Assembly (NCBI GenBank): GCA_965230955.1
Contig: OZ246404.1
Location: forward strand, 856,790 to 920,789
Length of the DNA stretch: 64,000 bases
From: an uncultured Candidatus Saccharibacteria bacterium
GTDB lineage: Bacteria > Patescibacteriota > CALEFQ01
Direction of reading: 5' to 3'
How positions within the stretch are numbered: the stretch's first letter is position 1; each line of letters begins with the position of its first letter. The translations under genes and the position numbers were made by a program. Below the pieces are notes generated by a model, which did no database searches, had not been told where the DNA came from, and was given only the letters and a program-made list of their open reading frames with translations. Shown one piece after another: positions 1 to 64,000 of this stretch.

Positions 1-93
1 TAACCGCTGATAAAATAAAAAACCATTGCCCCCAGCAGAACCCAGGCAAAAACGCGGTCAATTTTGACTAAGAAATAATTAAACGATTTAGCC
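1..93 (-). CDS. Partial CDS, N-terminal 31 codons of a membrane protein continuing beyond the window start
   Basis: ATG at 91-93 (reverse strand). The translated hydrophobic N-terminus reads MAKSFNYFLVKIDRVFAWVLLGAMVFILSAV. The reading frame is open to position 1. Confidence 0.3.
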
Positions 94-154
94 ATCTTCT
101 TATATCTTATATCTTAATTCTTAAATCTTATATCTTTCTCGTCGCCACCGATGC

Positions 155-1999
155 CTAAATCAATCCCGACCGCACCATCTGTCGCGCCAGCTCGCGGGGC
201 AAAGGAATACGGCGTTCGCCGGACAGCCAATTCAGGGAGTAATTATTGATGACTCCTACTACTCGCTGGCGGGCTTGTTCGATCAACTGAGCCGGCGACA
301 AAGCCGTCCAATGGGTCGGAATGCGATACTGATTAACATCAATATACTTTTTCAATTCTTCAGTACGGTTAGCCAATAGAGCGATGTCATGAAAAGATTC
401 AACCGCATCTTCAAATGCCTGGCTGATATCACTCTCGTGCCGGGCACCTCGATAAAATGCCGGCATGAACGGAAATTCCCGGCTAACTAATTCTTTCAGC
501 TCAGTTTCTTCCGTGAGCGCCCTCTGTCCGCTCGCCCATTCATCAAAACCGATATTTTTCTTTTCTACTTGGTAAGAATCGGCCAACACCCGCTGTAGCG
601 TATATTCGCTCCCGCAAGTCGAAGTTATTTTACTGATACCTGACTTAGGGCCGCGATGATTGAGCGCCGTCAAACTATCATTTTGGATATCTTGCTCGTA
701 TTGCCGAGACAATTCCGCCGGCGGTAATGCGGCATTGCCTCCGGACAAACTGATGATCGTCGCGTTTTCCGGCAGTCGAACTCCCGGCTGGGTGGGATCA
801 ACCAGCCAGAAAGTATCAGCCGGTTGCATCGCCCGCATCAAACCGTTAGCTTTGACTAACTGACCCAACGGCGCCACTATGGCATAAGGCGATCCTTGCC
901 AGGTGTCCACCTGCATCATGCCCGCTATCGTCGCTACCCCATCCAGGGCAAAATGGACGGTATTGCGACCGACCCGGCCACCAGTAGCTTGCGCGTGAGT
1001 GGGGATATACCAATGTTGATCCGCTTCATTATATACCGGGTAATATTTTGTCATATGGATGCCAACATGCTTGTCCAGCTCGGCGATCACACTTTCCGGT
1101 ATTTCCAGCTTCCCCTCTGTTTCATATTTAGCTTGAATTGTTTCCAGTTGTTTAACCCTTTTTACCAAAGCTTCCTGGTCCGAGGGCGCGTAATGCGTAG
1201 TTTTCAAATCAGCGATTAGCTGATCCTTTTTAGAGATTATTTCTTCTAAATCACTGGGCGGGAAATTATCTTGCTCGTCTTGCTTTTTTGCTTCCAGTTC
1301 TCGGTAAGCGGCCGCACTGCCCAATTGGCTTTCCCAAAGCAAGCGCCGTCCCTCACTGAAATTCGCCTGGTCAAACAAGCCTTTCTCATTGAAACTGGCT
1401 GCGATAATCAAATCATAAGCTTCAACCGGCGAGAGCGGTTCGGGTTTTTCCCCTTTAGCTTCGGGCGCCAAGAGAGTGCGCGCTAAAACAGCGGCGTCTA
1501 AAATAGACTCCGGATCATTGCCGTCCACCAGTAAAAGAACTTTTCCCTCGCGCGCCGCTTGGCTAATTTTTTCCGGCTGATTGATACTCAAGCCAGTTTG
1601 CGGTTTTTCACGATATATTTGAGTATAGGCATCCACCGGCCGTAAATCCTTAAAGGGCTCGTCCCAGCCCTGTGATACTCGCCCGTGATATTTTTTTTGA
1701 AATTTGCCGCGCCGGTGATAGGGTATGATATCCGACGCCTGTTCTTTCAGTTGTTGCCAATTATCGTGCGCGACAGACGCTTCCCGGGCATAGGGCAAAT
1801 CTCCGCAATAAATTACCGTCTTGCCTTTAACCAACTCCGGATCAAACAGCTGTTCCTGATGCTTAAAAACCAGCGATATTTTCTTATCGCTAAATCGGTA
1901 TTCGTATTCCGGATATTCTACCCCGTCGCGGTCTTCAATCGTTTTCACCTCGCCTCGCTCAAAAAACAGCGGAGCGGTTTCCGACTTGGCATCTTCCAA
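155..1999 (-). CDS. Large conserved hypothetical protein (614 aa), function not recognised
   Basis: Long uninterrupted ORF with balanced composition. No recognisable nucleotide-binding or catalytic motif could be assigned by eye. Confidence 0.55.
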   Translation of the reverse strand: MEDAKSETAPLFFERGEVKTIEDRDGVEYPEYEYRFSDKKISLVFKHQEQLFDPELVKGKTVIYCGDLPYAREASVAHDNWQQLKEQASDIIPYHRRGKFQKKYHGRVSQGWDEPFKDLRPVDAYTQIYREKPQTGLSINQPEKISQAAREGKVLLLVDGNDPESILDAAVLARTLLAPEAKGEKPEPLSPVEAYDLIIAASFNEKGLFDQANFSEGRRLLWESQLGSAAAYRELEAKKQDEQDNFPPSDLEEIISKKDQLIADLKTTHYAPSDQEALVKRVKQLETIQAKYETEGKLEIPESVIAELDKHVGIHMTKYYPVYNEADQHWYIPTHAQATGGRVGRNTVHFALDGVATIAGMMQVDTWQGSPYAIVAPLGQLVKANGLMRAMQPADTFWLVDPTQPGVRLPENATIISLSGGNAALPPAELSRQYEQDIQNDSLTALNHRGPKSGISKITSTCGSEYTLQRVLADSYQVEKKNIGFDEWASGQRALTEETELKELVSREFPFMPAFYRGARHESDISQAFEDAVESFHDIALLANRTEELKKYIDVNQYRIPTHWTALSPAQLIEQARQRVVGVINNYSLNWLSGERRIPLPRELARQMVRSGLI

Positions 2000-2270
2000 T
2001 TTTGCCGGCTTCGCTTACGTTACTGTAATCTCCGTGATGGCACTCTCACCTTTGGGCATAATGGTCATTTTAATTTGACGCGGAACGGCGCTCGTGCCGG
2101 CCCGACTTCTCAACGGTAGCACAGAATCAGCCGCGGTTCAAATCACATTTACCGGTACTAGAGACATTAGTATAGACATAGCTCCGGCAAAAAAAACATT
2201 GCACTTAGCAAAAATAATAAAAAAACTGGTAACTGCCGAAGCAATTACCAGCGAAAAAATGGTCACTAAT

Positions 2271-2504
2271 TTAATCCAGATACAATCGAGATTTGTTACC
2301 TTGCACAAACAAAGTCGCGATTACTTTGCCGGATTTCCGCCAGCAAATCGGCGTGCAAGCCTGCGGAGCTTTTCCCAACTCCGCTTCAACTATTTCCCGC
2401 AATCGGGAAAAATCATTGACGCTGGCTTTTACCATCCCCCCTCCACGAGACACAGTTTCAACCTTAAACCCCGCTTTGATCAAAAGATCTTGCAAATTAT
2501 TCAT
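2271..2504 (-). CDS. Small hypothetical protein (77 aa from the internal Met), last gene of the chemotaxis operon
   Basis: The likely start is the internal Met (MNNLQDLL...). A strong SD, GGAAGGAGGGGAA, precedes it. It lies directly downstream of cheD on the same strand. Confidence 0.45.
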   Translation of the reverse strand: MNNLQDLLIKAGFKVETVSRGGGMVKASVNDFSRLREIVEAELGKAPQACTPICWRKSGKVIATLFVQGNKSRLYLD

Positions 2505-2594
2505 TTCCCCTCCTTCCGAAAAAGAAAATCGTAAATGCATCGAAGAGATTAACTGATAATAATACACTAAACGCGGCAAATGTCAAGGCTAAAT

Positions 2595-3056
2595 CTAAAT
2601 CACACTATGAATATTCACCACTCCGCTGGCGACTTCAAAAGTGACCGTCCGCCCGGAATTACCCCCGGTATCTTCTTTTTCGATAAAAATATCCAGCTCT
2701 TTCAATTTTTCTTGGGCCGCGGCCACATTGCGGCGGCCGACACAGTCCGGGGTGCTTATTTTCTGAAACATAGTCGCCCCGCCGATAATTTTCGCTTGGA
2801 GATGTTCGCGCCGGGCGCCGAGTTTAATTACTTCGCCCAGCAAACTATCGATCGCCTCGTCAATATATTTTGCCGGATGCGAGCGATCATCGTCCGCTCG
2901 GCGGTGCGGCAACATCGCGTGCGCCAAACCACCGATACGCGACTGCGGATCCCACAACACAATAATCACACACGAACCGATACTGCCAGTGGTGATTGCC
3001 ACTTGCCGGTCGCCGACCGCCAGATCCGCCGTATTGACATGGAGAGTATTTATCAT
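2595..3056 (-). CDS. cheD: Chemoreceptor glutamine deamidase CheD
   Basis: GSCV-type motif (TGSIGSCVIIVLWD) and length typical of CheD. 4-bp overlap with the upstream cheC. Confidence 0.8.
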   Translation of the reverse strand: MINTLHVNTADLAVGDRQVAITTGSIGSCVIIVLWDPQSRIGGLAHAMLPHRRADDDRSHPAKYIDEAIDSLLGEVIKLGARREHLQAKIIGGATMFQKISTPDCVGRRNVAAAQEKLKELDIFIEKEDTGGNSGRTVTFEVASGVVNIHSVI

Positions 3057-3676
3057 GGGGCGGGTAACAATTTCCGGGCGGCATTAAGCAGGGCCGCGGA
3101 AGCTTTAGCATCAAACAAAAAATATAAATCACCGGAAAGCGGAGAGGAATTAACCGACAACGTCACCTTGAAAGACAAGACTCGGCCTTCGGCCTGGCCG
3201 ATTTCCAAAACCACCGAATCCGTCACCGCCCCGAGGCGATCAATCGCCACGTCGGGAATGGTGTGCATGATTTTCAGACCCAACAAACGGCCGAAAGCGG
3301 CAATGGCCGTCCCCAGCATAATATTTCCCATTTCTTGCAAAGCCGAAAGATCGGCCTGCTCGAATTTTTCCAGACTTTCTTTGGGCTGGTGCGTCATCTG
3401 TCCGGCCAGACTGATCGCGCTGGAAGGCGGGAAAATTGCCGTCAGAGCGCCGGACACCTCGCCGTGTATTTTGAGAAATACCGCCAGTACTTTTTCATCT
3501 TTGCGGCCCATCGTCATCTGCACTTCGGCCAGCGGGCCGATCAGAGCCTGAGGCACCGACATTCCGACGCGCTGATTCAGCAATTCCGCCAAAGAAGTCG
3601 CGGCATTCCCCGCGCCAATATTAACAATTTCTTTCAAGCTGTCGATTTCGGTCTGGCTCCAATTCACTTGATCCAT
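3053..3676 (-). CDS. cheC: CheY-P phosphatase CheC
   Basis: Two CheC signature motifs: EIVNIGAGNAATSLAELL and EMGNIMLGTAIAAFGRLLG. Confidence 0.8.
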   Translation of the reverse strand: MDQVNWSQTEIDSLKEIVNIGAGNAATSLAELLNQRVGMSVPQALIGPLAEVQMTMGRKDEKVLAVFLKIHGEVSGALTAIFPPSSAISLAGQMTHQPKESLEKFEQADLSALQEMGNIMLGTAIAAFGRLLGLKIMHTIPDVAIDRLGAVTDSVVLEIGQAEGRVLSFKVTLSVNSSPLSGDLYFLFDAKASAALLNAARKLLPAP

Positions 3677-3683
3677 ATAACTA

Positions 3684-5402
3684 TCATCTTAATAATTTAG
3701 AAGTATCGGCCAGCAAACTGACAATATCCAGAATCAAGATCGCTCGGCCATCGCCCAAAATCGAAGAGCCGGAAAACCCCGGAATCCCTCGGACAATCGA
3801 CGGCAGCGGTTTGACCGTTATTTCTTGATTACGCACCACCTCATCGACCACCAAGCCCGCCCAAGCTTTGCCTCTTCGGGCCAGCACCAGCGTCAGCGAT
3901 TGGCGATTAAGCGGAACCGGTACTCCTTGCGCCAGCGCGAATATTTTTCGGAGATTGACCAGCGGGACTTCCCGGCCATCGATGACGGCGATATCCTGAT
4001 CGGCCATACTTTTGATATTGTCCGGAGCCACTCGCACAGTTCTTTCAATACTGGTAAAAGGCAAAGCAAAGAGACTGTCGCCGACACGAGTTAGCATGGC
4101 TTTGATAATCGCCAGCGACAGCGGTAATTCCATGGTGAAACGCGCCCCCCCGCCGATTTTACCGGACTGGCCGCTGATAGGCGATTCGATATACAAATGT
4201 CCGCCCATCCGGGCGACAAATAATTTGACGACGCTCAGACCCACCCCGCGGCCAGAGACTTCCGAGACTTCCGTTTTGGTTGACAGGCGCGGATGCAGGA
4301 TTAATTGTTCGACTTCCTTGGGAACATCATTCGGATGCGCTTTTAACTGCGCTTCCATCTGATTACCAGTCTCGATGGAAATAATCCCGCGCGTCTTCCC
4401 CACCTCAATCACTTTCAACCAGTTGATCGCGTTCCCGTCATTGGTGACGGACACCATGGCGAATCCTTTTTCTCGTTTTGCTTCTAATTTTATGACTCCG
4501 GTTTTTTCTATCCCGTGATCAACCGCGTTGCGCAACAAGTGCATCACCGGATCAGGCAGTTCGTCCACGATAGTCCGATCAAGTTCCAGCTCGCCGCCGA
4601 TCATTTCAAAACTGACTTGTTTTCTCATTTGGTACGAAATATCGCGCACAAGCCGGGGGAAACGGACAAAAACCTGATTGACGGGAACCAGTCGGACTTG
4701 CATGACCTGGTACTGGATATCAGAAACCAAGCGGTGGAAATGGTCCAGCGAATCTTTCATGGCCTGATTGGCCAAAGGGAAACGCTCTAATTTCATACGA
4801 TCAATCAAAAGTTCTTCGGTCAGCGACATCAGTTTGTCCAGCCTTTCGACCGGCACCTTAATATGATCAACTTTTTCCGTCACCGATGACGTATCAACCT
4901 CCGTCGTCGGCGCCGCCCGATCCACCAAACCGGCGTGGCTCACTCGGCTGGGCATTTTTACGGCGGCGATCGGTTTGCCGTCAGCGGTGCGCCGTGATTT
5001 TCCCGTGCCTTCCGTCTCGACACCGGTCAGCTTTTTAATTTTGTCGGCCATGGCGGTAACCGATAATTCCGGCTTACCTTTTTTTAGCGCCTGTAATGAT
5101 TTCTTGATCAAATCCAAAGTGCGATACACCAGATCGATGGTTTTCTGGTCAATGGTGAAAAGATCATTGCGGGCATAGTCAAAAACATCTTCCAGCACGT
5201 GGGTCAAAAAAGCCAGCTGAGTGAATCCCATCATGGCCGAAGAACCCTTAAAGTTATGCGCTTGCCGCATCAGATTATCGAGCATGATCTTGTCTTTCGG
5301 TTTTTTTTCCAGGGACAACAAACCGTCGTTGAGCCTTTGCCAAGTTTCTTCGGCCTCCGCGAAGTACAGAGATTTAAATTGATTGAGGTCGTTATTGGCC
5401 AT
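3684..5402 (-). CDS. cheA: Chemotaxis histidine kinase CheA
   Basis: Hpt domain with the phospho-His motif AHNFKGSSAMMGF. HATPase region (HLLRNAVDHGIE, GRGVGLSVV). C-terminal CheW-like domain. Confidence 0.9.
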   Translation of the reverse strand: MANNDLNQFKSLYFAEAEETWQRLNDGLLSLEKKPKDKIMLDNLMRQAHNFKGSSAMMGFTQLAFLTHVLEDVFDYARNDLFTIDQKTIDLVYRTLDLIKKSLQALKKGKPELSVTAMADKIKKLTGVETEGTGKSRRTADGKPIAAVKMPSRVSHAGLVDRAAPTTEVDTSSVTEKVDHIKVPVERLDKLMSLTEELLIDRMKLERFPLANQAMKDSLDHFHRLVSDIQYQVMQVRLVPVNQVFVRFPRLVRDISYQMRKQVSFEMIGGELELDRTIVDELPDPVMHLLRNAVDHGIEKTGVIKLEAKREKGFAMVSVTNDGNAINWLKVIEVGKTRGIISIETGNQMEAQLKAHPNDVPKEVEQLILHPRLSTKTEVSEVSGRGVGLSVVKLFVARMGGHLYIESPISGQSGKIGGGARFTMELPLSLAIIKAMLTRVGDSLFALPFTSIERTVRVAPDNIKSMADQDIAVIDGREVPLVNLRKIFALAQGVPVPLNRQSLTLVLARRGKAWAGLVVDEVVRNQEITVKPLPSIVRGIPGFSGSSILGDGRAILILDIVSLLADTSKLLR

Positions 5403-5408
5403 GTGGTT

Positions 5409-6470
5409 TCAAGAACATAATTGAACCAAACGGGAAGCGATATTTTCCGGGGTCAAAATTTCGTCGGCCAGTCGCCGATCAAGCACGGCGCGCGGCATAG
5501 AATCCACCACGGCGCTATTTAATTCTTGGATGATGGTGTATCCACCCGCTTTTTTGATAGCCGCCATGCCCTCGACACCGTCTTGCCCCATACCGGTCAA
5601 AATTACTCCTATGGCTTTCTTCCCCAAAGCGGCCGCGGAAGACATCGTCCGATCAATCGACGGCGATAGCGCCTGTGAAGTCGGCACCGGCATGATTTCC
5701 ACCGTGACTGATCCGGTCGGCGAAACGGACAACTCCAAGTTTTTGTCTCCGGGAACCATTAGCGCTTGCCCGGACAGCAGAGTTTCTTTTCCCGCCGCTT
5801 CCTTGAGATCCAGTGGCGATCGACGGTCCAAACGCCGAACAAACCGAGAAACAAAAAATTCCGGCATATGCTGAACGATAATTACCGCCGCCGGTAAATT
5901 AGCTGGCAAAGAAGCGAGGATTTGTTCCACCACTACCGGTCCCCCCGTCGAAGAACCGATGATAATAATTTTTTTAGGAGTCTGGCGCCCGATTATTTTG
6001 GGAGTAAGCGAAGGCGCCGGCAATCCCGCCGGACGCTGAACCCGAGCCTGTCCGGCCGTGATAATGGAGCTAACCAACTTTTGCTCGATTTCTTTGATAC
6101 TCACAGACAATTCCCCGGACGGTTTCGTGACATAATCAACCGCCCCCGCCCGCAAACACTCGAATGTTTCCTCGGCGCCGTCATTGGTGTAAGCCGATAA
6201 CATCACAATCGCCGGCGGATGATCGGGAATCGACGCCATAATTTTTTCGATTGTCTGCGCGCCATTCAGTACCGGCATATGATAATCCATCACGATCACA
6301 TCCGGCCGGAGACTGACCGCCAAGCCGATCGCGGTAACGCCATCGGGAGCCTGCCCCACGACTTCCAATTCTGGCTGGACCCGCAAAACACTTTCAATCA
6401 CGCGCCTCATAAAAAAAGAGTCGTCCACAATCATCACCTTGATCTTGGAAGATTGGCGGGGAAAAACCAT
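5409..6470 (-). CDS. cheB: Protein-glutamate methylesterase CheB (REC plus methylesterase)
   Basis: N-terminal receiver domain (KVMIVDDSFFMRR...D). C-terminal CheB catalytic domain (GSSTGGP, HMP, GMGQDG). Confidence 0.9.
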   Translation of the reverse strand: MVFPRQSSKIKVMIVDDSFFMRRVIESVLRVQPELEVVGQAPDGVTAIGLAVSLRPDVIVMDYHMPVLNGAQTIEKIMASIPDHPPAIVMLSAYTNDGAEETFECLRAGAVDYVTKPSGELSVSIKEIEQKLVSSIITAGQARVQRPAGLPAPSLTPKIIGRQTPKKIIIIGSSTGGPVVVEQILASLPANLPAAVIIVQHMPEFFVSRFVRRLDRRSPLDLKEAAGKETLLSGQALMVPGDKNLELSVSPTGSVTVEIMPVPTSQALSPSIDRTMSSAAALGKKAIGVILTGMGQDGVEGMAAIKKAGGYTIIQELNSAVVDSMPRAVLDRRLADEILTPENIASRLVQLCS

Positions 6471-6483
6471 AGTCTGAAAAAAA

Positions 6484-6846
6484 TTAACTGCCCAAAACCT
6501 GTTGCACTTCTTTCAATACCTGTTCGCTATCAAACGGTTTAACAATATAGCCTTTAGCGCCCTTGGCTTTTGCTTCCGCGATAATTCCTTCCTGCCCGAC
6601 CGCGCTGATCATAATCACCGGGATTTTGGCGCCGACACTCTCCAGCACTTCCAGCCCTGTCTTGAGCGGCATAATGATGTCCAACAAGATTAAGCCGGGC
6701 TGTTCATCGGCTATTTTTTGAGTTGCTTCCTGGCCGTCGGCCGCCTCCGCAAAATTAGAGAATCCCGCTTTTTGTAAAATCCCTTTGATCACATTACGCA
6801 TAAAGGACGAATCGTCGGCAATGAGAATCTTTACGTTGTTAGCCAT
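6484..6846 (-). CDS. cheY: Chemotaxis response regulator CheY
   Basis: 120-aa single-domain receiver (KILIADDSSFMRNV...LDIIMP...KPF). Confidence 0.85.
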   Translation of the reverse strand: MANNVKILIADDSSFMRNVIKGILQKAGFSNFAEAADGQEATQKIADEQPGLILLDIIMPLKTGLEVLESVGAKIPVIMISAVGQEGIIAEAKAKGAKGYIVKPFDSEQVLKEVQQVLGS

Positions 6847-6850
6847 AAAT

Positions 6851-7432
6851 TTAATTATTTATTTTACTCAATGATTCTGCTAGCTTTTCGGAAAAAATCA
6901 TGAAAAGAGTCGCTTCGACTTTCTCGGCGGCAATAGAAAGAACGGTCTTGAAAATTACCGCTTGGCCTTCGCCCAGAGTCAGATCTTGCTCCAATATTTT
7001 TTGTAAATTACCGGCCAAGATCATATGAGGAATGGTCGTCAACAATCTTTTTTTAGTCAAGGACGAGAGCTCTTCGAGATAAGCATTGGAAAGGATATTG
7101 AGAGTTTCCTTGATGGCCGAACGATCGCTTTCCAGCATAATACCGGTTGTCCCACGCGGCTGACCGGACAGCAAATCAATGAAAGTCAGAGCTTGCTCTC
7201 TTTCCAGCATCAGCATGGAAACACCAGGAATTCCGCTGATAACTTGAGTATAAACCACTACCGATTTTTCGCTGCCCACTTTGAGCGCAGTGAAAATAGT
7301 ACTGATCGGTACCAGCGTCGCTTCGGACACCGCGACTGAAACCGGTTGTTTGGCAAACTTGGAAAAAGCTTCCGACACCTTAAGAGAGCCGGCTTGGCTG
7401 GCTCGAGAAAGATGGGTTTGATTAATTTCCAT
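6851..7432 (-). CDS. CheC/CheX-class phosphatase-like protein
   Basis: A single ExxN-type motif (ETLNILSNAYLEEL) and a CheC-like size. It sits between cheW and cheY. Confidence 0.5.
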   Translation of the reverse strand: MEINQTHLSRASQAGSLKVSEAFSKFAKQPVSVAVSEATLVPISTIFTALKVGSEKSVVVYTQVISGIPGVSMLMLEREQALTFIDLLSGQPRGTTGIMLESDRSAIKETLNILSNAYLEELSSLTKKRLLTTIPHMILAGNLQKILEQDLTLGEGQAVIFKTVLSIAAEKVEATLFMIFSEKLAESLSKINN

Positions 7433-7436
7433 GTAA

Positions 7437-8036
7437 TTATTTCTTAAGAGTGTTTTGAATCTTTTGCCCGAGTTGCAGGAGCTCTTTTTCTTGAAGTATT
7501 TTGGAAAAATCCAGCAAAATCACCAGTCGGCTTTTCCCCTTGGCCCCCTGCTCGCGCTGACTTTTGGTTTTGAGATTGACACCGGCCTCGAGCACCACCA
7601 CTCCGGTCAAATAATCGGCGTGGATTTTACTGGAAACCAATTCAGGCGTCGGCTGAATCAAGCTGTGCGGCACCGGCAAAATTTCTTTGACGCTGTCCAC
7701 CATCAGGCCGTAAGTATTATTTTCTTTCTCCAAAACAATCATATGCCGGGGAGCGACGGGTTGCTCCCGGACCAAACCGAATCTTTTTTCCAGATCAATC
7801 ACCACTACGATTTTTCCACGCAAATTAAAAATCCCCTTGATAAAAATCGGAGCGCTGGGAATCGGCGTGATGGCCGGTATCAAGATAATACTTTGCAATT
7901 CAATCAGCGGCACGGCATATTCTTCTCCGTCAAGTTCAAAAACAAGCAGTTTGATAATTTCTTCCGCTTTTTTGTTTTTCTCACTCAGCTCATCCGCCAC
8001 TTGAGCGACAATTTTTTTTAGGTCTGTCGGGGGCAT
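7437..8036 (-). CDS. cheW: Chemotaxis coupling protein CheW
   Basis: CheW-like domain (VFELDGEEYAVPLIELQSIIL...FNLRGKIVVVIDL). Confidence 0.85.
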   Translation of the reverse strand: MPPTDLKKIVAQVADELSEKNKKAEEIIKLLVFELDGEEYAVPLIELQSIILIPAITPIPSAPIFIKGIFNLRGKIVVVIDLEKRFGLVREQPVAPRHMIVLEKENNTYGLMVDSVKEILPVPHSLIQPTPELVSSKIHADYLTGVVVLEAGVNLKTKSQREQGAKGKSRLVILLDFSKILQEKELLQLGQKIQNTLKK

Positions 8037-8040
8037 ATGT

Positions 8041-9852
8041 TTAGCCTCTTTTTACTTCAATTTTTTTCGTGACAGCCGGCGCCTGATTCGGAACAGTCTG
8101 AAGCGAAGAATGATTGACCAAGCCAGACAATTTCCGGAGTGATTCGGATAGCGCCAGTAATTGCTGAGCCGCGGCGGCCACTTGCTGATTGGCGGCGCTT
8201 TGCTGCTGAGTCGCTGCTGATAGCTGTTGGGCGCCGGAAGCGTTTTGCTCGGCCACCGAAGCGATGGCATCAAGCGTTTTGGCCGATTGCTGAATCGTCG
8301 CCGCTTGCTGTTGGATCGTGGTCGAAACTTCCCGAACCCGCTTAGTCACATCTTGAACGGAAGTAACCGCTCCGCCGATAGTCCGATTGACCTCGCCGAC
8401 AATATTTTTGATCTTGATTGCTGATTTTGCCGAATCATCAGCCAGTTTGCTGACCGAATCGGCCACCACGGCAAAACCTCGTCCGGCCTCGCCGGCGCGC
8501 GCCGCTTCAATCGCGGCGTTGAGAGCCAACAAATTTGTCTGATCGGAAATATTGGTGATCGTCTCGACAATCGCTTCGATACTCTCGGTACTCTGGCCAG
8601 CCAATTGCGCCAGCTGGGAAGTTTTGACGGCGCTGAGCGCGGCTTCCTGCGATGACGCCGACATCTGGCGCATCGACGCCGCCAGCTGGGTAATGCCTTT
8701 GGAAACTTCCTCGGCCTGCTTGGATTGTTGCATGGCTCCGGAAGCCACTTGCTGGGCGACGGAAGAATTCTGCTGAGAAGCGGAAGAAGTTTGCTGAGAT
8801 GAAGACGCCAGTTGTTGCGACGCCTGCCCCATCTGCTTAACGGCATCACGCAGCGGCCGGCGCACATATTCGGTAATAATCCGGGCGTACCACCAGCTGA
8901 AGAAAGCGAGGACCACCACAATGATGGCGCCAAAAAGGATTAACTGATCACGCAAAGTATATACCGGCGCCAAAATTTCCGATTGATCAACCTTGACGAT
9001 CGTGCACCAATTTTTCCCGAGCGCGGTATTGAACTCGTTTTGCCTAAAAGCGCCAATCACCGGAATGCCGCGATAATCAGTAACTGCTCCAAATGATTCT
9101 TCTCCCGCCGCACAGCGTCTGGGACCTTCGGCATCGATTTTTTTAGAGAGGATCTCCGCTTCCCCGGTATAACGCGAATCAGTCATCATGATCCGATCGG
9201 AATTAATGAGAAAAACATCGCCCGTTTTTCCCGCGGTGGCAGCCGTGTCTTTGACAATCTCATTTAGACCGACCAATTTTGCCCGCCCGACCAGAACCCG
9301 AGCCGTCGGACTTCCGGCGGCATCATGCACCGCCGTCGCCACCGCATAATTAAGCATGTCACCCACTTGGGATTTATACACATCAGTCACATACGGGCGC
9401 AACCGGCTGGTTGAATTTTTAAAGTAGTCTTTATCGCTACGATCCAAGCCGATATTTTTAGGATCGCTGGAAGCGATCGTGACACCGTTTGAATCCAGCA
9501 AGAAAAGTTCATAAAAATTATCACCCCGGTCGGCTTGCAGGTGAACCAGATGAGCCTGAGCTTCTTCGAAATCCGGCGTCCCCGGCTCCGACAAGAAAAC
9601 CTCATTGTCGGACAAGGCGGCAACTTCCAAGATATCGCCTTGGACTGATCCCACCAGCGCTTTCTCGGCAATTTCCGATAGCGCCGTCACGCGCTGAGTC
9701 GCACCATTTGTCAGAGCCGTCGAGGCTTCCTGGTAACTTAGCCAACCGAGAATAACCAGAGGCGTAATCGCCGCCACTAAAAAACCCAAAATCAGCCTGG
9801 CTGTCAGACCGAAACGGCTTTCTTTCTTTGCCTGGGAACGATCTTGATCCAT
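8041..9852 (-). CDS. Methyl-accepting chemotaxis protein with a periplasmic Cache-like sensor
   Basis: N-terminal TM segment, a ~270-aa extracytoplasmic domain and a second TM. Highly conserved MCP signalling core [31 protein letters not shown] with Q/A-rich methylation helices. Confidence 0.9.
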
Positions 9853-9914
9853 ATTTTTGTTTTATTTAGATTGATGATAATTAGAATAAAACTGACAAGG
9901 ATACCGGCACTCGA

Positions 9915-10148
9915 CTAGCGGACTAATTTTAAGCGGTTCATCATTTCCGCCACCTTTTCTTGATCGATTAATAATTTTGAAGAAATTTCTATCCATTTAA
10001 AAAGTTCCGGCAGACTCTCCGCCGACAGTGTTTCTAAAGTGACTCCCCGGCCGACATGATGGGTAACCTGACGATTGACGAATTTTTCCGCGGCCGGTCC
10101 GAGATAATCAGTCACCACCGTAATTACAGCGCTGGATAAAGAATTCAT
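9915..10148 (-). CDS. Small hypothetical protein (77 aa)
   Basis: ORF tightly packed between the HAMP-protein gene and the MCP gene on the same strand. Confidence 0.35.
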   Translation of the reverse strand: MNSLSSAVITVVTDYLGPAAEKFVNRQVTHHVGRGVTLETLSAESLPELFKWIEISSKLLIDQEKVAEMMNRLKLVR

Positions 10149-10158
10149 ATCGATAAAT

Positions 10159-10950
10159 TTATTTTTTATCTGGCTTATCTTCGGACATCAGGATTTTGAT
10201 ACTGGCCGTCATCCGGTCAAAAGAATTTGCCAGTTCTTCGAATTCTGTATTCTGATACTTGCCGATTTTGACAGAGAGATCGCCTTTGCTGATCCGGGAA
10301 GCGGCGTTCACAAATTCCTTGATCGTCCGTGCGGTGGATCGGCCGACCAGCCAGGCCGCCACTATCGCGATAACAATCGAAACAGAAATCAAGACGACCG
10401 AGGTATGAATGGTTTGCGAACTGTACCGCGCAGCTAATTCGCCGCGCACGGCCAGGAATGACCGGCTGGAATTTTCCAAATAGGCCGTCACCGTCTCGGC
10501 ATAGGCCTTTTTCCATTTGGCATATTCCGCCCCGTCAATAATTTCCAAAGCCTCGGCTGATTTCTGATCCGCTACCAATTGATGGGATCGCAGTTCCAAA
10601 TCAACCAAAACCAAATTGGCTTCGTCCTGCCGATTGAAAATTTGCCGGGTACTGTCAGTATCGGCTTGGGCGATCGCGTCTTTGATCACGGTGTCCAACT
10701 GCGTCCCGTAAGCATCATACCGTTCCTTCCACTTTTGATCGCCGGTAAAAATATAATTACGCGTTGATTGAGTCAGGACCTCATCCAACCACTGAATATC
10801 TTTGGCGCGCGATAACTGATCTTCCGCCGCGCCCAAATTACTGATATCCGTATTTATATTATTGACCAAAAACAGGGTGAATACGCCATAAACGACCATT
10901 AACAAAATCAAGAGGGCAAAACCCAGCGATACTTTACTTGAAATTTTCAT
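10159..10950 (-). CDS. HAMP-domain membrane sensor protein lacking an output domain
   Basis: TM1, a ~170-aa helical periplasmic region (4HB-like) and TM2. C-terminal HAMP (RTIKEFVNAASRISKGDLSVKIG...FEELANSFDRMTASIK). The protein ends after the HAMP. Confidence 0.6.
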   Translation of the reverse strand: MKISSKVSLGFALLILLMVVYGVFTLFLVNNINTDISNLGAAEDQLSRAKDIQWLDEVLTQSTRNYIFTGDQKWKERYDAYGTQLDTVIKDAIAQADTDSTRQIFNRQDEANLVLVDLELRSHQLVADQKSAEALEIIDGAEYAKWKKAYAETVTAYLENSSRSFLAVRGELAARYSSQTIHTSVVLISVSIVIAIVAAWLVGRSTARTIKEFVNAASRISKGDLSVKIGKYQNTEFEELANSFDRMTASIKILMSEDKPDKK

Positions 10951-11166
10951 ATTGGTTTGTTTTAGCGAGAGAAATTATACCAATACGCTTAAAAGACGGG
11001 GAAATAAGCAATGAGAGCCAGAAAGCCTCTCCCCTTGGCATTTTTGAGAGTTTTTCCGACAATTTTACCGACTAATTATAGCACATTTTACCTGTTTTCG
11101 TCTATGGGAAAACAATTCCCAATCTCCGTAGAAAAGAAAAGCAAAAGTTCACTGAAATTACCGCCC

Positions 11167-12651
11167 CTATTTTTGCTTAGTGAAAACCTGCCCGGCCACC
11201 GAAGCGGTATCAGACGGCAAGCTGAGCAACTGACTGACTGTGACAAAGCAAAATCCTTTGGCTTGGAGCTGATCGATAATCAGCGGCACCGCTTCTTCCG
11301 TGGTTTCATGGATATCGTGCAGCAAGATTATATCACCGGTCTTGGTAGCGCTGTTGACCCGATCATCGACAATACTGGTGACGCGATCTTGCCAATCCTT
11401 GGGATCAACCGACCACATAATAATCGGCAATCTGGCCTCCTGCTTGACCGCATCATTATAAGCACCGTAAGGCGGGCGGAAAACCGGGGCATTGAGACCG
11501 GCGGCGCTTTTGATTGCGTCTTCTGTTTTCTGGATTTCGTCGCGAATCGACGCACTGTCCAAACGAGTTAACTGCTGGTGATCCCAAGTGTGGTTACCCA
11601 GTTCATGTCCCTCAGTGTAAATACGCTTCACGATATCAGGATAAGCGATGACTTGATTGCCAATCATGAAAAAAGTCGCCGCAACGCCCTTGGCTTTTAA
11701 AACATCCAGTTTAGCCGGAGTCAAAGTTTTGTGCGGACCGTCGTCGAAAGTCAACGCCACCGGATTTTGACAAGTATCCGGTATGGGCTTCGCTTTACCC
11801 GAGTCGGACGGGGTCGGTGTCGGCACGGGCGTGGCGGTCGGTTTGGGATTAGGCTTGTCAACATCCGAAGCCTCATTGGCTTGATTGGTCGCGCTATCCA
11901 AATGCTGTTTCATCAACGGCGAAAGGAGATCGTCGAGATTGCCGTACGGAATATCAATTTTCCGCGCCTGATCAGACAATTCTCCGGCCGGGAAATAAAA
12001 AGAGAGGCTATCATGGTCAAAAGTGAAACGCTGGAGCTTATCAGTCGAGAGCACATTATCGATCTTGCTTTTATCCGTCACGGCCGGATCGGCCTGCAAA
12101 CTTTGTTGCACTAACGGTATCAGCCGATTGAGATAATTTGACTGATCGGCAAACAAATCGCCCAGAACCAATTCTCGGCCGGTGTTTAAATCATAAGTCT
12201 TGGTGATGATATCATTAACGGGATTGGAATTATCAGTGAAGTATTCGTTTAGATTGAATTTAACACTAAACAGATTAGGCGCCAGACCAAAAGTGGAAAA
12301 AGTCAGGTGCATTTCATCATCCCACTCTTTGAGATTCGGCCGCTGTTCCGCTTCGGTCATGAATTCATCAATCTTTTTTTCAACAAATTTATAAATACTC
12401 TCCGAAACTTGTTTGTTGGGAGTTTTAGGATACTGGGCGGTGATCGCGTACTGATCCCAGTACTGAGTGATAGTCTCCAGCTCCACGCCCGGGAAAAGAT
12501 CACTGTTAGCGGTGGCATATTCATCGGGATTGTAGCGCGTGCTGGTCACCGGGCCGTTGTTGATACTCTCCGCCCGCCACCAGAAATAGCCGCCAATCCC
12601 CGCCGCCGCAATAATCAAGATCAAAATCAGGGCAAATGCTTTGGTGCTCAT
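11167..12651 (-). CDS. Polysaccharide deacetylase (CE4/NodB domain) with N-terminal TM anchor and extracellular domain
   Basis: C-terminal NodB motifs (TFDDGP, HTWDH, RPPYG). PTPTP linker. ~260-aa N-terminal extracytoplasmic domain of unrecognised family following a signal anchor. Confidence 0.8.
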   Translation of the reverse strand: MSTKAFALILILIIAAAGIGGYFWWRAESINNGPVTSTRYNPDEYATANSDLFPGVELETITQYWDQYAITAQYPKTPNKQVSESIYKFVEKKIDEFMTEAEQRPNLKEWDDEMHLTFSTFGLAPNLFSVKFNLNEYFTDNSNPVNDIITKTYDLNTGRELVLGDLFADQSNYLNRLIPLVQQSLQADPAVTDKSKIDNVLSTDKLQRFTFDHDSLSFYFPAGELSDQARKIDIPYGNLDDLLSPLMKQHLDSATNQANEASDVDKPNPKPTATPVPTPTPSDSGKAKPIPDTCQNPVALTFDDGPHKTLTPAKLDVLKAKGVAATFFMIGNQVIAYPDIVKRIYTEGHELGNHTWDHQQLTRLDSASIRDEIQKTEDAIKSAAGLNAPVFRPPYGAYNDAVKQEARLPIIMWSVDPKDWQDRVTSIVDDRVNSATKTGDIILLHDIHETTEEAVPLIIDQLQAKGFCFVTVSQLLSLPSDTASVAGQVFTKQK

Positions 12652-12695
12652 AAATATAATGATTAAGAATCTTTAATTATTATAGCATAAAAACT

Positions 12696-12719
12696 GGCTA
12701 GGGCATTAATGCCCTAGCC
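12696..12719 (-). terminator. Terminator after the repeat-protein gene
   Basis: GGCTAGGGCATTAATGCCCTAGCC followed by TTTTTAT on the reverse strand. Confidence 0.6.
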
Positions 12720-12857
12720 AAATTTGTGCTCCCCAAACCAAACCGGCCCGCCCCATAAAGGACAGGCCGGATTTGGCCAACAATTACTCTCCTTTGCCCA
12801 TGAGGCTACAGAGAGAACTTACCAACAGACTATATACTTAGGGATCAAAACTTTTTT

Positions 12858-13472
12858 CTATCTTCCTTGTCCAAGTCCCATTCCCATACCCATTCCTTTG
12901 CCGCCTCGTCCTTGCTGAAATCCCATTTCTTCCATAATCGCCCGCGCTTCATCGGTCTTTCCTTCTTGGCGTAATTGATGAGCCGTCACCATTTTGTTGA
13001 ACGTGTCTTCGTTTATCTTGCCGGACAAATCGCTCAAATGTTGCTGCTTTTGGGTCACGCGATTTTCCATGGCGGTCTTCCAGGCACTGAAATCATTATT
13101 CTCAATCGCGCTTTGCATCGCTTCTTTGTCAGCCGAACCCTGTCCATGACGTCCGGGCAAACCCAGCTCTTGAGCCAGAGTAGACGCTTCATCGTACTTT
13201 CCGTCTTTTCGAAGCTGCTCCAGTTGGCGTAATTGGTCAAATTTTTCTTGAGAAGTAAATTCAGTAACTTTTGCCTGAATAGTATCTTTCCAAGACTGGT
13301 AATCGTTATTCTCCAGTGCTTGGGCCGCGGCCTCCGAACCTTGGTTCATCCACCCGAAGCCGAAAGCTTTCGCTCCCTCTGGTGTACTGGCGAAAGCGGT
13401 AGCAATACCGATAGTGGCTACGGTGGCAACAGTGGCAATGGCGACGGGAATAGCTATTTTTCTGTTTAGCAT
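12858..13472 (-). CDS. Secreted helical tandem-repeat protein with Gly/Met-rich tail
   Basis: Signal peptide. Two ~75-aa internal repeats (ENNDYQSWKDTIQAKV... and ENNDFSAWKTAMENRV...). The C-terminus reads GRGGKGMGMGMGLGQGR. Confidence 0.55.
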   Translation of the reverse strand: MLNRKIAIPVAIATVATVATIGIATAFASTPEGAKAFGFGWMNQGSEAAAQALENNDYQSWKDTIQAKVTEFTSQEKFDQLRQLEQLRKDGKYDEASTLAQELGLPGRHGQGSADKEAMQSAIENNDFSAWKTAMENRVTQKQQHLSDLSGKINEDTFNKMVTAHQLRQEGKTDEARAIMEEMGFQQGRGGKGMGMGMGLGQGR

Positions 13473-13561
13473 AGTGAGGATTAATTGTTAGCCATCAGTC
13501 CAATTGGTTTATCCGACAGCTAATCGTTAAGAGTAAGGAGGCGAGATCTCGCATTTGTTCA

Positions 13562-13588
13562 TACGCCGGGGTATTTTGTTTTATTTCA
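13562..13588 (-). promoter_or_regulatory. Putative ECF-type promoter upstream of the secreted repeat-protein gene
   Basis: Reverse strand reads TGAAAT, 17 nt, then CGTA. It lies just downstream of the terminator hairpin at 13645-13666. Confidence 0.45.
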
Positions 13589-13644
13589 AAATTATCCTGC
13601 TCGCTCCGACGTCTTCGCCGGAGCAAAACGACCTGCAACCAAAA

Positions 13645-13666
13645 GGGGTGGCCTTAAGGCCACCCC
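13645..13666 (-). terminator. Rho-independent terminator after the anti-sigma gene
   Basis: GGGGTGGCCTTAAGGCCACCCC perfect hairpin followed by a T-run on the reverse strand. Confidence 0.7.
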
Positions 13667-13698
13667 TAGTAAGCCGCATCTATTTCACACGCATATTA

Positions 13699-14418
13699 TT
13701 AAAACCCCGGTACCGGCGCCAGATTAACCCGCCCCGGCCGCCAAGGACGGATGGAAGACGCTTCGAACAAATGTTCTCCGGTAATTTCACCGATGATTTT
13801 TATTTGCTCGCCCGGAAAAAGCGGAATACGGAAACGGGCTTCGGTATAAATCACCTGCCACGGCTCCCCGAGCAAATCGCGCAAACTCAACTCACTGTCG
13901 CTTTCCACGGACAGAATCTGCCCCGCCAGCAAACCCATTTCCGGTTTCTGCCAAACGTCGGCCGGATGTCCGGGCATCATCGGCCCGAGCGGCGGCCGCT
14001 GCGCCACCTGCTCGTCGATCTGTCCGCCGAAACCGGTCAAGAAAAGCGCCGTTCCGCCGACAATACTGATCACGATGCTGGTGGTAATCACGATGATCGG
14101 CCGATAACGATAACCTTCCTTCGTATGACGAAAATTGTAAATTGCCAGAAGTGAAAAAAGCACGACGACCACCACCCACAAATAAGGCAGAGATAAAACG
14201 ACATGGGTAACAGGCCCGCGGCCAAGTTGCGGATAAATATCCCAATCAATACTGGTGACGCGATCCAGCATGGCACTAAACGCTACTGCCCCGACACCGA
14301 CGGAAAAAGCAAAAGCGCCCCAAAAAAGCAGGTCGCGGCTAACGAATTGCCACTTGGGTTTGGGAGTAATATGTTTGTCCTTGATTTCATCAAGAACTTT
14401 GTGGCTTAGGTCTTCCAT
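13699..14418 (-). CDS. Putative anti-sigma factor (membrane protein)
   Basis: Its start lies 1 nt from the stop of the ECF sigma gene. ~30-aa cytoplasmic N-terminus, then TM segments and an extracytoplasmic region. Confidence 0.5.
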   Translation of the reverse strand: MEDLSHKVLDEIKDKHITPKPKWQFVSRDLLFWGAFAFSVGVGAVAFSAMLDRVTSIDWDIYPQLGRGPVTHVVLSLPYLWVVVVVLFSLLAIYNFRHTKEGYRYRPIIVITTSIVISIVGGTALFLTGFGGQIDEQVAQRPPLGPMMPGHPADVWQKPEMGLLAGQILSVESDSELSLRDLLGEPWQVIYTEARFRIPLFPGEQIKIIGEITGEHLFEASSIRPWRPGRVNLAPVPGF

Positions 14419-14419
14419 G

Positions 14420-15010
14420 TTATATATGATCTTTATTAATTAACTGCTGTAATTCCTTCTTGGCGCGATTAATCAGTGTCCCGACCGTGGCGACCGGTTT
14501 GCGCAAGATAGCGGAAATTTCTTCGTAGCTTAAGTCTTCCAAAAATCGCAACACCAATACTTCCTGATATTTATACGGCAACTTTCGCAAAGCGGCTTGG
14601 ACCACTTGGGTGGAATATTTTTGATCAAGTTCGTGCTCCAAATCCACCCCATCGGTAAATTTATTGGCGATACTTTCATCTTCCACCGCGATTACCGCCT
14701 GGGGGCGAACTTTCAGGCGCCGGTACTGGCTAATCACTTGATTGTGAGTGATGCGATAAATCCACGCGGAAAATTTCAGTTTGCTGTCAAAATCATTTAA
14801 ATTGAGATAGGCCTTGATAAAAACATCCTGCAAAACATCGGCTGTTTCTTCCTCGTCAAATCTGGAAATGCGCCGAATGTAGCGCCCCAGTTTAGCCTGG
14901 TAGCGATCCACCAAATACGCAAAAGCATCTTTGCTTTGTAGCGACAAAGACACCAACTCTTCATCCGTCTTTTGTTGGTAAATGTGGCCCATATCCATGG
15001 ATAGCATCAC
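14420..15010 (-). CDS. ECF-family RNA polymerase sigma factor
   Basis: Sigma-70 region 2 (DVFIKAYLNLNDF...WIYRITHN) and region 4 (LSYEEISAILRKPVATVGTLINRAKKEL). Confidence 0.85.
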   Translation of the reverse strand: MMLSMDMGHIYQQKTDEELVSLSLQSKDAFAYLVDRYQAKLGRYIRRISRFDEEETADVLQDVFIKAYLNLNDFDSKLKFSAWIYRITHNQVISQYRRLKVRPQAVIAVEDESIANKFTDGVDLEHELDQKYSTQVVQAALRKLPYKYQEVLVLRFLEDLSYEEISAILRKPVATVGTLINRAKKELQQLINKDHI

Positions 15011-15018
15011 CTAACTAG

Positions 15019-15044
15019 TACGCCCTATTATATCGTTTATTTCA
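15019..15044 (-). promoter_or_regulatory. Putative ECF-type promoter upstream of the sigma gene
   Basis: Reverse strand reads TGAAAT, 16 nt, then CGTA (σW/σV-like) ~50 nt upstream of the sigma start. It shares the TTGAAATAAA prefix with the promoter at 13562-13588. Confidence 0.5.
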
Positions 15045-15122
15045 AGAATTAAAAATGCAAAACTCAGAATGTAAAATTAATCGTTGTAATTCTCCATTCT
15101 TAATTTTGCATTAAAAGACTCC

Positions 15123-16343
15123 CTATTCGTACCGTAAAGCCTCAATCGGATTCAGCTTTGCCGCACGTCGCGCCGGGTAGTAACCAAAAACCAAACCGAC
15201 CAACGCCGAGACGCCGACAGCGAGAAGAATTGAACTGACCGTAATACTGGCGTTAATCGTGGAAAACTGGGAAATAAGTAAAGCCGCCACATAACCGAAA
15301 ATTATACCGAAAATTCCGCCAAAGAAAGTCAGCATAATCGATTCCATCAAAAACTGCGAGGTGATATCGCGCCGCTTGGCGCCGATCGCCTTGCGCAAAC
15401 CGATCTCCTTGGTGCGTTCGGTAACTGAAGTAAGCATCATATTCATAATCCCGATCCCGCCGACCAGCAAGGAAATTCCTCCAATCGCCCCCAGGAGAGC
15501 CGTCAGAGTACCGGTGATTGACGAAGCCATCTCAACCAAATCCGCCATGTTGCGCACCGAAAAATCGGCATTGGCCGAATCGGAAATTTTATGGCGCTGC
15601 AACAGCAGGGCGGTAATCTGCTCCTGCACCGACGTCATGCTGGACTGATCGACCGTTTTTACAATAATCGTATTGACGTATTCATCGCCGGAAAAATAAC
15701 GCTGGGCCGTACTGATCGGAATAAGCACACTGTCGTCCGAACTGCTAAACATCCCGCCGGTAGCTTCCAGCACGCCGACAATTTTAAAATTCATCTCATT
15801 GATCCGGATCGATTCGCCGACCGGATTGGCTCCAGCTCCAAATATATCCTCGGCCACCGTGGCTCCGAGCACAGCCACTTTGGCATTGCTCTTGGCCTGC
15901 TGGTCCGTAAGAAATTTCCCTTTGGTGGTCACCAGATCGCGCGCCGTGGCATAAGCGGCGTTGACTCCCATTACGCTGGCATTGACATTATTGTTTTTCG
16001 CCACTACCTGATAATTACCGGATACCGACGGCGCGACCGCCGCCAGCTTAGGCACTTGCTTTTCAATGGCCGTGGCATCTTCCATGGTCAAAGTCTTGGC
16101 TGAACCGCGGCTGGACCGCACACCCGAACCGATACTTTGTTGCGCCCCGGGCATGATGGTAATCAGATTCGCCCCGCCGGCTTCAATATTTTCGGTAATC
16201 GATTGCTGGGCGCCGGTACCGACCGACATCAATCCCACCACAGAAGCGATTCCGATCACAATTCCGAGCATTGTCAAAATCGAACGGCCCTTGTTCGCCG
16301 TCAGAGCGATATATGTTTCTTTTAGAAGGTCTGATGGTTTCAT
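15123..16343 (-). CDS. ABC transporter permease, MacB/FtsX family
   Basis: N-terminal TM, a large periplasmic domain and a C-terminal FtsX-like 3-TM bundle. Confidence 0.85.
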   Translation of the reverse strand: MKPSDLLKETYIALTANKGRSILTMLGIVIGIASVVGLMSVGTGAQQSITENIEAGGANLITIMPGAQQSIGSGVRSSRGSAKTLTMEDATAIEKQVPKLAAVAPSVSGNYQVVAKNNNVNASVMGVNAAYATARDLVTTKGKFLTDQQAKSNAKVAVLGATVAEDIFGAGANPVGESIRINEMNFKIVGVLEATGGMFSSSDDSVLIPISTAQRYFSGDEYVNTIIVKTVDQSSMTSVQEQITALLLQRHKISDSANADFSVRNMADLVEMASSITGTLTALLGAIGGISLLVGGIGIMNMMLTSVTERTKEIGLRKAIGAKRRDITSQFLMESIMLTFFGGIFGIIFGYVAALLISQFSTINASITVSSILLAVGVSALVGLVFGYYPARRAAKLNPIEALRYE

Positions 16344-16405
16344 TTTTGATACCAGTCAAAAATATGTTCGTCTAAACTTTTTACTTTTGACCTTTGACTT
16401 TTGAC

Positions 16406-17125
16406 TTATAAATGAAGTCCTTGTTTGATAGTTCGTTTGTGCAAATTAGGACGATCGGATGCGATCAAGCCATCTTTGATAGTAATTACCCGGTCGGTAA
16501 ATTCAGTCACTTCAACTTCATGAGTAATGACGATAATGGTACGTTTATCTTTCTTGTTTAGCTTCTCAAAAGTGCCCATCACCACTTCTCCGGATTTGCT
16601 ATCCAGGTTGCCGGTCGGCTCATCCGCAAAAATCAGGGCCGGATCGTTCACCAGGGCACGGGCAATCGCCACGCGCTGAATTTGGCCGCCGGATAATTGA
16701 TTCGATTTATGATCCCAAAGTTTTTTATCAGGCAGACCGGCATCGATCAAGGCTTTTTGCGCCCGCTCCAGTCTTTCTTTGTTTGGCAAACCTTGATAGA
16801 CAAACGGCAATATTACATTGCGCAACACCGAAGTCCGCGGCAAAAGATTGAACGACTGGAAAACAAAGCCGATACGATTCAGTCTGATATCAGCCAGTTG
16901 GTTTTCGCTGTATTCGGTCACGTTTTTACCGGCGAAAATATACTGCCCGCCCGTTGGAGTATCCAGCAAACCCAAAATATGCATCAAGGTAGATTTACCA
17001 GAACCGGACGCACCCATAATCGAGACAAACTCCCCCGCCTCAATTTTCAGGGTAACCCCGCCCAGCGCCTTGGTCTCGACTTCGCCACTGCGGTAAACTT
17101 TTGTTATATCGCGACACTCGATCAT
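16406..17125 (-). CDS. ABC transporter ATP-binding protein (MacB/LolD-type)
   Basis: Walker A GASGSGKST, signature LSGGQIQRVAIARAL and Walker B IFADEPTGNLD. Confidence 0.9.
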   Translation of the reverse strand: MIECRDITKVYRSGEVETKALGGVTLKIEAGEFVSIMGASGSGKSTLMHILGLLDTPTGGQYIFAGKNVTEYSENQLADIRLNRIGFVFQSFNLLPRTSVLRNVILPFVYQGLPNKERLERAQKALIDAGLPDKKLWDHKSNQLSGGQIQRVAIARALVNDPALIFADEPTGNLDSKSGEVVMGTFEKLNKKDKRTIIVITHEVEVTEFTDRVITIKDGLIASDRPNLHKRTIKQGLHL

Positions 17126-18648
17126 CAGCGCGGCCCTCCGCCACCGAACGAATCCGGTGGCATAAAACCGCCGCCATTACGCGAAGTAGAATTGTTCACA
17201 GAATTAGTATTCGAGCTTTTAGACGAAGTAGTAGAGACTTCCCCGATGACAACTTCATCCCCGGCTTTCAGTCCGGAAATAATTTCCGACTCGGTGTCAT
17301 TGGTCAAGCCCACTTCGACCGTCACTGGCCTCGGGACAACAGCGCCGCTATTCAAAACTTGCACGTAGCTTTGGCCGGAATCCCCGGTCTCGATGGCCGT
17401 GCTGGAAATCACCAGAACTTGGGCGGCTTCCCCCACGGTAATCTCAGCAGCCGCGGTCATGCCGTTCGCGATTCGATCATCTTGGCTGTCCAGCGTCACC
17501 GTCACGCCATAGCTGACCACGCCGGAACTGGTCGTCCCGTCCGCGTCGATTTTAGCCACCGTGCCGTCAAGCGTCAGATCCGCGATCGCGTCAAAAGTTA
17601 TTTTAGCTTTTTGCCCGATCTGGATACTGGGACGGTCAACTTCATTCACGGTGATCGCGGCTTGTTTTTGCCCGGTCACCAGCGTCGCCATGCCCTGACT
17701 GCCGGAACTGGAAGAAGAAGAACTGGCGGTGGCGGTCGTCGCTGACGACACGGCACTGACCGACTGCGTGCCGGTGGCCGAGGAAGAATTGCCGCCGCCG
17801 GAAACGCTGTCACCAACTTCCACATTGATAGCGGTAATCATGCCGCCAAACGGCGCTCGAACTTGGTAATCCTTTGCCTCAGTTTGAATTTCACTTAAAG
17901 AATTTCTCGCTTTGGCAATGGCTAATTCTTGGGAACGAATTTCTTCCGGCGTCGCTCCGGTTTTCAATTCGATCAAGGCCGCTTGTTTTTCTTTGATTGT
18001 CGCTTCGGCCAAATTGATCGCAGCCGGACCTGTTTTGTCTAGATCTTCCAAAGTTTGCTCCGCCGATGTTAGCTGAGTCGAGTATTTTTCATAAAGAGTA
18101 TCATAATTGGGATCGCTCCGGCTCAAATCATCCAAATGATCCTCGGCGGATTCCAAGTTGGTGTCGGCCGTCGCACGATCCTGTTTTTGCTTTAGTTTCA
18201 GGGCGACCAAATCATCTTCGGCTTTGGTCACCGCGTCTTCGGCTTGTAAAATTTTCGAAGTGTCCGGCGCCGCTAGCAAAGTTTCCAGTTGCAATTGCGC
18301 TTTTTCTAAATCGATCCGGGCATTCGAAACCGTGCGATTATAGTCTTCAGTATCGAGCTGGAAAAGCAAATCATTTTCCGCAACCGTTTCGTTTTCACTC
18401 ACGTAAATTTTCGACACTTCTCCCGAAGTGTCCGAGGCGACAGCAACTTGATTTATATCCTCAATCTGACCGCTGCCCGAAACAGTTTTGGTAATAGTCC
18501 CCTCTTTCACGCGCGCGGTTTGGTATTGGCTCTCCTCCGATTTTGGGGTAGTCAGAGTCACTACCAAAAAGTACCCGCCGATAATCGCCCCGGCGGCGAT
18601 CAGCGCCATCAATATTTTGTGCGTCTTTATAAATTCTAAAATCTTCAT
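17125..18648 (-). CDS. Efflux periplasmic adaptor (HlyD/MFP family) with Ser/Thr/Gly-rich C-terminal tail
   Basis: N-terminal TM, a long coiled coil and a beta-barrel region. The C-terminal ~60 aa are low complexity (SSKSSNTNSVNNSTSRNGGGFMPPDSFGGGGPR). Confidence 0.8.
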   Translation of the reverse strand: MKILEFIKTHKILMALIAAGAIIGGYFLVVTLTTPKSEESQYQTARVKEGTITKTVSGSGQIEDINQVAVASDTSGEVSKIYVSENETVAENDLLFQLDTEDYNRTVSNARIDLEKAQLQLETLLAAPDTSKILQAEDAVTKAEDDLVALKLKQKQDRATADTNLESAEDHLDDLSRSDPNYDTLYEKYSTQLTSAEQTLEDLDKTGPAAINLAEATIKEKQAALIELKTGATPEEIRSQELAIAKARNSLSEIQTEAKDYQVRAPFGGMITAINVEVGDSVSGGGNSSSATGTQSVSAVSSATTATASSSSSSSGSQGMATLVTGQKQAAITVNEVDRPSIQIGQKAKITFDAIADLTLDGTVAKIDADGTTSSGVVSYGVTVTLDSQDDRIANGMTAAAEITVGEAAQVLVISSTAIETGDSGQSYVQVLNSGAVVPRPVTVEVGLTNDTESEIISGLKAGDEVVIGEVSTTSSKSSNTNSVNNSTSRNGGGFMPPDSFGGGGPR

Positions 18649-18649
18649 A

Positions 18650-18988
18650 TTATTGATTAAATGACGGCCGACCGGCGGGACGGCTAGCCTCTATGGCCGC
18701 CCGTTCGGTGTCATCAATTTTACCATCGGCGCAATATTCTTCCATCTGGCTCATTCGACCATCATCTTGCCCGGTCTCGCCGGAACCACGCCCGGATGGC
18801 ATATCACCCTCGGCTATTCGCGCGCAAATGTCGCCGGCATCGCCACCGGGGAAAGCTTCCGCCCGCAGATCACTCGGCCGGGAAACGAGAAAATGAGAGA
18901 TGACAAATCCTATCGCGCCGGCAATTATAGCCACAGCGATAATAGTTACAATTCCTTTTTTGGTACCATTCTTGTTAGAATTTTCCAT
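18650..18988 (-). CDS. Small membrane-anchored hypothetical protein
   Basis: A single TM helix followed by an acidic, Cys-containing region. It lies inside the efflux operon between the RND and adaptor genes. Confidence 0.4.
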   Translation of the reverse strand: MENSNKNGTKKGIVTIIAVAIIAGAIGFVISHFLVSRPSDLRAEAFPGGDAGDICARIAEGDMPSGRGSGETGQDDGRMSQMEEYCADGKIDDTERAAIEASRPAGRPSFNQ

Positions 18989-19123
18989 GATTTTCGCTTA
19001 AATATGATAAAAAACCCTCTCACACTACTACGCCAGATACAGCCAATTTATTTCCGAAATAGCAGGAAATCAAGCTTACTTAAACCACCAACGAATTCGT
19101 TGGTGGTTTAGAGTTTGATACGT

Positions 19124-22100
19124 TTATTTATCTTCCGCCTGCGCCTGAACTTGCCCGGTCAAATCATCCAGAGTGGTAATCTTCAGCCAAGGCTTATCAA
19201 CGCCCCGCTTTTTGCGGCGGGTAAAGAGATAGATCAAAACGGGGACAATCACCAATGATCCAACGGTCGAACAAACCAAACCGGCAATCAGCGAAGTCCC
19301 AAGCCCGGTCCAGAAAGGATCATTGATCGTCAGCGGGATAATACCGCCGATGGTCGTAATAGTCGTGGAAAGAATCGGCTTAATTCTGCCTCGGCCCGTC
19401 TCCGCCAGTGCCTGCGCCAGAGAAAACTGCGGATTGGTGCGTTTCACACGATTATAATAATCGATTAAAACAATCGCGTTATTAACGACAATTCCCACCA
19501 AGGCGATGATGCCCAAACCGGAAACCATGTCCAAAGTCGAACCGACCCAGAAAAGCGCCGGGAAGACACCGATCAAACCCATGGGAATAGTCAGCATGAT
19601 GATAAACGGTTCGCCGTAGCTATTGAATTGATAAACCAGAACCAGATATACCAGCAACATAGCGATGATCAATACAATTTGCAGACGACTAGAAGTATCC
19701 ATCATTGAAGCATACTCCCCGCCATAGACCACGTCGTCCGGCTCCAGTCCGTATTCCTGAAGTTTATCTTCAGTCAAATAATCTTTGATTGCTTGCTCTA
19801 AAGTCGCTTTGTCACCGTCTTTGGTCAGTTTTACTTTGAATGATCCGACGCGCTCGCGATTCAGCCGGCTGATGGTATCCAAACGATCGGTCTCGCTGAC
19901 ACGCGCCACCTCTGAGAGCTTGAAAGGAAGCGCTGTGGTCGTAGCGCCGATTACCGGCACGTCTTTCAAATCAGTCGTCGATTCACGAGCCGATTCGCGG
20001 TAGACGACCGACACTTTGTCCGAAACGCCGTCAGCCCGGACGACAACTTTGCCGGCATCTGATTCGCTGAAAACAGAATTGATCGCCATTGAAGCAAAGA
20101 AAGCACTGCTCTGTTTCTGAGACAATTTCACCGGATCCAGTTCGACACTGACCGAAGGAGTCATTATATCTTTCGGCCCATTCAGCACGCGATCGACCTG
20201 TTCTTGATCGTTGGCGAATTTTTCCAAATCATCGACCAATCGAGTAACTCCGTCGCTATTAGATGAAGCTAATTCAACGATCACGTCAAATTCCTGAGCC
20301 GGCGGACCATAGCTCTGCGAATTAACTGAAATAATTTTCCCGTCGGTGCGAAGCTCCTCAACTTTTTGATCCAAATCATCGCCGATTTGCTGAGAAGTCA
20401 GATCAGTATCGCGCTCGGTCGGTTCGGTAATGAAAATCATGAAACTGCCCTGCCAGAAAAAGTAACTTTCAAAATGGGGAATCGTCAGAATCTTCTCGCC
20501 CAGTTCGCGATAAGTTTCGTTTTGCACTCCCCGCGGCGTGCCGGACGGAAATTTTATCGCCAATGATATTTGTTCTCCGTCCATCGTGGGAAACTGCGAA
20601 AACGGCAACCGCGGCAGGAAATAACTGAAACTACCGATCAGTAAAACCACGGGGATGACAACAGAAAGAATCAAGCCTTTCTTGGTCGTCAGTACCCGCC
20701 GAATAAACTTGTAATAGCTGTTCACTAAAAGGTCAACCGAATGCTGGGCATAATAGATCAGCACGGGGAAAACGGAAATTTTTTCCCAACGTTTGAAAGT
20801 ATGCGCCCCATTGCCGTTACTCGGCTTGCCCAGCAGCCAGATACCAAACAGCGGCGTAATGGTAATCGCCAAAAAATATGATGCCACCAGCATGAGGACC
20901 AACGTGATTGGAATGTATTTCAAGAACTCGCCCATAATCCCGCCCATGAAAGCGTATGGAATCAAAGCGATGACAGTCGTGACCGTAGCTGCAAGTATTG
21001 CCGCGCCGTAATCGTGAACGGATTTAAGCGCCGCGGCGAATTTGTTCATCCCGCGCTTGAGATTATCCAGCATGCCGGAGGCAATCACGATCGCGTTATC
21101 GACCACCATACCCAGCGAGAGAATCATGGCAAACAAAGTCAAAATGTTTAGAGTATAACCAAGCAACGGCATGACAAACCAAGCAATCAAGAAAGAAATA
21201 GGCAAAACCAACGCCACCAGCAAGCCGGCGCGCAGACTGACAAAAAACAGCAACACGACCAAGATAATGATCAAACCTTGCCAGCCGTTTTCCGCCAGAT
21301 CGCCGATCAAACTGCGGACAAAAGGCGAGGTATCATAAACCAGATTCAATTCGACATCGTCCGGGACAATATTTTTTTCATGAATTTGCCCCACCGCTTC
21401 TTTGATGGCGTCGGAAACTCGCAGTACATCGCCATCACTCTTTTTAGTCGCCAATAAATAAATCGCTTCGGTGGATTTCGCTGTACCGTCGCCGTTGATA
21501 TAACCCGCTAAAGTAAAAGCCTCGTCAACCGGCACACGTTCGATTTCCGCAATATCACTGAGTTTGATCGGTCCAATCGAAATTTTCTTGAAGTCATCTA
21601 AATTATTGACTGGTGATTCAATGACGATCGGTTTCTCCCGCCCGTCACCGGTTTTGACAAAACCGCCGGGCAGAGCCGAAGTCGCACCTTTGATGGATTC
21701 CACCACCGTTTCCTTGGTCAAGCGATAACGCGCTAATTTGGCTTCGTCCAGGGTAACTTGAATTTCCATCTCCGCGCCGGGCATAACTTCCACTGTTTTG
21801 ATCTCGGGTGAAACGGATTCCAGATAATTCACCACTGGCGGCGACATTTCCAGTAATTCGGTACGAGAACGCTCGTCGCTGGAAAGAACATAGGCCACGG
21901 TCGGGCCGGTAATATCAACCTGATCGACCTGAATTTCCACTTTTCCCGGCAAATTGGCTTCGCGAGTTTTGTTTTCAATATCGGTGACCCGTTGTTCCAA
22001 GTTTTTAAAATCATCGAATTCGATGAAAATCCCTCCAAAATTATTGGAAGACGTCGAACGGAGATTTTTGATCCCCTCGACTTCATAGATTTTGTTTTCC

Positions 22101-22336
22101 AAAGGGATAACCACTTCCTGTTCCACGTCGCCGGAACTCGCCCCGGGATAAATGGCGTTGACCAGTACCATATTGCCAGGAATATTCGGAAAATCCTGCT
22201 TGGGAATGTCACGCACACCGAAATAACCGGCGATGATCAGAGCCACCAGCAATAAAATTGTCACCCGATACCGATCAATAAAAAATCGCGCCCACCGGGC
22301 GAAACCATTCGGCTTGAAATTCAGTTGTTTGTCCAT
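19124..22336 (-). CDS. RND superfamily efflux transporter permease
   Basis: 1070 aa with twofold-repeated 6-TM bundles and large periplasmic loops, typical of AcrB-like transporters. Confidence 0.85.
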   Translation of the reverse strand: MDKQLNFKPNGFARWARFFIDRYRVTILLLVALIIAGYFGVRDIPKQDFPNIPGNMVLVNAIYPGASSGDVEQEVVIPLENKIYEVEGIKNLRSTSSNNFGGIFIEFDDFKNLEQRVTDIENKTREANLPGKVEIQVDQVDITGPTVAYVLSSDERSRTELLEMSPPVVNYLESVSPEIKTVEVMPGAEMEIQVTLDEAKLARYRLTKETVVESIKGATSALPGGFVKTGDGREKPIVIESPVNNLDDFKKISIGPIKLSDIAEIERVPVDEAFTLAGYINGDGTAKSTEAIYLLATKKSDGDVLRVSDAIKEAVGQIHEKNIVPDDVELNLVYDTSPFVRSLIGDLAENGWQGLIIILVVLLFFVSLRAGLLVALVLPISFLIAWFVMPLLGYTLNILTLFAMILSLGMVVDNAIVIASGMLDNLKRGMNKFAAALKSVHDYGAAILAATVTTVIALIPYAFMGGIMGEFLKYIPITLVLMLVASYFLAITITPLFGIWLLGKPSNGNGAHTFKRWEKISVFPVLIYYAQHSVDLLVNSYYKFIRRVLTTKKGLILSVVIPVVLLIGSFSYFLPRLPFSQFPTMDGEQISLAIKFPSGTPRGVQNETYRELGEKILTIPHFESYFFWQGSFMIFITEPTERDTDLTSQQIGDDLDQKVEELRTDGKIISVNSQSYGPPAQEFDVIVELASSNSDGVTRLVDDLEKFANDQEQVDRVLNGPKDIMTPSVSVELDPVKLSQKQSSAFFASMAINSVFSESDAGKVVVRADGVSDKVSVVYRESARESTTDLKDVPVIGATTTALPFKLSEVARVSETDRLDTISRLNRERVGSFKVKLTKDGDKATLEQAIKDYLTEDKLQEYGLEPDDVVYGGEYASMMDTSSRLQIVLIIAMLLVYLVLVYQFNSYGEPFIIMLTIPMGLIGVFPALFWVGSTLDMVSGLGIIALVGIVVNNAIVLIDYYNRVKRTNPQFSLAQALAETGRGRIKPILSTTITTIGGIIPLTINDPFWTGLGTSLIAGLVCSTVGSLVIVPVLIYLFTRRKKRGVDKPWLKITTLDDLTGQVQAQAEDK

Positions 22337-22449
22337 ATAAGCTTTTTATTTAAAATTACGCGAATTTGCTTATTTTAACATAAGAAATAGAAAAAGCAAG
22401 GATCGGCCACGAAAAAAGAGGGTCGAGCTTAAGCACAATCCTCTTGTGT

Positions 22450-23154
22450 TTAATTTTGACACAAATAATCGCACGGATCAACCCAACCGCTTAAGTCAGC
22501 AGAATTTGAAACATACCCTTTAACATTGACTGCCGATCCGCGGTGAATTCCCAAGTGAAGGTGTTTGCGCTCCCGGTCTGTGTCGGCACTGCTATCGTCC
22601 CCCAGCACAGCGAAAGCTTCATCGGCGGCTAAGATGTCCCCAACATTTTGCGAAATACTCGCTAATTTAATGTGACCGTAAAGCACCGTGATGGGCACGC
22701 CATCAAGCGTGCAACTCTGGATAACAACTCCCCCATATCCGCCAACAGTTTCTTTCCTCATCAAAGAACCGGAGCAAATCGCTCTAACGGCTACAACTTC
22801 ATCCGTCTCTTCCGGAAAAATTTCGAAATCCACGCCGGTATGATAGCCGCTGAATCGCTCCGGCCGGATTGGAGAATTCTGGGGCGTAATATATTGGCCG
22901 AATTTTTTCTTCGTCACCCGTTCATCAGCACGGTCAAGGGGAGCAACAAAGTCATTCGTAATGTTAGGGGTAACTTCTGTAATTGTTATAGTTGGCGTCG
23001 TGATTGATACGGACAGAGGTGTGGCCGTGGGAGAAATTAGGGTCGACACAAGCTGATTATCTGATAACGGACTCGGCCTGATAAAAAACCAAACTAGAAA
23101 TATCCCCAGGGCCACTAGCCCGGTGATTAAGACCAGATAGTATTTTTTATCCAT
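22450..23154 (-). CDS. M23 family metallopeptidase (LytM-like)
   Basis: HTGVDF, GGYGGVV and HLHLGI motifs (HxxxD ... HxH). N-terminal TM anchor. Confidence 0.8.
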   Translation of the reverse strand: MDKKYYLVLITGLVALGIFLVWFFIRPSPLSDNQLVSTLISPTATPLSVSITTPTITITEVTPNITNDFVAPLDRADERVTKKKFGQYITPQNSPIRPERFSGYHTGVDFEIFPEETDEVVAVRAICSGSLMRKETVGGYGGVVIQSCTLDGVPITVLYGHIKLASISQNVGDILAADEAFAVLGDDSSADTDRERKHLHLGIHRGSAVNVKGYVSNSADLSGWVDPCDYLCQN

Positions 23155-23205
23155 ATTTATATTCTATCGTTTATCCTCTCATTGTGCAAAACTGTAAACG
23201 TCAAA

Positions 23206-23236
23206 ACAGGGGCGGGCTAAGCCTGCCCCTGTTATA
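23206..23236 (-). terminator. Terminator after the 766-aa repeat-protein gene
   Basis: ACAGGGGCGGGCTAAGCCTGCCCCTGT hairpin plus a T-run on the reverse strand. Confidence 0.7.
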
Positions 23237-23253
23237 TCGATATCATAATTATT

Positions 23254-25554
23254 CTAGAAATTCGCCACGGCTACATCCGCTCCCGCTTTCTGGGTTGCGG
23301 CGTAAGCGTAAAAGCCCGGAGTGAAAACAGCCTGTCCGTTGTATTTGAACGTGCGCACTTGAGCCGCATTTGCCGTTTTCGGCACCGTCACAATTTCCGC
23401 CTTGCCGTCGCTATTGAGATCGCCGGCGCTGATCAGGAACCCGGTTTTGATGCTACGCGCGTAAGCGTAGAAACCTTGGTTCAGTTTGGCTTTGCCGGTA
23501 GAGTCAAAGATTCGAACCTGGGCGGGAAAACCCTCGCCCGGGACAGTGACAATTTCATCTTTCCCGTCACCATTCAAGTCCGCGACCGCCACGTCGCCGC
23601 CGGTCGGCAATGTCCCGTAGGGATAGAAACCGGTCGTCCCTTTTGATTTACCGGTGTAATCGAAAATCCGAACTTGCGCTTGGGTACCGCGTTCGGGCAC
23701 AGTCACGATTTCCGCTTTGCCGTCTTTGTTCACATCACCGGCGGAAACACGCAGTCCGACTCTTAGACCCTGGGAATAGGCAAAGAATCCCTTGGACAAA
23801 ACAGACTGACCATTGCCGTTGAAAATTTTAACTTGCGGCCCGCAACCGGTTCCGGGGGTGGTAATGATTTCATCTATTCCATTTCCGTCCAGATCGGCCG
23901 CGGCGACATCCGTGCCGCAACGCAGGTTCCGGTCGTAGGCGTAGAAACCATTTTTGTTAAATTTGGGGGTTCCTTGTTTGTCAAAAACTCGGACGAGAGG
24001 CGCGCCGGCTCCACGCGGCGCGGCGATAATCTCGTCAATACCGTCACCGTCCAAATCACCGGTCGCCACATTGATTCCGCCCCGGAAAGTGGCGGCAAAT
24101 GTCATCAGATTTTTCGGTTTGCTCGCCTCATTGCCATAAGCGCTGTAAGAGCGCAACCACGGAGCGGCTCCGGCCCCGGCGCCGGTCACAATATGTCCTT
24201 TATTGATCACTTTCATCGTGAACTCTTCGGTCGCCGTCTGAGTCGGCGTACTGTAATCGGTCACTTGAACGGTAAACGTATGGTTTCCGCCTTCTTTCGG
24301 CGTACCGGAAATCGTCCCGGTATCGACATCAATATTTAGTCCGTCCGGCAAAGCACCGTCGCTGATTGACCACTGATGAGCCGGTGTACCGTTCGCAACA
24401 CTTATCTTTTGTTCATAACTTTTTCCTTCTGACGCGGTGCTCAATGAAGTCGTAGTAATATCAAAGGGGCCGATTTTTTCGGAACGCCAAATTTCGACTC
24501 CGGTGGTACTGTTGCTGGTCGCGACATACATCCGGTCGCCCCACTGCGTCATGCTATAGAAAGCAAAATTATTAGCATCTCCTTTCCCGTTTTCGATTTC
24601 TTTAGCCCAATCCACTCCGTTATCTGTCCGCCACAAGTTAGCGCCCGCTACCCAGTTTCTGATTCCGGTGTAAATCGTGCCGTTCACTACCATCGGATGA
24701 ATCGAGGGCCAATCGCCGTTGAAAGCTGTCGTAACTTTGCTCCAAGTCGTTCCGTCGGGGGAAGACCAAACCTGGGAGGAACTCGAGGTACCATTTAGGG
24801 TGAAAGCGTAAAGTTTATTATCAAATTTAACCATTCCCGCTACCGCAGAATTACTGGAATCCCCAAAACCGGCGCTACTGGCCGCGGTCCAAGTCGTACC
24901 ATCGGCCGTACGCCAAATTCGGCCTCCACCGACGGCAATAGTTCCGCAATATAACTGGTCGTTAAAAACATATAATGAATTCGCACCATAAGCATTACTG
25001 CCGAAACCATCGGTGTTAACCTGGGTCCAGCTTGCTCCATCAGCGGTGCGCCAAACTTCTACTCCGGTAGTCTGATTTCCAACCGCCGCATAGAGATGAT
25101 CGCCAAAAACTTGCAGGGAAACCAGCTCATAATTATTGTTGGCATCACCAAAACCATCGACATTGGCCTGGGCCCAATCGGTCCCGTTGCGGCTCCGCCA
25201 AACTCTGGTTGGCTCCCCACTGAGTGCCGCAGTAGAAATGGTAAAAAGATCCCCCCGGAAAACGGCAAAATCCTCGACATATTGATTGGCCGAGTTTCCA
25301 AAACCATCCGCGCTAACTTTGGTCCAGTCGGTTCCGCCAGAACTGCGCCAAACACTGCCGCCATTGATTGTGTTCCCGATTGCCAAGTACATGTAACCGC
25401 CCCACTCCTGAGGCGCAAAAACCAGCTGGTTATTGGCACTGCCAAAACCATCGGTGCTGACCTGCTCCCAACTGAGAGCCTGGGCCTGGCCGGCAACAGC
25501 ACAAAACAGCACGGCCACGGCCGCGACACTTAGCCAAATAAAGACTTTTTTCAT
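23254..25554 (-). CDS. Secreted multi-repeat protein: BNR/Asp-box propeller, Ig-like (He_PIG-type) domain, FG-GAP repeats
   Basis: Signal peptide. Seven or more WRxxxGxxW Asp-box-like repeats. A central Ig-like segment (ISDGALPDGLNIDVDTGTISGTP). Five C-terminal DxDGDGxDE FG-GAP-like repeats. Confidence 0.7.
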   Translation of the reverse strand: MKKVFIWLSVAAVAVLFCAVAGQAQALSWEQVSTDGFGSANNQLVFAPQEWGGYMYLAIGNTINGGSVWRSSGGTDWTKVSADGFGNSANQYVEDFAVFRGDLFTISTAALSGEPTRVWRSRNGTDWAQANVDGFGDANNNYELVSLQVFGDHLYAAVGNQTTGVEVWRTADGASWTQVNTDGFGSNAYGANSLYVFNDQLYCGTIAVGGGRIWRTADGTTWTAASSAGFGDSSNSAVAGMVKFDNKLYAFTLNGTSSSSQVWSSPDGTTWSKVTTAFNGDWPSIHPMVVNGTIYTGIRNWVAGANLWRTDNGVDWAKEIENGKGDANNFAFYSMTQWGDRMYVATSNSTTGVEIWRSEKIGPFDITTTSLSTASEGKSYEQKISVANGTPAHQWSISDGALPDGLNIDVDTGTISGTPKEGGNHTFTVQVTDYSTPTQTATEEFTMKVINKGHIVTGAGAGAAPWLRSYSAYGNEASKPKNLMTFAATFRGGINVATGDLDGDGIDEIIAAPRGAGAPLVRVFDKQGTPKFNKNGFYAYDRNLRCGTDVAAADLDGNGIDEIITTPGTGCGPQVKIFNGNGQSVLSKGFFAYSQGLRVGLRVSAGDVNKDGKAEIVTVPERGTQAQVRIFDYTGKSKGTTGFYPYGTLPTGGDVAVADLNGDGKDEIVTVPGEGFPAQVRIFDSTGKAKLNQGFYAYARSIKTGFLISAGDLNSDGKAEIVTVPKTANAAQVRTFKYNGQAVFTPGFYAYAATQKAGADVAVANF

Positions 25555-25680
25555 TTTTGTCTCCGACTGGCCAATATAAATGAGGCCAGTAATTAGTTTT
25601 TGTTGATTTTTGCTTATTATCTATATTTTATCATGAAAAAGGAGTTCGGGCAATATATGCCTAAAAAATGTGTGACCTAA

Positions 25681-25709
25681 AAAGGGGTGGGCTTAAGCCC
25701 ACCCCTTTT
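25681..25709 (-). terminator. Terminator after the 684-aa repeat-protein gene
   Basis: AAAGGGGTGGGCTTAAGCCCACCCCTTTT hairpin. Confidence 0.7.
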
Positions 25710-25732
25710 TCGTATGGAAACGATCTAATCTC

Positions 25733-27787
25733 TTAGAAATTCCCCACCGCCACATCGGCTCCGGCTTTCTGCGTCGCGGAATAAGCATAGAAACCGGGGG
25801 TGAAAATCACACTACCGTTTGATTTAAAGGTCCGCACCTGGGCCGGACTGCCGGTTTTGGGTACCGTCACAATTTCCGCCTTGCCGTCACGATTAAGATC
25901 CCCGGCATTGATCAAGAAACCGTTTTTGACACTGCGGGCATAGGCATAGAAGCCGGGATTAATTACCGCTTTCCCGGTCGAGTCAAAAATCCGCACTTGA
26001 GCCGGGAAGCCCTCGCCCGGTACCGTGATAATTTCAGCTTTTCCATTGCCATCCAAATCGGCCACCGCCACATCACCGCCCGTGCGCTGACTGCCATACG
26101 GATAGAAACCGGCAGTACCTTTCACCCGGCCGGAGTAATCAAAGACTCTGACTTGCCCCGGTACGCCTCGTTCCGGAACGGTCACAATTTCCGCTTTGCC
26201 GTCTTTGTTCACATCTCCCGCCGCAATTCTGGCGCCTACTCGCAGACCGGAACCGTAGGCGAAGAAACCCTTCGTCAAAACCGTCTGCCCATTGGCGTCA
26301 AATATTTTTACCTGCGGGCCGCAACCGGCGCCGGGAATAGTGATAATTTCATCCAAACCATTGCCGTCAACATCGGCCGCGGCGACATCCGTGCCGCAAC
26401 GCAGGTTCTTGTCATAGGCGTAAAATCCCGTGCGACTGAATTTAATATTGCCGTCTTTGTCAAAAACCCGAACTTGCGCCGCCCCGTTGCCGCGGGGGGC
26501 AACGATAATTTCGTCAGTTCCATCCCCGTCCAAATCCCCCGTGGCGACATTGACCCCGCCCCGGAAAGTACCGGCAAAGGCCATCAAATTGCGAGGAGAA
26601 TTTTGCTCGCGTCCGTAAGCATTAAATTTCCGCACCCACGGCGTCGCTCCGGCGCCGGACGCCGTCACCAAATATCCTTGCGGCCAGACATTGATCCGCT
26701 CGGAACGATAAAGTTTCGCACCACCAAAAGAACTGAGAGCCGCATAGATCCGATCTCCCCACAAAGTCATCCCGTAAACCGAGTAACTGGTGCTACTTCC
26801 TTGGCCATCGGACATTTCAGATTTCCAATCCACTCCGTTGTTTGTACTCCAGACTCCTCCTCCGTTCTTCGTATTGGAATAACCGACATACAAACTGCCG
26901 TCGGCCACAACCGGCCGCATGAAAATCCAATATGTTTCGACATTGCCAAATCCATCAGTATTGACTTGGGTCCAAGTGTCACTATCGCCATCAGCCGAGC
27001 GCCAAGCTTCCGTCCCGGTGACATCGTTATAGGTAAAAGAATATAGCTCGTCATTGAAACGCACAAAGGAACCGATTCCCTCGTTATTCGCATCGCCAAA
27101 TCCGTCACTGATCACCTCTTTCCAAGCTGTTCCGTTGGACGTGCGCCAAATTTTTCCCGCGCCGTTATTCAGCACGCCGCAATAAAGTTGGCCGTCAAAT
27201 TCGTAGAGATCCGTGATTTCATAATTGGAAACCGCACCGCCGTCAAAATCGTCATCATTCGCTTGCGACCAATCGGTCCCATTGGCGGTACGCCAAATTT
27301 CCGCGCCGGTAGTATGATTACCTGTTCCCGCATAAAGCTGGCCATCGAAAACCTCCAGAGCAACCAGTTCCGATAAATTCTTAGTATCACCAAACCCGTC
27401 ACCACCGACCTGGCTCCAGTCCGAGCCGTTTCTTGAACGCCAAACTTCCGTTCCGGTGTCGAAGTTGGCGGCAATCGCATAAAGGTCTCCGTTGAAAACC
27501 GCGAAATCTTCAATAAACATATTGTTGTCGTTACCAAAACCGCCGCTACTTACTCGCTCCCAATCAGCTCCGCCGCTACTGCGCCAAACTTCCGCCCCGG
27601 CAGAACCAGTGACACCAGCATACATGTAGCCGCCCCAAATCGAAGGAGCAAAAACAATACTATTGGCACTGCCCCAGTACTGCTGGGTGTCAATTTTTTC
27701 CCAGCTTACCGCTTGAGCAGATCCCGCCATTAACAAAAACAATACGGCGGCCACCGCGATCCCCAGATTGATAAATAATTTTTTCAT
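25733..27787 (-). CDS. Paralogous secreted BNR-propeller / FG-GAP repeat protein (lacks the Ig-like insert)
   Basis: Same architecture and a near-identical C-terminal half to the adjacent 766-aa protein. Confidence 0.7.
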   Translation of the reverse strand: MKKLFINLGIAVAAVLFLLMAGSAQAVSWEKIDTQQYWGSANSIVFAPSIWGGYMYAGVTGSAGAEVWRSSGGADWERVSSGGFGNDNNMFIEDFAVFNGDLYAIAANFDTGTEVWRSRNGSDWSQVGGDGFGDTKNLSELVALEVFDGQLYAGTGNHTTGAEIWRTANGTDWSQANDDDFDGGAVSNYEITDLYEFDGQLYCGVLNNGAGKIWRTSNGTAWKEVISDGFGDANNEGIGSFVRFNDELYSFTYNDVTGTEAWRSADGDSDTWTQVNTDGFGNVETYWIFMRPVVADGSLYVGYSNTKNGGGVWSTNNGVDWKSEMSDGQGSSTSYSVYGMTLWGDRIYAALSSFGGAKLYRSERINVWPQGYLVTASGAGATPWVRKFNAYGREQNSPRNLMAFAGTFRGGVNVATGDLDGDGTDEIIVAPRGNGAAQVRVFDKDGNIKFSRTGFYAYDKNLRCGTDVAAADVDGNGLDEIITIPGAGCGPQVKIFDANGQTVLTKGFFAYGSGLRVGARIAAGDVNKDGKAEIVTVPERGVPGQVRVFDYSGRVKGTAGFYPYGSQRTGGDVAVADLDGNGKAEIITVPGEGFPAQVRIFDSTGKAVINPGFYAYARSVKNGFLINAGDLNRDGKAEIVTVPKTGSPAQVRTFKSNGSVIFTPGFYAYSATQKAGADVAVGNF

Positions 27788-27899
27788 TTTTGTCTCCCGC
27801 TGGCCAAAAGAAGCTTGGCCAGTAATTAGTAACGTTGATTTTTATATTTCATTTTGCTATTTCAGACTTGCTTCTATTTTCGATATTTTAATTTCTGAT

Positions 27900-28301
27900 T
27901 TATTTCTCCGTCGTCTGTCCGTCAAATTCCGGACCGTCAGCCGTCGCTTCAGCTTTGGTCGCGCGAATCACGCCGTCTTTGTGATGCGCCGGAGAGTAAA
28001 TCGTGTAAAGCTTTAGTTCGTCGGTATCGGAAGTATTGATAATGTTATGCTGAGCGCCGGCCGGCACGACAATGGCACTGCCATCGGCCAGCGAATATTC
28101 GTTGCCGTCAATTATGCATTTGCCGGTTCCTTTTTCAAAACGAAAAAACTGGTCATTGTCCTGATGGACTTCCATGCCGATATCTTCTTTCGGCTTAAGA
28201 CTCATCAGCACCAGTTGGCTGTGTTTACCGGTATAGAGTACGTGGCGAAAATCGGAGTTTTTTAATGTTTCTTGTTCAATGTTGGCGTTAAAACCTTTCA
28301 T
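27900..28301 (-). CDS. Cupin-domain protein
   Basis: Cupin motifs (GMEVHQDNDQFFRFEKGTG...AIVVPAGAQHNIIN). The start was moved to the internal Met (MKGFNANI). Confidence 0.7.
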   Translation of the reverse strand: MKGFNANIEQETLKNSDFRHVLYTGKHSQLVLMSLKPKEDIGMEVHQDNDQFFRFEKGTGKCIIDGNEYSLADGSAIVVPAGAQHNIINTSDTDELKLYTIYSPAHHKDGVIRATKAEATADGPEFDGQTTEK

Positions 28302-28464
28302 GTTAATAAATTTAAGGATTAATAAGTGTTTTGTTTTAGGAAGCTTGATACCATTATAGCAGAAATAATAACCAATATCCAATAACAAATATCAAATAAA
28401 ATTCAATACCCAAGATAGAAATGTAATCATTTTGACATTGGCATTGAATTTTATTTGATATTGG

Positions 28465-29727
28465 TTATTTGATATTTTCCCCCGCCAGATACCCCGTACT
28501 CCAACAAACTTGCAAATTGAAACCGCCGGAAGGCCCGTCTATGCCGAGAATTTCCCCGGCAAAATATAGATTATCGATCAATTTTGATCGCATAGTTTTA
28601 TCGTCTATCTCAGTCAACGTGATCCCGCCACTCGTCACCATCGCCTCATCAAAACCTTTTAGTCCCGCGACTGACAGCTCCAGTTTTTTCAGCATTCGGG
28701 CGAAGGATTGTCTTTCCTCTCGAGTAATCGCCCCGGCGGGTTTCTCTGAATCAAAATGATTGAGACCGGCGACAATCGAAATCAGCTTGCGCGGAACCAG
28801 GCCGGTCAAACAATTTTGAAACGCCTTTTTGGGCAGTGATTCGATTTGCTCCAGTAAAGTTTGATCCAGCTCGGCCATAGTCAGATCCGGCAAACAATCC
28901 AGGGACAGACGGACTTCTCCTTGGGCCAGCAAAGGACCGACCCGACCGCTGATATTCAAAATCGCCGGGCCGCTCAAACCAAAATGGGCAAACAAACAAT
29001 CGCCTCTCTCCACCGCCCGCTCTTTTTCGTTTTGCCGCAAACTGACATCAATTCCAGCCAAACTAATCCCCGCCAAATCTTTGATCCATGGCTCTTTGAT
29101 CACGATCGGCGACAGCGCCGGATATAATTTGGCCGCATGATGGCCAAGATCAGCGGCCCATTTAAAACCGGCGCCGGTCGATCCGGTAGAGGGATAAGCC
29201 ACTCCCCCTGTGCAAAAAACAAAATTTCGGGCGAAAATAGCGCCTTGCGCCGTTTCGATTTTGGTAATCTTGCGATTTTGCTTTTCGATCCCTGTCACTT
29301 CCGAATTGTCGATGATGACGACCCGGTTCCGGACGAGGTATTTTTCCAGCGCGACCAAAACATCTTCCGCTTTGTCACTGCGCGGGAAAATTCGGTCGCC
29401 TTCCGATTTCGTGGCTACGCCAAGATTTTCAAAAAAATCGATGGTCGCCCGAGGACCGAAAGTAGCGAAAGCATGCCAAAGAAATTTACCGCGATCGCCG
29501 TATTTTTTCACCAGTGCGCGCAGATCGAATTCCGCGTTGGCCAAATTGCACCGCCCGTGGCCGGTCAGGAGAAGTTTTTTACCCGGACGCTCGTTTTTCT
29601 CTAACAAAACCACCTTGGCGCCAAGCGAGGCTGCCCGCCCGGCGGCCATCAATCCGGCCGGACCCGCGCCGATAACCGCGATATCAAATTTTTTTATCGT
29701 TTCCAATGTCTTCATTAACTGCGCCAC
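28465..29727 (-). CDS. FAD-dependent flavoprotein, HI0933/BaiN-like family
   Basis: N-terminal dinucleotide-binding motif DIAVIGAGPAGLMAAGRAA. GHGRCNL motif typical of HI0933-like proteins. Confidence 0.8.
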   Translation of the reverse strand: MAQLMKTLETIKKFDIAVIGAGPAGLMAAGRAASLGAKVVLLEKNERPGKKLLLTGHGRCNLANAEFDLRALVKKYGDRGKFLWHAFATFGPRATIDFFENLGVATKSEGDRIFPRSDKAEDVLVALEKYLVRNRVVIIDNSEVTGIEKQNRKITKIETAQGAIFARNFVFCTGGVAYPSTGSTGAGFKWAADLGHHAAKLYPALSPIVIKEPWIKDLAGISLAGIDVSLRQNEKERAVERGDCLFAHFGLSGPAILNISGRVGPLLAQGEVRLSLDCLPDLTMAELDQTLLEQIESLPKKAFQNCLTGLVPRKLISIVAGLNHFDSEKPAGAITREERQSFARMLKKLELSVAGLKGFDEAMVTSGGITLTEIDDKTMRSKLIDNLYFAGEILGIDGPSGGFNLQVCWSTGYLAGENIK

Positions 29728-29856
29728 TTTAAAACGCTAGCGGCACATTTTGATTAAATTCAAAATTTATTAAGGAAAGTAAAAAAGAAATTAAAAGCTA
29801 AAAATTTAAATACCGTTTTATATTTTGAACTTTAAATTTCTTTTAAGCTTTAATTT

Positions 29857-30117
29857 TTAAGCTTTGAATTTCCTAATCTTCGATATTAGTCCTAGCTTCT
29901 CCGACCGCGATAGTTTTTTAATCCTGGTTTCGGCTCTCGCCGCCGTTGATCGACAACGAAATTTTTTAAACCAAGACAGACGTACCGGCCGACGGGCAGC
30001 GGTATATTTGGCGCCGCGCGGAGATGAATTATGCTCCTGCAGGCGGCGAAGTACGTCGGTAGTGATCCCGGTATAGAGCGTACCGTCAGCGCATTTTACT
30101 ATATAGAGAGTGTACAT
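29857..30117 (-). CDS. GIY-YIG nuclease-domain small protein
   Basis: LYIVKCADGTLYTGIT...RRLQEHN matches the GIY-YIG core. 86 aa. Confidence 0.75.
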   Translation of the reverse strand: MYTLYIVKCADGTLYTGITTDVLRRLQEHNSSPRGAKYTAARRPVRLSWFKKFRCRSTAARAETRIKKLSRSEKLGLISKIRKFKA

Positions 30118-30207
30118 AACTGCAATTTAGCCGAATGTGATTAGCAGGTAGATTATAGCAAAAAACCACCTAATTTGGCTAGTTTATCACTAAAATGGTG
30201 CTAGGGG

Positions 30208-30235
30208 TTGCTTTTTCTGGGCAATGCTGTATAAT
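30208..30235 (+). promoter_or_regulatory. Sigma-70-type promoter of the cold-shock gene
   Basis: TTGCTT, a 16-nt spacer, then TATAAT, about 95 nt upstream of the csp start. This is consistent with the long csp 5' UTR. Confidence 0.5.
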
Positions 30236-30330
30236 GAACAAGTAATTAAGTTATCGTTAGAAAAAGAAGTCGATTTTCTCAACATACTTAATAGAGTATT
30301 TCTACCAATTAATTAGCTCAAACCAAGTCT

Positions 30331-30528
30331 ATGACTGGAACTATCAAAAAGCTCACAGACAAGGGCTTCGGATTCATCGCTGTCGAAGGTCAAGAAAAAG
30401 ACCTTTTCTTCCACAGCAAATCTTTGGTCGGCGTGCAATATGCCGAACTCAAAGAGGGTGATACCGTTTCCTTCGAAACTGAGACTACCCCAAAAGGACC
30501 GGCCGCTATCAACGTACAGCGCGCCTAG
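30331..30528 (+). CDS. Cold-shock protein (CspA family)
   Basis: GTIKKLTDKGFGFI...GQEKDLFFH RNP motifs. 65 aa. Confidence 0.9.
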   Translation: MTGTIKKLTDKGFGFIAVEGQEKDLFFHSKSLVGVQYAELKEGDTVSFETETTPKGPAAINVQRA

Positions 30529-30547
30529 TTCTCTCAAATACGAAAAA

Positions 30548-30577
30548 CTGCCCGCCGATTCGGCGAGGCAGTTTTTT
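30548..30577 (+). terminator. Rho-independent terminator after csp
   Basis: CTGCCCGCCGATTCGGCGAGGCAG hairpin followed by TTTTTT. Confidence 0.7.
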
Positions 30578-30796
30578 GTATAGCGCTTGTTCAGAGAAAT
30601 TAATTTCAGTTGGGAAAATTCAAATCCCAATTCACATTCCACGGGCCGGTATCGCCCAGAATAGTGACGTCGGTTACCCCGACCAGGATGGGAAAAAATA
30701 GTTTTCTCATGTTTTGTTTTAATTTTGGCTAACTAATTGATTTGTTAACACCTTTGTTACGACAATGAAAAAACATTCGAAGACATAGGGATCACT

Positions 30797-31015
30797 TCAT
30801 TTATAGCCCTGCCTTATAATTATCGATCTGCTGTATTTGGCAAATAGAAACTTGGCTGTCAAATCAACCCGGAGCATTTCCTCCCAATCAGCCAATTTGC
30901 AATCGACAATATCACCAAGGATACTAATCCAGGCGTTATCGATAAGCACGTCCAGACCACCGAATTTCTCAACGGCTTGAGCTACCTCTTGTCCGAAATC
31001 CACCTTGATTAGCAT
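30797..31015 (-). pseudogene. Fragment of a short-chain dehydrogenase gene (internal ~70 codons only)
   Basis: About 85% nt identity to the internal part of the SDR gene at 32825-33547. It lacks the N- and C-terminal coding regions. Confidence 0.6.
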
Positions 31016-31066
31016 TTAGAACCAACAGCGTGAGAACACCCGTTGTTTTGTGTTTTGCCTCACGAG

Positions 31067-32023
31067 TTAGTCGATCTGGTGGTCAACAAGCATCCCGGAT
31101 TTTCCTGATTTTTCTTTTTTTATGAAAAGCAGTAAGCGATCTACCGCAATAATACCAGGCAATAGCATCGTCAGACCGCCAATCAAGAAGATCCCTCCCA
31201 GATCAGCGGAAGCGTATTCCAAATATCGAGAAAAATACATGATCAAAGGAACCAGTCCTATAATCAGCAAGGTCGGCCCGATACTTTTAGCCTTTAGTTT
31301 TTTCTCTATATATTTATAAACAAACAGCAGGATCGTATAAATGACGATATAACCGAGATAATTATTATACGGAATCGAATAATAGTCGGAAGTATTGGTC
31401 CATTGCCATAAATGGAATACGTTTACCTGAACCGGATCAGCCAGCATGTCAATCCCGACCACGATAAAGCTCGAAATGACAGAAACGAACAAGGATCGTT
31501 TCCACCAACTCTGGACACGTGAAAAAACAGAACTGTCAATGATCAGATTCGCGATAAAATACGACATGAAGAAATAATAAGCATAATGCTGAAATCCGAG
31601 GAAGAGAGGCGTTCCGCCAATCACCGGGCCGGGAAAATTTGCTTGGTCGTAGGAATAGGTCCCGCCAAAAATGCCCAGATGCCCGCTTAAAAATTCCAGC
31701 AACCAGGTTAACCAGAAAATCGCGATGAAGCCTATCAGGGCGGTTTTTAACCCCCGAAAATACCAGAAGCAAAAGAAGGCCGCGACAGATGCCGTGATTA
31801 TTTTCAGGCCATCGGAATATGGAATAACCGGCAGGCTAATGCCTAGCGCCGGGAAGATATTAACGCTAAGTAAAATATAGACAAAAAATATGATGGACGC
31901 GAGGGAAATAGCCAAGACAACTTTTTCTTGGAGAGAGCGTTCAACTCTCGATGATGCTTTTGTGGAAATTGGCATATTTTTAATTTCGTTATCTTGCCTT
32001 ATTTTATCATTTTTGCCTTTCAA
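31067..32023 (-). CDS. Polytopic membrane protein, function unknown
   Basis: At least eight hydrophobic helices and aromatic-rich loops. Confidence 0.55.
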   Translation of the reverse strand: MKGKNDKIRQDNEIKNMPISTKASSRVERSLQEKVVLAISLASIIFFVYILLSVNIFPALGISLPVIPYSDGLKIITASVAAFFCFWYFRGLKTALIGFIAIFWLTWLLEFLSGHLGIFGGTYSYDQANFPGPVIGGTPLFLGFQHYAYYFFMSYFIANLIIDSSVFSRVQSWWKRSLFVSVISSFIVVGIDMLADPVQVNVFHLWQWTNTSDYYSIPYNNYLGYIVIYTILLFVYKYIEKKLKAKSIGPTLLIIGLVPLIMYFSRYLEYASADLGGIFLIGGLTMLLPGIIAVDRLLLFIKKEKSGKSGMLVDHQID

Positions 32024-32117
32024 CGGTCAAAAACAAAAGCAGAGCTTCGGCTACGCTGAATCTCTGCTGGAGTTTACAGGCAATAGCCTGGAACCGATAG
32101 GTTCTAGGCGAAGGCCC

Positions 32118-32362
32118 GGCTCCCCGGGCTGGACTTTCCCATTCACCCCTTCGGGGCTTCGGGAGGCAGGCCGAACCTTTTTCCACGCTCACGAGGATGA
32201 TTGGTTCATCGTGGCATTTATCAAGATTCCCCTGGGACTTTTGCGGCTGCCCGACAGAGGGGTAAACCTATGTGAGTATTACCCTGTTTTCTGTTTCTGA
32301 TTCTAGGGTAGCAAGTTCCCACATCCCTGCAATGTATTTTTTGTCCAGATGGGCAATTTTCT
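32118..32362. repeat. Junction module J1: tRNA-Asn 3'-end fragment (GGCTCCCCGGGCTGGACT) plus conserved ~190-bp F sequence
   Basis: The 18-nt fragment matches the acceptor and T-arm end of tRNA-Asn at 50397-50472. The following ~190 bp recur at 35166, 39338, 41844 and 45682. Confidence 0.75.
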
Positions 32363-32380
32363 AGGCTCATATCAAATAGA

Positions 32381-32716
32381 CTATCCCTTATTCTGTTTTT
32401 TCCAAACTCGATTATTGTTGATTTCTTGTTTATCCCGAAAAGCTTTTTCCAGATCCACCCCAAATTTATTGGCAATGGCACAAAGAAAAATCAACACATC
32501 TGCCAGTTCATCCTTGATAGATCCGGTTTTGGAATCATGAGCTATTTGTTGATTTTCGCTCTTGCGTATCGCCTTGAATAATTCTCCAACTTCCTCGCCC
32601 ATCATAAGGCAATAATGAAAAGTGTCCGTTGAAAACCCACGGTCCTTTTCTACGTCGAGGATATACTTTTGCAAATCTTTTAATCGCGGATTACTTTTTA
32701 GAATAGGCTTAGTCAT
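32381..32716 (-). CDS. MazG-like nucleotide pyrophosphohydrolase (small type)
   Basis: EEVGELFKAI and ELADVLIF motifs. 111 aa. Confidence 0.7.
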   Translation of the reverse strand: MTKPILKSNPRLKDLQKYILDVEKDRGFSTDTFHYCLMMGEEVGELFKAIRKSENQQIAHDSKTGSIKDELADVLIFLCAIANKFGVDLEKAFRDKQEINNNRVWKKQNKG

Positions 32717-32824
32717 ATTTTTAATATAGTTTACTATTGATTAGTTTTATCTTCTTTCTCGCCCCGATCACAGAATAGTATTTTCTAGCTTGAAATTGAG
32801 TAATTTTGTCCTGATGAACAAAAA

Positions 32825-33547
32825 CTAGAGTTTCACCCGCGGATCAATCGTCGTCTCCCCTGTTTTCTTCCCGTCGTTCAAAATGCCGACTATCGTTTCT
32901 GCAACTTCTTCCGCCGTGCCAAGTTTTCCTTTTTTGATTATCTGCTTTTGCTCTTCGGGAGTGAATACATCACGAAAGCGGTCGGTGTCGGTCACCGTGG
33001 GGATTACGGTATTTACTCGAATTCCACTATCTTGGAGTTCACGAGAGAGGCCAATGCTAAGAATATTAGTCCCGGCATTAACCGCGCCATAGGGCACAGA
33101 ACTTGGATCGACATATTCAGCCATCCCTAAGCGAGAAGAAATATTGATGATATTTCCGTCAGCCGACTTTTTCAGGTGCGGGATGCTGTATTTGGCAAAT
33201 AGAAACTTGGCCGTCAGATCTACTCGGAGCATTTCTTCCCAATCAGCTAGTTTGTAATCGACGATATCGCCGAGGATATTGATCCCGGCATTATTGATAA
33301 GCACGTCCAGACCGCCAAATTTCTCAACAGCTTGCACCACCGCTTGCTTTGCCGTTTCTTCTTGTCCGACATCCCCCTTGATCATCAAAATATTCGGACA
33401 TTCTTTGAGTAAGCTCGTGGCCATGTCATCGCGAGATTTATACACACCGACGACATTGCAGCCGAGATTATAAAGCTTATTTGCTGCTGCACGGCCAATA
33501 CCACGACTGGCACCAGTGATTAAGATTATTTTATTCTTGAAATCCAT
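32825..33547 (-). CDS. Short-chain dehydrogenase/reductase
   Basis: TGASRGIG cofactor motif, NNAG motif and a YxxxK active-site region. Confidence 0.85.
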   Translation of the reverse strand: MDFKNKIILITGASRGIGRAAANKLYNLGCNVVGVYKSRDDMATSLLKECPNILMIKGDVGQEETAKQAVVQAVEKFGGLDVLINNAGINILGDIVDYKLADWEEMLRVDLTAKFLFAKYSIPHLKKSADGNIINISSRLGMAEYVDPSSVPYGAVNAGTNILSIGLSRELQDSGIRVNTVIPTVTDTDRFRDVFTPEEQKQIIKKGKLGTAEEVAETIVGILNDGKKTGETTIDPRVKL

Positions 33548-33555
33548 ATAAGTGA

Positions 33556-34350
33556 TTATTTTGCAAATAAATAAGAGGTTGCCTTCGGTTCAAACCCCAT
33601 CTTCTTCAAAGCTTTATACGAGCCAGCGGATTTATCAACCAGGGAATAAAACTCGTTCACCCCCGAGTCGATCGCCACATTACAGCGATGCTTGACCATG
33701 TTGAGATAATGTCCCTGATGGCGATACTTGGGCAGAGTGCCGGCATTGTGGAGATACGTCAAATTCAACTTTGGTGACATCACGATCGAGCCAAAGGCGA
33801 CAAACTCGTGATCGACGGACAGCAGATAGGATTTGTAGAGCGTATCTCGTCCCGAACCATGTTCCAGATCAAAGAAGTATTGAGAATACTCTTTCTCCGA
33901 TTTCCATTCCGGGAAGCATTTAACCGCAATATCGAGATATTCTGCCAGATTTTCTTTGGTCACAGGCACCAGGTCACCGGTCACATCACCAAATTTCTCT
34001 GATATCTCCTGATACATATAAACTTCCGAACCCAATTGCTTATATCCCCGCCGAATCAACTCGGGTTGATATCCGGACATAAGATCCTCGGGAATACAAA
34101 AAGCAATTTCTCGATTCCCCGCCTCGGCTGCACTAATAATCTTCGCAGCCGAATCCCAGGAAAAATCCGCAGGTGAAACAATCGGCACAATGTAGTTATA
34201 CCAGACATCCTTGAACTTCGATTTAACAAACCAAAAAGTTTCGGATTCAATCGCTTCCGGATAAATGCTGCCCTGCAAGAGTTTTAGATTTCGCAGGAAA
34301 AGCGGATTGTCTTTGGCTATATTCATAATAATGGTTTGCAAGTCCTTCAA
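33556..34350 (-). CDS. Two-domain protein with a C-terminal GNAT-like acetyltransferase fold
   Basis: A C-terminal HNAGTLPKYRHQGHYLNMV motif resembles a GNAT acetyl-CoA site. It is ~85% aa identical to the paralog at 36600-37373. Confidence 0.5.
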   Translation of the reverse strand: MKDLQTIIMNIAKDNPLFLRNLKLLQGSIYPEAIESETFWFVKSKFKDVWYNYIVPIVSPADFSWDSAAKIISAAEAGNREIAFCIPEDLMSGYQPELIRRGYKQLGSEVYMYQEISEKFGDVTGDLVPVTKENLAEYLDIAVKCFPEWKSEKEYSQYFFDLEHGSGRDTLYKSYLLSVDHEFVAFGSIVMSPKLNLTYLHNAGTLPKYRHQGHYLNMVKHRCNVAIDSGVNEFYSLVDKSAGSYKALKKMGFEPKATSYLFAK

Positions 34351-34974
34351 TTACTCGGCGTCGACATCGATTATTTCCGTCTTTCCATCCAGCACATGAA
34401 TATACTGACTGTCGCTCAGGAGAACCAGCGGAGACAAACGCTTTTCGTAGGCAATTTTCATCCTCCCGCCCAAGTATTTCTGTTTGAAATCATCCGATCC
34501 CCAATGCGGGGCAATCGTGAAATTGACTAGCCCAAAAGCAGTCAGATCATCCGACTTCATGTCGGGTGAATCTTCCGTAAGATACGCCGGGATCTTTGGC
34601 CCGGCGATGATTGACCCGGCGCTGGTGCCAATATAGATCTTGTCCTTTACCAGTTTCCGCACCAAGTAAACAAACCCGGACCGTCGTGCTTGTTGCAAAA
34701 GATAAGATGTGTCACCTCCTGACATATAGATATAGTCGAATGCCGCCAGGTCCTTTTTTAACTGTGTTTCTGCTTTACCAGTCAGTGTATAGTCAGTAAC
34801 TAAAAAACCCGCATTTACCAACGCTTGCCGATCATTTTTCAGCCAAGTTTTGTCTCCCATCTTAGGCTCTGCCGCCGTATCAATAAAAACAAGCTCCTTG
34901 GCTTTGCCCAAATTTACTTTTTGGGCAATATCATGCGCCACCGCGTGGACGCTTGAGGTTAGAAATAGTTCCAT
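34351..34974 (-). CDS. Peptidase S51 family (dipeptidase E/cyanophycinase-like)
   Basis: YMSGGDT and IGTSAGS nucleophile motifs. Confidence 0.7.
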   Translation of the reverse strand: MELFLTSSVHAVAHDIAQKVNLGKAKELVFIDTAAEPKMGDKTWLKNDRQALVNAGFLVTDYTLTGKAETQLKKDLAAFDYIYMSGGDTSYLLQQARRSGFVYLVRKLVKDKIYIGTSAGSIIAGPKIPAYLTEDSPDMKSDDLTAFGLVNFTIAPHWGSDDFKQKYLGGRMKIAYEKRLSPLVLLSDSQYIHVLDGKTEIIDVDAE

Positions 34975-35063
34975 TTATTTATACCTAGATTATAAGGTTT
35001 TTCTGAGTGAGTAAATGTATGATAACACAGCCGAATTAGACCGGAAAGGACATCGACCGGGCA

Positions 35064-35350
35064 AGCTGGACTCGAACCCTCCATTTTTAGCTAGATATAA
35101 ACAAAAAACAGAGGCATCAACCTCTGTTTTCTCATATGGCTCCACAAGATGGACATCATCCGAACCTTTTTCCATCAGCACGAGGATGATTGGCTCATCG
35201 TGGCATTTATCAAGATTCCCCTGGGACTTTTGCGGCTGCCCGACAGAGGGGTAAACCTATGTGAGTATTACCCTGTTTTCTGTTTCTGATTCTAGAGTAG
35301 CAAGTCTCCAAAACCTGGCAATGCATTTTTTGTCCAGATGGGCAAAAAAC
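35064..35350. repeat. Junction module J2: T-arm core copy, hairpin, degenerate tRNA 3'-end copy and F sequence
   Basis: AGCTGGACTCGAACC at 35064-35078 and TGGCTCCACAAGATGGACATCATCCGAACC at 35137-35165. F spans 35166-35350 and is ~97% identical to J3. Confidence 0.75.
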
Positions 35351-35371
35351 CTGGAGCAAAACAGATTTGCT

Positions 35372-35791
35372 TTAAACTAACTGCGATTTGTCTCCGGTTG
35401 AAAAGTAACTCGCAACATTTATTGCCTTTGAAAATCTATCCTCCTTAGGAAGACCATGAAAATCATTAGCAAACTGGTCCAGTAGATAAACAAGTGGTAT
35501 TGGCTTCAACAATGCTCCGACCGGCACATACATACCCTCACCTGCCCACTGACCAGCGCCGCTTTCTATTAGATAATTATATATGTTTTTGATTTCCGCT
35601 TCTCCGGCATTATATTTTCGAAGTATTTCCGCATGCTCACTCTTAACCATCTCTATCAATTCATTTAAAGCATCTTCACGCGGGCTTGTTTTATTACCAA
35701 GGTCATATACCGTTAGAGGTTGTTGAGAACCAAGTATGGATGAAATTCTTTTAATTTTCCCTAGCCTAATCGTGCTTGAAAAAAAGCCCAT
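35372..35791 (-). CDS. Hypothetical protein (139 aa)
   Basis: ORF co-oriented within cassette B. No recognisable motif. Confidence 0.4.
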   Translation of the reverse strand: MGFFSSTIRLGKIKRISSILGSQQPLTVYDLGNKTSPREDALNELIEMVKSEHAEILRKYNAGEAEIKNIYNYLIESGAGQWAGEGMYVPVGALLKPIPLVYLLDQFANDFHGLPKEDRFSKAINVASYFSTGDKSQLV

Positions 35792-35817
35792 ATATTCAAA
35801 ATTAATTGAAATAAAAC

Positions 35818-36558
35818 CTAATCTTTTCCACCATCTACCACCAGCACACTCCCGGTGATGTAGCTAGCTTCGTCGCTAGCCAAGAACAGAATCGCCTGGG
35901 CGATTTCTTCTGGTTTGGCAAATCTCTTGAGGTAGATCTTACTCGCCTCGTCTTGGACAAATTCACTAGGCAGATCTTTATTCATTTTAGTATCTACCCA
36001 CCCCGGAGCAACGGCATTCACGTTTATTTTCGGCGCGAGCGCCTTAGCGAAATCTTTGGTCAGAGTTATCACACCTGCCTTGGAAGCATCGTAATCAATG
36101 GCGTCCGGACTAAAGCTATTAATAGCGTTGGTGGAAGATATATTGACTATTCGCCCCTTCCCCTTTTTCAACATCCTCTCGGCGACATACTTACTACAGA
36201 GAAAGTTCCCCAGCAAATTAACATCAAGCGTTCTCTGCCATTGATCCATCGTCCTTTCAAACAAGGGCACATCATAGACAATGCCGGCGTTGTTCACTAA
36301 AACATCAATTCCGCCAAATTTCCCCATGGTCTCTGTGACCATTTTTTTGACTTCGTTTTCTTTGGAAACATCGCATTTGATAGCAATCGCCTGAACTCCA
36401 AGTTTTTTTGCCTCATCAGCAACGACCAGAGCCTCTTTTTCAGGAGAAATATAATTGATCACCACATTTGCACCTTCTTTGGCAAATAATAAAGCCGTAG
36501 CTTTTCCTATTCCGCTGCTTGATCCGGTGATTATGGCGGTTTTGTTTTTTAATTTCAT
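35818..36558 (-). CDS. Short-chain dehydrogenase/reductase (FabG-like)
   Basis: TGSSSGIGKA and NNAG motifs with a YxxxK region. Confidence 0.85.
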   Translation of the reverse strand: MKLKNKTAIITGSSSGIGKATALLFAKEGANVVINYISPEKEALVVADEAKKLGVQAIAIKCDVSKENEVKKMVTETMGKFGGIDVLVNNAGIVYDVPLFERTMDQWQRTLDVNLLGNFLCSKYVAERMLKKGKGRIVNISSTNAINSFSPDAIDYDASKAGVITLTKDFAKALAPKINVNAVAPGWVDTKMNKDLPSEFVQDEASKIYLKRFAKPEEIAQAILFLASDEASYITGSVLVVDGGKD

Positions 36559-36599
36559 AAATTGTTTAGTTATATATGCTTGAATGATGTTTTACTAGT

Positions 36600-37373
36600 C
36601 TATTTCCGTGCAAATAAATAAGACGTCGCCTTCGGTTCAAACCCAATCTTCTGCAAAGCTTTATACGAGCCCGCGGATTTGTCAACCAGGGAATAACACT
36701 CGTTCACCCCCGAGTCGATCGCGACATTACAGCGATGCTTGACCATGTTGAGATAATGTCCCTGATGGCGATACTCAGCCACCGTGCCGGCATTGTGGAG
36801 ATACGCCAGATTTAGCTTTGGCGACATCACTATCGAGCCAAAGGCGACAAACTTGTGATCGACGGACAGCAAATATGATTTGTAGAGCGGATCCCGGCCC
36901 GAACCCTGCTCCAGATCAAAGAAGTATTGAGAATACTCTTTCTCCGATTTCCATTCCGGGAAGCATTTAACCGCAATATCGAGATATTCTGCCAGATTTT
37001 CTTTGGTCACAGACACCAGGTCACCTGCCACATCACCAAATTTCTCTTCTATCTTCTGATACATATAGACTTCCGAACCAAATTGTTTATATCTTCGCCG
37101 GATCAACTCGGGTTGATATCCGGACATAAGATCTTCGGGAATATAAAAAGCAATTTCTCGATTCTCCGACGGGGCTGCACCAATAATCTTCGCAGCCGCA
37201 TCCCAGGAAAAATCCGCAGGTAAAACAATCGGCACAATGTAGTTATACCAGATATCCTTGAATTTAGACTTGACGAACCAAAAAGTCTCGGATTCAGTAG
37301 CTTCCGGATAAATGCTACTCTGCAGCAACTTCAAATTTCGCAGGAAAAGTGGATTGTCCTTGGCGATATCCAT
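36600..37373 (-). CDS. Paralog of the GNAT-like two-domain protein
   Basis: About 90% nt identity over ~780 bp to 33556-34350. Confidence 0.5.
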   Translation of the reverse strand: MDIAKDNPLFLRNLKLLQSSIYPEATESETFWFVKSKFKDIWYNYIVPIVLPADFSWDAAAKIIGAAPSENREIAFYIPEDLMSGYQPELIRRRYKQFGSEVYMYQKIEEKFGDVAGDLVSVTKENLAEYLDIAVKCFPEWKSEKEYSQYFFDLEQGSGRDPLYKSYLLSVDHKFVAFGSIVMSPKLNLAYLHNAGTVAEYRHQGHYLNMVKHRCNVAIDSGVNECYSLVDKSAGSYKALQKIGFEPKATSYLFARK

Positions 37374-37406
37374 AATGGATTCAATTATCGAGATTTCTCA
37401 TCGAAA

Positions 37407-37925
37407 TTAACCTTTTTGAGCATCTGCTTTGTCTTCTATAGATTTTTCAACTTTGGGAATAGCCTCACTCAGAAATCGATAAAAACTTTTTGCGCGCTTT
37501 CTCCAGTAAGAATCATCCGGGCTAAATTTATCTCCAGGGGTGACAGTTAACCTTGTATACAAGCAGTCTTCCCGCATTTCTGGGATGCGACTCTGTGCCC
37601 ACGAAAAATTTTCATCTGTTGGAGTAAAATTGTAGCATGTGGCAGATAAGCTCATTACAGTATTGCATTTTGCCTCATGACTAAGCAGCAGTCTAATCTC
37701 ATCATCCCAAATATCTTCACCTGCAAGCAATGTAGCCTTCGCCAATTCTTCTAGCCCTACAATCAACAATGCCTGGGCTTCAGAAAATAAACCTTCTTTC
37801 ATCAACAAACTAGCTGCTGATTGTTTTTTCTTAGCATTGTCGATTGCCGCTTTAGCTAGTTTGTGCCAATTTTCAGTGACGAATTCTTTATCGATCCTTG
37901 GCTTTCTATTTTTTGATTTATTCAT
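37407..37925 (-). CDS. HEPN-domain-like protein
   Basis: Helical protein with an Rx4H motif (RLLLSH) downstream of an LLIVGLEELAKA helix. 4-bp overlap with the upstream MBL gene. Confidence 0.4.
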   Translation of the reverse strand: MNKSKNRKPRIDKEFVTENWHKLAKAAIDNAKKKQSAASLLMKEGLFSEAQALLIVGLEELAKATLLAGEDIWDDEIRLLLSHEAKCNTVMSLSATCYNFTPTDENFSWAQSRIPEMREDCLYTRLTVTPGDKFSPDDSYWRKRAKSFYRFLSEAIPKVEKSIEDKADAQKG

Positions 37926-38515
37926 TTTTTTATAACTTTAAACATTTTCCCATGTCCCGGCACCACATAATCAGCTACTTTTAGTATCTTGCTCCGACTT
38001 TGCCGAAGCTGTTTTTCGTTTTTGACATAGGGATCTCTTTTGGCCAACAAGCTTGCCCGATCTGTTTTTTGAACTTCATTATCTGTCCAAAAAAAGACAT
38101 CCGAAGCAATCGCCACTTTTCCATAGTCTTTGGTGTCCACCAATAATGTCCCCTGGAAAATATCATGCCCAGGGGTTTTGATTATCTTAATTCCCGTTCC
38201 CGGTATTTTCCCGTCATGATCTTCGATTCGTCCATCCCAAGAATAGATTGAACTATCATCAACAACCTTGGCCGATTCAAAGATACCAGTGAGCAACGCA
38301 TGGTCGGAATGCATGTGAGTTAGAAAAACAAAGTCAATATCAGACAATGACAAGTCAGCGCGTTTTAAGGACGCCAATAGCTTATTCCGATTCATCCCGG
38401 GATCAACCACAATGTTTAGTCCCTTGTCTTGAATCAACGTCGTAGTCGAGGAAGCATATTCACCCCCCTTTTCTTCTCGGGCATAGCCGGGAATAAGGAT
38501 TTTTAGTTTGGCCAT
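37922..38515 (-). CDS. MBL-fold metallo-hydrolase
   Basis: HxHxDH motif (THMHSDHA) and downstream His/Asp ligands. Confidence 0.8.
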   Translation of the reverse strand: MAKLKILIPGYAREEKGGEYASSTTTLIQDKGLNIVVDPGMNRNKLLASLKRADLSLSDIDFVFLTHMHSDHALLTGIFESAKVVDDSSIYSWDGRIEDHDGKIPGTGIKIIKTPGHDIFQGTLLVDTKDYGKVAIASDVFFWTDNEVQKTDRASLLAKRDPYVKNEKQLRQSRSKILKVADYVVPGHGKMFKVIKK

Positions 38516-38534
38516 AAATTTAATCTTAATTTTT

Positions 38535-39101
38535 TTACAGGGTCAAATCTCCCTTTAGGGTATATTCGCCGATTCTCCGGACTTCTTCCAATACTCTGGC
38601 TTTCGCCACTTCGTCTTTCCACCAATTGTCTTTTCGGATATTTCGTTCATCAAGCACCGGATAAAAACAAAACTCAATATGCTTGGGGAAATAATTCTGC
38701 GCAGTCATCAGGACTCGGCGGGCATGAAATGCTTTGCAGACAAACAAAATAGTCTTTGTTTTTTCGAGCCCGATAGTTTTATCAATGACCGGGAGAGAAA
38801 ATTGAATGTTTTCTTTGGTATTCGTCGATTCTCGCTCCAATATGAAGGCTTCTCTGGGGATGCCTAGCTCGACTCCTCTTTCGAAAAAACGATCAGCTTC
38901 TATTGCTTTTAATTTCCCTTTGCTGTGCCCGGTAATCAAAATCCTACGTGAATATCCCTGGTCATACAACTTCTTAACTTCGTCCATGGTCGATAAATAG
39001 CTATGACCGAAAACAAACATCAGATCGGATTTCTTGAGATTTGCAGGCAAAAACAAGAAGTCGGAAATCGCTTGGGTTGTCGATATAATATTGGGAATCA
39101 T
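38535..39101 (-). CDS. DUF218 (YdcF/SanA-like) domain protein
   Basis: ESTNTKEN motif. The start was moved to the internal Met (MIPNIIS) so the gene does not run into the junction repeat. Confidence 0.55.
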   Translation of the reverse strand: MIPNIISTTQAISDFLFLPANLKKSDLMFVFGHSYLSTMDEVKKLYDQGYSRRILITGHSKGKLKAIEADRFFERGVELGIPREAFILERESTNTKENIQFSLPVIDKTIGLEKTKTILFVCKAFHARRVLMTAQNYFPKHIEFCFYPVLDERNIRKDNWWKDEVAKARVLEEVRRIGEYTLKGDLTL

Positions 39102-39170
39102 GAAATGATATGAAACAGTAATCTTATGATAACACAGCCAAATCTTGCCGCAAAGGACATCGACCGGCCA

Positions 39171-39515
39171 AGCTGGACTCGAATTCACCCAATCCCTTAT
39201 CTAAGCGAAAACCCCGATTTCCGGGGTTTTCTGATGCTCTTCACTCGAACTGGTTTTTTCGGCTTCACTTAGCGAAAATTTGTATTCAAAGACAAATAAA
39301 AATCCATTGGCTCCACAAGATGGACATCATCCGAACCTTTTTCCATCAGCACGAGGATGATTGGCTCATCGTGGCATTTATCAAGATTCCCCTTGGACTT
39401 TTGCGACTGCCCGACAGAGGGGTAAACCTATGTGAGTATTACCCTGTTTTCTGTTTCTGATTCTAGCGTAGCAAGTCTCCAAGTCCTGGCAATGCATTTT
39501 TTGTCCAGATGGGCA
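39171..39515. repeat. Junction module J3: three tRNA-3'-end-like fragments, terminator-like hairpin and F sequence
   Basis: Core copy at 39171-39185. Hairpin AAAACCCCGATTTCCGGGGTTTT. Copy b at 39240-39258. Copy a at 39308-39337. F spans 39338-39515. Confidence 0.75.
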
Positions 39516-39540
39516 ATTTTTCAAAATAAAAGGGAGTTGT

Positions 39541-40506
39541 CTATTTTGCAGTCTTGCCATCCACAGACAAATACTTCTTGGCCGCATCTATCGTAATCTG
39601 CCCACCGACAGGATAGACATAATCTTCAACATTATGGCCAAGCTCATTTATTTCCAATATCGGAAACTTATAGTCAGCAGTCACCTCCAAAACCATTTCA
39701 GACACATTTCTGTTCTCTTCTTTGGCTTTCATGGCACTCTCGTCAAACCACCCTAAAACCATTCCTTTCAGCCCATTAAAAACTCCGTGCAGTTTTAGAG
39801 CATAAAGATACCAATCTAGTTCTGCCACTTCATCTGTGCCTTCAAGGAGTAATATCTTACCTTTCGTATTGGGAAAGTATCCTGCTAAAATATTTCCGCA
39901 TACCACCGCTAAATGACCGCCAACCGCCACACCGCTGGCATTTCCTTTCCTTATGCATTTCCACCCTGGTCTTTTTTTGCTTTTGTCTTTATGCTTCCAG
40001 TTAAGATTTGGTTTGATCTCACCTACCTGACCATCAAAAAAAGTCTTTTTTATATTCTCTTCTATCGCTTTTGACATAGGTTTTCCGAATGTCCACATTA
40101 AATCTGGACCTAAATATGTCATCAGTCCAGTTCTGGCATAGATTGCATTTACGAGTGTAGTCCCATCTGAAAACCCCACAAACATTTTGGGATTTTTTTT
40201 AATCATCTCGTAATCTATGGCATCCAAAATATGATTGGCGGTGAATCCACCCTGGGCCATCATTACCATCTTGACCTTCGGATCTCGCCACATTTCATTG
40301 AATTCTTTCGCTCTTTGAATCCTTGTTCCCGCACTATAGTAATGCTGATCAAAAACTGATTCGAAATACTTAACCTTAAGCCCCCACGACTCAAGTTTTT
40401 GAACTCCTTTTTGAAATTGTTGCTTCCTGTCACCGACAGGACCAGATGGAGAGATAATTCCGACGAGAGCTCCTTTGTGCAGACGTTTTGGAATTATTGT
40501 TTTCAT
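39541..40506 (-). CDS. LD-carboxypeptidase (S66, MccF-like)
   Basis: N-terminal GALVGIISPSGPV. Ser-nucleophile region GFSDGT. Length and layout typical of the S66 family. Confidence 0.75.
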   Translation of the reverse strand: MKTIIPKRLHKGALVGIISPSGPVGDRKQQFQKGVQKLESWGLKVKYFESVFDQHYYSAGTRIQRAKEFNEMWRDPKVKMVMMAQGGFTANHILDAIDYEMIKKNPKMFVGFSDGTTLVNAIYARTGLMTYLGPDLMWTFGKPMSKAIEENIKKTFFDGQVGEIKPNLNWKHKDKSKKRPGWKCIRKGNASGVAVGGHLAVVCGNILAGYFPNTKGKILLLEGTDEVAELDWYLYALKLHGVFNGLKGMVLGWFDESAMKAKEENRNVSEMVLEVTADYKFPILEINELGHNVEDYVYPVGGQITIDAAKKYLSVDGKTAK

Positions 40507-40531
40507 ATGTTTTAGTAAATATTGATAAGTA

Positions 40532-41044
40532 TTATCTTATTATTCTACTATTATTCCTAGTTTCGGGATAACATTTCCAGCAACAGTTTTTTTGTTTGGG
40601 TGACAAAAAGGCATATCGTATTCCAAGAGCATCCGGTTTCCAAAAACTAAAAACAAATTTTATTACTTTGTCCAGATTATATTCCTTACAAGTGGCAATC
40701 GAGATATCGATCAGATTATGATCTGGGTAGTAATAGAACGACTCGTGGGAATGATCAAGAATCGAAATAACATTTCCGGCATCAGGACGAGTCCACCAGG
40801 TATATGCATTCCAATCATTGGGTTTGAACTTCTCATTGGTATAGTAAGGAGAAAGAGCGTTTTTTGAATCGGGGGCGATCACCATTGGCCCACAAAAAAT
40901 ATGCATACCGCAAATTTGGGCAAGCTTCTTTTGAAACTCTTCTACCTCGCCAGTGGTCACCTGTTTTTTGTCTGTAGGCTTCAGTTCAATCTCAAGCCAG
41001 GATCGTTCAAGGTCAGGGGCAAAATCTTCTACGCCATTCTTCAT
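40532..41044 (-). CDS. Hypothetical protein (170 aa)
   Basis: ORF between the HNH and LD-carboxypeptidase genes. Rich in Trp/Tyr/His. Confidence 0.4.
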   Translation of the reverse strand: MKNGVEDFAPDLERSWLEIELKPTDKKQVTTGEVEEFQKKLAQICGMHIFCGPMVIAPDSKNALSPYYTNEKFKPNDWNAYTWWTRPDAGNVISILDHSHESFYYYPDHNLIDISIATCKEYNLDKVIKFVFSFWKPDALGIRYAFLSPKQKNCCWKCYPETRNNSRIIR

Positions 41045-41055
41045 AAATTTGGAAA

Positions 41056-41619
41056 TTATAATTCATAAGGCATGCCACAATTAGGGCAACGATCCGAGCC
41101 CACGGAAAGACCAATGGTTGTATTACACTTTTTACAATGAACATTACTATATATCCTGTCCCCGAGCTTTGTTGCGGTCATATTCTTACTACCGAGTTCT
41201 TCAAGGGAGGTCGCAGTATTTATTTCTCTCTCCTCCTCCTTCTTTAATTGCTTAAATTGGTCTTTTATTTCTGCCAGCAATCTTCTCTCATTTGCCTTAT
41301 CATTTCGGAGCAACTTAATTACTTGCCCCAATTGATCAAGTTTTTCAAATATAGGCTGGGAAGAGTCATCCTTATATCGGTTTTCGCATATCTCATACCA
41401 TAAATCACGCATTTCCCTTATTGTTTTTCTGTGATCAGGATTATTTCCGTAGTTCCTATGGCATTTGCTGCAGAGAGGAGCAGCATTTTCAATATTATCT
41501 TTCCCTTCTTGTCCTTCTGGAATGATATGATGGACATCAATAAAAGGTTCCTTGCAAATGCAGCACAGATAGTGTGCTTTCCTTCTTACTTCTTTTTTTA
41601 TCGCTTCGTTGAAAGACAT
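41056..41619 (-). CDS. HNH endonuclease with C-terminal zinc ribbon
   Basis: HHIIPEGQEGKDNIENAAPLCSKCH HNH core. CKKCN...CPNCG zinc ribbon. Confidence 0.75.
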   Translation of the reverse strand: MSFNEAIKKEVRRKAHYLCCICKEPFIDVHHIIPEGQEGKDNIENAAPLCSKCHRNYGNNPDHRKTIREMRDLWYEICENRYKDDSSQPIFEKLDQLGQVIKLLRNDKANERRLLAEIKDQFKQLKKEEEREINTATSLEELGSKNMTATKLGDRIYSNVHCKKCNTTIGLSVGSDRCPNCGMPYEL

Positions 41620-41677
41620 CTTAGATATTTCTATTTAATGATTGATTCATTATAAAATGTAATAGACTAAATTAGCA

Positions 41678-41958
41678 AGCTAGACTCGAACCCGACCAAT
41701 CCCTTATCTAAGCGAAAACCCCGTTTTGCGGGGTTTTTCGATGCTGTTCACTCGAACTGGTTTTTTTGGCTGTGCTTAGCGAAAATTTGTATTCAAAGAC
41801 CAATAAAAATTCGTTGGCTCCCCCTGGTCGAATCAATTAGAACTTTTTGCAAGGCCCATGAGGATGATTTAGTCGTTCCTATCTTTATCAAAACGCCAGA
41901 TGGATACCTGAGACTTCCAGACAGAGGCGTGAAACTTGATGAGTATTATCCACTGCAC
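41678..41958. repeat. Junction module J4 (diverged copy)
   Basis: Core copy AGCTAGACTCGAACC. Hairpin AAAACCCCGTTTTGCGGGGTTTTT. Copy b. Copy a TGGCTCCCCCTGGTCGAATCAATTAGAAC at 41815-41843. Diverged F through ~41958. Confidence 0.7.
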
Positions 41959-41960
41959 TC

Positions 41961-42272
41961 CTAATTCTCATCCTTTAATTCCGCTAGGAATTTCCGCTCT
42001 TCAATTACTAATTCTTCTTTTAACTTTACCGCTATCTTTTCTTTTTCAACATTAATTGGACGCATAAGAAGAATCGCCGACACAAATGAAAAAAGCTTTT
42101 TTCTCCGTTCGCTAACGCTCGAAACTTCCATCAAAAGAGAGTTTAATTGAGAAAGCTCTTTCTCTTCAAGTTTATTTAGCATTCCCGAAAAATTATCCAA
42201 GTCTTTGTGTCCGGATAAATTTAGCGCAGCAGCTATCTCATTACTCCTTGAATTTTGATTCTTCTTGGGCAT
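41961..42272 (-). CDS. Hypothetical protein (103 aa)
   Basis: ORF overlapping the 3' end of the upstream gene by 32 bp. Low confidence. Confidence 0.3.
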   Translation of the reverse strand: MPKKNQNSRSNEIAAALNLSGHKDLDNFSGMLNKLEEKELSQLNSLLMEVSSVSERRKKLFSFVSAILLMRPINVEKEKIAVKLKEELVIEERKFLAELKDEN

Positions 42273-43053
42273 AGTATTGAATTATAAGATGGGGCAATTT
42301 GAATTGTCCGAAATCGGGTGCTTTATATTGTTTTGGGTAATCCTGAACTCTAGCTACTAATTTCTTAGCCTGCTTACTTCCAAGAAATTGCATGACTGAT
42401 CCCACAAATGCTTCAGCAGTAGCAATAACCCCAGATGCCAATGCCACTTGAGCCGCATCAATATATTCCGAAGTCAAAGCAGCCAACCCAAGGCCCATCA
42501 CTACGCCCAAACCCGCTTGAAAATATGATCCCAGCGCAACTACATTACCAATCTCACGCAAATGACCCATCCAATAGGCAGACCTTCTCATGCCCTCGTC
42601 AGCTGTTCTGGAATAAACTTCTTTAACATCATCAAAATTATTAACTTTGTTCGGTTTTAAATACCCTGAAAACGTTTGCCAAAACCCCGGCTTGGTGACT
42701 ATTGCTTTAGAGGCCGAGATCAAATCAAAGACTGCATCTGCAAGTTTGTCCCCATCACTCTTTATTTCACTCTCAGACTTCTTTGCATCCTTAATCCTCT
42801 TTTCAATCCGTGATTCAAAAAGAGCAATTTTCTTTTCGTCTATTCCAGCTTCTCTCATATCACATATGACATCGTCTCTAATAACATCGAGCCTCTGATT
42901 AATTGCATCTATCCGGTTTAACTTATACATTGCATCTTTAGTGTCGACAGCTGCGGATTCGGTATTAGTTCCCAATTCCTCTGATGATATTTCAGCTTTG
43001 TCTTTATTTGTCTTCACGAACTCTGGATTAGGTTGTCGGATAGTTTCACGCAT
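42241..43053 (-). CDS. Hypothetical protein with C-terminal glycine-zipper hydrophobic segment
   Basis: Charged coiled-coil N-terminus. C-terminal GLGVVMGLGLAALT...GVIATAEAFVGSVMQFLG. Confidence 0.4.
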   Translation of the reverse strand: MRETIRQPNPEFVKTNKDKAEISSEELGTNTESAAVDTKDAMYKLNRIDAINQRLDVIRDDVICDMREAGIDEKKIALFESRIEKRIKDAKKSESEIKSDGDKLADAVFDLISASKAIVTKPGFWQTFSGYLKPNKVNNFDDVKEVYSRTADEGMRRSAYWMGHLREIGNVVALGSYFQAGLGVVMGLGLAALTSEYIDAAQVALASGVIATAEAFVGSVMQFLGSKQAKKLVARVQDYPKQYKAPDFGQFKLPHLIIQYYAQEESKFKE

Positions 43054-43223
43054 ATGTTTATTTTTTCACTTCAATAATATCTTTAATAATAACAAATTCT
43101 AGCAATTCTGCCCAATATTTCATTCGTAATTCCAGGATAGCATTTCCGAGAATTGAGAGAAGGTGTTTTTTGTGTGAGGAGCAATAAGTATGTGGATAAA
43201 TATTGGGACTTAACCCAACTCAT

Positions 43224-44141
43224 TTAATTCACAATATTCTTCGACTTATCTTTAGTGCAGGCAATTATAGTATCAACCCAAATTCTAAAGTCTTCGGCGA
43301 CGGCCTCTTTTGTATACCAAGCGATGGGAGGAGTAATCAGAATATTGCCCTTATACTTTCCATCATTTACGCGCCTTTCGGATTCCATTGCCAATCCGGC
43401 CAACTTACCATCTGCAACCATTTTAGCCGCCACCGGTAAGTCAAAAAGATCTCCACCAGTAATACTGATCAAAAACGCATCCTTTTTCATTTTTGCTAAT
43501 TTGGATTTATTAATAGTACCTTTTGTTTCTTTATTTCTCGCCATAGTCGGAAAAATAAAGTCGGAATTCTTCATTACTTTATCTAAACTCTGATATTTGA
43601 ATCTTTTATCCTTGTGATGCTTGGACCAATAAACAATTTCCATCCCCATCGCTTTTCCAAGTTCAGCAATACGAGTTCCGATACTTCCAAGTCCAACAAT
43701 TCCCATGGTCTTACCACGAACTTCTAAACCCAAATGCTTTTCATAATCAAGCTGCCAATTATTTTGCATAATCAACGGCAACTTTTTTACCAAATTAAGC
43801 ATCATGCTAATTGCATATTCGGCGACCGACTCTGTTGAATACTTCGCAACATTGGTTAAGGCGATACCATGTCCTCGCAACCATTTACCGTCTACCCAAT
43901 CAAAAGCCGTTGTCGGCAAACAAACTGCTTTTAGCCCTGAAATCTTTTTCGCATCGCTGTTGGAAAATTTCCAATCAACCAATTCAGGAGCAAGACCCAG
44001 AACCTTATCTTCGCTATCCGTAAAAAGCTTGTCGAAATAACTTGGTTTCTTTTCTACAAAAACAACCTCACCGGCTTTGACCAATGATTGGACTTGCGAC
44101 TTGGTAAAATCAACTTTTTGATTGATGATGATTACGCGCAT
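43224..44141 (-). CDS. D-isomer-specific 2-hydroxyacid dehydrogenase family protein
   Basis: NAD-binding GIVGLGSIGTRIA motif. A catalytic R/E/H region is expected in the C-terminal half. Confidence 0.8.
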   Translation of the reverse strand: MRVIIINQKVDFTKSQVQSLVKAGEVVFVEKKPSYFDKLFTDSEDKVLGLAPELVDWKFSNSDAKKISGLKAVCLPTTAFDWVDGKWLRGHGIALTNVAKYSTESVAEYAISMMLNLVKKLPLIMQNNWQLDYEKHLGLEVRGKTMGIVGLGSIGTRIAELGKAMGMEIVYWSKHHKDKRFKYQSLDKVMKNSDFIFPTMARNKETKGTINKSKLAKMKKDAFLISITGGDLFDLPVAAKMVADGKLAGLAMESERRVNDGKYKGNILITPPIAWYTKEAVAEDFRIWVDTIIACTKDKSKNIVN

Positions 44142-44395
44142 TATTTTAAAATTACGTAATTAGTTAACATTACCCAACATCCCTGAACAGTTTTAATTAT
44201 TTTGCTTTACTTAAGCTAAAATCTGACAAAATGGGTACTATACTTCGTTTCGTTATAGTCTCCTCATAGAAGATTATAAGCGATTGGACTGTTGGTGAGA
44301 TATATCACACAAACTCCCATGGGTAGTATATTCAAGGCATTTTGTCACACAATAATTTATTTGTTTAGCCCACTGGATAGATATCAGAATAAACT

Positions 44396-45469
44396 TTAAA
44401 GAATAGAAAACTCTTCTTCCTTTGCATCTTCCAGTATGCTTAAAAATTCATTAAACTCACTACGTTTTCTATTAATAATATTTTCTAGCAATTCGATTTT
44501 TATATCTTGCAAATCCTTTGGCATATTTGGATCCAAATCGAATCCTATTAAAAATGTATCCACCACCTTCAAGTTCGGATTGTGATTTTGAATAATGCCT
44601 TTGTATCCCAAGACCTGACCCACATGCTTAGTATTGAGCCTTATATTTGGTCTTTTTAACTCAACTAAAACGATATGCCTTTCATCCTGGAGAAATATTT
44701 TTAGAATCAAATCTGGCCTTTTGCCAAGCTCGCTGTCAATTCCTAGCTTTTGTGCCAAGAACTCACTTAGTGGTTTATTACTTTTCACAAGATCATAATT
44801 ATTATCAAGTAGCCATAAATTATTTTCTAATAGCTTATGGATTTCTTGCTCTTTCGTTTTTTTGTCCTTCAACAATATTTGCAGTAATTTAATTATTGAT
44901 ATCTTTTTCTTTACCAATTCTGCAATGGAGCTAATTTGACCTATTCTTAAATCATTTAGTAATGAAGCAAAGCCTGTTATGTCTTTTTCTTCAGCTTCAG
45001 ACAGTTTTTTCAACATAATATCTATGTTCTCAGCCTTTATTTCATATATTCTCAACCCGAGTCTATCAAGAGCTTCGAGGCTTGCGGCTGATAATTTGGC
45101 TATATTCTTATTCGCAAGAACTTTTTCAATAAAATCGGGGTCTTCTTTTAAGACCTGCTCTATTTTGATTAAAACTTCGTCTTTAACTAATTCGGTTTTT
45201 TGAATGGGCCACTCATGCTCTTTTACCGATTCTACCTCAACAACACTTTTTAAATCAGTCCAATCTTTGAAATGAAGATTAAAGAATTGCTGTTTATTTG
45301 CAGATTTACCCAACAAAATCCTCTTCATAACAACATAATTTCTATCTTTGTGTTCAGAGTCACTTAGAATAGCAAAAGTAGTCAAACCACTGGACCAATT
45401 TTTTGTTAATTTTTTAATAACTTTGAACTTATGCATAAATATTAATTTATTAAAATAATACGGCCCCAT
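44396..45469 (-). CDS. Putative PD-(D/E)xK nuclease of the DUF4263/Shedu-like type
   Basis: C-terminal region contains RPDLIL ... VLVELKRP, a D...ExK arrangement. Long helical N-terminal region. The family assignment was made by eye only. Confidence 0.4.
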   Translation of the reverse strand: MGPYYFNKLIFMHKFKVIKKLTKNWSSGLTTFAILSDSEHKDRNYVVMKRILLGKSANKQQFFNLHFKDWTDLKSVVEVESVKEHEWPIQKTELVKDEVLIKIEQVLKEDPDFIEKVLANKNIAKLSAASLEALDRLGLRIYEIKAENIDIMLKKLSEAEEKDITGFASLLNDLRIGQISSIAELVKKKISIIKLLQILLKDKKTKEQEIHKLLENNLWLLDNNYDLVKSNKPLSEFLAQKLGIDSELGKRPDLILKIFLQDERHIVLVELKRPNIRLNTKHVGQVLGYKGIIQNHNPNLKVVDTFLIGFDLDPNMPKDLQDIKIELLENIINRKRSEFNEFLSILEDAKEEEFSIL

Positions 45470-45526
45470 GTTTTATGATAACATACTTAGGGTACCCGAC
45501 AAGCATTAAGTATAAGTGAGACTCGA

Positions 45527-45860
45527 ACCCTCAAAATCCCTTATCTAAGCGAAAACCCCGTTTTGACGGGGTTTTCTATCTCCCTGGTTCGAACCTGCTT
45601 CTTTGGGCTAAACTTAGCGAATATTTGATTTAAAAACTCTAAAATTCTGCTCTGGCTCCCCCTGGTCGAATCAATTAGAACTTTTTGCAAGGCGCATGAG
45701 GATGATTTTGATGTTCCTGTGTACATAAAAACGAATAATGGATTAGAGCTGAAAACTGGATGGGATTTCAGAGTGAGAGATTATTATCCCCTTCCCTGAT
45801 CCCAATTTCAGGATAGCAGATTCATGGATCTGGCAAAGACATTTTTTGTGTGAGGAACAA
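45527..45860. repeat. Junction module J5
   Basis: Core copy GAGACTCGAACCC. Hairpin AAAACCCCGTTTTGACGGGGTTTT. Copy b CCCTGGTTCGAACC. The 20-mer AAATTCTGCTCTGGCTCCCC at 45642-45661 is identical to 50386-50405 at the intact tRNA. Diverged F follows. Confidence 0.75.
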
Positions 45861-46192
45861 AAAAGATGTGGATAAAATCGTTGCATAGTTCCACCTCTAA
45901 CGAGCTCTACTTCCCTATCGATTTTTGAATTCTCCTTCAAGTTTCTCATGTCCCAGGTTATGACGACATTGTAATATGTATGACCAGAAAGAAAGGACAC
46001 TCAATCCACACACTTGTTCAATATGTCAGGTCAAAGTTCGATAGTCGCGTTACGAAGAACCTTAGATAGAATTGTGGGGGAAAGATCTAGATAACGGCAA
46101 TAAATTCAGATAAGATAGAAGCAGTCCTTTTTAAAGGAGGTTTCTTTTGCTAAATTGGCATAGTATGAGCTCAGGCGAAGAAACGTTGCGAC

Positions 46193-47494
46193 ATGGAAAA
46201 AATTAGAATTTTTATTAGTCATTCATCAAAAGACATAGATTTAGTAAGTAAGCTGGTAAGTGCTCTTCAAGAGTCGTTTGTTATACCTAGTGGAGCTATC
46301 CGATGCACCTCTTTATCTGGGTATAAATTAACACCAGGGGCACATACATCCACCACATTATTAGAAGAGCTGTTAAAAGCTGATTTGATTATAGGAGTCT
46401 TGACACGATTAAGCTCAAAGTCCAGCTGGGTTCTGTTTGAACTTGGGGCTGGGTGGGGGAAAAAAATATGGACGGTCCCTTTGCTTGGAGGGCTTGATTT
46501 CGACGAGATAGAAGGCCCACTAAAAGAATTCCACGCTATTAAGACTGATGACGAGGACGCCCTACTAGACCTTTTTGAGAAAATGCAAAATCAGCTAAAA
46601 TTGCAGCCACAGTCTGCTTCTATAAGATTGTCGGCAATACGAAAAATAGTAAATGCTTTAAAGGAGGGAGAAAAAGTTAAATCAGATGCTTATATTCCGC
46701 AGCCTGAAGAACTGGCTCATAGCCAGATGCCTGAACGTGTCGAAACACCAACGATTGTAACAGCTTACCTTAGTAAACTAACCAAAGAGACGCGCGAGGA
46801 AGAAGTTCTTCCTTTTTTTAATAGAGCTGTCTCTTATCATAAGCATGACAAAAAAATCCTGGCAAGATTTTATTTTCAACTAGCACAATTTTTTTTAAAA
46901 AAAGAAGAGCCAAGTAAAGCTCTTGAGTATTTGAATATTTCCTTAGAAAATAGTCCAAATGATATATATACCTTGAATTCCCGAGGTAAAATTTTTATAA
47001 GAATGAAGCAGTTCAAAGACGCAGAAGCAGATTTTAAGCTAGCTTTAGAAATCGACAGCGAGAGCTTGGTCAATCTAAGCTCATTAATGAGACTTTACTC
47101 GAAAAACCTACTAGAGCACATAGATAAAATACCATATCTAAGCAAGGAGCTGATAACGCTAGCTCGAAAGAAAAATGATCCCGATTCCACTTCGTTCGGT
47201 TATGCTCTCTGGGCTACTTCTCAAATTAAAGAAGACCCAAGAGCTGCTGAGATAAATTTTGACAACGCCTTAAAAGAAGCAGAGAGAATCGGTCGTAAAA
47301 TAAATAAAAATCGCAGAATTGTATCTATCTTAAGGCATCGAATAAAACTGTATTCCACTTTAAAGAGGGATGATGAGGCTAAACAAGATTTTATCCAGGC
47401 GTGGAATCTTTGCCTAGAATTTCCTGAGGACAGAGAGATCAAAAATTCAGTGGAAGCGCTAAAAGTTGAATCCGGGCATCTGATGGGCAATTAA
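46193..47494 (+). CDS. TIR-domain protein with C-terminal TPR repeats
   Basis: N-terminal IFISHSSKD start. SSWVLFELG (W with Glu at +4, the predicted NADase catalytic site). The C-terminal ~250 aa are TPR-like helical repeats. It is the only plus-strand gene in the array. Confidence 0.7.
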   Translation: MEKIRIFISHSSKDIDLVSKLVSALQESFVIPSGAIRCTSLSGYKLTPGAHTSTTLLEELLKADLIIGVLTRLSSKSSWVLFELGAGWGKKIWTVPLLGGLDFDEIEGPLKEFHAIKTDDEDALLDLFEKMQNQLKLQPQSASIRLSAIRKIVNALKEGEKVKSDAYIPQPEELAHSQMPERVETPTIVTAYLSKLTKETREEEVLPFFNRAVSYHKHDKKILARFYFQLAQFFLKKEEPSKALEYLNISLENSPNDIYTLNSRGKIFIRMKQFKDAEADFKLALEIDSESLVNLSSLMRLYSKNLLEHIDKIPYLSKELITLARKKNDPDSTSFGYALWATSQIKEDPRAAEINFDNALKEAERIGRKINKNRRIVSILRHRIKLYSTLKRDDEAKQDFIQAWNLCLEFPEDREIKNSVEALKVESGHLMGN

Positions 47495-47495
47495 A

Positions 47496-47526
47496 GAAGC
47501 CTTCATTTTTTCTGAATGAAGGCTTT
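47496..47526. terminator. Bidirectional hairpin terminator
   Basis: GAAGCCTTCATT ... AATGAAGGCTTT inverted repeat between the convergent TIR-TPR gene and the small minus-strand ORF. Confidence 0.55.
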
Positions 47527-47547
47527 CATTGTCATAAGTAGGCATGT

Positions 47548-47706
47548 TTACAATTCGTAGTTTTCTTTAAGAAATGCAATGTGCGCGTTCAGTAAATCTT
47601 TCTCTTCCTCGGACAAGTTGTCCGGGCCTAAGTCGTATTTTTCCTGATCCTGAAGAACCGCATCGAGCATTTTCAAGAGTGCCTCATACCTCTCTTTGGG
47701 TGTCAT
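47548..47706 (-). CDS. Small hypothetical protein (52 aa)
   Basis: Preceded by the SD AAGGAGGAAAAACT. The sequence is MTPKERYEALLKMLDAVLQDQEKYDLGPDNLSEEEKDLLNAHIAFLKENYEL. It falls below the size cutoff of the supplied ORF track. Confidence 0.4.
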   Translation of the reverse strand: MTPKERYEALLKMLDAVLQDQEKYDLGPDNLSEEEKDLLNAHIAFLKENYEL

Positions 47707-48313
47707 AGTTTTTCCTCCTTGAAAAAAATGATCTCTTTCTGGTCAGCCTTGCTCCTCATGGCCACACAGACATAAATCTTTTTCTTCGAGAAGGGATCAA
47801 CCCACGAAACGAAAAAATTATTTGTTACACCCTTTTCAAATTGAGTCAGGAAAACGATCCGTCCTCAGACTATTGATTGAAAAAACTTTAGTTGTGAAAA
47901 AATGGGAGTAGAACGGTTGGAAAAACATGCTCAAGAAAGCATCCAATAAACAATTGCACATCGGGATATACCCAACTTGACTATGCAAACCGAATCCCCT
48001 TTCGAATATTAGGAAGAAACTTGAAATGCAACCTTGATCTTTCATTTTACACGGATTAGGTTTTATGTCAAGGGTTATTTTACATGAAAAACCGTTCTGC
48101 AAGTGACCGTGCCTTATTCTAGCCATAATCTGATAAAACAGGTGATAAAATCCTTTCTGCTACAGTCTTTTCAGAGGAGATTATAAGCAATTGGAGTATA
48201 GGTTTCTTTTGGCTGAAATAGAGTATCGCACATGGTACACTAAATAACTAGAGTAACATATTTCGCCAAATATGGGACACTAAATTAATAGCAAATATTG
48301 CCTGATACTCTGT

Positions 48314-49399
48314 TTACCCCATAATTCCAACCAGCTTCTTAAACACATATACACTCGGCTTTTGCCCAGAACCTTTTTGAATTCTCTGAAGCACTCCACC
48401 CTTTAGAAGTCTCTCGATAATTCGAATCGAGCTCATCTTAGGAATCCCTGATTTTTTCACAAATTGGGCTGTTGTAAAATACGGGAAACAAAACAAGAAA
48501 TCCAGTGTCTTGATGGCAAACTGCGAGTGAGTAAGACTTTCAATCCGAATTTTTTTTGCATCATAAAGCTCGTGAATGGCTTTGGCCTTTTTGATGTTAA
48601 CCTTTGCCTGTTCAATCACAGCGGTCAGAAAATACTCAATCCAGCCCTCCCAATCCTGGTTTTGCGAAACCGATCTGAGTTTGCGGTAATAGGTCGCTCG
48701 ATCAGCTTCCAAATATTGACTCAAATAAAACGCTGGACTCAGAAGCACTTTTTTATCGTAGAGGAAAAGAGGAATAAGAATTCTTCCCAACCTGCCGTTG
48801 CCATCATTGAACGGATGGATCATTTCAAATTGTGCATGAATGATCGCCAATTGGACCATGAAGTCTTTTTCCGATGAATGGATATACTTTTCAAGGTTGG
48901 ACAGGCAATCCACTATTTTCTCCGGAGATGGAGGTACAAAAGAAGCATTTTCAATTTTAGAGCCAATGGGACCAATCCAATTCTGGGTGGATCTGAAATT
49001 GCCAGGATTTTTATTCTGTCCCCTGACCCCACTTAATAGAATTTGGTGAGTTCCTCGGATGAGACGCAAGCTTAGGGGAAGCTTTTTCATTTCACTAACG
49101 GCGAATGTCAGAGCTTTTCGATAATTAATCACCTCTTGGATATCCCCAAACTTCTCTGTTTTCATCTTGGGATCAGCTTCATATTCGAGCACTTCCTCAA
49201 GTGAAGCTTGGGTTCCTTCGATTTTAGATGAAAGAACTGCTTCTTGGGTTGTGAGGGGTGATAGCAGTACAGCAGGATTCGGAATACTTTGCAGAAGGCC
49301 ATCAAATCTGGCTACTTCCGCATTGGCTTTACCTATCAGATGCACAAACTTGTTCCAGTCAAGCTTCACAGGAAGCTTTTCTGGCTCAAAAGGCTTCAT
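48314..49399 (-). CDS. Fic family protein (class II: inhibitory helix plus C-terminal wHTH)
   Basis: Fic motif HPFNDGNGRLGR. N-terminal SSKIEG matches the [ST]xxxE[GN] inhibitory motif. Confidence 0.85.
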   Translation of the reverse strand: MKPFEPEKLPVKLDWNKFVHLIGKANAEVARFDGLLQSIPNPAVLLSPLTTQEAVLSSKIEGTQASLEEVLEYEADPKMKTEKFGDIQEVINYRKALTFAVSEMKKLPLSLRLIRGTHQILLSGVRGQNKNPGNFRSTQNWIGPIGSKIENASFVPPSPEKIVDCLSNLEKYIHSSEKDFMVQLAIIHAQFEMIHPFNDGNGRLGRILIPLFLYDKKVLLSPAFYLSQYLEADRATYYRKLRSVSQNQDWEGWIEYFLTAVIEQAKVNIKKAKAIHELYDAKKIRIESLTHSQFAIKTLDFLFCFPYFTTAQFVKKSGIPKMSSIRIIERLLKGGVLQRIQKGSGQKPSVYVFKKLVGIMG

Positions 49400-49625
49400 T
49401 TATTTGATAATTTAGTGGTTCACATAGTCAATAATAGACCGTGGGAGAGATTTGAGCAAGACAGGCTCTTAAAAGGACTGCTCATTTTAATATGTAACGC
49501 ATGGGGGGGACAAATTGTACCCCACTTCGAGTTGTCGACAAACTAGCGACAACAGCGGAAATTCATTATCGCAAGACAATTCAAGCGTCCGATTTGATCG
49601 GACAGTTCGATGGACCCAAACACTA

Positions 49626-50144
49626 TCAAAAATACGCAGATCCAATGGAATAGCGCCATCTCTGTTTTTTATCTTGAGCGACGGTAATCTGATCGAGATC
49701 GATGAGCACTTCTCTATCTTCGATGGATAGATTTGAGGAGACCAGGCTTACACCATCAAGCTCCGCGGTAATGCCAAATGATTTACAGAGACTTCCGGGA
49801 AATCTGGTCATATCCCTTGTGTTAAAAACTTCTCCTTCAAAATTCTCCTGCATTATTTCCATCCCATAAAAGGGAGTCGCTTTCCTAATGACTATTGGGC
49901 AGATCGATGATTTTTCACCAACGGCAACCGCGAGCTGGTATTTATTCTTGATGTTGAGGCTAATCAAGGCGGTGCCGGCCTTTCTGTTGTGGATGTGACT
50001 CTTTAGAGTTGGATTGATTTCAACTTCCTCAATCATGGCCGAAAGCGGTCCTTTTGATGAATTATGTACCAGATACTTCCCCAAAAGATTTCGGGCTGCG
50101 ATTTGGGGTGAGAGTTGATAGAACTCTTCTTTTAATGTGCTCAT
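49626..50144 (-). CDS. Hypothetical protein, possibly a 3-methyladenine DNA glycosylase (Mpg)-like fold
   Basis: N-terminal LLGKYLVH resembles the Mpg hallmark. The rest is too diverged to be sure. Confidence 0.3.
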   Translation of the reverse strand: MSTLKEEFYQLSPQIAARNLLGKYLVHNSSKGPLSAMIEEVEINPTLKSHIHNRKAGTALISLNIKNKYQLAVAVGEKSSICPIVIRKATPFYGMEIMQENFEGEVFNTRDMTRFPGSLCKSFGITAELDGVSLVSSNLSIEDREVLIDLDQITVAQDKKQRWRYSIGSAYF

Positions 50145-50396
50145 AATATAATGGGTTAATCTCTATTTCCAGAGTATCGAACCCGAGCAAAGAGCAAAAC
50201 CAATATTTTGTCTGAGTAGTAAAAAACCTGTGGATTGTATAAATCGATTCAAACTTGAGGTTGCGCTAAGTTAAGCTAAAATCGAGAAAGGGCAAAAGAC
50301 GTTAGAACCTCTCCATAGAAACAGAAAACCGCTTGGTTAAGCGGTTTGTTCGTGATTATAAGGCAAATTTTAAATCAAGGTTCTGAAATTCTGCTC

Positions 50397-50472
50397 TGGC
50401 TCCCCGGGCTGGACTCGAACCAGCGACATCCTCGTTAACAGCGAGGCGCTCTACCGACTGAGCTACCGGGGA
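50397..50472 (-). tRNA. tRNA-Asn (GTT)
   Basis: Cloverleaf read from the reverse strand. Acceptor TCCCCGG/CCGGGGA. D-arm GCTC-AGTCGGTA-GAGC. Anticodon loop CTGTTAA. T-arm GCTGG-TTCGAGT-CCAGC. Encoded CCA. Confidence 0.85.
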
Positions 50473-50540
50473 ATAATCAATAAGAATATTAAGATGTTAA
50501 GAGTATTAAGAAAATTAAGAGTTTGGAGAAATGAAGTAAA

Positions 50541-50918
50541 TCAGAGAGTACTGCGAACCTTGTTAATCATAGAAGCGACAATACGCGTGATTTGCTCGCT
50601 CTCAGATAATAGTTCTTCCAAGTGGCCATTGTCAACCATTTCCAGTTTCTTTAATATATCGAGCCAATACATCGTTTCATTCGCTTCTTTCAAAGCAATG
50701 GTGGCCGAACTAAGAAAATCTTTTTTAGAGCGATTAATCCTGGCTTCGGTCAGATTTGATCCGATTGATCCGGCCGATCTAATCACCTGATCACCCACTG
50801 AAAATTTCACCGATCCCGGCGGCAAACTACCAATTATTCTAACCACTGCTACTGTCAATCGCTTAGACCTTTCAACGATGTCATTTTCTTTTGAATATTG
50901 ACAATATACCCTCCTCAT
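50541..50918 (-). CDS. Four-helix-bundle protein (TIGR02436-like)
   Basis: ~120-aa all-helical protein with the conserved SIGSNLTEA-type motif. Confidence 0.55.
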   Translation of the reverse strand: MRRVYCQYSKENDIVERSKRLTVAVVRIIGSLPPGSVKFSVGDQVIRSAGSIGSNLTEARINRSKKDFLSSATIALKEANETMYWLDILKKLEMVDNGHLEELLSESEQITRIVASMINKVRSTL

Positions 50919-50968
50919 ATTTCCCTCCTCTTAATTCTCTTAATATCTTAATATTCTTAATATCTTTT

Positions 50969-52264
50969 TTAATAATCTTTCAGTCGTTTGACTTCAATAT
51001 TTTCGCGAATCTTCTCCAGCGCTTTGGCCTCAATCTGGCGAATGCGCTCGCGGGTGACGCCGAATTCCTGACCGACTTCTTCCAACGTGTGAGCCACGCC
51101 ATCAATCAACCCAAAACGCATTTCCAGAATCTTTTGCTCGCGCGGCAGTAAGTAATGCAAAATTTTCTGGACGTGGTCGCGCAAAAGTTGCCGTCCGGCG
51201 GAAGTCGAAGGCGAAACCGTTTTGACGTCTTCAATGAAATCACCGAGTGTGCTGTCGTCTTCATCATCGCCGACAGAAGTTTCCAGCGACACGGTATCTT
51301 GGTTGATCTTGATAATATGACGCACTTTGTCTACCGGCATATCCATTTCCGCCGCGATTTCCTCCGGTAACGGCTCGCGTCCCAAATCCTGGACCAACCG
51401 CCGCGAGATCTGCATATATTTATTGATCGTCTCCACCATATGGACGGGAATGCGAATAGTACGTGACTGGTCAGCCAACGCGCGAGTAATCGCCTGGCGA
51501 ATCCACCAAGTGGCGTAAGTGGAAAATTTATAGCCCTTGCGGTAATCGAATTTTTCCACGGCGCGGAACAAACCGATATTGCCTTCCTGGATCAAATCCA
51601 GCAAAGTCAATCCGCCACGTCCGACATATTTTTTGGCGATACTGACCACCAAACGCAAATTGGCCTCGATCAATTGTTGCTTGGCCTTGGGATCATGCTT
51701 TTCATTGAGCTTGGCCAAAGAAACTTCCTGTTCGCCCGTCAGGAGCGAGACGCGCCCGATCTCCCGCAAATACATCTGAACCGAATCGGCCGAAAGGTTG
51801 GCGACATCTTCCGGATCTTCTCGGCGCACTCCGAGCAGAGTTTCCTTTTCTTCTCTTTCTTGTTCTTGTCGTTCGGCGACCGGGATGGATTTTTTTGTCT
51901 CCAGCACTTCAATGCCCAATTCATCGAATTTACCCAAAACACCTTCCAGTTTGTCGATATTGGTCTCGGCCTCTGGAACAGCCGCCAGCACCTCGTCTTC
52001 GGTCACAAAACCTTGTTCTTTCCCTTTGCTCAGCAAATAAGACAGCGTCACCGAGGGCGCCGCCATGGCCGCTTTTTTCTTTTCCAGTACCAAAAATTCT
52101 TTTCGGGATTTTTCCGTCCGCTCGGATTTCGGCTTCTTCTTGCCGGTCGGACGTTTGGGCCGCGCGATTTTTTTGTTTTTGGAAACGCGCTTTGTTTTGG
52201 AGCTAATCTTTTTCGCTTTTTTCGCGGCCGGTTTTTTATTTGCTTTCTTTTTTTTGGAAGCCAT
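50969..52264 (-). CDS. rpoD: RNA polymerase primary sigma factor RpoD with Lys-rich N-terminal extension
   Basis: Regions 1.2 through 4 are intact ([55 protein letters not shown]). The start was set at the internal Met ([11 protein letters not shown]) to avoid overlap with dnaG. Confidence 0.9.
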
Positions 52265-52274
52265 ATAAATATAC

Positions 52275-54074
52275 TTAGCGTTGATTAATTTCTTTTTCCA
52301 AATTCTGCAGCTCGGCCGACCGCCGAGAAAATTCCGAAGACCAGTGTTCGATATCATTCACCTGGCTTTTTGATTCCGCCTGAAAAATTTGCCCACTGAT
52401 GTCCTGCAGTTTTTGCTTGAGATAACGCCGCTTCAGCAGGCGTAGGCAAATTCGCAATTCCGCGCTCAAGGTTTCCACATCGACATCCTGGAAATCCTGT
52501 TCCACCTGAAATACCAGCTGCTTGGCGAAAGCTTCTTCTGCCGGATCGGCTTTCTTCAGTTGCAGTAATAATTCCGCTTCTGTTTTCCAGCGCTCAGAGT
52601 TGTATTGGGTTTCCAGGCGGGAATATAATTTCCGAATTTTTTCATCAACTAAATATTCCGAATCAAAATGATCAAGGAGGTATTCCATTTCAGCCGGCAA
52701 ACGGATCAGCAGTCCGAGCAGTCGGTTTTCCAGCGCCGCGGCTCCGGAAATTTTTTCGGGCGTCGCCGGATCGACCGGCGGACGCCGATCGCGAACGGGA
52801 TTGGCGACAGGCAGTTTGCTGATCGACGCCTGTAGAGTATCCGTCGGAACGGCGATAATTTTAGCCAGCCGCTCCAGATAATGGTATTGCTCCACGTTAT
52901 TATCAATACGCTTAATCACCGGCAATAATTCCGCCGCCATTTTTTTCTTGTCAGTCACCTTGGCCGGATCGCGCCCGCGTCGAGCCGTCTCAAAAAAATA
53001 CTCCATAATCGGCCGCTGGTCGGCAATCGCCTGTTTCCAAGCCGCCGGGTTTTTTACCGCCAGATCTCCCGGATCTTTTTCCGCCGGCAATTTAATGACC
53101 GTGACGTTAAATCCGCGCTGTAAGGCCAGATCTATCCCGCGCCGAGTGGCCAGATCACCAGCCAAATCCATATCGAAGGCCAGGGCGATATTCTTCGTAT
53201 AACGTTTCAGAAGTTCCAGATGCCCGTCAGTCAGAGCCGTGCCGGAAGAAGCTACGACGTTTTTCACTCCGCTCTGATGAGAAGCCAGAATATCGGTGTA
53301 GCCTTCCACTATAATGGCCTGTTGCGCCGTCCGAATGGCCGAGCGCGCCGCCGATAAGCCGTATAAAATCCAACTTTTATGATAAATTTCGGTTTCGGGC
53401 GTATTCAGATATTTGGCTCCCTGATCGTCGTTCCGTAAAACGCGGCCGCCAAAACCGACCACATCGCCGTGCACATTTTTGATCGGAAACATCAGGCGCC
53501 CGCGGAAACGATCATAATATCCGCCGCGGTCTTTACGGACCGTCAAACCGGCCGCAAAAATATCATCATCGGTATAATTACGTTTTTTCAAGAAAGTACT
53601 GAGAATATCCCAGGAATTCGGGCTATAGCCGATAGAAAATTCCTCGATCGTCTGGGCATTAAATTGCCTTTTGGCAAAATAATCCCGGGCTATTTTGGCT
53701 TCATGACTTTTCAGAAATGCCTGGTGAAAATATTTTGCCGCGAGGTTGTTGATCTCGTATAATTTATTTTTGCGCGACCAGGCTTCGGGATTGCGCGGTT
53801 TAATTTCGATCCCTGCTTTTTGAGCCAGCGTGCGCAAAGCCTCACCGAATTCCATCCCCTCTTTTTCCATAATAAAAGTAAAAATGTCGCCGCCCTTCCC
53901 GCAACCGAAACAGTGCCAGATCTGCTTGTCCGGGCTGACCATGAAGGATGGAGATTTTTCTTGGTGAAAAGGACAAGGCGCCTTGAAATTAGTGCCGGAT
54001 TTTTTGAGCAGCAAGTACTCGCTGATGAGATCAACGATATCGAGGCGCTCTTTTATTTGGTCGCGTTCGTCCAT
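52275..54074 (-). CDS. dnaG: DNA primase DnaG
   Basis: Zinc ribbon [13 protein letters not shown]...[14 protein letters not shown] region EGYTD...D. The start was set at [18 protein letters not shown], a typical DnaG N-terminus. Confidence 0.9.
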
Positions 54075-54080
54075 CGATGG

Positions 54081-54154
54081 GTCTTTAGTCTTTGGTCTAT
54101 AGTCTTTGGCCCGAAATAACAAAGGCTAAAGACCAAAGACAAAAGACTAAAGAC
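54081..54154. repeat. Long imperfect palindrome built from AAAGAC heptads, immediately 5' of the dnaG start
   Basis: Left arm GTCTTTAGTCTTTGGTCTATAGTCTTTGGCC, a 12-nt loop, and right arm GGCTAAAGACCAAAGACAAAAGACTAAAGAC (~26/31 complementary). Confidence 0.6.
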
Positions 54155-54260
54155 TTTAGAATAAAATAATCGCCAAAATCACCAGCACGATGACCGGGAT
54201 CAAGAGCAGTCCCCAATTTTTTAGTAAACGCGGCATTAATTAGTCGTTAGTTGCTATTCG

Positions 54261-54375
54261 TCGGTCGATGAATCGTATCTGGCCGTGCCAGATGAAGTCT
54301 CGATCGATTAATCGTGTCTGGCAGTGCCAGACAAAGCTCGGTCGATGAATCATGTCTGGCTGTGCCAGACGAAGC
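54261..54375. repeat. Three tandem ~38-bp repeats, each containing the palindrome TCTGGCnGTGCCAGA
   Basis: Units at 54261, 54300 and 54338. The same palindrome recurs downstream of each tRNA-Pro, at 54702 and 54941. Confidence 0.7.
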
Positions 54376-54413
54376 TCGCCTCTGGCGAGCGTAGTCTGGT
54401 CGGGGATGAGGGA
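54371..54413. repeat. 43-bp direct repeat, copy 1 (tRNA-Pro 3' end plus downstream hairpin)
   Basis: GAAGCTCGCCTCTGGCGAGCGTAGTCTGGTCGGGGATGAGGGA, identical to 54745-54787. Confidence 0.8.
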
Positions 54414-54417
54414 CTGA

Positions 54418-54684
54418 CTACGCTCTGCTGCGCAGAGCTTCGTCAGTTAAAATTCGCTTCCATAAAACAGCTTTCCCGGAACCCGCTTTAAAATATTTCT
54501 CCAACTTTCTAGCGGTATACTCTCGAGGAACGGCGATATATGCAATTACTTTCCACGGGCGTTCTGCTTTCGTCGATATATTCAACCCAGCATTATGCTC
54601 GGAAAATCTTCGTGCAAGATTGTTTGTCGAACCAATATAAATCCGATTAGTCTGGCAACTTTTTATTATATAAACAAACCACAT
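54418..54684 (-). CDS. GIY-YIG nuclease-domain small protein
   Basis: From the internal Met: MWFVYIIKSCQTNRIYIGSTNNLARRFSEHN. SD GGAGG upstream. The ORF track extends it upstream through the tRNA, which is implausible. Confidence 0.7.
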   Translation of the reverse strand: MWFVYIIKSCQTNRIYIGSTNNLARRFSEHNAGLNISTKAERPWKVIAYIAVPREYTARKLEKYFKAGSGKAVLWKRILTDEALRSRA

Positions 54685-54744
54685 TTCCCCTCCTATTTTA
54701 GTTGATTGTCTGGCCGTGCCAGACGCCTGCCTGCCGGCAGGCAG

Positions 54745-54787
54745 GAAGCTCGCCTCTGGCGAGCGTAGTCTGGTCGGGGATGAGGGA
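54745..54787. repeat. 43-bp direct repeat, copy 2 (overlaps the 3' end of tRNA-Pro GGG)
   Basis: Identical to 54371-54413. Confidence 0.8.
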
Positions 54788-54847
54788 TTCGCACCCTCGA
54801 TCTCCTGCACCCCATGCAGGCGCCTTGGGCTACTGGGCCAATCCCCG
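54771..54847 (-). tRNA. tRNA-Pro (GGG)
   Basis: Reverse-strand cloverleaf. Acceptor CGGGGAT/ATCCCCG. Anticodon stem CCTGC/GCAGG with loop ATGGGGT. T-arm GAGGG-TGCGAAT-CCCTC. Encoded CCA. Confidence 0.8.
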
Positions 54848-55003
54848 ACTACGCTTGTGCTTCGCACAAGCTTCGTCGGGCGGGCCCGCTAAGACCCGTC
54901 CGACGAATGGAAAATACCAAATTGTAAAATTGATTCCTGTGCCTGGCCGTGCCAGACGCCTGCCTGCCGGCAGGCAGGAAGCTCGCCTCTGGCGAGCGTA
55001 GTC

Positions 55004-55080
55004 TGGTCGGGGTGGTGGGATTCGCACCCACGATCTCTGCGACCCGAACGCAGCGCCTTGGACTACTGGGCCACACCCCG
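55004..55080 (-). tRNA. tRNA-Pro (CGG)
   Basis: Reverse-strand cloverleaf. Acceptor CGGGGTG/CACCCCG. Anticodon loop TTCGGGT. T-arm GTGGG-TGCGAAT-CCCAC. CCA. Confidence 0.8.
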
Positions 55081-55284
55081 ACTACGCTTGTGCTTCGCAC
55101 AAGCTTCGTCAGGCGGGCCCGAATCGAGGCCTGACCAAGGAAGCTCACACGAAAATCGTTACTCTAATTGTAAAATTCGTTTTAGGATATTAAGAACCTA
55201 TTGGCCGCAGGCCATACGAAGCCTTGAGCGTAGCGAAAGGCGAAGTATGGCCTGCCAGACGAAGCTCGCGAAGCGAGCGTAGTC

Positions 55285-55374
55285 TGGCGGAGAGGGTGAG
55301 ATTCGAACTCACGAGGCCTTTACAGACCTACGGCTTTTCGAGAGCCGCGCCTTCAACCACTCGGCCACCTCTCC
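55285..55374 (-). tRNA. tRNA-Ser (CGA)
   Basis: 90-nt type II tRNA. Acceptor GGAGAGG/CCTCTCC. Anticodon loop CTCGAAA. Long variable arm. T-arm GTGAG-TTCGAAT-CTCAC. CCA. Confidence 0.8.
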
Positions 55375-55592
55375 AAATAGTATTTGGTCACTTGTCGTTG
55401 GTCTTGTGAAGACCATCCATCTTTTTACCAACTTCTTAACAATTTGGCACTACCATAACACCAAAATAGCCTGAAGCAACTGTTTAGGCCGCGTGGCACA
55501 GTTTAGCACTGGAAATTAAATACGTCTACCTTTTTACACAGTAAAACAGGCTTTGTGTCAAAACAACTCTAATTTCTAATATAGCCGCTAAA

Positions 55593-56228
55593 CTAGTCCT
55601 GAATGTTTACAATTTGGGCATTTTCCACCCGATCACCTTCTGCATGTGGATCAGATATAACGGTATAAATCGTCGGCACTGCAACCGGATTGGCGGTGCC
55701 AGCCGGAGGGTAATACTCCAACTGCACTTGATAGCATTGTATCCCCAATGAAGCCGATACCATTGGACATTTTGTTTGATCAGCCACGTCACTCATACCA
55801 GTAACCTGAATACAGCCGACATTATTGGTGAAAAAGTCGGTGAAGTTCTGCTTGGTTGTACCGGATTGTGAAGAATATCGAGCCAGCGCATCATCAGCCA
55901 GCATGGCGAAAGCCGTGTCATAATTTTTGTGATCAATCGCGTCAAAATACTTCAGCAATGCTTGGTGCAACGCATTGGAAGAACCGTAGCTTGGCTTGGT
56001 CAATTTACAAGCAGTGTCGGTCGGCGAGACAGTAGCCGTAGGAGTTAGAGTGGCTGAAACTTCGACTTGGTTCCCGCTCGTGCCGGCGGTTTCATTGGCC
56101 GGACGAATCGAGTCCGTCGTATTGTTTCCGACAGTGCAATTACAACCGGCACCGGTCATAACAAAAATCAAAGCCAAGCCTAGGATAAAGGTCGCGACTA
56201 CGCTTCCTTTGTTTTTAATTTTTTTCAT
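55593..56228 (-). CDS. Putative lipoprotein
   Basis: Signal peptide with lipobox LIFVMTGAGC. Thr/Ser-rich linker. Confidence 0.5.
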   Translation of the reverse strand: MKKIKNKGSVVATFILGLALIFVMTGAGCNCTVGNNTTDSIRPANETAGTSGNQVEVSATLTPTATVSPTDTACKLTKPSYGSSNALHQALLKYFDAIDHKNYDTAFAMLADDALARYSSQSGTTKQNFTDFFTNNVGCIQVTGMSDVADQTKCPMVSASLGIQCYQVQLEYYPPAGTANPVAVPTIYTVISDPHAEGDRVENAQIVNIQD

Positions 56229-56315
56229 AATTTTATTTTTATTGATAAAATTTGATCTGCCGATAATCAACCGGCGGAGGGTTTTTCTTTTTGGCGAATA
56301 ATTTATTCATTGTTA

Positions 56316-56951
56316 CTAGCGTACAATGATTTCTTCTTCGGCGCTTTTCAGCGAAACGATACTGTCTTGATTGAACGCGATGTGATTATCAGAGTCCGCT
56401 CCGCGCACAACTTTGATATAAAGCTCGTCATTCTGGCCGATCAGCAAATGCGGGACATAGAATTTACCTTGGCAAGTATATCCCACCGGATCACTGGCGG
56501 GCGAAATATTGGGCAAAGTAATAATTTGTTTCTCCAGCATACTGGGATTGTCTTTGTTCGACGGCAAGCCGTAATAAACCGTAAACTTGGCGTCAAAGCC
56601 ACGTCCCCCGCTGGCTCGATTGGTCGCCAAAGCTTCCATTTCCACTTCAATCAAAGAACCGGTTGCCGGAATACCTTTTAACGTCCATTCCGCAGATTGC
56701 TTTAGCGCCGAATCTCGCAACCAATACCAGCCACTGATCGGATCGCCGGTGGAAGAAAATGTCAAAACGTTGTTGGTTTTGTTGGTCGTCACCACGGGAG
56801 TCGGGGTCGGCACCACCGCGGCGGTCGTCTCGAACTTTTCTATCTCATTGACCACATCGCGCAACGAAATTCCGCCTTCCCGTTTGACACAGCCGCTGAA
56901 CGCGACCAGGGCGAAAACAAAGATAAAAGCAATCGCTAAGAACTTTTTCAT
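56316..56951 (-). CDS. Putative lipoprotein
   Basis: MKKFLAIAFIFVFALVAFSGC lipobox. Confidence 0.5.
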   Translation of the reverse strand: MKKFLAIAFIFVFALVAFSGCVKREGGISLRDVVNEIEKFETTAAVVPTPTPVVTTNKTNNVLTFSSTGDPISGWYWLRDSALKQSAEWTLKGIPATGSLIEVEMEALATNRASGGRGFDAKFTVYYGLPSNKDNPSMLEKQIITLPNISPASDPVGYTCQGKFYVPHLLIGQNDELYIKVVRGADSDNHIAFNQDSIVSLKSAEEEIIVR

Positions 56952-56996
56952 GTTGGTATTTTTAATTTTAAATACTGTCAAAATAATTGCGGCCGA

Positions 56997-57617
56997 TCAC
57001 AGAGGTGCGATCGGGAGGTCGCTTAATTTCCAATCGAACTTTCGGCCGTCAAGATATTCCAGAGACGCCCACCACTCTTTATCGGTCGTTGTGAAATCCG
57101 TGTTCCAGGCCGCTCCGCCTTTGGCGGATTCGACTTTTATTTGATGCGACCCCGCCGGCAATTTGAGCGGCAATTGCTTCCAATCAAGCCCCGGAGCCGG
57201 CACATCGATACCCGCTCCCACCTCAATTGAGGAACCATATTTGAAATTTTCGTCCACGATCACTCGATCATCAAGCGTAACTATTAGGTCGACCGGATCA
57301 ACCGAGACGCTCCGATTACGGATCATCAGGGTCAAGCGATTGACCGGCTGAGCCGGGTCAGACGGGATGTTTTCATCGGCCGAAGCGAGCAAATCAGAAT
57401 TATCTATATCAGCCTCTTCCATCGGCTGGAGAGCTTCCGGCAAAACCGAGGAAGCTTCGGCGGAAACAGGCTCCGGCGCGTCGGCCGATTTTTTGTCGTC
57501 TGATTTGGGCCACCAGATCAAAACCGCCACCAAAGCAATAATCACTAGCGCGAGCACAAAAATCAAAATTAATAAGCGTCGCTTTATCGGGGAGGAAGAA
57601 ATGGCCGGCGTAGTCAT
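56997..57617 (-). CDS. Membrane-anchored hypothetical protein
   Basis: N-terminal TM segment, then an acidic linker and a beta-rich domain. Confidence 0.4.
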   Translation of the reverse strand: MTTPAISSSPIKRRLLILIFVLALVIIALVAVLIWWPKSDDKKSADAPEPVSAEASSVLPEALQPMEEADIDNSDLLASADENIPSDPAQPVNRLTLMIRNRSVSVDPVDLIVTLDDRVIVDENFKYGSSIEVGAGIDVPAPGLDWKQLPLKLPAGSHQIKVESAKGGAAWNTDFTTTDKEWWASLEYLDGRKFDWKLSDLPIAPL

Positions 57618-58630
57618 TATTTTTTTATCGCGTTAGCCGTTTTACCGCTCCCGGACAATTTAGTTTTGGCAATTACCGGAACATTTGGAGTGACCATGAG
57701 CGCGTTTTGCTTTTCCGATGATTTGCTTTTTTGCAGAATCGGAGCAATAAAAGAATTTTGCTTCAATTTTGATTTGGCGTTGAGATAATCAATCATCATC
57801 CCGGCAATATCGACGCCGGTTACCATCTGACTAGCCGCGAAAGGACAGGGGAAATTAACTTCCGCTAAATGGAAACGGCCGTCCTGAGACACCAAAATGT
57901 CCACCCCGCCGAATTCCAGCGACAGGACATTGACCGCCTCGATGGCGACTTTTTCGATTTCCGGAGAAAACTTTTTGGCGGCGACAATACGTTTGGCTCC
58001 GACATTGGAGCGAAAATCGCCGCGGGCTTTTTTATAGCTGATACTGTCCACCACGCGATTGCCCAAAATCGTGATCCGAGCCTGCTCGGCGTGCTCGATA
58101 AATTGCCGCATGATATAGGCCGTATCCTGATGGCGCTGGCATAAATGGTCGCAGACGGAAACCAGCGATTCAAAAGAATCGACTTTCATCACGCCCGTCC
58201 CGCCATAGCCGCCCAGCGCCTTGATGATGATCGGAAAACCGCCCAAATGATTGACGTAATTGCGCAACAGTCGGCGATCGGTAGTAATGTCGAAAATAGT
58301 TTTGATAATCGGCAATTTCTTTTTTTGGTGCAAAATCGTCGCCTCCAAAGACTTTTCCGCGTCATTGAACTCCTGCATGGAAATCAATTGCGAGTGGAAA
58401 GTGACGCACTTGGAATCCAATAAAATCTTGGCTAGCTTTATGGCCCGAGGGGTATCGGAAGAACGGTACATACCGTCGGTATTTTTGATCCGGTAAAGTT
58501 TGCTGAAATCGTAATCATCCGCCTCGACAATTACCATTTCTATTTTCCGCTTTTGGCAAGCTTTGGCCAAAAATTTTTCAGTGGTGGGATCCGTCCCCTT
58601 TCGGGCAACGATCAAATGAAATTTATCCAT
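57617..58630 (-). CDS. ATP-grasp family protein (RimK-like)
   Basis: FPIIIKALGGYGGTGVMKV ATP-grasp P-loop-like segment. C-terminal Mg/ATP-binding region (VNFPCPFAASQ). Confidence 0.65.
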   Translation of the reverse strand: MDKFHLIVARKGTDPTTEKFLAKACQKRKIEMVIVEADDYDFSKLYRIKNTDGMYRSSDTPRAIKLAKILLDSKCVTFHSQLISMQEFNDAEKSLEATILHQKKKLPIIKTIFDITTDRRLLRNYVNHLGGFPIIIKALGGYGGTGVMKVDSFESLVSVCDHLCQRHQDTAYIMRQFIEHAEQARITILGNRVVDSISYKKARGDFRSNVGAKRIVAAKKFSPEIEKVAIEAVNVLSLEFGGVDILVSQDGRFHLAEVNFPCPFAASQMVTGVDIAGMMIDYLNAKSKLKQNSFIAPILQKSKSSEKQNALMVTPNVPVIAKTKLSGSGKTANAIKK

Positions 58631-58768
58631 GGATGTATAACCGGCTGGTGTTATCGACACGCCAGATTAATTGATCAATGATGCGAATTTTAACACGCAT
58701 AAAATAAAACACAAGGATATTCCGGACGATTGTTCTTGCTCGGGACTAATTAATTCCGGATTCATGAA

Positions 58769-59500
58769 TTAATTATGAAAGATAATGCTATCCATAACTG
58801 TGTAATAAAAATCCTGTATCGTGGGCTCGGGAATCGCCATCAGCACTTCATTGGGCATGTCGCCGTTAGGATGAAAGAAAGCATAAGTCAGGCCGGCATG
58901 TTCTTTGAAAGTCTGACCCATGAACATCGGCTCGCTCTGCGCCATCGCCAATTGTGACGCGGTGTAAGCCGTAATCGTGAAAAGAGGCACCCGGCCCAGG
59001 CCGCACATTCCGCCATCATAACTGGCATCAGACAATCTATAACAATAATTATACGAAGCGGTCGCTCCGGGAGACGGCAAATAATCAACAAAGGTTTTAT
59101 CCGCCATGGCCGTTCCGACATATACCGAGAAAATCCCGTCCGGTGCCATGGCCCGCCCCGTCATGTCATATCCCGGCATAATCGGAGTCGGAGTAATGAC
59201 CGGGGTCGCAGTCACCGCCGGCGTGGATGCCGACGAGGCGGTCAGCGTCGGGGTCGCAGTAACAGTCACCGTAACCGCCGGTGTAGCAGTCGCGGTGAAA
59301 TTAACCACCGGCCGAGCAACAGACATCTGCGAAACCACCAGATAAACAATTATGCCTCCCGCCACGGCCAAACAAATAGCCAGTACAATAATCCAAGTAC
59401 GATTATTTTTTGGCGGCGGAACCGGAAAATTTGCCGGCGGAGTATTGATCGGCGGAACAGGCACGACCGGAATGTAATTTGACCGTTGGGGAGAATTCAT
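58769..59500 (-). CDS. Pro/Thr/Val-rich membrane-anchored hypothetical protein
   Basis: Pro-rich N-terminus, a TM segment, a TATPAVTVTVTATP low-complexity linker and a globular C-terminus. Confidence 0.4.
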   Translation of the reverse strand: MNSPQRSNYIPVVPVPPINTPPANFPVPPPKNNRTWIIVLAICLAVAGGIIVYLVVSQMSVARPVVNFTATATPAVTVTVTATPTLTASSASTPAVTATPVITPTPIMPGYDMTGRAMAPDGIFSVYVGTAMADKTFVDYLPSPGATASYNYCYRLSDASYDGGMCGLGRVPLFTITAYTASQLAMAQSEPMFMGQTFKEHAGLTYAFFHPNGDMPNEVLMAIPEPTIQDFYYTVMDSIIFHN

Positions 59501-59510
59501 ATATTTATTT

Positions 59511-60098
59511 TTAATAACCTAAAAAGCTGATCTTCGCCCGCATCATCTTCTGATAAAAAGTTCTTTCCGCTTTATTAGGATCGGCTTCAAAGACAACGTC
59601 ATCCAGACCTTCCCAGAAAAAGAACCAGCCGGCCGGCTCCAAGACTACCACCAAAAAGCTCAGAATGAAAAATTGCTCGGTAAACAAAAAAAGTAGCCAG
59701 GTAGCCACAAGCATCAAAACTAACCCAACCACCACAAAAGATAAACCCCGCCGCACTTTTTTCTTTCGTTCATTTATCAAGCTGACGGCTCGCTGATGAA
59801 AATATTCGTGCAGGCGTTTTTTGATCACGTTTTCCGCCGTCTGATTACGGACACCATGCGGAATCATAAAATTCAGTTCAAACTCCCCTTCCCCCCGATC
59901 GACCACCGCTTTGCGCGCTTCGCGCAAAAAATCATCGGAAATCGAACGCTCGTGCATGCCGCGCGGATCAAAATCGGAAAAAATATGGGTGTAGCCCTTA
60001 AGGAGCATACTGACTTCGGAAACTTCCAACAACTTCTGCTTGGGCGCTTTTTCCAGATTTTCCAGCGATTTTGACAAATTGTCTTTGGGGTTGAACAT
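59511..60098 (-). CDS. Hypothetical membrane protein
   Basis: Two C-terminal TM helices after a soluble N-terminal domain. Confidence 0.4.
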   Translation of the reverse strand: MFNPKDNLSKSLENLEKAPKQKLLEVSEVSMLLKGYTHIFSDFDPRGMHERSISDDFLREARKAVVDRGEGEFELNFMIPHGVRNQTAENVIKKRLHEYFHQRAVSLINERKKKVRRGLSFVVVGLVLMLVATWLLFLFTEQFFILSFLVVVLEPAGWFFFWEGLDDVVFEADPNKAERTFYQKMMRAKISFLGY

Positions 60099-60204
60099 GA
60101 GGTAAATTACAAATTAAATTGATCTGATTCCTCATCCTGGGCAGTATCGCACTTGGGCCCGACCTCTATCATATATTTTACACGAAAAAACCGGTTTGAT
60201 GAAA

Positions 60205-61068
60205 CTATTCGGTAATTATCGCTAGGATAACCACCGCCACTACCGCGACCGCCAAACCGAACCATTGGTGCCTTTGCAATTTTTCCTTGTTGATTATCAG
60301 GCCTAAAATGGCGGCAAAAGCGATGTAACTTTCGCTGATCCCGATGACCAAAGCAATCGGCGCGAACAAAACACCGGCGCCATAAGCGATCCAAGCCAAA
60401 TTATCAAAGATACTGACGGCCAAAATCAGCTTCTTTGATTGCCGCCAACCTTTCGAAATATCCCCCAGCCGCTTGGTAAAAAACAAATAAAACAACGCCA
60501 CCACGGCGATGAAGACGCTCAAGAACCAATTCATGACCAGCGGATCGGTCGCCCGCGCCCCGACGCCAAATAAAAAGTTCACCACTCCCATGGCGGCAGT
60601 CGCGATCACCGCCAACCATACGCCCTTTTCCAAATGAAGTTTCTTAAAAATTTTCAGCCCTTTGACTGAAACTAAAAATATTCCGACCAACAGCGTCACA
60701 ATCAAAATCGTCGGCCAGAATCCCAATCCTTCTTGCAGTAAAAAACTGGCCAGGAGCACCGTAATCGGCACTTCCAAGGCGTACACCGGCTCGATCACCG
60801 ACAGTTTTCCGACTTTGAGCGCTTGAAATTCAAACAAAGCGGCAAACAACATCACCCCGCTGGTGACCAAGAGAATGATTAACTCGGACGGATGACGCAC
60901 CAAATCACCGAGAATCCCCCAGACAAAAGGCAGCAAGAAAAAGGAGCCAAACGCGGTGATATAAAAAAGCGCCACCCAATTGCCAAATTTACGGGCGCTC
61001 CTTTGGATCAAAAAATCTCCAATACCCCAACAAAACAGCGCCAAGACAGCAAACAAAATTCCCCACAT
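60205..61068 (-). CDS. EamA/DMT superfamily transporter
   Basis: Ten hydrophobic helices arranged as two EamA-like repeats. Confidence 0.75.
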   Translation of the reverse strand: MWGILFAVLALFCWGIGDFLIQRSARKFGNWVALFYITAFGSFFLLPFVWGILGDLVRHPSELIILLVTSGVMLFAALFEFQALKVGKLSVIEPVYALEVPITVLLASFLLQEGLGFWPTILIVTLLVGIFLVSVKGLKIFKKLHLEKGVWLAVIATAAMGVVNFLFGVGARATDPLVMNWFLSVFIAVVALFYLFFTKRLGDISKGWRQSKKLILAVSIFDNLAWIAYGAGVLFAPIALVIGISESYIAFAAILGLIINKEKLQRHQWFGLAVAVVAVVILAIITE

Positions 61069-61088
61069 ACTATTTGGATATCATTTTT

Positions 61089-61748
61089 TTAATCTGCGGT
61101 CGGTCCAGTTTCCCGGAATTCCTTATCATACTTCGCATCCATTATCCACATCACGAAAGGCGCCGATAAACAGATCAAATTGCTATAGACCGGCCAAACA
61201 AATGACATCCCGATGGCAACCAGGGCCAGTATGGGAATAACTAACAAACGCCAGCGCAATTCCTTCCTTGCCAGAGGATTGAATTCACCGGCGAGAAAAT
61301 GTTTTTTTTCGGCATATGACCAAATCGCGAAATAAATTAATCCTACACAAAGAATATTAATGTCGAACAATATACCGGCCAATTGGAAATTCAGATACTC
61401 TCCCATCAGATCCGTGGTAAAAGGAATGAAAATGACAAAAATTAGCGAAAGGAAATTGAGCCACAAAAACCTGTTATCAACTTTTATCAATAAATTGTAT
61501 TCTTTGTGATTAGTAATCCAAAAAACTGCCAAAAGCAAAAAGCTAAGACCATAAACCAAAATCTGTGGCAACAAATCAATCAAGCGCGTGGAAAATTCGG
61601 AATTGGTAGCCAATTGGCCGTACTTTGGAATATCGATTGTAACCACCAGCAACGTCAAAGAAAAGGCATAAATAGCATCGACCATGTCTTTAGTTCGATG
61701 TGAACTCATGAATGATCTTTGGTCAGACGGTTTCTTTTCGGCGTCCAT
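61089..61748 (-). CDS. DUF1211/TMEM175-like membrane protein (putative K+ channel family)
   Basis: RTKDMVDAIYAFSLTLLVVTIDIP resembles the RxxxFSDGxxAIAITLLVLEL helix-1 signature. Six TM helices. Confidence 0.55.
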   Translation of the reverse strand: MDAEKKPSDQRSFMSSHRTKDMVDAIYAFSLTLLVVTIDIPKYGQLATNSEFSTRLIDLLPQILVYGLSFLLLAVFWITNHKEYNLLIKVDNRFLWLNFLSLIFVIFIPFTTDLMGEYLNFQLAGILFDINILCVGLIYFAIWSYAEKKHFLAGEFNPLARKELRWRLLVIPILALVAIGMSFVWPVYSNLICLSAPFVMWIMDAKYDKEFRETGPTAD

Positions 61749-61782
61749 GGAGATTGTTAGATTATTTTAGATAAAAAATCTG

Positions 61783-62325
61783 CTACCAAGAGATGTTGTA
61801 CGTGCAAGAATCCGCTCCCTGTTTACGACATGGCTTGGTATCATCATGCTGGACCTGAACCAAAAAAGCATCGGCCGGTTTGAAACGCTGAGCCATGGCT
61901 TCAATGATACCACGATCAAAATCGCAGGGATAAGGATTACCGCATACCAGACGGGCTGATTTTTCTCCGGTCTTCGTAAAAAGATAATGCCCGATTTCTC
62001 CCTGGCGATGATTCAAGTGATAAGCGACATCAATTGATTTTAGCGCGTCCTCAATTGTTTTTATGGATGGTGGGAATTGGGCACTCTCGGGAATTTTCAG
62101 TCCAATGGCATGGATAGTGGATTCCCCGATCTTTTCATAGATTTCCTTAAAAGAATCCAAGAAAGCCTGCTGATTATACCAACCATCCGGCTTGATATCC
62201 GTCAGTCCGTGACGAGCCAATATCTGAACGGCCGATTTCTGGAAACTGGCCATTCCTTTAAGAATAGAAAGGATTGATTGCCCATTAACTTCGACTCGAG
62301 GATCGATGGCTTTGAATTGAGACAT
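61783..62325 (-). CDS. Hypothetical protein (180 aa)
   Basis: ORF with normal composition. No recognisable motif. Confidence 0.4.
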   Translation of the reverse strand: MSQFKAIDPRVEVNGQSILSILKGMASFQKSAVQILARHGLTDIKPDGWYNQQAFLDSFKEIYEKIGESTIHAIGLKIPESAQFPPSIKTIEDALKSIDVAYHLNHRQGEIGHYLFTKTGEKSARLVCGNPYPCDFDRGIIEAMAQRFKPADAFLVQVQHDDTKPCRKQGADSCTYNISW

Positions 62326-62343
62326 GAAATTTTATTTTTAATT

Positions 62344-62823
62344 TTATTTATCGAGCTGGCCGATAATCACGACATAATTCTGGCCGTATTTTTTCGCGCA
62401 TTTGGGACAAGTGGTATACCACATGAACATCTTTTTGATCTCAAAACCTTTTTGCTTGGCATAACCGGCAAAATCTTGGCACCATTTACCGGTATCACTA
62501 AAATCACCTTCATAGACTCTACTGCAAAATTTCCCAGACAGAGTGGTATTTTCAGCTCCGATAATTTCTTTATCGACCGCCAGATATAAATCCATTCGCC
62601 AGGACGAAACGTGATCGGACAAACAGAGAGCATCGACAAACTTTCCCCCGCCTTGTTCAACTTTTTTGGTAAGTTCAACCATCATCGCGCCGAAATTCAT
62701 CGGGATGTTAAACGCCGTACGCACTTTGCCTTTGATAAATTTTTTGTCTTTCCATTCAAAAACTTTATCTTGCCAGGGAGCGGGATTAAACCGCGGGCAG
62801 CATTCTTTTTTTTCGCTGGGCAT
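62344..62823 (-). CDS. Cys-rich hypothetical protein (159 aa)
   Basis: Conserved-looking Cys pairs (CCPRF ... CPKC). An AAAGAC-repeat element abuts its start codon. Confidence 0.4.
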   Translation of the reverse strand: MPSEKKECCPRFNPAPWQDKVFEWKDKKFIKGKVRTAFNIPMNFGAMMVELTKKVEQGGGKFVDALCLSDHVSSWRMDLYLAVDKEIIGAENTTLSGKFCSRVYEGDFSDTGKWCQDFAGYAKQKGFEIKKMFMWYTTCPKCAKKYGQNYVVIIGQLDK

Positions 62824-62923
62824 AAATTTAGTCTTTAGTTTTTGGTCTTTGGGTAGAGACGAAAGACCAAAGACGGCTGTTATAATATTTTATCTATAAA
62901 ACCGGCGGCTAATCTCAGCAAGA

Positions 62924-64000
62924 TCAGTTGCGTCGACCGCGGCCTTGATAGCGCGCCGATCGGCGACCATAATGGTAATCCGAAGTACTGGGAGCCGGCC
63001 GCTGTCCGCGAAAATATTTTTGGGCAGGCTTATTCCCCGACATGAATTTCGGCTGGCGCTTGCCCGGCAATTCCGGCACGGGAGAAATCGGCAAAGTTTT
63101 TCTGATCAAGCGTTCGATATCATGCAATTCTCGGCGTTGTTCCGGCGTCACCAATGAGATAGCATGGCCGGCCACTCCGGCTCTGGCCGTCCGCCCGATC
63201 CGATGCACATAATCTCCGGCATCGTCCGGCAAATCGTAATTTATAACCAATTCAATCCCGGTGACATCGATCCCGCGGGAAGCGATATCGGTGGCGATGA
63301 GCACGCGGTATTCGCCTGATTTAAATCCGGTCAACGCCGCTTTGCGCTGAGACAAAGAACGATTGGAATGAATTTCGACGGCGCTGTGATGCATCGCTTT
63401 GACGGATCTGGTCAAAGCCTTGGCGCCATATTTGGTTCGAGTGAAAATCAGGGTCGGACCCAGATATTGCTGCAATAATTTATCTACCAATCTGGTTTTG
63501 TCCGGTTTGGGAATGATAAATATTTCCTGACTGAGATTCGCCGCGACGGTACCGGTGGGCGCGACCTCAATCCGGATCGGCACTCTCAAAAAACTGGTCG
63601 CCATTTTCATGATCTCCGACGCCAGCGTGGCGGAAAAAAGCATAGTTTGGCGCTCCGCGGGTAATTCCCGGAAAATCTTTTTTATTTGCGGAGCAAAACC
63701 CATATCCAGCATCCGATCGGCTTCATCTAAAATAACTATTTTCGTGTTCCTTAGGTTGGCCGTTTTTTGCTGAAGGTGATCATTGAGCCGGCCAGGCGTG
63801 GCGATGATGACATGAGGCTTGCGATTAAGCGCCTGGATCTGGGGACGAATGGCTGTGCCGCCAATCAAGACCGCGGTGCGCAGACCAAAAGCCGAACCGA
63901 TTTGGTTTAAGGCCTCATCGATCTGCAGAGCCAGTTCGCGCGTCGGTAATACTACCAGACCATTGCCTTTGACCTGGCTGAGACGCTGAAGCAAAGGAAT
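62924..64000 (-). CDS. DEAD-box ATP-dependent RNA helicase, partial (N-terminus beyond window end)
   Basis: PTRELA, DEAD (ILDEADRML), SAT, helicase C-terminal motifs (ARGIDV, HRIGRTAR) and an RG-rich tail. The reading frame remains open to position 64000. Confidence 0.85.
   Translation of the reverse strand: MPLLQRLSQVKGNGLVVLPTRELALQIDEALNQIGSAFGLRTAVLIGGTAIRPQIQALNRKPHVIIATPGRLNDHLQQKTANLRNTKIVILDEADRMLDMGFAPQIKKIFRELPAERQTMLFSATLASEIMKMATSFLRVPIRIEVAPTGTVAANLSQEIFIIPKPDKTRLVDKLLQQYLGPTLIFTRTKYGAKALTRSVKAMHHSAVEIHSNRSLSQRKAALTGFKSGEYRVLIATDIASRGIDVTGIELVINYDLPDDAGDYVHRIGRTARAGVAGHAISLVTPEQRRELHDIERLIRKTLPISPVPELPGKRQPKFMSGNKPAQKYFRGQRPAPSTSDYHYGRRSARYQGRGRRN

What the first reader, a model, noticed from the sequence alone, without database searches (positions are those of the whole stretch)
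44396..45469. Shedu/DUF4263-like PD-(D/E)xK nuclease candidate in cassette D
The C-terminal region shows a D...E-x-K arrangement (RPDLIL ... VLVELKRP) after a long helical N-terminal region. This layout is reminiscent of Shedu SduA-type defence nucleases. It sits at the tRNA-proximal end of its cassette, next to junction J5.
Basis: inference. Interest (0 to 1): 0.55.

Follow-up and report, generated by a model that had tools for sequence, protein, structure and literature searches.

The report
Divergent Shedu-like defence nuclease gene
This gene encodes a distant relative of the Shedu anti-phage nucleases, made of a nucleic-acid-binding-type N-terminal domain, a helical linker and a DNA-cutting domain; it is a new and divergent member of a known kind of bacterial immune protein, not a new kind of system.

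Summary
The ORF at 44396-45469 (-) is real, and the RPDLIL...VLVELKRP strings are there. A bare D...ExK pattern means little: 43 of 68 long ORFs in the window have one. What counts is that E196, P241-D242, E259-x-K261, Q274 and Y278 are invariant across 62 diverse relatives. These residues align with catalytic motifs I-IV of Bacillus cereus Shedu.

Pfam SduA_C only just passes (27.1 bits against a cut-off of 27, first 60 of 159 positions). Canonical Shedu proteins score 75-102 bits. Profile-profile comparison with canonical Shedu gives 97% probability over the whole nuclease domain. Foldseek's best solved structure is B. cereus Shedu, followed by EndoMS/NucS.

The N-terminus is not simply helical. 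Residues 1-70 form a beta-beta-beta-beta-alpha domain resembling Pur-alpha, PC4 and Whirly proteins, the fold class of the B. cereus Shedu sensor. It does not match Pfam SduA_N.

The family is small, occurs mostly in Patescibacteria and has no conserved partner gene. In 4 of 12 contexts it sits inside Type I or Type III restriction-modification operons.

This is a divergent new member of a known kind, and its defence function is inferred, not shown. Interest is modest.

The parts
44396..45436 (-). Coding sequence of the Shedu-like nuclease: 346 aa plus stop. An alternative upstream ATG at 45469 would give 357 aa.
   Evidence: ORF list. Homologues start at the position of the second ATG. The identical 346-aa protein P0001 is in public assemblies.
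45197..45436 (-). N-terminal domain, residues 1 to about 80. The fold is beta-beta-beta-beta-alpha, Pur-alpha/PC4/Whirly-like, and it is the putative nucleic-acid sensor.
   Evidence: AF2 model of residues 1-90 has pLDDT 79.7 with strands 5-13, 17-25, 34-41 and 49-55 and helix 56-69. Foldseek hits Borrelia and human Pur-alpha at probability 0.99 and TM 0.52-0.63, plus MoSub1 and MRP1/2. Invariant residues are W14, S16, G17, G43, F52, D58, W59, L62, K63 and W76.
44867..45196 (-). Alpha-helical linker, residues about 81-190. It is conserved in sequence but modelled with low confidence as a monomer.
   Evidence: predicts helices 85-98, 102-107, 110-113, 117-132, 135-147 and 150-190, with pLDDT 40-51 for residues 81-170. 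Conserved columns include P100, L107, S119, E121, E132, F156, L160, L163 and Q167. GHKL-fused relatives share this module from about query residue 55 onward.
44399..44866 (-). PD-(D/E)xK nuclease domain, residues 191-346, DUF4263/SduA_C-like.
   Evidence: Pfam SduA_C matches residues 194-270. hhalign against canonical Shedu gives 97%. The model has pLDDT 75-93 in this region. Foldseek hits 8ti8, 5gkj and 2vld.
44849..44851 (-). Motif I glutamate, E196.
   Evidence: Invariant in A1 and A2. Aligns with the motif I glutamate of canonical Shedu. The B. cereus residue is E204.
44711..44716 (-). Motif II, P241-D242.
   Evidence: Invariant. D242 aligns with B. cereus D249.
44654..44662 (-). Motif III, E259-L-K261.
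   Evidence: Invariant. Aligns with B. cereus E264/K266.
44603..44617 (-). Motif IV, Q274-V-L-G-Y278 (QxxxY).
   Evidence: Q274 and Y278 are invariant. They align with the B. cereus Q295 region 'QVLTYK'.
45475..45502 (-). Promoter-like site, TTGTCG-16 nt-TATCAT with TG before the second hexamer, directly upstream of the first ATG.
   Evidence: Consensus scan only. The number of such sites in the region is no higher than in shuffles, so this is weak evidence.
45520..45743 (.). Repeated cassette junction upstream of the gene. It holds a degenerate copy of the tRNA-Asn 3' end plus its downstream flank, a GC-rich stem-loop and a second tRNA-like T-arm fragment.
   Evidence: Repeat families D3, D6 and D7. 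Alignment with the genuine tRNA-Asn region and four other junctions. The tRNA-Asn gene is at 50397-50472.

Best explanation
The gene encodes a single-protein nuclease that is distantly homologous to Shedu (SduA) and shares its three-part plan. That plan is an N-terminal Pur-alpha/PC4/Whirly-type domain, a helical linker, and a C-terminal PD-(D/E)xK domain of the DUF4263 type.

**Shown here**
- Homology of the nuclease domain to canonical Shedu.
- A complete, invariant set of catalytic residues: E196, D242, E259, K261 and Q274.
- The domain layout.
- The absence of any conserved partner gene.
- Its position in a variable, low-GC array of cassettes at tRNA-Asn, next to SoFic and TIR-TPR genes.

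**Inferred by analogy with B. cereus and E. coli Shedu**
- The protein forms a tetramer through its nuclease and linker parts.
- The N-terminal domains hold it inactive.
- It is released to nick or cut DNA when those domains bind a nucleic-acid feature of an invading phage or plasmid, such as single-stranded DNA or free DNA ends.
For: **Sequence and profiles**
- Pfam SduA_C: E 5.6e-6, 27.1 bits against a cut-off of 27.
- PADLOC SduA: E 9.3e-5.
- hhalign against five plasmid-borne proteins annotated 'Shedu immune nuclease family protein': 97.0% probability, E 8.6e-11, over the whole domain. The close family alone gives 94.1%.
- BLASTP and HMM alignments place D242, E259, K261, Q274 and Y278 on the published catalytic residues of B. 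cereus Shedu.
- The same residues are invariant in 62 diverse relatives.

**Structure**
- The best PDB match of the full model is B. cereus Shedu 8ti8 (probability 0.93). EndoMS/NucS follows at probability 1.0. EndoMS is the closest structural homologue of Shedu according to Gu et al..
- The N-terminal domain is beta-beta-beta-beta-alpha and hits Pur-alpha, PC4 and MRP1/2. Gu et al. assign this fold class to the B. cereus Shedu sensor.
- The layout of N-domain, helical linker and nuclease equals type I Shedu.

**Family and context**
- The linker-plus-nuclease module recurs with other N-terminal domains: GHKL ATPase in 13 of 62 relatives and Roc-COR in 3 of 62. This matches the Shedu pattern of one core with varied sensors.
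- No neighbour is conserved across 12 contexts. Four contexts lie inside R-M operons and two lie beside methyltransferases. Published Shedu genes show the same kind of association.
- Window neighbours include SoFic at 402 bits, a TIR-TPR protein, an HNH protein and a HEPN_AbiV protein.
Against: - The DUF4263 match is marginal and covers only model positions 2-61 of 159.
- Four close relatives score 18-25 bits, below the cut-off, whereas canonical Shedu proteins score 75-102 bits over the whole model.
- No PDB chain is hit significantly by sequence. 8ti8 scores E 0.069, about the same as the HsdR nuclease domain at 0.072.
- All Foldseek E-values are weak: 2e-3 for the full model and 0.14 or worse for the N-domain.
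- The N-domain has no match to Pfam SduA_N.
- The spacing between motif III and motif IV is about 16 residues shorter than in B. cereus Shedu.
- No phage-defence, oligomer or nuclease data exist for any member of this family.
- Half of the genomic contexts show nothing defence-related.
Confidence: 0.65

Rival explanations
1. It is the cutting component of, or an accessory nuclease to, a restriction-modification system. On this reading it is a restriction endonuclease rather than an autonomous Shedu-type sensor-nuclease. In this window it would be an orphan copy.
For: - The best NCBIfam hit is the BbrUII/HgiDII restriction enzyme family (E 2.5e-8).
- GHKL-fused relatives match that family along their full length at about 230 bits.
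- In L016, L017 and L019 the homologue sits between Type III mod and res with gaps of a few bases or an overlap. In L007 it sits between hsdM-like and hsdS genes. In L013 and L003 it lies beside methyltransferases.
Against: - The score is 33 bits against a family cut-off of 550, and the protein lacks the GHKL half.
- No methyltransferase was found among the ORFs scanned between 28 and 51 kb of the window.
- Six of 12 contexts have no R-M gene.
- The Type I and Type III operons that host it already encode their own nuclease subunits.
- The N-domain looks like a single-strand nucleic-acid binder, not a sequence reader or a modified-base reader.
- Published Shedu genes are also often embedded in R-M loci, so this context does not discriminate between the two readings.
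Confidence: 0.15
2. It is a housekeeping DNA repair or recombination nuclease of the NucS/EndoMS or RecB-like kind, not an immune protein.
For: - Foldseek gives probability 1.0 to EndoMS/NucS.
- One relative hits Pfam NucS_C, and P0191 hits NCBIfam NucS weakly.
- Pur-alpha/Whirly-type domains occur in DNA maintenance proteins (established knowledge).
- Several contexts are flanked by housekeeping genes.
Against: - Distribution is patchy. Only 10 loci were confirmed, from a scan with one peptide pattern of 185,579 species genomes, and the full-length family forms only a few 50%-identity clusters.
- The window copy sits in a low-GC variable array at a tRNA gene.
- Neighbours differ in every genome.
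- There is no NucS N-terminal domain.
- No sequence-level hit to NucS is significant for this protein.
Confidence: 0.08
3. It is an inactive or decaying passenger gene in a degenerate integrated element and has no current function.
For: - The cassette array shows decayed tRNA fragments, and no integrase was found.
- The promoter evidence is no better than chance.
Against: - The reading frame is intact and full length.
- Every catalytic and family-invariant residue is retained.
- An identical protein with the same downstream genes occurs in two independent sequencing runs.
Confidence: 0.05

Closest known systems
Shedu SduA, type I / Type 1A (B. cereus B4264 SduA, PDB 8ti8; Pfam SduA_N PF21407 + SduA_C PF14082)
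   Same: - It is a single polypeptide of similar size, 346 aa against a type I mean of 386 aa.
- The order of parts is the same: N-terminal beta-beta-beta-beta-alpha domain of the PC4/Whirly/Pur-alpha class, helical linker, then C-terminal PD-(D/E)xK domain.
- Motifs I-IV align residue for residue.
- 8ti8 is the best PDB fold match.
- No partner gene is needed, and it is often found inside R-M loci.
   Different: - SduA_C scores 27 bits over a third of the model, against 75-102 bits over the whole model for canonical Shedu.
- There is no SduA_N match.
- About 20 residues are missing between motifs III and IV, and there is a different insert between motifs I and II.
- Motif I reads E-x-x-I-H rather than E-x-x-W-Q.
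- Its hosts are mostly Patescibacteria, which do not appear in the taxon list given by Gu et al..
- No activity has been tested.
GHKL-ATPase-fused Shedu homologues (Type 1D of Gu et al.) / BbrUII-HgiDII family restriction enzymes (NCBIfam NF050001)
   Same: These are the nearest relatives outside the protein's own family. P0047-P0050 score E 1e-21 to 1e-25 and share the linker plus nuclease module from about residue 55 onward. The same catalytic residues are invariant.
   Different: - They are about 600 aa long, with HATPase_c_3 and a middle domain at the N-terminus.
- The window protein has a Pur-alpha/Whirly-like domain in that position.
- It scores 33 bits against a cut-off of 550 for NF050001.
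- No methyltransferase lies nearby in the window.
NucS/EndoMS mismatch endonuclease (PDB 5gkj, 2vld)
   Same: The nuclease core fold is the same, at Foldseek probability 1.0 over about 130 columns. Gu et al. name EndoMS as the closest structural homologue of Shedu.
   Different: - There is no significant sequence match.
- The N-terminal domain differs.
- Distribution is patchy and island-borne, not housekeeping.
- TM-scores are only 0.25-0.36.
N-terminal nuclease domain of Type I HsdR (EcoR124I, PDB 2w00; Pfam HSDR_N / HSDR_N_2)
   Same: It has the same D...ExK...QxxxY motif string, and its profile score equals that of Shedu (E 0.072). Weak HSDR_N_2 or HSDR_N hits occur for the query and for 9-10 of 62 relatives.
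   Different: There are no helicase motor domains. The scores are below the family cut-offs. The overall architecture is unrelated.

Membership tests
Shedu (SduA) | Match to the DUF4263 / SduA_C profile (PF14082) at or above the curated cut-off | tested here: inconclusive
   The window protein scores 27.1 bits against a cut-off of 27.0, E 5.6e-6, covering model positions 2-61 of 159. Relatives P0003, P0016, P0028 and P0044 score 18-25 bits. Canonical Shedu proteins score 75-102 bits over positions 1-159. Sixteen of 62 superfamily members hit the profile at E <= 1e-3.
Shedu (SduA) | Homology of the whole nuclease domain to canonical Shedu | tested here: met
   hhalign of A5 against five annotated Shedu proteins gives 97.0% probability, E 8.6e-11, over 135 columns from motif I to the C-terminal helix. 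A1 against the same set gives 94.1%. No equivalent control against other PD-(D/E)xK families was run.
Shedu (SduA) | PD-(D/E)xK motifs I (E), II (D), III (ExK) and IV (Q) all present | tested here: met
   E196, D242, E259, K261 and Q274 are invariant in 26 close and 62 distant relatives. They align with B. cereus E204, D249, E264, K266 and Q295.
Shedu (SduA) | Type I layout: N-terminal regulatory domain, alpha-helical linker, C-terminal nuclease | tested here: met
   The AF2 models show a beta-rich domain at residues 1-70, helices at 85-190 and a nuclease core at 191-346.
Shedu (SduA), Type 1A | N-terminal domain of the SduA_N family (PF21407) | tested here: not met
   No SduA_N hit appears even at E <= 10. 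The Priestia Shedu scores 132.6 bits on the same profile.
Shedu (SduA), Type 1A | N-terminal domain with the sPC4/Whirly fold | tested here: inconclusive
   The model is beta-beta-beta-beta-alpha at pLDDT 79.7. The top Foldseek hits are Pur-alpha proteins at probability 0.99 and TM 0.52-0.63, plus MoSub1 and MRP1/2. All E-values are 0.14 or worse, and no dimer model could be made.
Shedu (SduA) | Single-gene system with no conserved partner | tested here: met
   Twelve distinct contexts share no gene.
Shedu (SduA) | Homotetramer formed through the nuclease domains | not testable with these tools
   Only monomer prediction is available. The low confidence of the linker in the monomer model is compatible with an intertwined dimer, but it does not show one.
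Shedu (SduA) | Protects against phage; the N-terminal domain restrains a toxic nuclease | not testable with these tools
   This needs experiments.
BbrUII/HgiDII restriction enzymes (NF050001) | Full-length match above the equivalog cut-off, including the GHKL ATPase half | tested here: not met
   The protein scores 33 bits against a cut-off of 550, and only model positions 425-575 of 659 are matched. No HATPase domain is present.
BbrUII/HgiDII restriction enzymes (NF050001) | Adjacent cognate DNA methyltransferase | tested here: not met
   No methyltransferase domain was found in the 30 ORFs scanned between 28 and 52 kb. Small ORFs were not all scanned.
NucS/EndoMS | NucS N- and C-terminal domains detectable by profile | tested here: not met
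   There is no NucS hit in Pfam or NCBIfam for this protein. Only fold-level similarity of the core was found.

The most novel reading that the evidence does not exclude
This Patescibacteria-centred clade may be a distinct kind of Shedu-like nuclease that is functionally wired to restriction-modification systems. It is inserted, apparently translationally coupled, between mod and res of Type III operons and between hsdM and hsdS of Type I operons. There it could act as a latent back-up nuclease, released when a phage disables the R-M complex, much as PrrC is held by EcoprrI. The solitary copy in this window would then be a version that has escaped that control.
Probability: 0.1. Interest if true: 0.6.

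Novelty: new member of a known kind. Interest (0 to 1): 0.35.

Why it matters
**Reach of Shedu.** If confirmed, the finding extends Shedu-type single-protein immunity to ultra-small episymbiotic Patescibacteria. It does so through a clade that the standard DUF4263 profile barely sees (27 bits here, 18-25 bits for relatives), so routine defence-system finders probably miss it.

**Link to restriction enzymes.** The work connects the GHKL-fused 'Type 1D Shedu' lineage to the named BbrUII/HgiDII family of Type II restriction enzymes. This bears on where the border between Shedu and restriction enzymes lies.

**R-M embedding.** Homologues are often embedded in Type I and Type III R-M operons, which gives a concrete place to test cooperation between Shedu-like nucleases and R-M systems.

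None of this changes the general picture of Shedu biology.

Tried and rejected
- **Sequence searches of the PDB.** The single protein and the close-family profile gave nothing relevant. The wider profiles gave only sub-significant hits to 8ti8, HsdR and EndoMS.
- **Plasmid and phage collections.** tblastn of the protein found no match in either.
- **Viral structure library.** Foldseek against BFVD gave only generic PD-(D/E)xK and RPB5-like hits.
- **Recovering B. cereus SduA.** A 63-aa fragment searched in the 5.8-billion-protein index returned a single 97-aa fragment. Canonical Shedu sequences were taken from plasmids instead.
- **Naming the source organism.** Exact look-ups of ten window proteins gave no names, only a 1,136,458-bp NCBI contig. 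The supplementary table of Gu et al. is not held, so I could not check whether this family is among their 7,687 homologues.
- **Rfam scan of 30-51 kb.** Only the tRNA-Asn gene was found. The junction fragments do not score as tRNA.
- **Promoter and terminator scan.** Counts were no higher than in shuffled sequence.
- **Readings considered and rejected.** A Type II restriction enzyme was rejected because there is no methyltransferase and no GHKL half. A NucS-type repair enzyme was rejected because of the patchy, island-borne distribution. A pseudogene was rejected because the frame is intact and all invariant residues are kept.

Full report
**1. The observation**

The window has an ORF at 44396..45469 on the minus strand, 357 aa long. 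The D, E and K codons lie at 44713-44711, 44662-44660 and 44656-44654.

The public copy of the identical protein (P0001) is 346 aa long. All homologues start at the position of the second ATG, 45436. I therefore number from that start.

A bare D...ExK pattern carries no information here. It occurs in 43 of 68 window ORFs of 150 aa or more. The full string E...PD...ExK...QxxxY occurs only in this ORF.

**2. Conservation**

Forty-six full-length homologues at 37-68% identity were found. In an alignment of 26 of them the following are invariant: E196, H200, W208, P241-D242, E259-x-K261, Q274 and Y278. Many N-terminal and linker positions are invariant too.

A profile search of 1.84 billion representative proteins found 1,114 relatives at E <= 1e-3. 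In 62 diverse ones the invariant columns are exactly E196, W208, P241, D242, E259, K261, Q274 and Y278. This is the four-motif signature of PD-(D/E)xK nucleases.

**3. Relation to Shedu**

Profile hits for the window protein:

| Library and model | Result |
|---|---|
| Pfam SduA_C (DUF4263) | E 5.6e-6, 27.1 bits, cut-off 27, model positions 2-61 of 159 |
| PADLOC SduA | E 9.3e-5 |
| NCBIfam BbrUII/HgiDII restriction enzyme | E 2.5e-8, 33 bits, cut-off 550 |

For calibration, I took five plasmid genes annotated 'Shedu immune nuclease family protein'. They score 75-102 bits over the whole SduA_C model. Four close relatives of the window protein score 18-25 bits. The family is therefore a remote relative that the Pfam profile barely detects.

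Profile-profile comparison settles the homology. The nuclease domain of 26 diverse relatives against the five canonical Shedu proteins gives 97.0% probability, E 8.6e-11, over 135 columns from motif I to the C-terminal helix. The close family alone gives 94.1%.

HMM and BLASTP alignments put D242, E259, K261 and Q274 on B. cereus D249, E264, K266 and Q295 (residue numbers from Gu et al.). They also align 'HVGQVLGYK' with 'AVTQVLTYK'.

There are differences. About 20 residues present between motifs III and IV in canonical Shedu are absent here. The segment between motifs I and II is different. By plain profile score the PDB chain of Shedu (E 0.069) is no better than the HsdR nuclease domain (E 0.072).

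**4. Structure**

The full-length AF2 model has mean pLDDT 71.5. Residues 170-335 are confident (75-93) and show the expected core:
- helix 196-205 carrying E196;
- strands 243-248 and 254-260 carrying D242 and E259/K261;
- helix 269-285 carrying Q274 and Y278;
- two further strands and a long C-terminal helix.

Foldseek against the PDB ranks B. cereus Shedu 8ti8 first (E 2e-3, probability 0.93, 306 columns). EndoMS/NucS follows at probability 1.0, then RPB5 and Nt.BspD6I. No hit reaches E 1e-3.

A separate model of residues 1-90 (pLDDT 79.7) is beta-beta-beta-beta-alpha. Its top matches are Borrelia and human Pur-alpha (probability 0.99, TM 0.52-0.63), Drosophila Pur-alpha with DNA, the PC4 homologue MoSub1, and T. 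brucei MRP1/2. All E-values are 0.14 or worse.

Gu et al. describe the B. cereus Shedu N-domain as one beta-beta-beta-beta-alpha unit of the sPC4/Whirly fold. They name MRP1/2, PC4, Whirly and PurA as its relatives. That is the type I Shedu plan. There is no sequence match to Pfam SduA_N.

The linker, about residues 81-170, is conserved but poorly modelled. This would fit an intertwined dimer like the B. cereus linker, but that is inference.

**5. Wider family**

The linker-plus-nuclease module recurs with other N-terminal parts:

| N-terminal part | Relatives (of 62) |
|---|---|
| GHKL ATPase (HATPase_c_3) | 13 |
| Roc-COR GTPase | 3 |

Further relatives are about 400 aa long and carry no known N-terminal domain. 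This matches the published picture of one Shedu core with varied sensors, including a GHKL class.

The GHKL forms match the BbrUII/HgiDII restriction enzyme family along their full length at about 230 bits. That is below the equivalog cut-off of 550.

**6. Context**

In the window the gene lies in a low-GC stretch from about 28 to 51 kb. This stretch ends at tRNA-Asn, 50397-50472.

The stretch is divided by repeated junctions at about 32.1, 35.1, 39.2, 41.7 and 45.5 kb. The one directly upstream of the gene (45470-45760) carries a degenerate copy of the tRNA-Asn 3' end and the sequence that follows the real tRNA. This looks like successive insertions at the tRNA gene. No integrase was found among the ORFs scanned.

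Gene content around the finding:
- **Same cassette:** a 2-hydroxyacid dehydrogenase and two unknown proteins.
- **Next cassette towards the tRNA:** a TIR-TPR protein, a SoFic protein (PADLOC 402 bits) and a methylpurine glycosylase.
- **Further away:** an HNH protein and a HEPN_AbiV protein, mixed with metabolic genes.
- No methyltransferase was seen.

Elsewhere, 12 distinct contexts share no gene:

| Loci | Context of the homologue |
|---|---|
| L016, L017, L019 | Between Type III mod and res, separated by a few bases or overlapping |
| L007 | Between an hsdM-like gene and hsdS |
| L013, L003 | Beside DNA methyltransferases |
| L005 | Near an integrase |
| Window | tRNA-Asn cassette array described above, no R-M gene |
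| L009, L015, L018, L020 | Housekeeping neighbours or none of note |

Gu et al. report 602 Shedu genes inside R-M systems.

The hosts named are Saccharibacteria, Adlerbacteria, Doudnabacteria, Parcubacteria and unclassified Patescibacteria, plus one Nitrospiraceae MAG contig and a TA06 fragment. The window's own genome is a 1.14-Mb contig without a name in the tables. That it is a Patescibacteria genome is inferred.

**7. Mechanism**

*Shown:* a complete, conserved PD-(D/E)xK site; homology to Shedu; a Shedu type I layout; no partner gene; and an accessory-genome location.

*Inferred from B. cereus and E. coli Shedu:* a tetramer whose nuclease is restrained by the N-domains and released when they bind phage-derived nucleic acid, such as single strands or free ends, after which it nicks or cuts DNA.

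I put this at 0.65. The rivals and their weights:
- An R-M nuclease or accessory: 0.15.
- A repair nuclease: 0.08.
- A dead passenger gene: 0.05.

**8. Novelty**

Shedu as defined by Gu et al. is very broad: 7,687 homologues and 79 N-domain families. The present protein fits their Type 1A pattern at the level of fold.

It is new in three respects. It is a divergent clade that sits at the Pfam threshold. It occurs in Patescibacteria. It is often embedded in R-M operons. I rate it a new member of a known kind, with interest 0.35.

The most novel reading not excluded is an R-M-coupled back-up nuclease, at probability about 0.1.

Noticed in passing
window 32000-50480: There is a tandem array of five or more cassettes downstream of tRNA-Asn (50397-50472, minus strand). 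They are separated by repeated junctions at about 32148-32356, 35137-35345, 39169-39516, 41676-41905 and 45520-45743. The junctions hold decayed copies of the tRNA-Asn 3' end and its flank, a GC-rich stem-loop (AAAACCCCG...CGGGGTTTT) and a second T-arm-like fragment. Two 209-nt copies are 98% identical. No integrase was found among the scanned ORFs.
   Followed up: partly
window 48314-49399 (-): This is a full-length SoFic-type Fic protein (PADLOC SoFic, E 7e-121, 402 bits; Pfam Fic_N + Fic). It sits in the cassette between the finding and the tRNA. Fic genes also lie next to the homologue in L007.
   Followed up: partly
window 46193-47494 (+): This gene encodes a TIR domain fused to TPR repeats. 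Its TIR part resembles SpbK and ThsB in PADLOC (E 1e-8 and 2e-5). It is the only sizeable plus-strand gene in the array and is divergent from the Shedu-like gene.
   Followed up: partly
window 41056-41619 (-) and 37407-37925 (-): Other cassettes of the same array hold a small HNH endonuclease with a C-terminal zinc-ribbon-like end (weak PADLOC hits to Type IV REase and ZorE) and a HEPN_AbiV protein. They are mixed with metabolic genes encoding short-chain dehydrogenases, a GNAT, peptidase S51, an LD-carboxypeptidase and a 2-hydroxyacid dehydrogenase.
   Followed up: partly
window 44203-44296 and 48110-48203: A 94-nt repeat at 71% identity lies just 3' of the Shedu-like gene and just 3' of the SoFic gene. 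It could be a shared 3' element or a small RNA. It is unexplained (family D8).
   Followed up: no
window 33562-33861 / 36609-36908 and 30829-30991 / 33184-33346: Cassettes share coding repeats at 86-91% identity. These fall in paralogous short-chain dehydrogenase genes and unknown genes, which suggests cassette duplication or recombination within the array.
   Followed up: no
L016 6290-11689; L017 1007-6484; L019 6293-9020; L007 4114-8391: In other Patescibacteria genomes the homologue is inserted between Type III mod and res, or between an hsdM-like gene and hsdS. Gaps are a few bases, or the genes overlap by 14 nt.
   Followed up: partly
P0047, P0067, P0086, P0138, P0173, P0191 (relatives, not in the window): The GHKL-ATPase-fused relatives of about 600 aa match NCBIfam BbrUII/HgiDII restriction enzyme at 195-239 bits (P0191 in a single stretch over model positions 7-655 of 659), below its cut-off of 550. 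This suggests that the published 'Type 1D GHKL Shedu' class and this family of Type II restriction enzymes are one lineage.
   Followed up: partly
window 45469-45502 (-): A promoter-like -10 element with a TG extension ends six bases before the first ATG, so the longer 357-aa form would need a leaderless mRNA. The 346-aa start has no obvious ribosome-binding site either.
   Followed up: no

Follow-up and report, generated by a model that had tools for sequence, protein, structure and literature searches.

A candidate single-protein SpbK-like TIR defence gene in a tRNA-Asn-linked cassette of a Patescibacteria genome

The TIR-TPR gene lies in a low-GC cassette between duplicated tRNA-Asn 3' ends

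The 64-kb window (the whole stretch of DNA that was analyzed) comes from a Patescibacteria (CPR) bacterium, placed as such by its DnaG, and carries a TIR-TPR gene at 46193..47494 on the plus strand, where the ORF list gives an intact reading frame, including the stop codon, for the 433-aa protein originally predicted. The protein is identical to the TIR-TPR protein found in the NCBI and Logan assemblies, and its sequence was recovered identically in two sequencing runs. It was described at the outset as the only plus-strand gene of the array, which holds for the interval between ~19 and 64 kb, as it is the sole predicted plus-strand gene there. The gene sits in a 4.7-kb cassette of low GC content (0.40, compared to 0.48-0.49 in the surrounding core) located between duplicated tRNA-Asn 3' ends. 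The near boundary is the tRNA-Asn itself (50397-50472) together with its 3' flank (50367..50472, minus strand), as identified by ARAGORN, Rfam (72 bits), and the repeat family D7, while the far boundary at 45623..45672 (minus strand) is a distal copy of the tRNA-Asn 3' end and downstream sequence, including GGGGAGCCAGAGCAGAATTT, which was located by alignment within the same repeat family. Two independent Logan assemblies break at 45664, and a 10.5-kb block (39.3-49.9 kb) that includes the cassette is absent from a close relative having an 81%-identical DnaG. Horizontal transfer is the probable origin of the gene, which would have come in as cargo when the cassette integrated at the tRNA-Asn of this CPR genome.

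Beyond a convergent 52-aa ORF, the TIR-TPR gene is followed by the Fic gene of the original prediction, which is located at 48314..49399 on the minus strand and encodes Pfam Fic_N and Fic domains as well as the HPFxDGNGR motif (as HPFNDGNGRLGR). Its translation matches the PADLOC SoFic model at 402 bits (E 7e-121) over positions 1-360 of 361 and the NCBIfam SoFic equivalog at 181 bits, which is under the cut-off of 550. This SoFic-like gene is a separate candidate defence gene and is not part of the TIR system. SoFic-model matches occur very commonly and show no enrichment in defence islands (PMC12259885), and thus a SoFic neighbor is weak evidence for such an island. The next cassette contains a Shedu-like nuclease, and an HNH gene is also found in the adjoining cassettes. 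Many metabolic genes are present in the cassette array, which is therefore not a pure defence island. The TIR-TPR cassette also includes 607 bp devoid of genes and a glycosylase-like gene scoring far under its family cut-offs. When 40-51 kb was searched with Rfam at a permissive threshold, only the tRNA was detected, with no riboswitch or sRNA to account for the 607-bp gap or the leader.

The N-terminal domain is a TIR of the SpbK-like subfamily

The first 160 residues of the protein (46193..46672, plus strand) constitute a real TIR domain and are not merely TIR-like, as indicated by Pfam, PADLOC, AF2, Foldseek, and a family profile. Pfam TIR_2 (PF13676) matched aa 6-119 at 38 bits (E 2.6e-9; gathering cut-off 28 bits), and AF2 modeled the whole of aa 1-160 with pLDDT >90 as a flavodoxin-like α/β TIR fold of five strands and helices, to which one further helix is added C-terminally (aa 142-163). 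Thus, the N-terminal TIR of the original prediction was confirmed, except for the DUF1863 family named alongside it: a DUF1863/ThsB_TIR (PF08937) classification was rejected, as there is no Pfam match to it at E ≤ 0.1 and the family is TIR_2. Among the PADLOC models, spbK was the best (E 1.1e-8), although the match spans only profile positions 149-288 of 308. The best Foldseek match in the PDB was likewise the SpbK TIR filament 9phb, having a target-normalised TM of 0.80 and an rmsd of 2.7 Å with 156 of 156 target residues aligned in 158 columns. This alignment includes the extra helix αF, a SpbK-like feature that the model places at aa 142-163. SPARTA TIR-APAZ was the second-best fold match, with alignments covering the TIR part only (~160-175 columns of 371-452-residue chains), while TIR domains make up ~45 of the top 50 PDB matches and the fold matches also include TcpB/BtpA. 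A profile built from 120 relatives retrieved SpbK from the PDB at 61.7 bits (E 8.5e-16), whereas the next match had an E of 1.8e-3 and nothing else fell below 1e-3.

The residues needed for catalysis were then compared with those of SpbK, for which the roles at the NAD site and the interfaces are described (PMC12847820). A catalytic Glu had been predicted four residues after a Trp, and this was borne out by the motif SSWVLFELG (aa 77-85), which includes both W79 and E83. The predicted catalytic residue E83 (helix αC; codon at 46439..46441, plus strand) aligns with SpbK E192, placing WVLFELGAGW opposite YCLNEMGATW, and is invariant together with G85 and W88 in 250/250 relatives. Similarly, S11, S12, T39, W79, and E83 align with the SpbK NAD-site residues S121, S122, T148, Y188, and E192. 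The activity of SpbK requires N191, G194, and W197 of the interstrand (CC) interface as well as D158 of the BB-loop, and mutation of G194 and W197 abolishes its NADase activity (PMC12847820). The latter two align with the family-invariant G85 and W88 and are therefore kept, whereas N191 and D158 are replaced by F82 and A50, respectively, so the geometry of assembly may differ. Overall, the protein keeps all 12 residues that are invariant in an alignment of 120 sequences of relatives, and the domain, judged from its sequence, is apparently intact as an NAD-cleaving enzyme closest to SpbK. It should be noted that GAGWGKK (aa 85-91) could be read as a Walker-A motif, but this was rejected because the segment lies within TIR helix αC and does not match GxxxxGK[ST].

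The C-terminal half is a private helical domain with two TPR motifs

A linker at aa 161-189 (46673..46759, plus strand) is predicted to be disordered, with AF2 pLDDT <50 at aa 170-189, and leads into a C-terminal domain at aa 190-433 (46760..47491, plus strand) that was modeled at low confidence as all-helical and partly of the TPR type. Both AF2 models of this domain contain helices only, and the mean pLDDT was 54.7 when the domain was modeled alone. Approximately 250 aa of TPR repeats had been expected here. Two significant motifs do exist at aa 224-257 and 259-289 (46862..47059, plus strand; Pfam TPR_1, TPR_2, and TPR_8), whereas aa 290-433 have no TPR match and are simply predicted to be helical with pLDDT 45-79 (AF2). 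The domain is basic (pI 9.1).

The closest relative of the protein is 51% identical by BLASTP, in the TIR domain only. Exhaustive HMMER scoring of 1.84 billion representatives yielded zero full-length matches, with the matches of relatives reaching only to ~aa 150-160. Likewise, neither full-length nor C-terminal homologues beyond the TIR domain were found in 5.8 billion proteins, and aa 140-433 matched just two generic TPR proteins in this set over ~60 aa each. A scan of genome contigs using the TIR-TPR protein gave no match, while tblastn against plasmids and phages returned TIR-only matches and no E. coli record. As no homologue of the C-terminal half exists among the 5.8 billion proteins, the TIR-TPR protein is a singleton in its full-length architecture. 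The domain is presumed to be a sensor or oligomerisation domain, and, with low-confidence models and no homologues to draw upon, the sensor role is one that we purely infer.

Relatives of the TIR domain often adjoin defence or mobile-element genes and share no conserved partner

The neighboring genes and 59 ORFs across the window were scanned for partner genes with Pfam, PADLOC, and NCBIfam. SIR2, Macro, SLOG, and cyclase families were detected neither in the neighbor scans nor in the window, for which 25 of 33 families were listed. Similarly, there were no matches to ThsA, APAZ, or Argonaute models in the neighbor scans or among the window-wide matches listed, nor was there a second TIR gene among the latter. 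Hence, the proposed lack of an adjacent SIR2, Macro, or cyclase partner is upheld in both scans, and with no partner effector detected, the layouts of Thoeris, CBASS, and Pycsar do not fit, as had also been proposed.

The SpbK-like subfamily is large, with 4,888 representatives and many different fused domains. Among the relatives, the TIR is located at the N-terminus in 75, at the C-terminus in 79, and in the middle in 85, while the fused domains are unrelated and mostly unannotated, a pattern that would be expected of an effector with swappable sensors. No conserved partner or small neighboring gene was found across nine genomic neighborhoods of relatives. Seven of 11 sampled relatives adjoin restriction-modification (RM), toxin-antitoxin (TA), integrase, other TIR, or plasmid/IS genes, one is located in a housekeeping context between ruvB and queA, and three have uninformative contexts. 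The same TIR subfamily is encoded on plasmids, on prophage-like contigs, beside RM and TA genes, and on 14 IMG/VR viral contigs.

Single-protein TIR defences of this layout are already established

SpbK of the Bacillus subtilis element ICEBs1 (PDB 9phb; PMC12847820, PMC8880864) is a NADase that is activated by a phage portal and causes abortive infection (PMC12847820). The TIR-TPR protein belongs to the same TIR subfamily, has SpbK as its best PDB match in both sequence and fold, and shares with it the motifs IFISHSSKD, (I/Y)TS...Y..PG, and E-x-G-x-x-W as well as helix αF. Both are also single proteins without a partner effector and both reside on a mobile element. By analogy, TIR clustering would be expected to trigger conversion of NAD+ to ADPR and cADPR. 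However, the TIR domains are only ~25% identical (Foldseek), and the order of domains is reversed, since SpbK has an N-terminal YonE/portal-binding domain followed by its TIR, whereas the TIR comes first here and is joined to an unrelated 240-aa helical/TPR domain in the place of the SpbK sensor. The TIR-TPR protein is accordingly no full-length SpbK orthologue, and it is found in a CPR bacterium, whereas SpbK comes from a Firmicute.

Single-protein TIR systems of E. coli, TIR-II among them, protect against phage in a manner that requires the TIR active site (PMC11350192). TIR-II, which is described there as exceeding the other new TIR systems in both abundance and spread, is similar to our protein by architecture in having TIR and TPR within one protein (here TIR_2 at aa 6-119 and TPR at aa 224-289). 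In addition, an ATPase domain is found in ~30% of TIR-II members (PMC11350192) but not in the TIR-TPR protein, and as the C-terminal domain of the latter has no detectable homologue, the TIR-TPR protein is no close orthologue of TIR-II. Thus, the TIR-TPR layout is not new, and the novelty implied by the original prediction was too high, because SpbK (PMC12847820) and TIR-II (PMC11350192) had already been demonstrated as single-protein TIR defences. With TIR+TPR fusions among those validated experimentally, no new class of system is opened.

The layout of BcTpr, a 415-aa protein with an N-terminal N-glycosidase domain, the catalytic Glu E86, and a C-terminal TPR at aa 190-415 (bioRxiv 10.1101/2023.05.26.542521, 10.64898/2025.12.03.692087), can be almost superimposed upon that of the 433-aa TIR-TPR protein (E83; helical/TPR from ~aa 190). 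Nevertheless, the N-terminal domain of BcTpr/ThsI is MilB/nucleoside-deoxyribosyltransferase-like, whereas that of the TIR-TPR protein is a true TIR (TIR_2/SpbK-like). In addition, BcTir/BcTpr requires a separate TIR gene, with neither protein being protective alone, and TPR is proposed to serve as a cADPR sensor in type VII/VIII Thoeris (bioRxiv 10.1101/2023.05.26.542521, 10.64898/2025.12.03.692087); here, no partner TIR gene is present among the window-wide matches listed.

Thoeris ThsB, CBASS TIR-STING and TIR-SAVED, Pycsar, SPARTA, and TIR-Avs are comparable in TIR fold, catalytic Glu, and, by analogy, the oligomerisation-dependent cleavage of NAD+, but each requires a component that was not detected here. 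Thoeris needs ThsA, of which there is none among the window-wide matches listed, and the TIR-TPR protein itself has only weak PADLOC ThsB matches. CBASS and Pycsar need a CD-NTase or pyrimidine cyclase plus a STING, SAVED, or cNMP sensor, for which there is no Pfam, PADLOC, or NCBIfam match among those listed window-wide. SPARTA needs APAZ and a short Argonaute, neither of which was found in the neighbor scans or among the window-wide matches listed. Avs needs a STAND NTPase between its effector and its TPR sensor, whereas Pfam and NCBIfam detect no NTPase domain in the TIR-TPR protein, whose TIR is linked to the helical domain by just ~30 disordered residues.

The best explanation is a stand-alone defence protein that consumes NAD+

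Given the real TIR domain of the SpbK-like subfamily, the conserved catalytic Glu and interface residues G85 and W88, the absence of a detected partner, and the location in a mobile, variable cassette with defence-type genes, the locus is best read as encoding a defence protein that consumes NAD+ and stands alone. The protein is probably a stand-alone SpbK-like TIR NADase effector that is connected by a disordered linker to a private, partly TPR-type helical domain and, by analogy, is most likely a single-protein anti-phage suicide switch of the kind already demonstrated. The single-protein NAD+-depleting defence module originally proposed therefore stands with regard to its TIR, Glu, lack of a partner, and mobile setting, but not with regard to its link to the 52-aa ORF, the extent of its TPR repeats, or its novelty. 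From these features we infer an enzymatic activity, a trigger, a role of the C-terminal domain, and a defence phenotype as follows. By analogy with SpbK, the protein would be dispersed and nearly inactive in an uninfected cell. Upon infection, the C-terminal domain would bind a probably multimeric protein of a phage or other mobile element and thereby gather the TIR domains, which would then form head-to-tail two-stranded arrays with composite active sites around E83. NAD+ would be cleaved to nicotinamide and ADPR and/or cADPR, and its loss would arrest or kill the cell before the release of phage progeny, i.e. abortive infection. If active, the protein would be evidence that CPR/Patescibacteria, with their ultra-small genomes, have taken up a TIR effector of the SpbK type, which would have arrived on a tRNA-linked cassette with a sensor domain found nowhere else. 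It would be a data point on how reduced symbionts that are poor in NAD metabolism defend themselves and would also illustrate the free recombination of a TIR effector with new sensors.

The TIR might instead signal as in Thoeris, producing a cADPR-type messenger for an effector elsewhere in the 1.1-Mb genome rather than depleting NAD+ itself. SpbK does yield N1-cADPR besides ADPR, cADPR is an immune signal in type VII/VIII Thoeris, the weak PADLOC ThsB matches (E 2e-5 to 1e-2) point in the same direction, and one relative on a Priestia plasmid adjoins a macro-domain gene and other TIR genes. We nonetheless consider this reading unlikely. ThsA, SLOG, SIR2, Macro, and ThsI-like genes are found neither in the cassette nor among the matches listed for the window, the protein has no ThsB_TIR/DUF1863 Pfam match, and the nine neighborhoods of relatives have no conserved partner. 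Furthermore, the genes of a defence system normally travel together in one contiguous block, and the cassette measures just 4.7 kb.

A role outside of defence, either in episymbiosis (acting upon the host cell or in bacterial competition) or in the NAD/nucleotide signaling of the cell itself, does not seem likely either. Some bacterial TIR proteins, including TcpB/BtpA, target the cells of their host, and TcpB/BtpA is among the fold matches mentioned above. The array is also rich in metabolic genes, the ruvB/queA relative has a housekeeping neighborhood, and the organism is itself a CPR bacterium, a group of ultrasmall symbionts (PMC12259885). However, the protein is hydrophilic overall (GRAVY -0.36), its N-terminus MEKIRIFISHSS does not resemble a signal peptide as judged by eye, and there is no adjacent secretion-system gene in the neighbor scans. 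Among characterised proteins, its closest relative has an anti-phage function, and the occurrence of the TIR subfamily on plasmids and prophage-like contigs and near RM/TA genes likewise argues for defence.

Within a defence role, it is quite unlikely that the protein is regulated in a way that is undescribed for TIR defences. The start codon of the TIR-TPR gene is without a good Shine-Dalgarno (SD) sequence and is overlapped by an SD-led upstream ORF of 19 codons (46147-46206), which could act as a translational gate, or the 52-aa ORFan could serve as an inhibitor or antitoxin; the private C-terminal domain would then recognise a CPR-specific phage protein.

We regard as very unlikely a two-gene module, whether toxin-antitoxin or sensor-decoy-like, in which the 52-aa protein would be the cognate inhibitor, antitoxin, or regulator of the NADase. 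This ORF (47548..47706, minus strand) adjoins and converges upon the TIR-TPR gene and is preceded by a near-ideal SD (AAGGAGG, 7 nt before the ATG), which agrees with the original description. Its small product is acidic (pI 4.4), whereas the C-terminal TIR-TPR domain is basic, and SpbK has a phage-encoded protein inhibitor (PMC11984713). Conversely, a search of 5.8 billion proteins returned no homologue of the 52-aa protein, Pfam, PADLOC, and NCBIfam gave no family match for it, the ORF forms a separate transcription unit and shares no operon with the TIR-TPR gene, and the relatives examined have no conserved small neighbor. It could equally belong with the upstream Fic gene or be spurious. 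For these reasons, we do not retain the 52-aa ORF as part of the module to which it had been assigned. Finally, the singleton status of the full-length protein, the start codon without an SD, and the gene-free stretch and far-below-cut-off glycosylase-like gene of the cassette would suit a decaying or inactive cargo, i.e. a functionless remnant pending deletion, but this is highly improbable given the intact 433-codon ORF, the 12 retained invariant residues, the very high confidence of the TIR model, and the identical sequence from two sequencing runs.

A hairpin with an 11-13 bp stem is located between the convergent genes at 47497..47525 and could be a terminator for both. Of the bidirectional terminator that had been proposed here, the hairpin itself is present, but its U-tracts are weak on both sides, and thus such a function is plausible. 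Its predicted folding energy is -19.1 kcal/mol on the plus strand (z -4.7) and -13.7 kcal/mol on the minus strand.

The N-terminus of the TIR-TPR protein is an SpbK-type TIR domain

The TIR-TPR gene encodes a real, well-preserved SpbK-like TIR domain joined to a unique, partly TPR domain, and it is carried on a tRNA-Asn cassette of a CPR bacterium. The predicted 433-aa ORF is present in the ORF list at 46193..47494 on the plus strand. Pfam TIR_2 covers aa 6-119 of its product (38 bits vs a cut-off of 28), while the top PADLOC model is spbK (E 1.1e-8), with the ThsB models far weaker. SpbK, the anti-phage TIR NADase of Bacillus subtilis ICEBs1, is also the only solved structure reached by sequence. 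A profile of 120 relatives retrieved it from the PDB at E 8.5e-16, with no other entry better than 1e-3. The AF2 model from the same alignment has a pLDDT above 90 over aa 1-160, and Foldseek ranks the SpbK TIR filament 9phb first among the PDB matches to this model (target-normalized TM 0.80, rmsd 2.7 Å). That alignment extends over all 156 residues of the SpbK TIR, among them its additional helix alphaF; next in rank are SPARTA TIR-APAZ chains, followed by generic TIR domains. These independent lines from Pfam, PADLOC, the PDB profile, AF2, and Foldseek identify aa 1-160 as an SpbK-type TIR domain. Assignment of the N-terminus to DUF1863/ThsB_TIR was rejected, as there was no Pfam match.

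The predicted catalytic Glu lies in the motif SSWVLFELG (aa 77-85 of the translation) as E83, encoded by 46439-46441. Using HMMER alignments to SpbK together with published residue roles (PMC12847820), the SpbK NAD-site residues S121, S122, T148, Y188, and E192 correspond to S11, S12, T39, W79, and E83, while G85 and W88 take the positions of its interstrand-interface residues G194 and W197. Mutation of SpbK G194 or W197 abolishes NADase activity (PMC12847820). SpbK N191 and BB-loop D158 are not conserved, being F82 and A50 here. No variation occurs at E83, G85, or W88 across 250 family members, and there is almost none in the motifs F-I-S-H, I-R-C-T-S, and F-E-L-G-A-x-W. The original prediction had named an N-terminus that fails to model as a TIR and homologs lacking the Glu as grounds for doubt; since the fold is confirmed and the Glu is kept, neither was encountered. 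An inactive relic is one of the main rival explanations for the gene.

The C-terminal half is private to this protein

Approximately 250 aa of TPR repeats had been proposed to follow the TIR. Significant matches were limited to two motifs, at aa 224-257 and aa 259-289, and aa 290-433 have no TPR match, although by eye a TPR-like A/B hairpin pattern of helices continues to about aa 420. Two AF2 models of this half are all-helical and of low confidence. When aa 140-433 were searched against 5.8 billion protein clusters, the sole matches besides the protein itself were two generic TPR proteins, both over about 60 residues. An exhaustive HMMER search of the full protein against 1.84 billion representatives yielded 4,888 relatives (best 138 bits), whose alignments are confined to aa 1-~160 plus, in occasional cases, the linker; the exceptions are three long TPR-repeat proteins matching the TPR region only. 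Because the relatives cover either the TIR or the TPR region alone, the full-length architecture is a singleton in which a TIR is fused to a private domain.

Of 250 inspected relatives, 75 have the TIR at the N-terminus, 79 at the C-terminus, and 85 internally, and 11 consist of the TIR alone. Their other parts are mostly unannotated, with occasional DUF2513, FGE-sulfatase, GUN4, or TPR domains, and pentapeptide repeats occur in TIR genes beside one relative. This variation in both TIR position and fused domains is the hallmark of a conserved effector that has been combined anew with many different sensor domains.

Most sampled relatives occur beside defense or mobile-element genes

Nine genomic or metagenomic and two plasmid neighborhoods of relatives were inspected, a suggestive rather than statistical sample. 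Homologs consistently in housekeeping contexts had been the original prediction's third ground for doubt; 7 of the 11 have defense or mobile-element markers, one is a plain housekeeping setting (between ruvB and queA), and three are uninformative. In five of the seven, the neighbors of the TIR gene are, respectively, a type ISP restriction enzyme with a 4-nt overlap; a PemK, ParE, and HicAB toxin-antitoxin block; a phage integrase; an MTase together with ORC-CDC6-like and PRTase-CE genes; and further TIR genes. The E. faecium conjugative plasmid carries a TIR, an ATPase, an S8 protease, and a second TIR, while the Priestia plasmid carries three TIR genes, a macro-domain gene, and a TaqI-like enzyme. 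No neighbor is conserved across the 11 neighborhoods. The same TIR subfamily is also encoded by fourteen IMG/VR viral contigs. Another of the main rivals, a non-defense role in the symbiont, has the ruvB-queA setting on its side and the seven marked neighborhoods against it.

At the locus of the relative P0040, several TIR-repeat fusions are grouped together. Two adjacent pentapeptide-repeat + TIR_2 fusion genes (1909-4060 of that locus) adjoin another SpbK-like TIR protein, which has a sub-threshold TPR motif N-terminal of its TIR; DUF6119 and PadR genes are also present.

Comparison with known systems and a proposed mechanism

As anticipated, the layout of the TIR-TPR gene is not that of Thoeris, CBASS, or Pycsar, nor is it that of SPARTA or Avs. 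No ThsA, SIR2, Macro, cyclase, or Argonaute partner occurs among the 25 of 33 matched PADLOC families listed for 59 window ORFs. This is nonetheless not a new kind of system, as stand-alone TIR and TIR+TPR defenses are already known. SpbK is a single-protein NADase (PMC12847820) and already establishes the stand-alone TIR abortive-infection protein, and several TIR defenses made of a single protein were validated in a systematic study of E. coli (PMC11350192). One of these, TIR-II, has TIR and TPR within a single protein, requires its TIR active site, and was termed the most abundant and widespread of that study's new TIR systems (PMC11350192); going by this description, its architecture is alike. 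BcTpr/ThsI is a striking architectural parallel (415 aa, NDT-like N-glycosidase + TPR, catalytic E86), but its N-terminus is not homologous and it relies on a partner.

By analogy with SpbK, the helical/TPR domain would bind an invader protein, this binding would cluster the TIR domains, and E83-dependent NAD+ cleavage by the clustered TIRs would abort infection. Sequence and models show its fold, its SpbK-like subfamily, its conserved residues, the lack of a partner among the listed families, and a mobile setting; NADase activity, trigger, and defense phenotype we infer. The most likely role of the TIR-TPR protein is that of a stand-alone anti-phage effector that consumes NAD+. A further main rival would have the TIR product act as a signal, against which stands the lack of a partner effector among the listed families. 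What remains of note is that the host is a CPR bacterium and that the sensor domain is an orphan, together with possibly unusual regulation via an upstream ORF or a small acidic ORF.

The gene start and the convergent small ORF

In a greedy ORF map, nearly all window genes are on the minus strand, and the supposed sole plus-strand gene is indeed the only one between about 19 and 64 kb. By eye, a near-perfect SD (AAAGGAGG, 46133-46140, plus strand) lies 6 nt 5' of a TTG at 46147, which starts a 19-codon plus-strand ORF (MLNWHSMSSGEETLRHGKN) ending at TAG 46204-46206. This ORF overlaps the TIR-TPR ATG (46193), itself without a good SD, out of frame, and could be a translational-coupling or leader ORF restraining expression of a toxic effector.

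The 52-aa ORF (47548..47706, minus strand) faces the TIR-TPR gene as described, with AAGGAGG 7 nt 5' of its ATG; because of this strong SD it may be translated. Of the proposed bidirectional terminator, a hairpin does lie between both stop codons (47497-47525; -19.1 kcal/mol on the plus strand, z = -4.7 vs shuffles; -13.7 on the minus strand), but the flanking U-tracts are weak. Another main rival, a two-gene module of the TIR-TPR gene and this ORF, has their adjacency in its favor, but nothing connects the two: homologue searches and family scans of the ORF found none, and it is convergent, so on a separate transcript. We leave this ORF out of the TIR system.

The TIR-TPR gene resides on a tRNA-Asn cassette

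The gene is on a 1.136-Mb contig whose DnaG places the host in Patescibacteria/CPR (81% identity to an uncultured MAG, about 40% to Daviesbacteria). The locus of that 81% relative reads DnaG, RpoD, a four-helix-bundle protein, and tRNA-Asn, then jumps to the window's 41.8 kb sequence, with no similarity between about 41.8 and 50.4 kb; its cargo at the same tRNA differs, being a HAD-like gene. The tRNA-Asn (50397-50472, minus strand) 3' end and about 150 nt downstream are repeated at 39.15-39.42, 41.66-41.92, and 45.50-45.76 kb. The tRNA-Asn end and the 45.65-kb copy have GGGGAGCCAGAGCAGAATTT in common, which sets the limits of a tRNA-proximal cassette of 4.7 kb (45.67-50.40 kb). The 45.65-kb repeat is also the exact point at which two independent Logan assemblies break, and cassette GC is 0.40 vs 0.48-0.49 in the flanking core.

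More broadly, a tandem array of 2-5 kb cassettes lies downstream of tRNA-Asn (~30000-50480, minus strand). Between the cassettes are repeats in which the tRNA-Asn 3' end GGGGAGCCA is accompanied by a hairpin AAAACCCCG...CGGGGTTTT and the tRNA T-arm-like GGTTCGAGTC; a second repeat, of 209 nt, has copies at 32148, 35137, and 39308. The stretch 26-51 kb showed no integrase. Defense-type genes share the array with metabolic enzymes (SDRs, GNAT, S51 peptidase, MBL, DUF218, LD-carboxypeptidase, and 2-hydroxyacid dehydrogenase).

Other genes of the cassettes

Besides the TIR-TPR gene and the 52-aa ORF, the tRNA-proximal cassette contains a SoFic-like Fic gene and a divergent MPG-like glycosylase. 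The Fic gene follows as predicted, being a 361-aa ORF at 48314..49399 (minus strand; PADLOC 402 bits). The 607-bp stretch between it and the 52-aa ORF (47707-48313) has no credible gene or Rfam match; on its minus strand is a predicted sigma-70-like promoter (TTGACA-16-TAAAAT, 48071-48044, 11/12), which would give the 52-aa ORF a leader of about 340 nt. The MPG-like (3-methyladenine) DNA glycosylase (49626-50144, minus strand; Pfam 58 bits) is far under all NCBIfam equivalog cut-offs (44 vs 116 or more) and only 136 aa as called in a Logan assembly; it could be a diverged cassette-borne glycosylase, not a housekeeping enzyme.

In the cassettes that follow, genes for a marginal Shedu/DUF4263-type nuclease, an HNH protein, and a HEPN_AbiV protein occur alongside many for small metabolic enzymes. 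The 357-aa Shedu SduA_C/DUF4263-like protein (44396-45469, minus strand) scores 27.1 bits vs a Pfam cut-off of 27 (PADLOC SduA E 9e-5; NCBIfam BbrUII/HgiDII-like E 2.5e-8), and its exact sequence is absent from a 15-billion-protein collection; its cassette adjoins the tRNA-proximal one and has the region's lowest GC, 0.316. Deeper in the array are a HEPN_AbiV-family protein (37407-37925, minus strand; Pfam 32.7 bits) and a MazG-like pyrophosphohydrolase (32381-32716, minus strand), gene types linked to abortive infection or nucleotide depletion. Strong PADLOC matches among the 59 window ORFs, taken per family rather than assigned to individual ORFs, include MzaA (E 4e-67), RT_UG29 (E 2e-46), mad3 (E 4e-32), and PsyrT (E 5e-16). 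The RTasDnaG-like match is probably the housekeeping DnaG gene, and the helicase-type matches may be housekeeping helicases.

Follow-up and report, generated by a model that had tools for sequence, protein, structure and literature searches.

SegB of phages T4 and T6 is a free-standing GIY-YIG homing endonuclease whose gene lies in the phage tRNA cluster (PMC2330249; PMC13096335). The enzyme recognises GGTTCRANTCC...CCAR in tRNA genes and cuts after the CCAR as well as more proximally. SegB homes and drives tandem amplification of segB together with tRNA, and its spread is non-reciprocal, with flanking tRNA sequence carried along (PMC2330249; PMC13096335). Palindromic modules or a partial tRNA duplication are mentioned in neither PMC2330249 nor PMC13096335. 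The source paper describes a phage protein with a truncatable C-terminal DNA-binding region.

Partial duplications of host genes are described from fungal mitochondria, where free-standing homing endonuclease ORFs are accompanied by duplicated 3' parts of genes such as atp6 and cob in Endoconidiophora (PMC6279837). GIY-YIG domains also occur as small standalone proteins of the Slx1-like or UPF0213 family, the function of which is described as unknown (PMC1564403).

Elements that integrate at tRNA 3' ends lie between direct repeats whose sequence comes from the 3' part of the tRNA gene, and the tRNA is regenerated. A further arrangement is the REPtron, a RAYT (HUH Y1) transposase gene between inverted REP palindromes, with REPs dispersed genome-wide.

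Here we describe a locus from a genome of the Patescibacteria. The window, the whole 64-kb stretch of DNA that was analysed, contains a GIY-YIG gene that like segB is embedded among tRNA genes. Unlike the SegB system, the element is chromosomal and has inverted palindromic modules and a partial tRNA duplication; SegB is also longer than the 88 aa of the window's protein. With the fungal ORFs it shares the order of a nuclease ORF after an essential gene and then a duplicated 3' segment, which leaves the gene intact (PMC6279837). The fungal cases differ in their organellar protein-coding hosts and larger multi-domain endonucleases, and no inverted module pair is described for them (PMC6279837). 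The closest relatives of the protein itself are standalone Slx1-like/UPF0213 proteins such as BH0048 (PDB 1zg2), which consist of the same single minimal domain and give the best profile and fold matches. For these, the tRNA adjacency, tRNA-fragment repeats and palindromic modules of the window cassette are unreported in PMC1564403. In the full-text literature, where coverage of subscription journals was thin, the bacterial arrangement of a GIY-YIG cassette with a tRNA fragment was not found described. We propose, with a probability of about 0.6, that the locus is a homing-type selfish cassette with SegB-like behaviour built on a minimal Slx1/UPF0213-like domain.

Layout of the tRNA-Pro locus

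All genes of the locus are on the minus strand, in the order tRNA-Ser, tRNA-Pro(CGG), tRNA-Pro(GGG), an 88-aa GIY-YIG ORF and a 17-nt sequence that repeats the tRNA-Pro(GGG) 3' end. The ORF is flanked by inverted copies, M(+) and M(-), of a palindromic module with the pattern N5-6/GAAGY/hairpin/RCGTA/N'5-6. The features are listed from high to low coordinates.

55285..55374, minus strand: tRNA-Ser(CGA), first in the tRNA cluster (ARAGORN; Rfam tRNA 58.3 bits)
55249..55287, minus strand: module M(+) directly 3' of tRNA-Ser, CCAGAC-TACGC-hairpin-GCTTC-GTCTGG-CAGGCC, its outer stem made with the tRNA CCA end (motif match 55258-55284; sequence)
55128..55183, minus strand: 3'-end remnant (CGAATTTTACAATTAGAG...) of a GIY-YIG ORF otherwise deleted; its homologue in the relative L001 is the 3' end of a GIY-YIG gene that is intact there and lies upstream of tRNA-Pro(CGG) (blastn, 85.7% over 56 nt to L001 379-434)
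55077..55113, minus strand: module M(-) adjoining the 5' end of tRNA-Pro(CGG) (motif match 55080-55110; inverted repeat)
55004..55080, minus strand: tRNA-Pro(CGG) (ARAGORN, Rfam; 100% identity to the L001 copy)
54941..55003, minus strand: trailer of tRNA-Pro(CGG), consisting of M(+), the palindrome CCTGCCTGCCGGCAGGCAGG (54959-54978) and the hairpin GTCTGGCACGGCCAGGC (54941-54957) (repeat and motif searches)
54844..54940, minus strand: spacer (AATCAATTTTACAATT...), which looks like a deletion derivative of the cassette; its 3' part is an M(-) module (54844-54880) whose outer stem takes in nucleotides 1-4 of tRNA-Pro(GGG) (motif match 54847-54877; fold; comparison with the intact cassette)
54771..54847, minus strand: tRNA-Pro(GGG), intact, the host tRNA of the cassette (ARAGORN; Rfam 52.5 bits)
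54745..54787, minus strand: copy 1 of the direct repeat, consisting of tRNA positions ~61-76 plus CCA (54771-54787) and M(+) (54745-54770) (repeat search, 100%)
54708..54745, minus strand: palindrome hp2 (20 nt, 54726-54745), which is missing from the relative L026 in the alignment, and hairpin hp3 GTCTGGCACGGCCAGAC (54708-54724) (repeat and motif searches; alignment)
54418..54684, minus strand: GIY-YIG nuclease ORF of 88 aa, preceded by a Shine-Dalgarno sequence of its own (Pfam PF01541, E 2e-17)
54414..54446, minus strand: M(-), CTGAC-GAAGC-hairpin-GCGTA-GTCAG, which forms the cassette's right end and directly abuts the tRNA fragment (motif match 54416-54444; fold; family statistics)
54397..54413, minus strand: 17-nt copy of the tRNA-Pro(GGG) 3' end, comprising the T-stem 3' strand, acceptor 3' strand, discriminator and CCA (repeat search)
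54368..54396, minus strand: M(+) trailer module, here for the second time, making up the rest of repeat copy 2 (54371-54413) (repeat and motif searches)
54261..54378, minus strand: tandem array of three 38-bp units, in each of which a degenerate half-module accompanies the GTCTGGCAnnGCCAGAC hairpin (TRF score 171; motif search; alignment)

The earlier note had described this locus as a GIY-YIG gene between direct repeats derived from tRNA-Pro, and its description is accurate in all details. A repeat search recovered the 43-nt repeat at 54371-54413 and 54745-54787 with 100% identity, and a third copy at 54978-55020 with 93% identity. The repeat is composed of the last 17 nt of tRNA-Pro(GGG) (54771-54847, minus strand) and 26 nt of trailer. 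If the 20-nt palindrome CCTGCCTGCCGGCAGGCAGG is counted as an indel, the repeat continues for 17 nt more with one mismatch and is effectively about 62 nt long. The GIY-YIG gene is the sole real ORF in the 331 bp that separate the copies. The two tRNA-Pro units together form a 233-bp tandem repeat with 90% identity. A group I intron is ruled out at this locus: the tRNA genes are uninterrupted and Rfam shows tRNA only (53500-56000, E up to 1).

Occupied sites, empty sites and other tRNA genes

If the GIY-YIG gene had been inserted, as the earlier note supposed, related genomes might retain an empty site, and two of them do. L001 and L141 have no GIY-YIG gene between tRNA-Pro(GGG) and a small ORF plus dnaG, a site that is occupied in the window, L026 and L027. 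The tRNA-Asn gene is empty in the window, and GIY-YIG cassettes with tRNA-Asn fragments are found there in L026, L001, L013, L018 and L022. Presence of the cassette is patchy at four sites among close relatives.

The L026 cassette occupies the same site as that of the window and shares 95% nucleotide identity with it. The conserved block extends from the tRNA 5' end through the end of the 38-bp array, which belongs to the part that is ~92% conserved. Between the two genomes the GIY-YIG genes have a dS of 0.17 and a dN of 0.02 (88 codons only), while the neighbouring dnaG (dS 2.0) and rpoD (dS 1.6) are saturated. By this comparison the genome around the cassette is estimated to be over ten times older than the cassette, a sign of recent horizontal transfer into the same site. 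Here a fixed site is polymorphic for presence and absence and inheritance is non-vertical, the two properties by which a homing element is recognised. The tRNA seems to have been replaced together with the cassette. The window tRNA-Pro(GGG) is closer to its own tRNA-Pro(CGG) than to the L001 tRNA-Pro(GGG) (83.5% identity). The inner hairpin is genome-specific in both repeat copies (CTCGCCAGAGGCGAG in the window, CCCCTAAGGGG in L026). This is not what simple copying from a donor would produce, and in-situ duplication or later gene conversion is required. A short contig of the same organism, L142, which came from a DnaG look-up, ends in the repeat.

Loci with homologues of the GIY-YIG gene show this architecture again, next to tRNAs of many kinds. 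The survey covered 64 metagenomic loci that encode a homologue and have adequate flanks. A same-strand tRNA lies within 450 nt upstream in 46 of the 64 loci (40 Ser, 2 Pro and one each of Arg, Gln, Leu and Lys), and an opposite-strand tRNA within that distance in none of the 64. The acceptor 3' strand of the tRNA recurs after M(-), at a distance of 2-4 nt plus the T-stem, in 33/64 loci. This copied strand lies just downstream of the ORF and begins at about tRNA position 61. Sequence derived from tRNA is present on both flanks in 39/64 loci, and the fragment matches the adjacent tRNA whatever its type (Ser, Pro, Lys, Arg, Asp). The cassettes are known from Patescibacteria, Bacteroidota and Ignavibacteria. 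Closely related cassettes are mostly found at the same tRNA type; among them only L071 and L073, 87% identical, differ in tRNA context. Hopping between tRNA types is rare. Among distant homologues (below ~54% identity) the tRNA neighbours are mostly missing.

Three loci reveal the source of the fragment. In L033, L034 and L040 the tRNA ends in CAA or lacks CCA, identically in both copies, so the fragment copies the gene and not the mature tRNA. A retro or primer-like origin from mature tRNA is accordingly rejected, as the fragments copy non-CCA gene trailers.

The recurrence bears on whether the arrangement is a local accident. Tandem duplication of tRNA-Pro could have been followed by loss of the first 60 nt of a third copy, with the GIY-YIG gene in the spacer by chance and no insertion mechanism. 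The 233-bp tandem units with their 90% identity do exist, M(-) precedes both intact tRNA-Pro genes as it precedes the fragment, and the likeness of the two window tRNA-Pro genes fits such a history. Yet the junction of M(-) with tRNA position ~61 occurs in at least 33 unrelated loci with Ser, Lys, Arg, Asp and Pro tRNAs, a common end point is not expected of random deletions, and the cassette is much younger than the genome. An accident of this kind is very improbable. The one-off degenerate tRNA duplicate that the earlier note had offered as its alternative is unlikely because of the same recurrent junction.

The palindromic modules and the nuclease

The tandem array (54261-54378) has a period of 38, 3.1 copies and 85% matches, with GTCTGGCAnnGCCAGAC in each unit, and the three hairpins after each tRNA-Pro fold as the earlier note had predicted (fold z = -5.9 and z = -7.4). 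That note had treated hairpins and array as neighbours of the cassette. The adjacency stands, but they are more than neighbours and belong to the same system. The motif GACGAAGCT-N(8-24)-AGCGTAGTC has 5 matches in the 64-kb window, all at the tRNA-Pro locus, versus 0 expected, and the GTCTGGCnnTGCCAGAC palindrome has 9 versus 0.09 expected. Copies of the module are restricted within the window to the tRNA-Pro locus. Further copies of the hairpin motif, in the opposite orientation, directly precede each tRNA-Pro gene and lie within the GIY-YIG ORF at its 3' end, where M(-) encodes the last codons (T-D-E-A...).

Across the surveyed loci the trailer motif follows at least 41 of 56 GIY-adjacent tRNAs and at most 8 of 140 other tRNAs of the same loci. 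These figures correspond to raw script counts of 34/49 and 15/147, seven tRNAs having been reassigned by inspection where the adjacent GIY-YIG ORF was overlooked. The module is part of the cassette and is largely confined to cassette-bearing tRNAs. The outer arms of 47 distinct M(-) modules, picked without regard to stem pairing, pair at 5.34 of 6 positions, as against 3.6 (maximum 4.04) with permuted partners, and comprise 32 different arm sequences. Module arrays without a GIY-YIG gene are found in L056 and L076.

Arrays of palindromes that lack the nuclease gene are also shared with REPtrons, which resemble the window in having a small nuclease-type gene bracketed by inverted imperfect palindromes with a conserved core. 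A REPtron is nonetheless ruled out, since the enzyme is GIY-YIG and not HUH Y1 and the modules are found at tRNA flanks only within the 64 kb.

Selection on the RNA structure of the modules was rejected, as the stems have no bias of G.T over A.C (7 vs 7; 2 vs 3). The Rfam scan of 53500-56000 (E up to 1) returned the three tRNAs only, besides weak microRNA-like matches that stem from an AAAGACT heptamer palindrome. A promoter and terminator scan around the GIY-YIG ORF gave nothing over chance; the single weak promoter-like match upstream of the ORF (9/12 positions, 54722-54695) is within chance expectation.

The ORF has AGGAGG 8 nt ahead of its ATG. Its product matches PF01541 with an E of 2.2e-17 and 63.5 bits against a cut-off of 22.6, which places it in the GIY-YIG superfamily, and none of the residues Y5, Y16, R26, H30 and E62 varies among 31 homologues. 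Profile comparison with the PDB gave 1zg2 (E 2e-6) and Slx1 (E 3e-4). The AF2 model (pLDDT 91.6) has an Slx1-like fold, with Foldseek TMq values of 0.63-0.69 to Slx1 versus 0.42-0.51 to I-TevI. By these comparisons the protein is a minimal Slx1/UPF0213 domain, that is, a single domain within 80-110 aa with its nearest relatives in that family by both sequence and fold. The 88 aa comprise the catalytic domain alone, and the C-terminal DNA-binding region of the SegB or I-TevI type is absent. Comparison with SegB gave no sequence match past the GIY-YIG motif. A second UPF0213-like gene of the window (29860-30116) has no tRNA adjacency, tRNA-fragment repeats or palindromic modules.

An exact look-up of the protein returned no record. 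The match to TIGR01453 (group I intron endonuclease) has 27.3 bits, below the cut-off of 56, and covers residues 3-39 only. A tblastn search of 50,697 phage records gave 4 weak Listeria-phage matches and no T4-like phage, and an IMG/VR scan gave partial N-terminal matches only. With no real homologues in either, a phage origin and membership in SegB by sequence were rejected. A defence system was also rejected, as the PADLOC matches are marginal (E ~5e-3).

With a dN/dS of ~0.12 between the window and L026 and the catalytic residues intact, the gene is under purifying selection. Such selection would suit a housekeeping protein with a cellular role tied to tRNA or to DNA repair, co-transcribed with the tRNA, the hairpins and fragment then serving as RNA processing or termination signals. 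The tRNA-like orientation, the gene's own RBS and the one weak promoter-like match suggest co-transcription, and standalone Slx1-like GIY-YIG domains occur fused to tRNA methyltransferase-like domains (PMC1564403). A cellular role of this sort is quite unlikely in view of the patchy presence at four sites in close relatives, the signal of horizontal transfer, the deletion remnants and tandem copies, and stems that lack the bias expected of RNA structure.

The modules allow a more speculative reading, in which homing is guided by nucleic acid or, less extremely, the nuclease is purely structure-specific. The M(-) hairpin and the 16-17 nt of tRNA sequence might be a scaffold-plus-guide RNA or a single-stranded DNA guide that steers an Slx1-like nuclease to unoccupied tRNA genes, an OMEGA-like system built on an 88-aa GIY-YIG domain. 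The layout is superficially like that of TnpB/IscB, as M(-) overlaps the 3' end of the ORF and is followed by a 16-17 nt flank. The protein, at 88 aa, contrasts with the large RuvC or HNH effector of those systems, and the stems have no G.T-over-A.C bias, which argues against an RNA scaffold. Alternatively the modules and the tRNA gene might extrude hairpins or cruciforms that the nuclease recognises; if this version is true, bacterial mobile elements would gain a new class, one that a structure-specific nuclease drives. Either version is exceedingly improbable.

Possible homing or integration, and the origin of the repeat

The homing-type cassette that we favour appears, from the sequence comparisons, to belong to a widespread family of ~0.35-0.6 kb elements that directly follow the 3' end of tRNA genes and share their orientation. 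Read along the sense strand of the tRNA, the layout is an intact tRNA, M(+), a short spacer with the RBS, a GIY-YIG ORF of 80-90 aa, M(-), a copy of tRNA ~61-76(+CCA) and the resident trailer. The outer stem of M(+) starts with the tRNA's own CCA, and the inverted M(-) overlaps the end of the ORF. After M(-), the 5' end of the next tRNA may stand in place of the ~61-76(+CCA) copy.

The 27-bp site of SegB, from T-arm to CCAR, is the same interval as the one duplicated in the window (position ~61 to CCA). By analogy, the putative nuclease would cut an unoccupied tRNA gene between the T-loop and the CCA end, and repair off a cassette-bearing copy would install the cassette. The tRNA would be kept whole because its 3' segment is then present twice, and the distal copy, missing the T-loop half of the site, would be inert. 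Repeated cutting and repair could give rise to tandem units, module arrays without the GIY-YIG gene and deletion remnants. SegB's tandem amplification of nuclease plus tRNA is paralleled by the 2.3-unit tandem array of L040 and by the units of the window. Three origins may be considered for the duplication itself, namely fill-in of a staggered cut, a single crossover in which an excised circle takes part, and a right-hand homology arm that was retained. That the nuclease makes the break, and where, is inferred only from geometry, namely from a repeat that spans the T-arm to the CCA.

The earlier note had likened the repeat to a target-site duplication left by GIY-YIG-mediated insertion. Part of this stands: recurrence beside many tRNAs, the empty sites of L001 and L141 and the youth of the cassette relative to L026 support a mobile cassette inserted at the tRNA 3' end, with the repeat as its product. 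A classical fill-in target-site duplication is not established, as 26 of the 43 nt are cassette module, the repeats of different loci range from 13 to 95 nt and keep one end near position 61, and the cleanest case, L112, duplicates only 16-17 tRNA nucleotides. In clean cases 15-17 nt ending at the tRNA 3' end are duplicated and the repeats of other loci include cassette-type modules; the transposase of a transposon-type duplication is not present. Break-stimulated, homology-dependent insertion fits the data at least as well as fill-in.

A direct repeat from the tRNA 3' end is also the classic attL/attR signature. A circle excised via the direct repeats could re-integrate by a single Campbell-type crossover at a matching tRNA 3' end, catalysed by host recombination or by a recombinase in trans, the GIY-YIG protein being cargo or a mere stimulator. 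A single crossover reproduces the observed order exactly, and it accounts for tandem arrays (L040), for lineages that keep to one tRNA type and for the use of all Ser isoacceptors with common 3' ends. The window is unlike the integrative elements of tRNA 3' ends in its ~0.33 kb with a single nuclease gene and no integrase, and in a repeat whose left boundary stays close to position 61, directly next to a palindrome. No tyrosine or serine recombinase lies between the repeats, where the GIY-YIG gene is the sole ORF, and no such domain is found in the neighbouring ORFs; integrase and transposase genes are lacking in or beside the element. The 16-17-nt core is also short for RecA-dependent recombination. 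When the tRNA type changes, a fragment arises anew whose left boundary hardly shifts (positions 59-64), and this argues for an end defined by a nuclease rather than inherited. Integration of this type is unlikely.

Several observations go against homing itself. The genome-specific inner hairpins of the repeat copies, the rarity of hopping between tRNA types and the 88-codon basis of the dS estimate are among them. The protein has no DNA-binding domain like that of SegB or I-TevI, which leaves sequence-specific recognition of the tRNA gene without explanation. The occupied allele keeps an intact tRNA, the presumed target, so immunity must be assigned to the adjacent M(+) module, which is a supposition.

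Small genes of the 'GIY-YIG nuclease family' are annotated by the thousands in bacteria without a known role. The cassette suggests that one large GIY-YIG subfamily is a selfish element specialised for tRNA genes, which spares its host by a partial duplication that keeps the tRNA intact. If this is true, the SegB paradigm would reach the chromosomes of Patescibacteria, Bacteroidota and Ignavibacteria, and part of the UPF0213/Slx1-like family would gain a function. The cassette would then also offer a nuclease of very small size whose target is conserved and portable. It would also account for tRNA-fragment pseudogenes, for palindromic arrays near tRNA genes and for assembly breaks there, as in L142. 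The cassette may drive the turnover of tRNA genes.

The tRNA-Pro locus and its nuclease

All relevant features of the tRNA-Pro locus lie on the minus strand, and are listed here in order of transcription.

Features of the locus
55374..55285, minus strand, tRNA-Ser(CGA)
55080..55004, minus strand, tRNA-Pro(CGG)
54847..54771, minus strand, tRNA-Pro(GGG)
54684..54418, minus strand, 88-aa ORF, AGGAGG 8 nt 5' of its ATG
54413..54397, minus strand, 17-nt duplicate of the tRNA-Pro(GGG) 3' end
54378..54261, minus strand, three 38-bp tandem units
54156-54236, minus strand, 26-aa membrane-type hydrophobic ORF (MPRLLKNWGLLLIPVIVLVILAIILF), between repeat array and dnaG
past the 26-aa ORF, minus strand, dnaG and rpoD

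The earlier note described a GIY-YIG gene between direct repeats derived from tRNA-Pro; all of its elements were found where it had placed them, confirming the observation. The 43-nt repeat is exact in a repeat search and reaches about 62 nt once a 20-nt palindrome is set aside. The tandem units have a period of 38 and 3.1 copies, and the hairpins reported after the tRNAs fold far better than shuffled sequence. The two tRNA-Pro units form a 233-bp tandem repeat. DnaG homologues place the organism within Patescibacteria, close to Microgenomates/Daviesbacteria.

Pfam identifies the 88-aa ORF as a GIY-YIG domain (E 2e-17); its catalytic residues are invariant across 31 aligned homologues. AlphaFold models it with high confidence (pLDDT 91.6), and the predicted structure is nearer to the nuclease domain of Slx1 and to BH0048 (UPF0213) than to I-TevI. 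A protein of the type of SegB, the phage T4 endonuclease, was ruled out by both sequence and architecture. A second small GIY-YIG ORF of classical UPF0213 type (29860-30116, minus strand) has no tRNA, tRNA fragment or palindromic module nearby. Integration mediated by a recombinase is less likely, as no recombinase was found among the neighbouring ORFs.

Several other features surround the locus. The 26-aa ORF is also kept in the relatives' contigs L001, L026 and L141. A heptamer inverted repeat (54081-54155; GTCTTTA x4 opposite AAAGACT x5) lies upstream of and overlaps the dnaG start, and equivalents with other heptamers (GTCTATA/TATAGAC) occur in L026 (~2075-2150), L141 (~233-300) and L001 (~1275-1350); the structure is conserved and the sequence is not. 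In L026 an additional 324-aa ORF (1009-1983) separates the repeat array from the small membrane ORF; it has no Pfam match and no counterpart in the window, L001 or L141. Between rpoD and tRNA-Asn is a 23S rRNA intervening-sequence protein gene (50549-50918, minus strand; PF05635, E 3e-22), which L026 has in an identical position.

Occupied and empty sites among relatives

The site was compared in three related genomes (contigs L026/L027, L001 and L141). L026 and L027 (DnaG 85% protein identity) have the window arrangement at tRNA-Pro(GGG), with the fragment and three tandem units. The empty site envisaged in the earlier note exists in L001 (DnaG 81%) and L141 (78%), where no GIY-YIG gene lies between tRNA-Pro(GGG) and the small ORF. 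L001 instead has a GIY-YIG gene 5' of every tRNA-Pro. Ahead of tRNA-Pro(CGG), the window spacer holds 56 nt matching the 3' terminus of the L001 gene at 86% identity; the ORF is cleanly absent. The window tRNA-Asn (50397-50472) has no cassette, and in five relatives GIY-YIG ORFs at tRNA-Asn are bracketed by tRNA-Asn fragments. The fragment is 5' and upstream of the ORF in L026, L001, L013 and L018; L022 has a 3' fragment downstream (3'-fragment type). The tRNA-Pro and tRNA-Asn comparisons thus show cassette occupancy varying at four sites, and a housekeeping role for the GIY-YIG gene is the less likely view.

Cassettes at tRNA-Asn
L026 5702-6113
L001 5011-5481
L018 18297-18681
L013 9569-9936
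L022 13750-14185 (3'-fragment type)

The mirror-image cassettes at tRNA-Asn consist of a 5' tRNA fragment (positions 1 to ~26-35), the GIY-YIG ORF and the intact tRNA. The fragment holds a GC-rich hairpin inserted in the D-loop, in L013 and L018 the ORF stop codon lies within the tRNA D-loop, and the proteins fall into other subfamilies.

When the window is compared with L026, synonymous sites are saturated in dnaG (dS 2.0, 76.6% nucleotide identity) and rpoD (dS 1.6, 79.7%), whereas the GIY-YIG ORF is 95.1% identical (dS 0.17, dN 0.02). The cassette therefore postdates the split of the two genomes by a wide margin, even though each has it at the same site. Its protein is under purifying selection. 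The block of ~92% identity runs from the tRNA-Pro(GGG) 5' end to the last tandem unit, then stops. The inner hairpin of the trailer module is uniform across copies within each genome and different between the window and L026, which implies in-situ duplication or gene conversion. A purely local history of duplication and deletion is less likely for the locus.

Both window tRNA-Pro genes (54771-54847, 55004-55080) have the T-loop TGCGAAT, with G at position 55 in place of the near-universal U. The L001 tRNA-Pro(GGG) has the canonical TTCGAAT and only 83.5% identity to that of the window, against 100% for tRNA-Pro(CGG). These differences suggest either replacement of the window tRNA-Pro(GGG) by a duplicated CGG unit or its co-transfer with the cassette.

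Recurrence beside tRNA genes and the palindromic module

A scan of metagenome contigs with the alignment of 31 homologues gave 80 loci, 64 with adequate flanks. A same-strand tRNA lies within 450 nt upstream in 46/64, an opposite-strand tRNA in 0/64, and an intact same-strand tRNA within 250 nt downstream in 12/64. The earlier note proposed looking for other copies with the same flanks; the acceptor 3' strand of the upstream tRNA is repeated just past the ORF in 33 of the 64. Most hosts are tRNA-Ser genes (all four isoacceptors sampled), but Pro, Lys, Arg, Asp and Gln tRNAs serve as well. The fragment starts at position 61 or adjoining, directly past the T-loop, abuts the inverted module, and is a copy of the gene and not of the mature tRNA. 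Distant homologues (below ~54% identity) in most cases have no tRNA beside them. The named homologues are from Ignavibacteria, Bacteroidota and Patescibacteria.

In the hairpin 3' of each tRNA, M(+), the conserved core is not palindromic: GACTACGC-(stem-loop)-GCTTCGTC. The opposite orientation, M(-), GACGAAGC-(stem-loop)-GCGTAGTC, lies directly 5' of both tRNA-Pro genes and also encodes the final codons of the GIY-YIG ORF. The motif has five exact matches, none expected, and none elsewhere in the 64-kb window. Among 47 distinct M(-) modules, picked on the core alone and blind to stem pairing, 5.34 of the six flanking positions are paired (perfectly in 33/47), versus 3.6 with permuted arm partners (maximum 4.04, 2000 permutations). 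The modules have 32 different arm sequences, and there is covariation between the final base of GAAGY and the first of RCGTA. Stem pairs are ~95% Watson-Crick, and A.C and G.T mismatches are equally numerous, which favours a DNA-level palindrome over RNA structure. ACGAAGCT is kept between the window and L022 despite a different reading frame.

In L112, the cleanest case, only CCCTCTGCTCCCACCA is duplicated and a different, resident-type trailer follows the distal copy, so M(+) belongs to the cassette. In line with this, the trailer motif occurs at no fewer than 41/56 cassette-adjacent tRNAs versus at most 8/140 others (34/49 and 15/147 in the raw script, before seven misassigned tRNAs were reassigned by inspection). 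L040 has whole cassettes in tandem array, and L056 and L076 have module arrays without a GIY-YIG gene; the 38-bp units of the window are degenerate versions of such arrays.

Relative to L026, the perfect 20-nt palindrome CCTGCCTGCCGGCAGGCAGG (54726-54745 and 54959-54978) is an indel. In L001 (5036-5055, 5350-5369) a near-identical palindrome lies within the D-loop of partial tRNA-Asn copies, and the unrelated metagenome locus L056 (~2318-2340) has a related one. Its behaviour is that of a separate mobile mini-palindrome.

A proposed homing-type cassette at tRNA genes

The evidence best supports a selfish cassette of homing type, aimed at the 3' part of tRNA genes, in which partial duplication leaves the tRNA whole. 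The interpretation in the earlier note is partly supported: the mobile insertion stands on recurrent architecture, polymorphism, recent transfer and selection; its target-site duplication becomes one of three routes by which the tRNA 3' duplication might be generated, namely staggered cuts followed by fill-in, single-crossover integration of an excised circle, or retention of a homology arm. We infer that the cassette nuclease cleaves, where it cuts, what gives so small a protein its specificity, and that the occupied allele is immune.

SegB, a GIY-YIG endonuclease, is encoded in the phage T4 tRNA cluster and promotes its own inheritance. Its 27-bp site extends from the T-arm motif GGTTCRANTCC to CCAR, and cuts fall after CCAR and at more proximal points (PMC2330249). 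SegB amplifies segB plus tRNA in tandem, and in phages it is enriched beside tRNAs (PMC13096335). The interval duplicated at the tRNA-Pro locus lies between the SegB recognition motif and the preferred SegB cut. In fungal mitochondria, partial 3' duplications of atp6 and cob lie beside endonuclease ORFs (PMC6279837). The 2006 survey of the GIY-YIG superfamily includes standalone Slx1-like bacterial proteins and fusions to tRNA-methyltransferase-like domains, and does not include the cassette/tRNA-fragment arrangement (PMC1564403). A full-text literature search, with most subscription journals outside its scope, found no bacterial description of it.

Independently assembled from short reads, contig L142 of the same organism ends exactly within the tRNA-fragment/module repeat (L142 1-20), and cassettes of this kind likely break metagenome assemblies at tRNA loci. 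The cassette would share the lifestyle of SegB, but it relies on a minimal Slx1-like nuclease, resides in the chromosomes of bacteria, and is marked by its palindromic modules and the copied tRNA 3' fragment.
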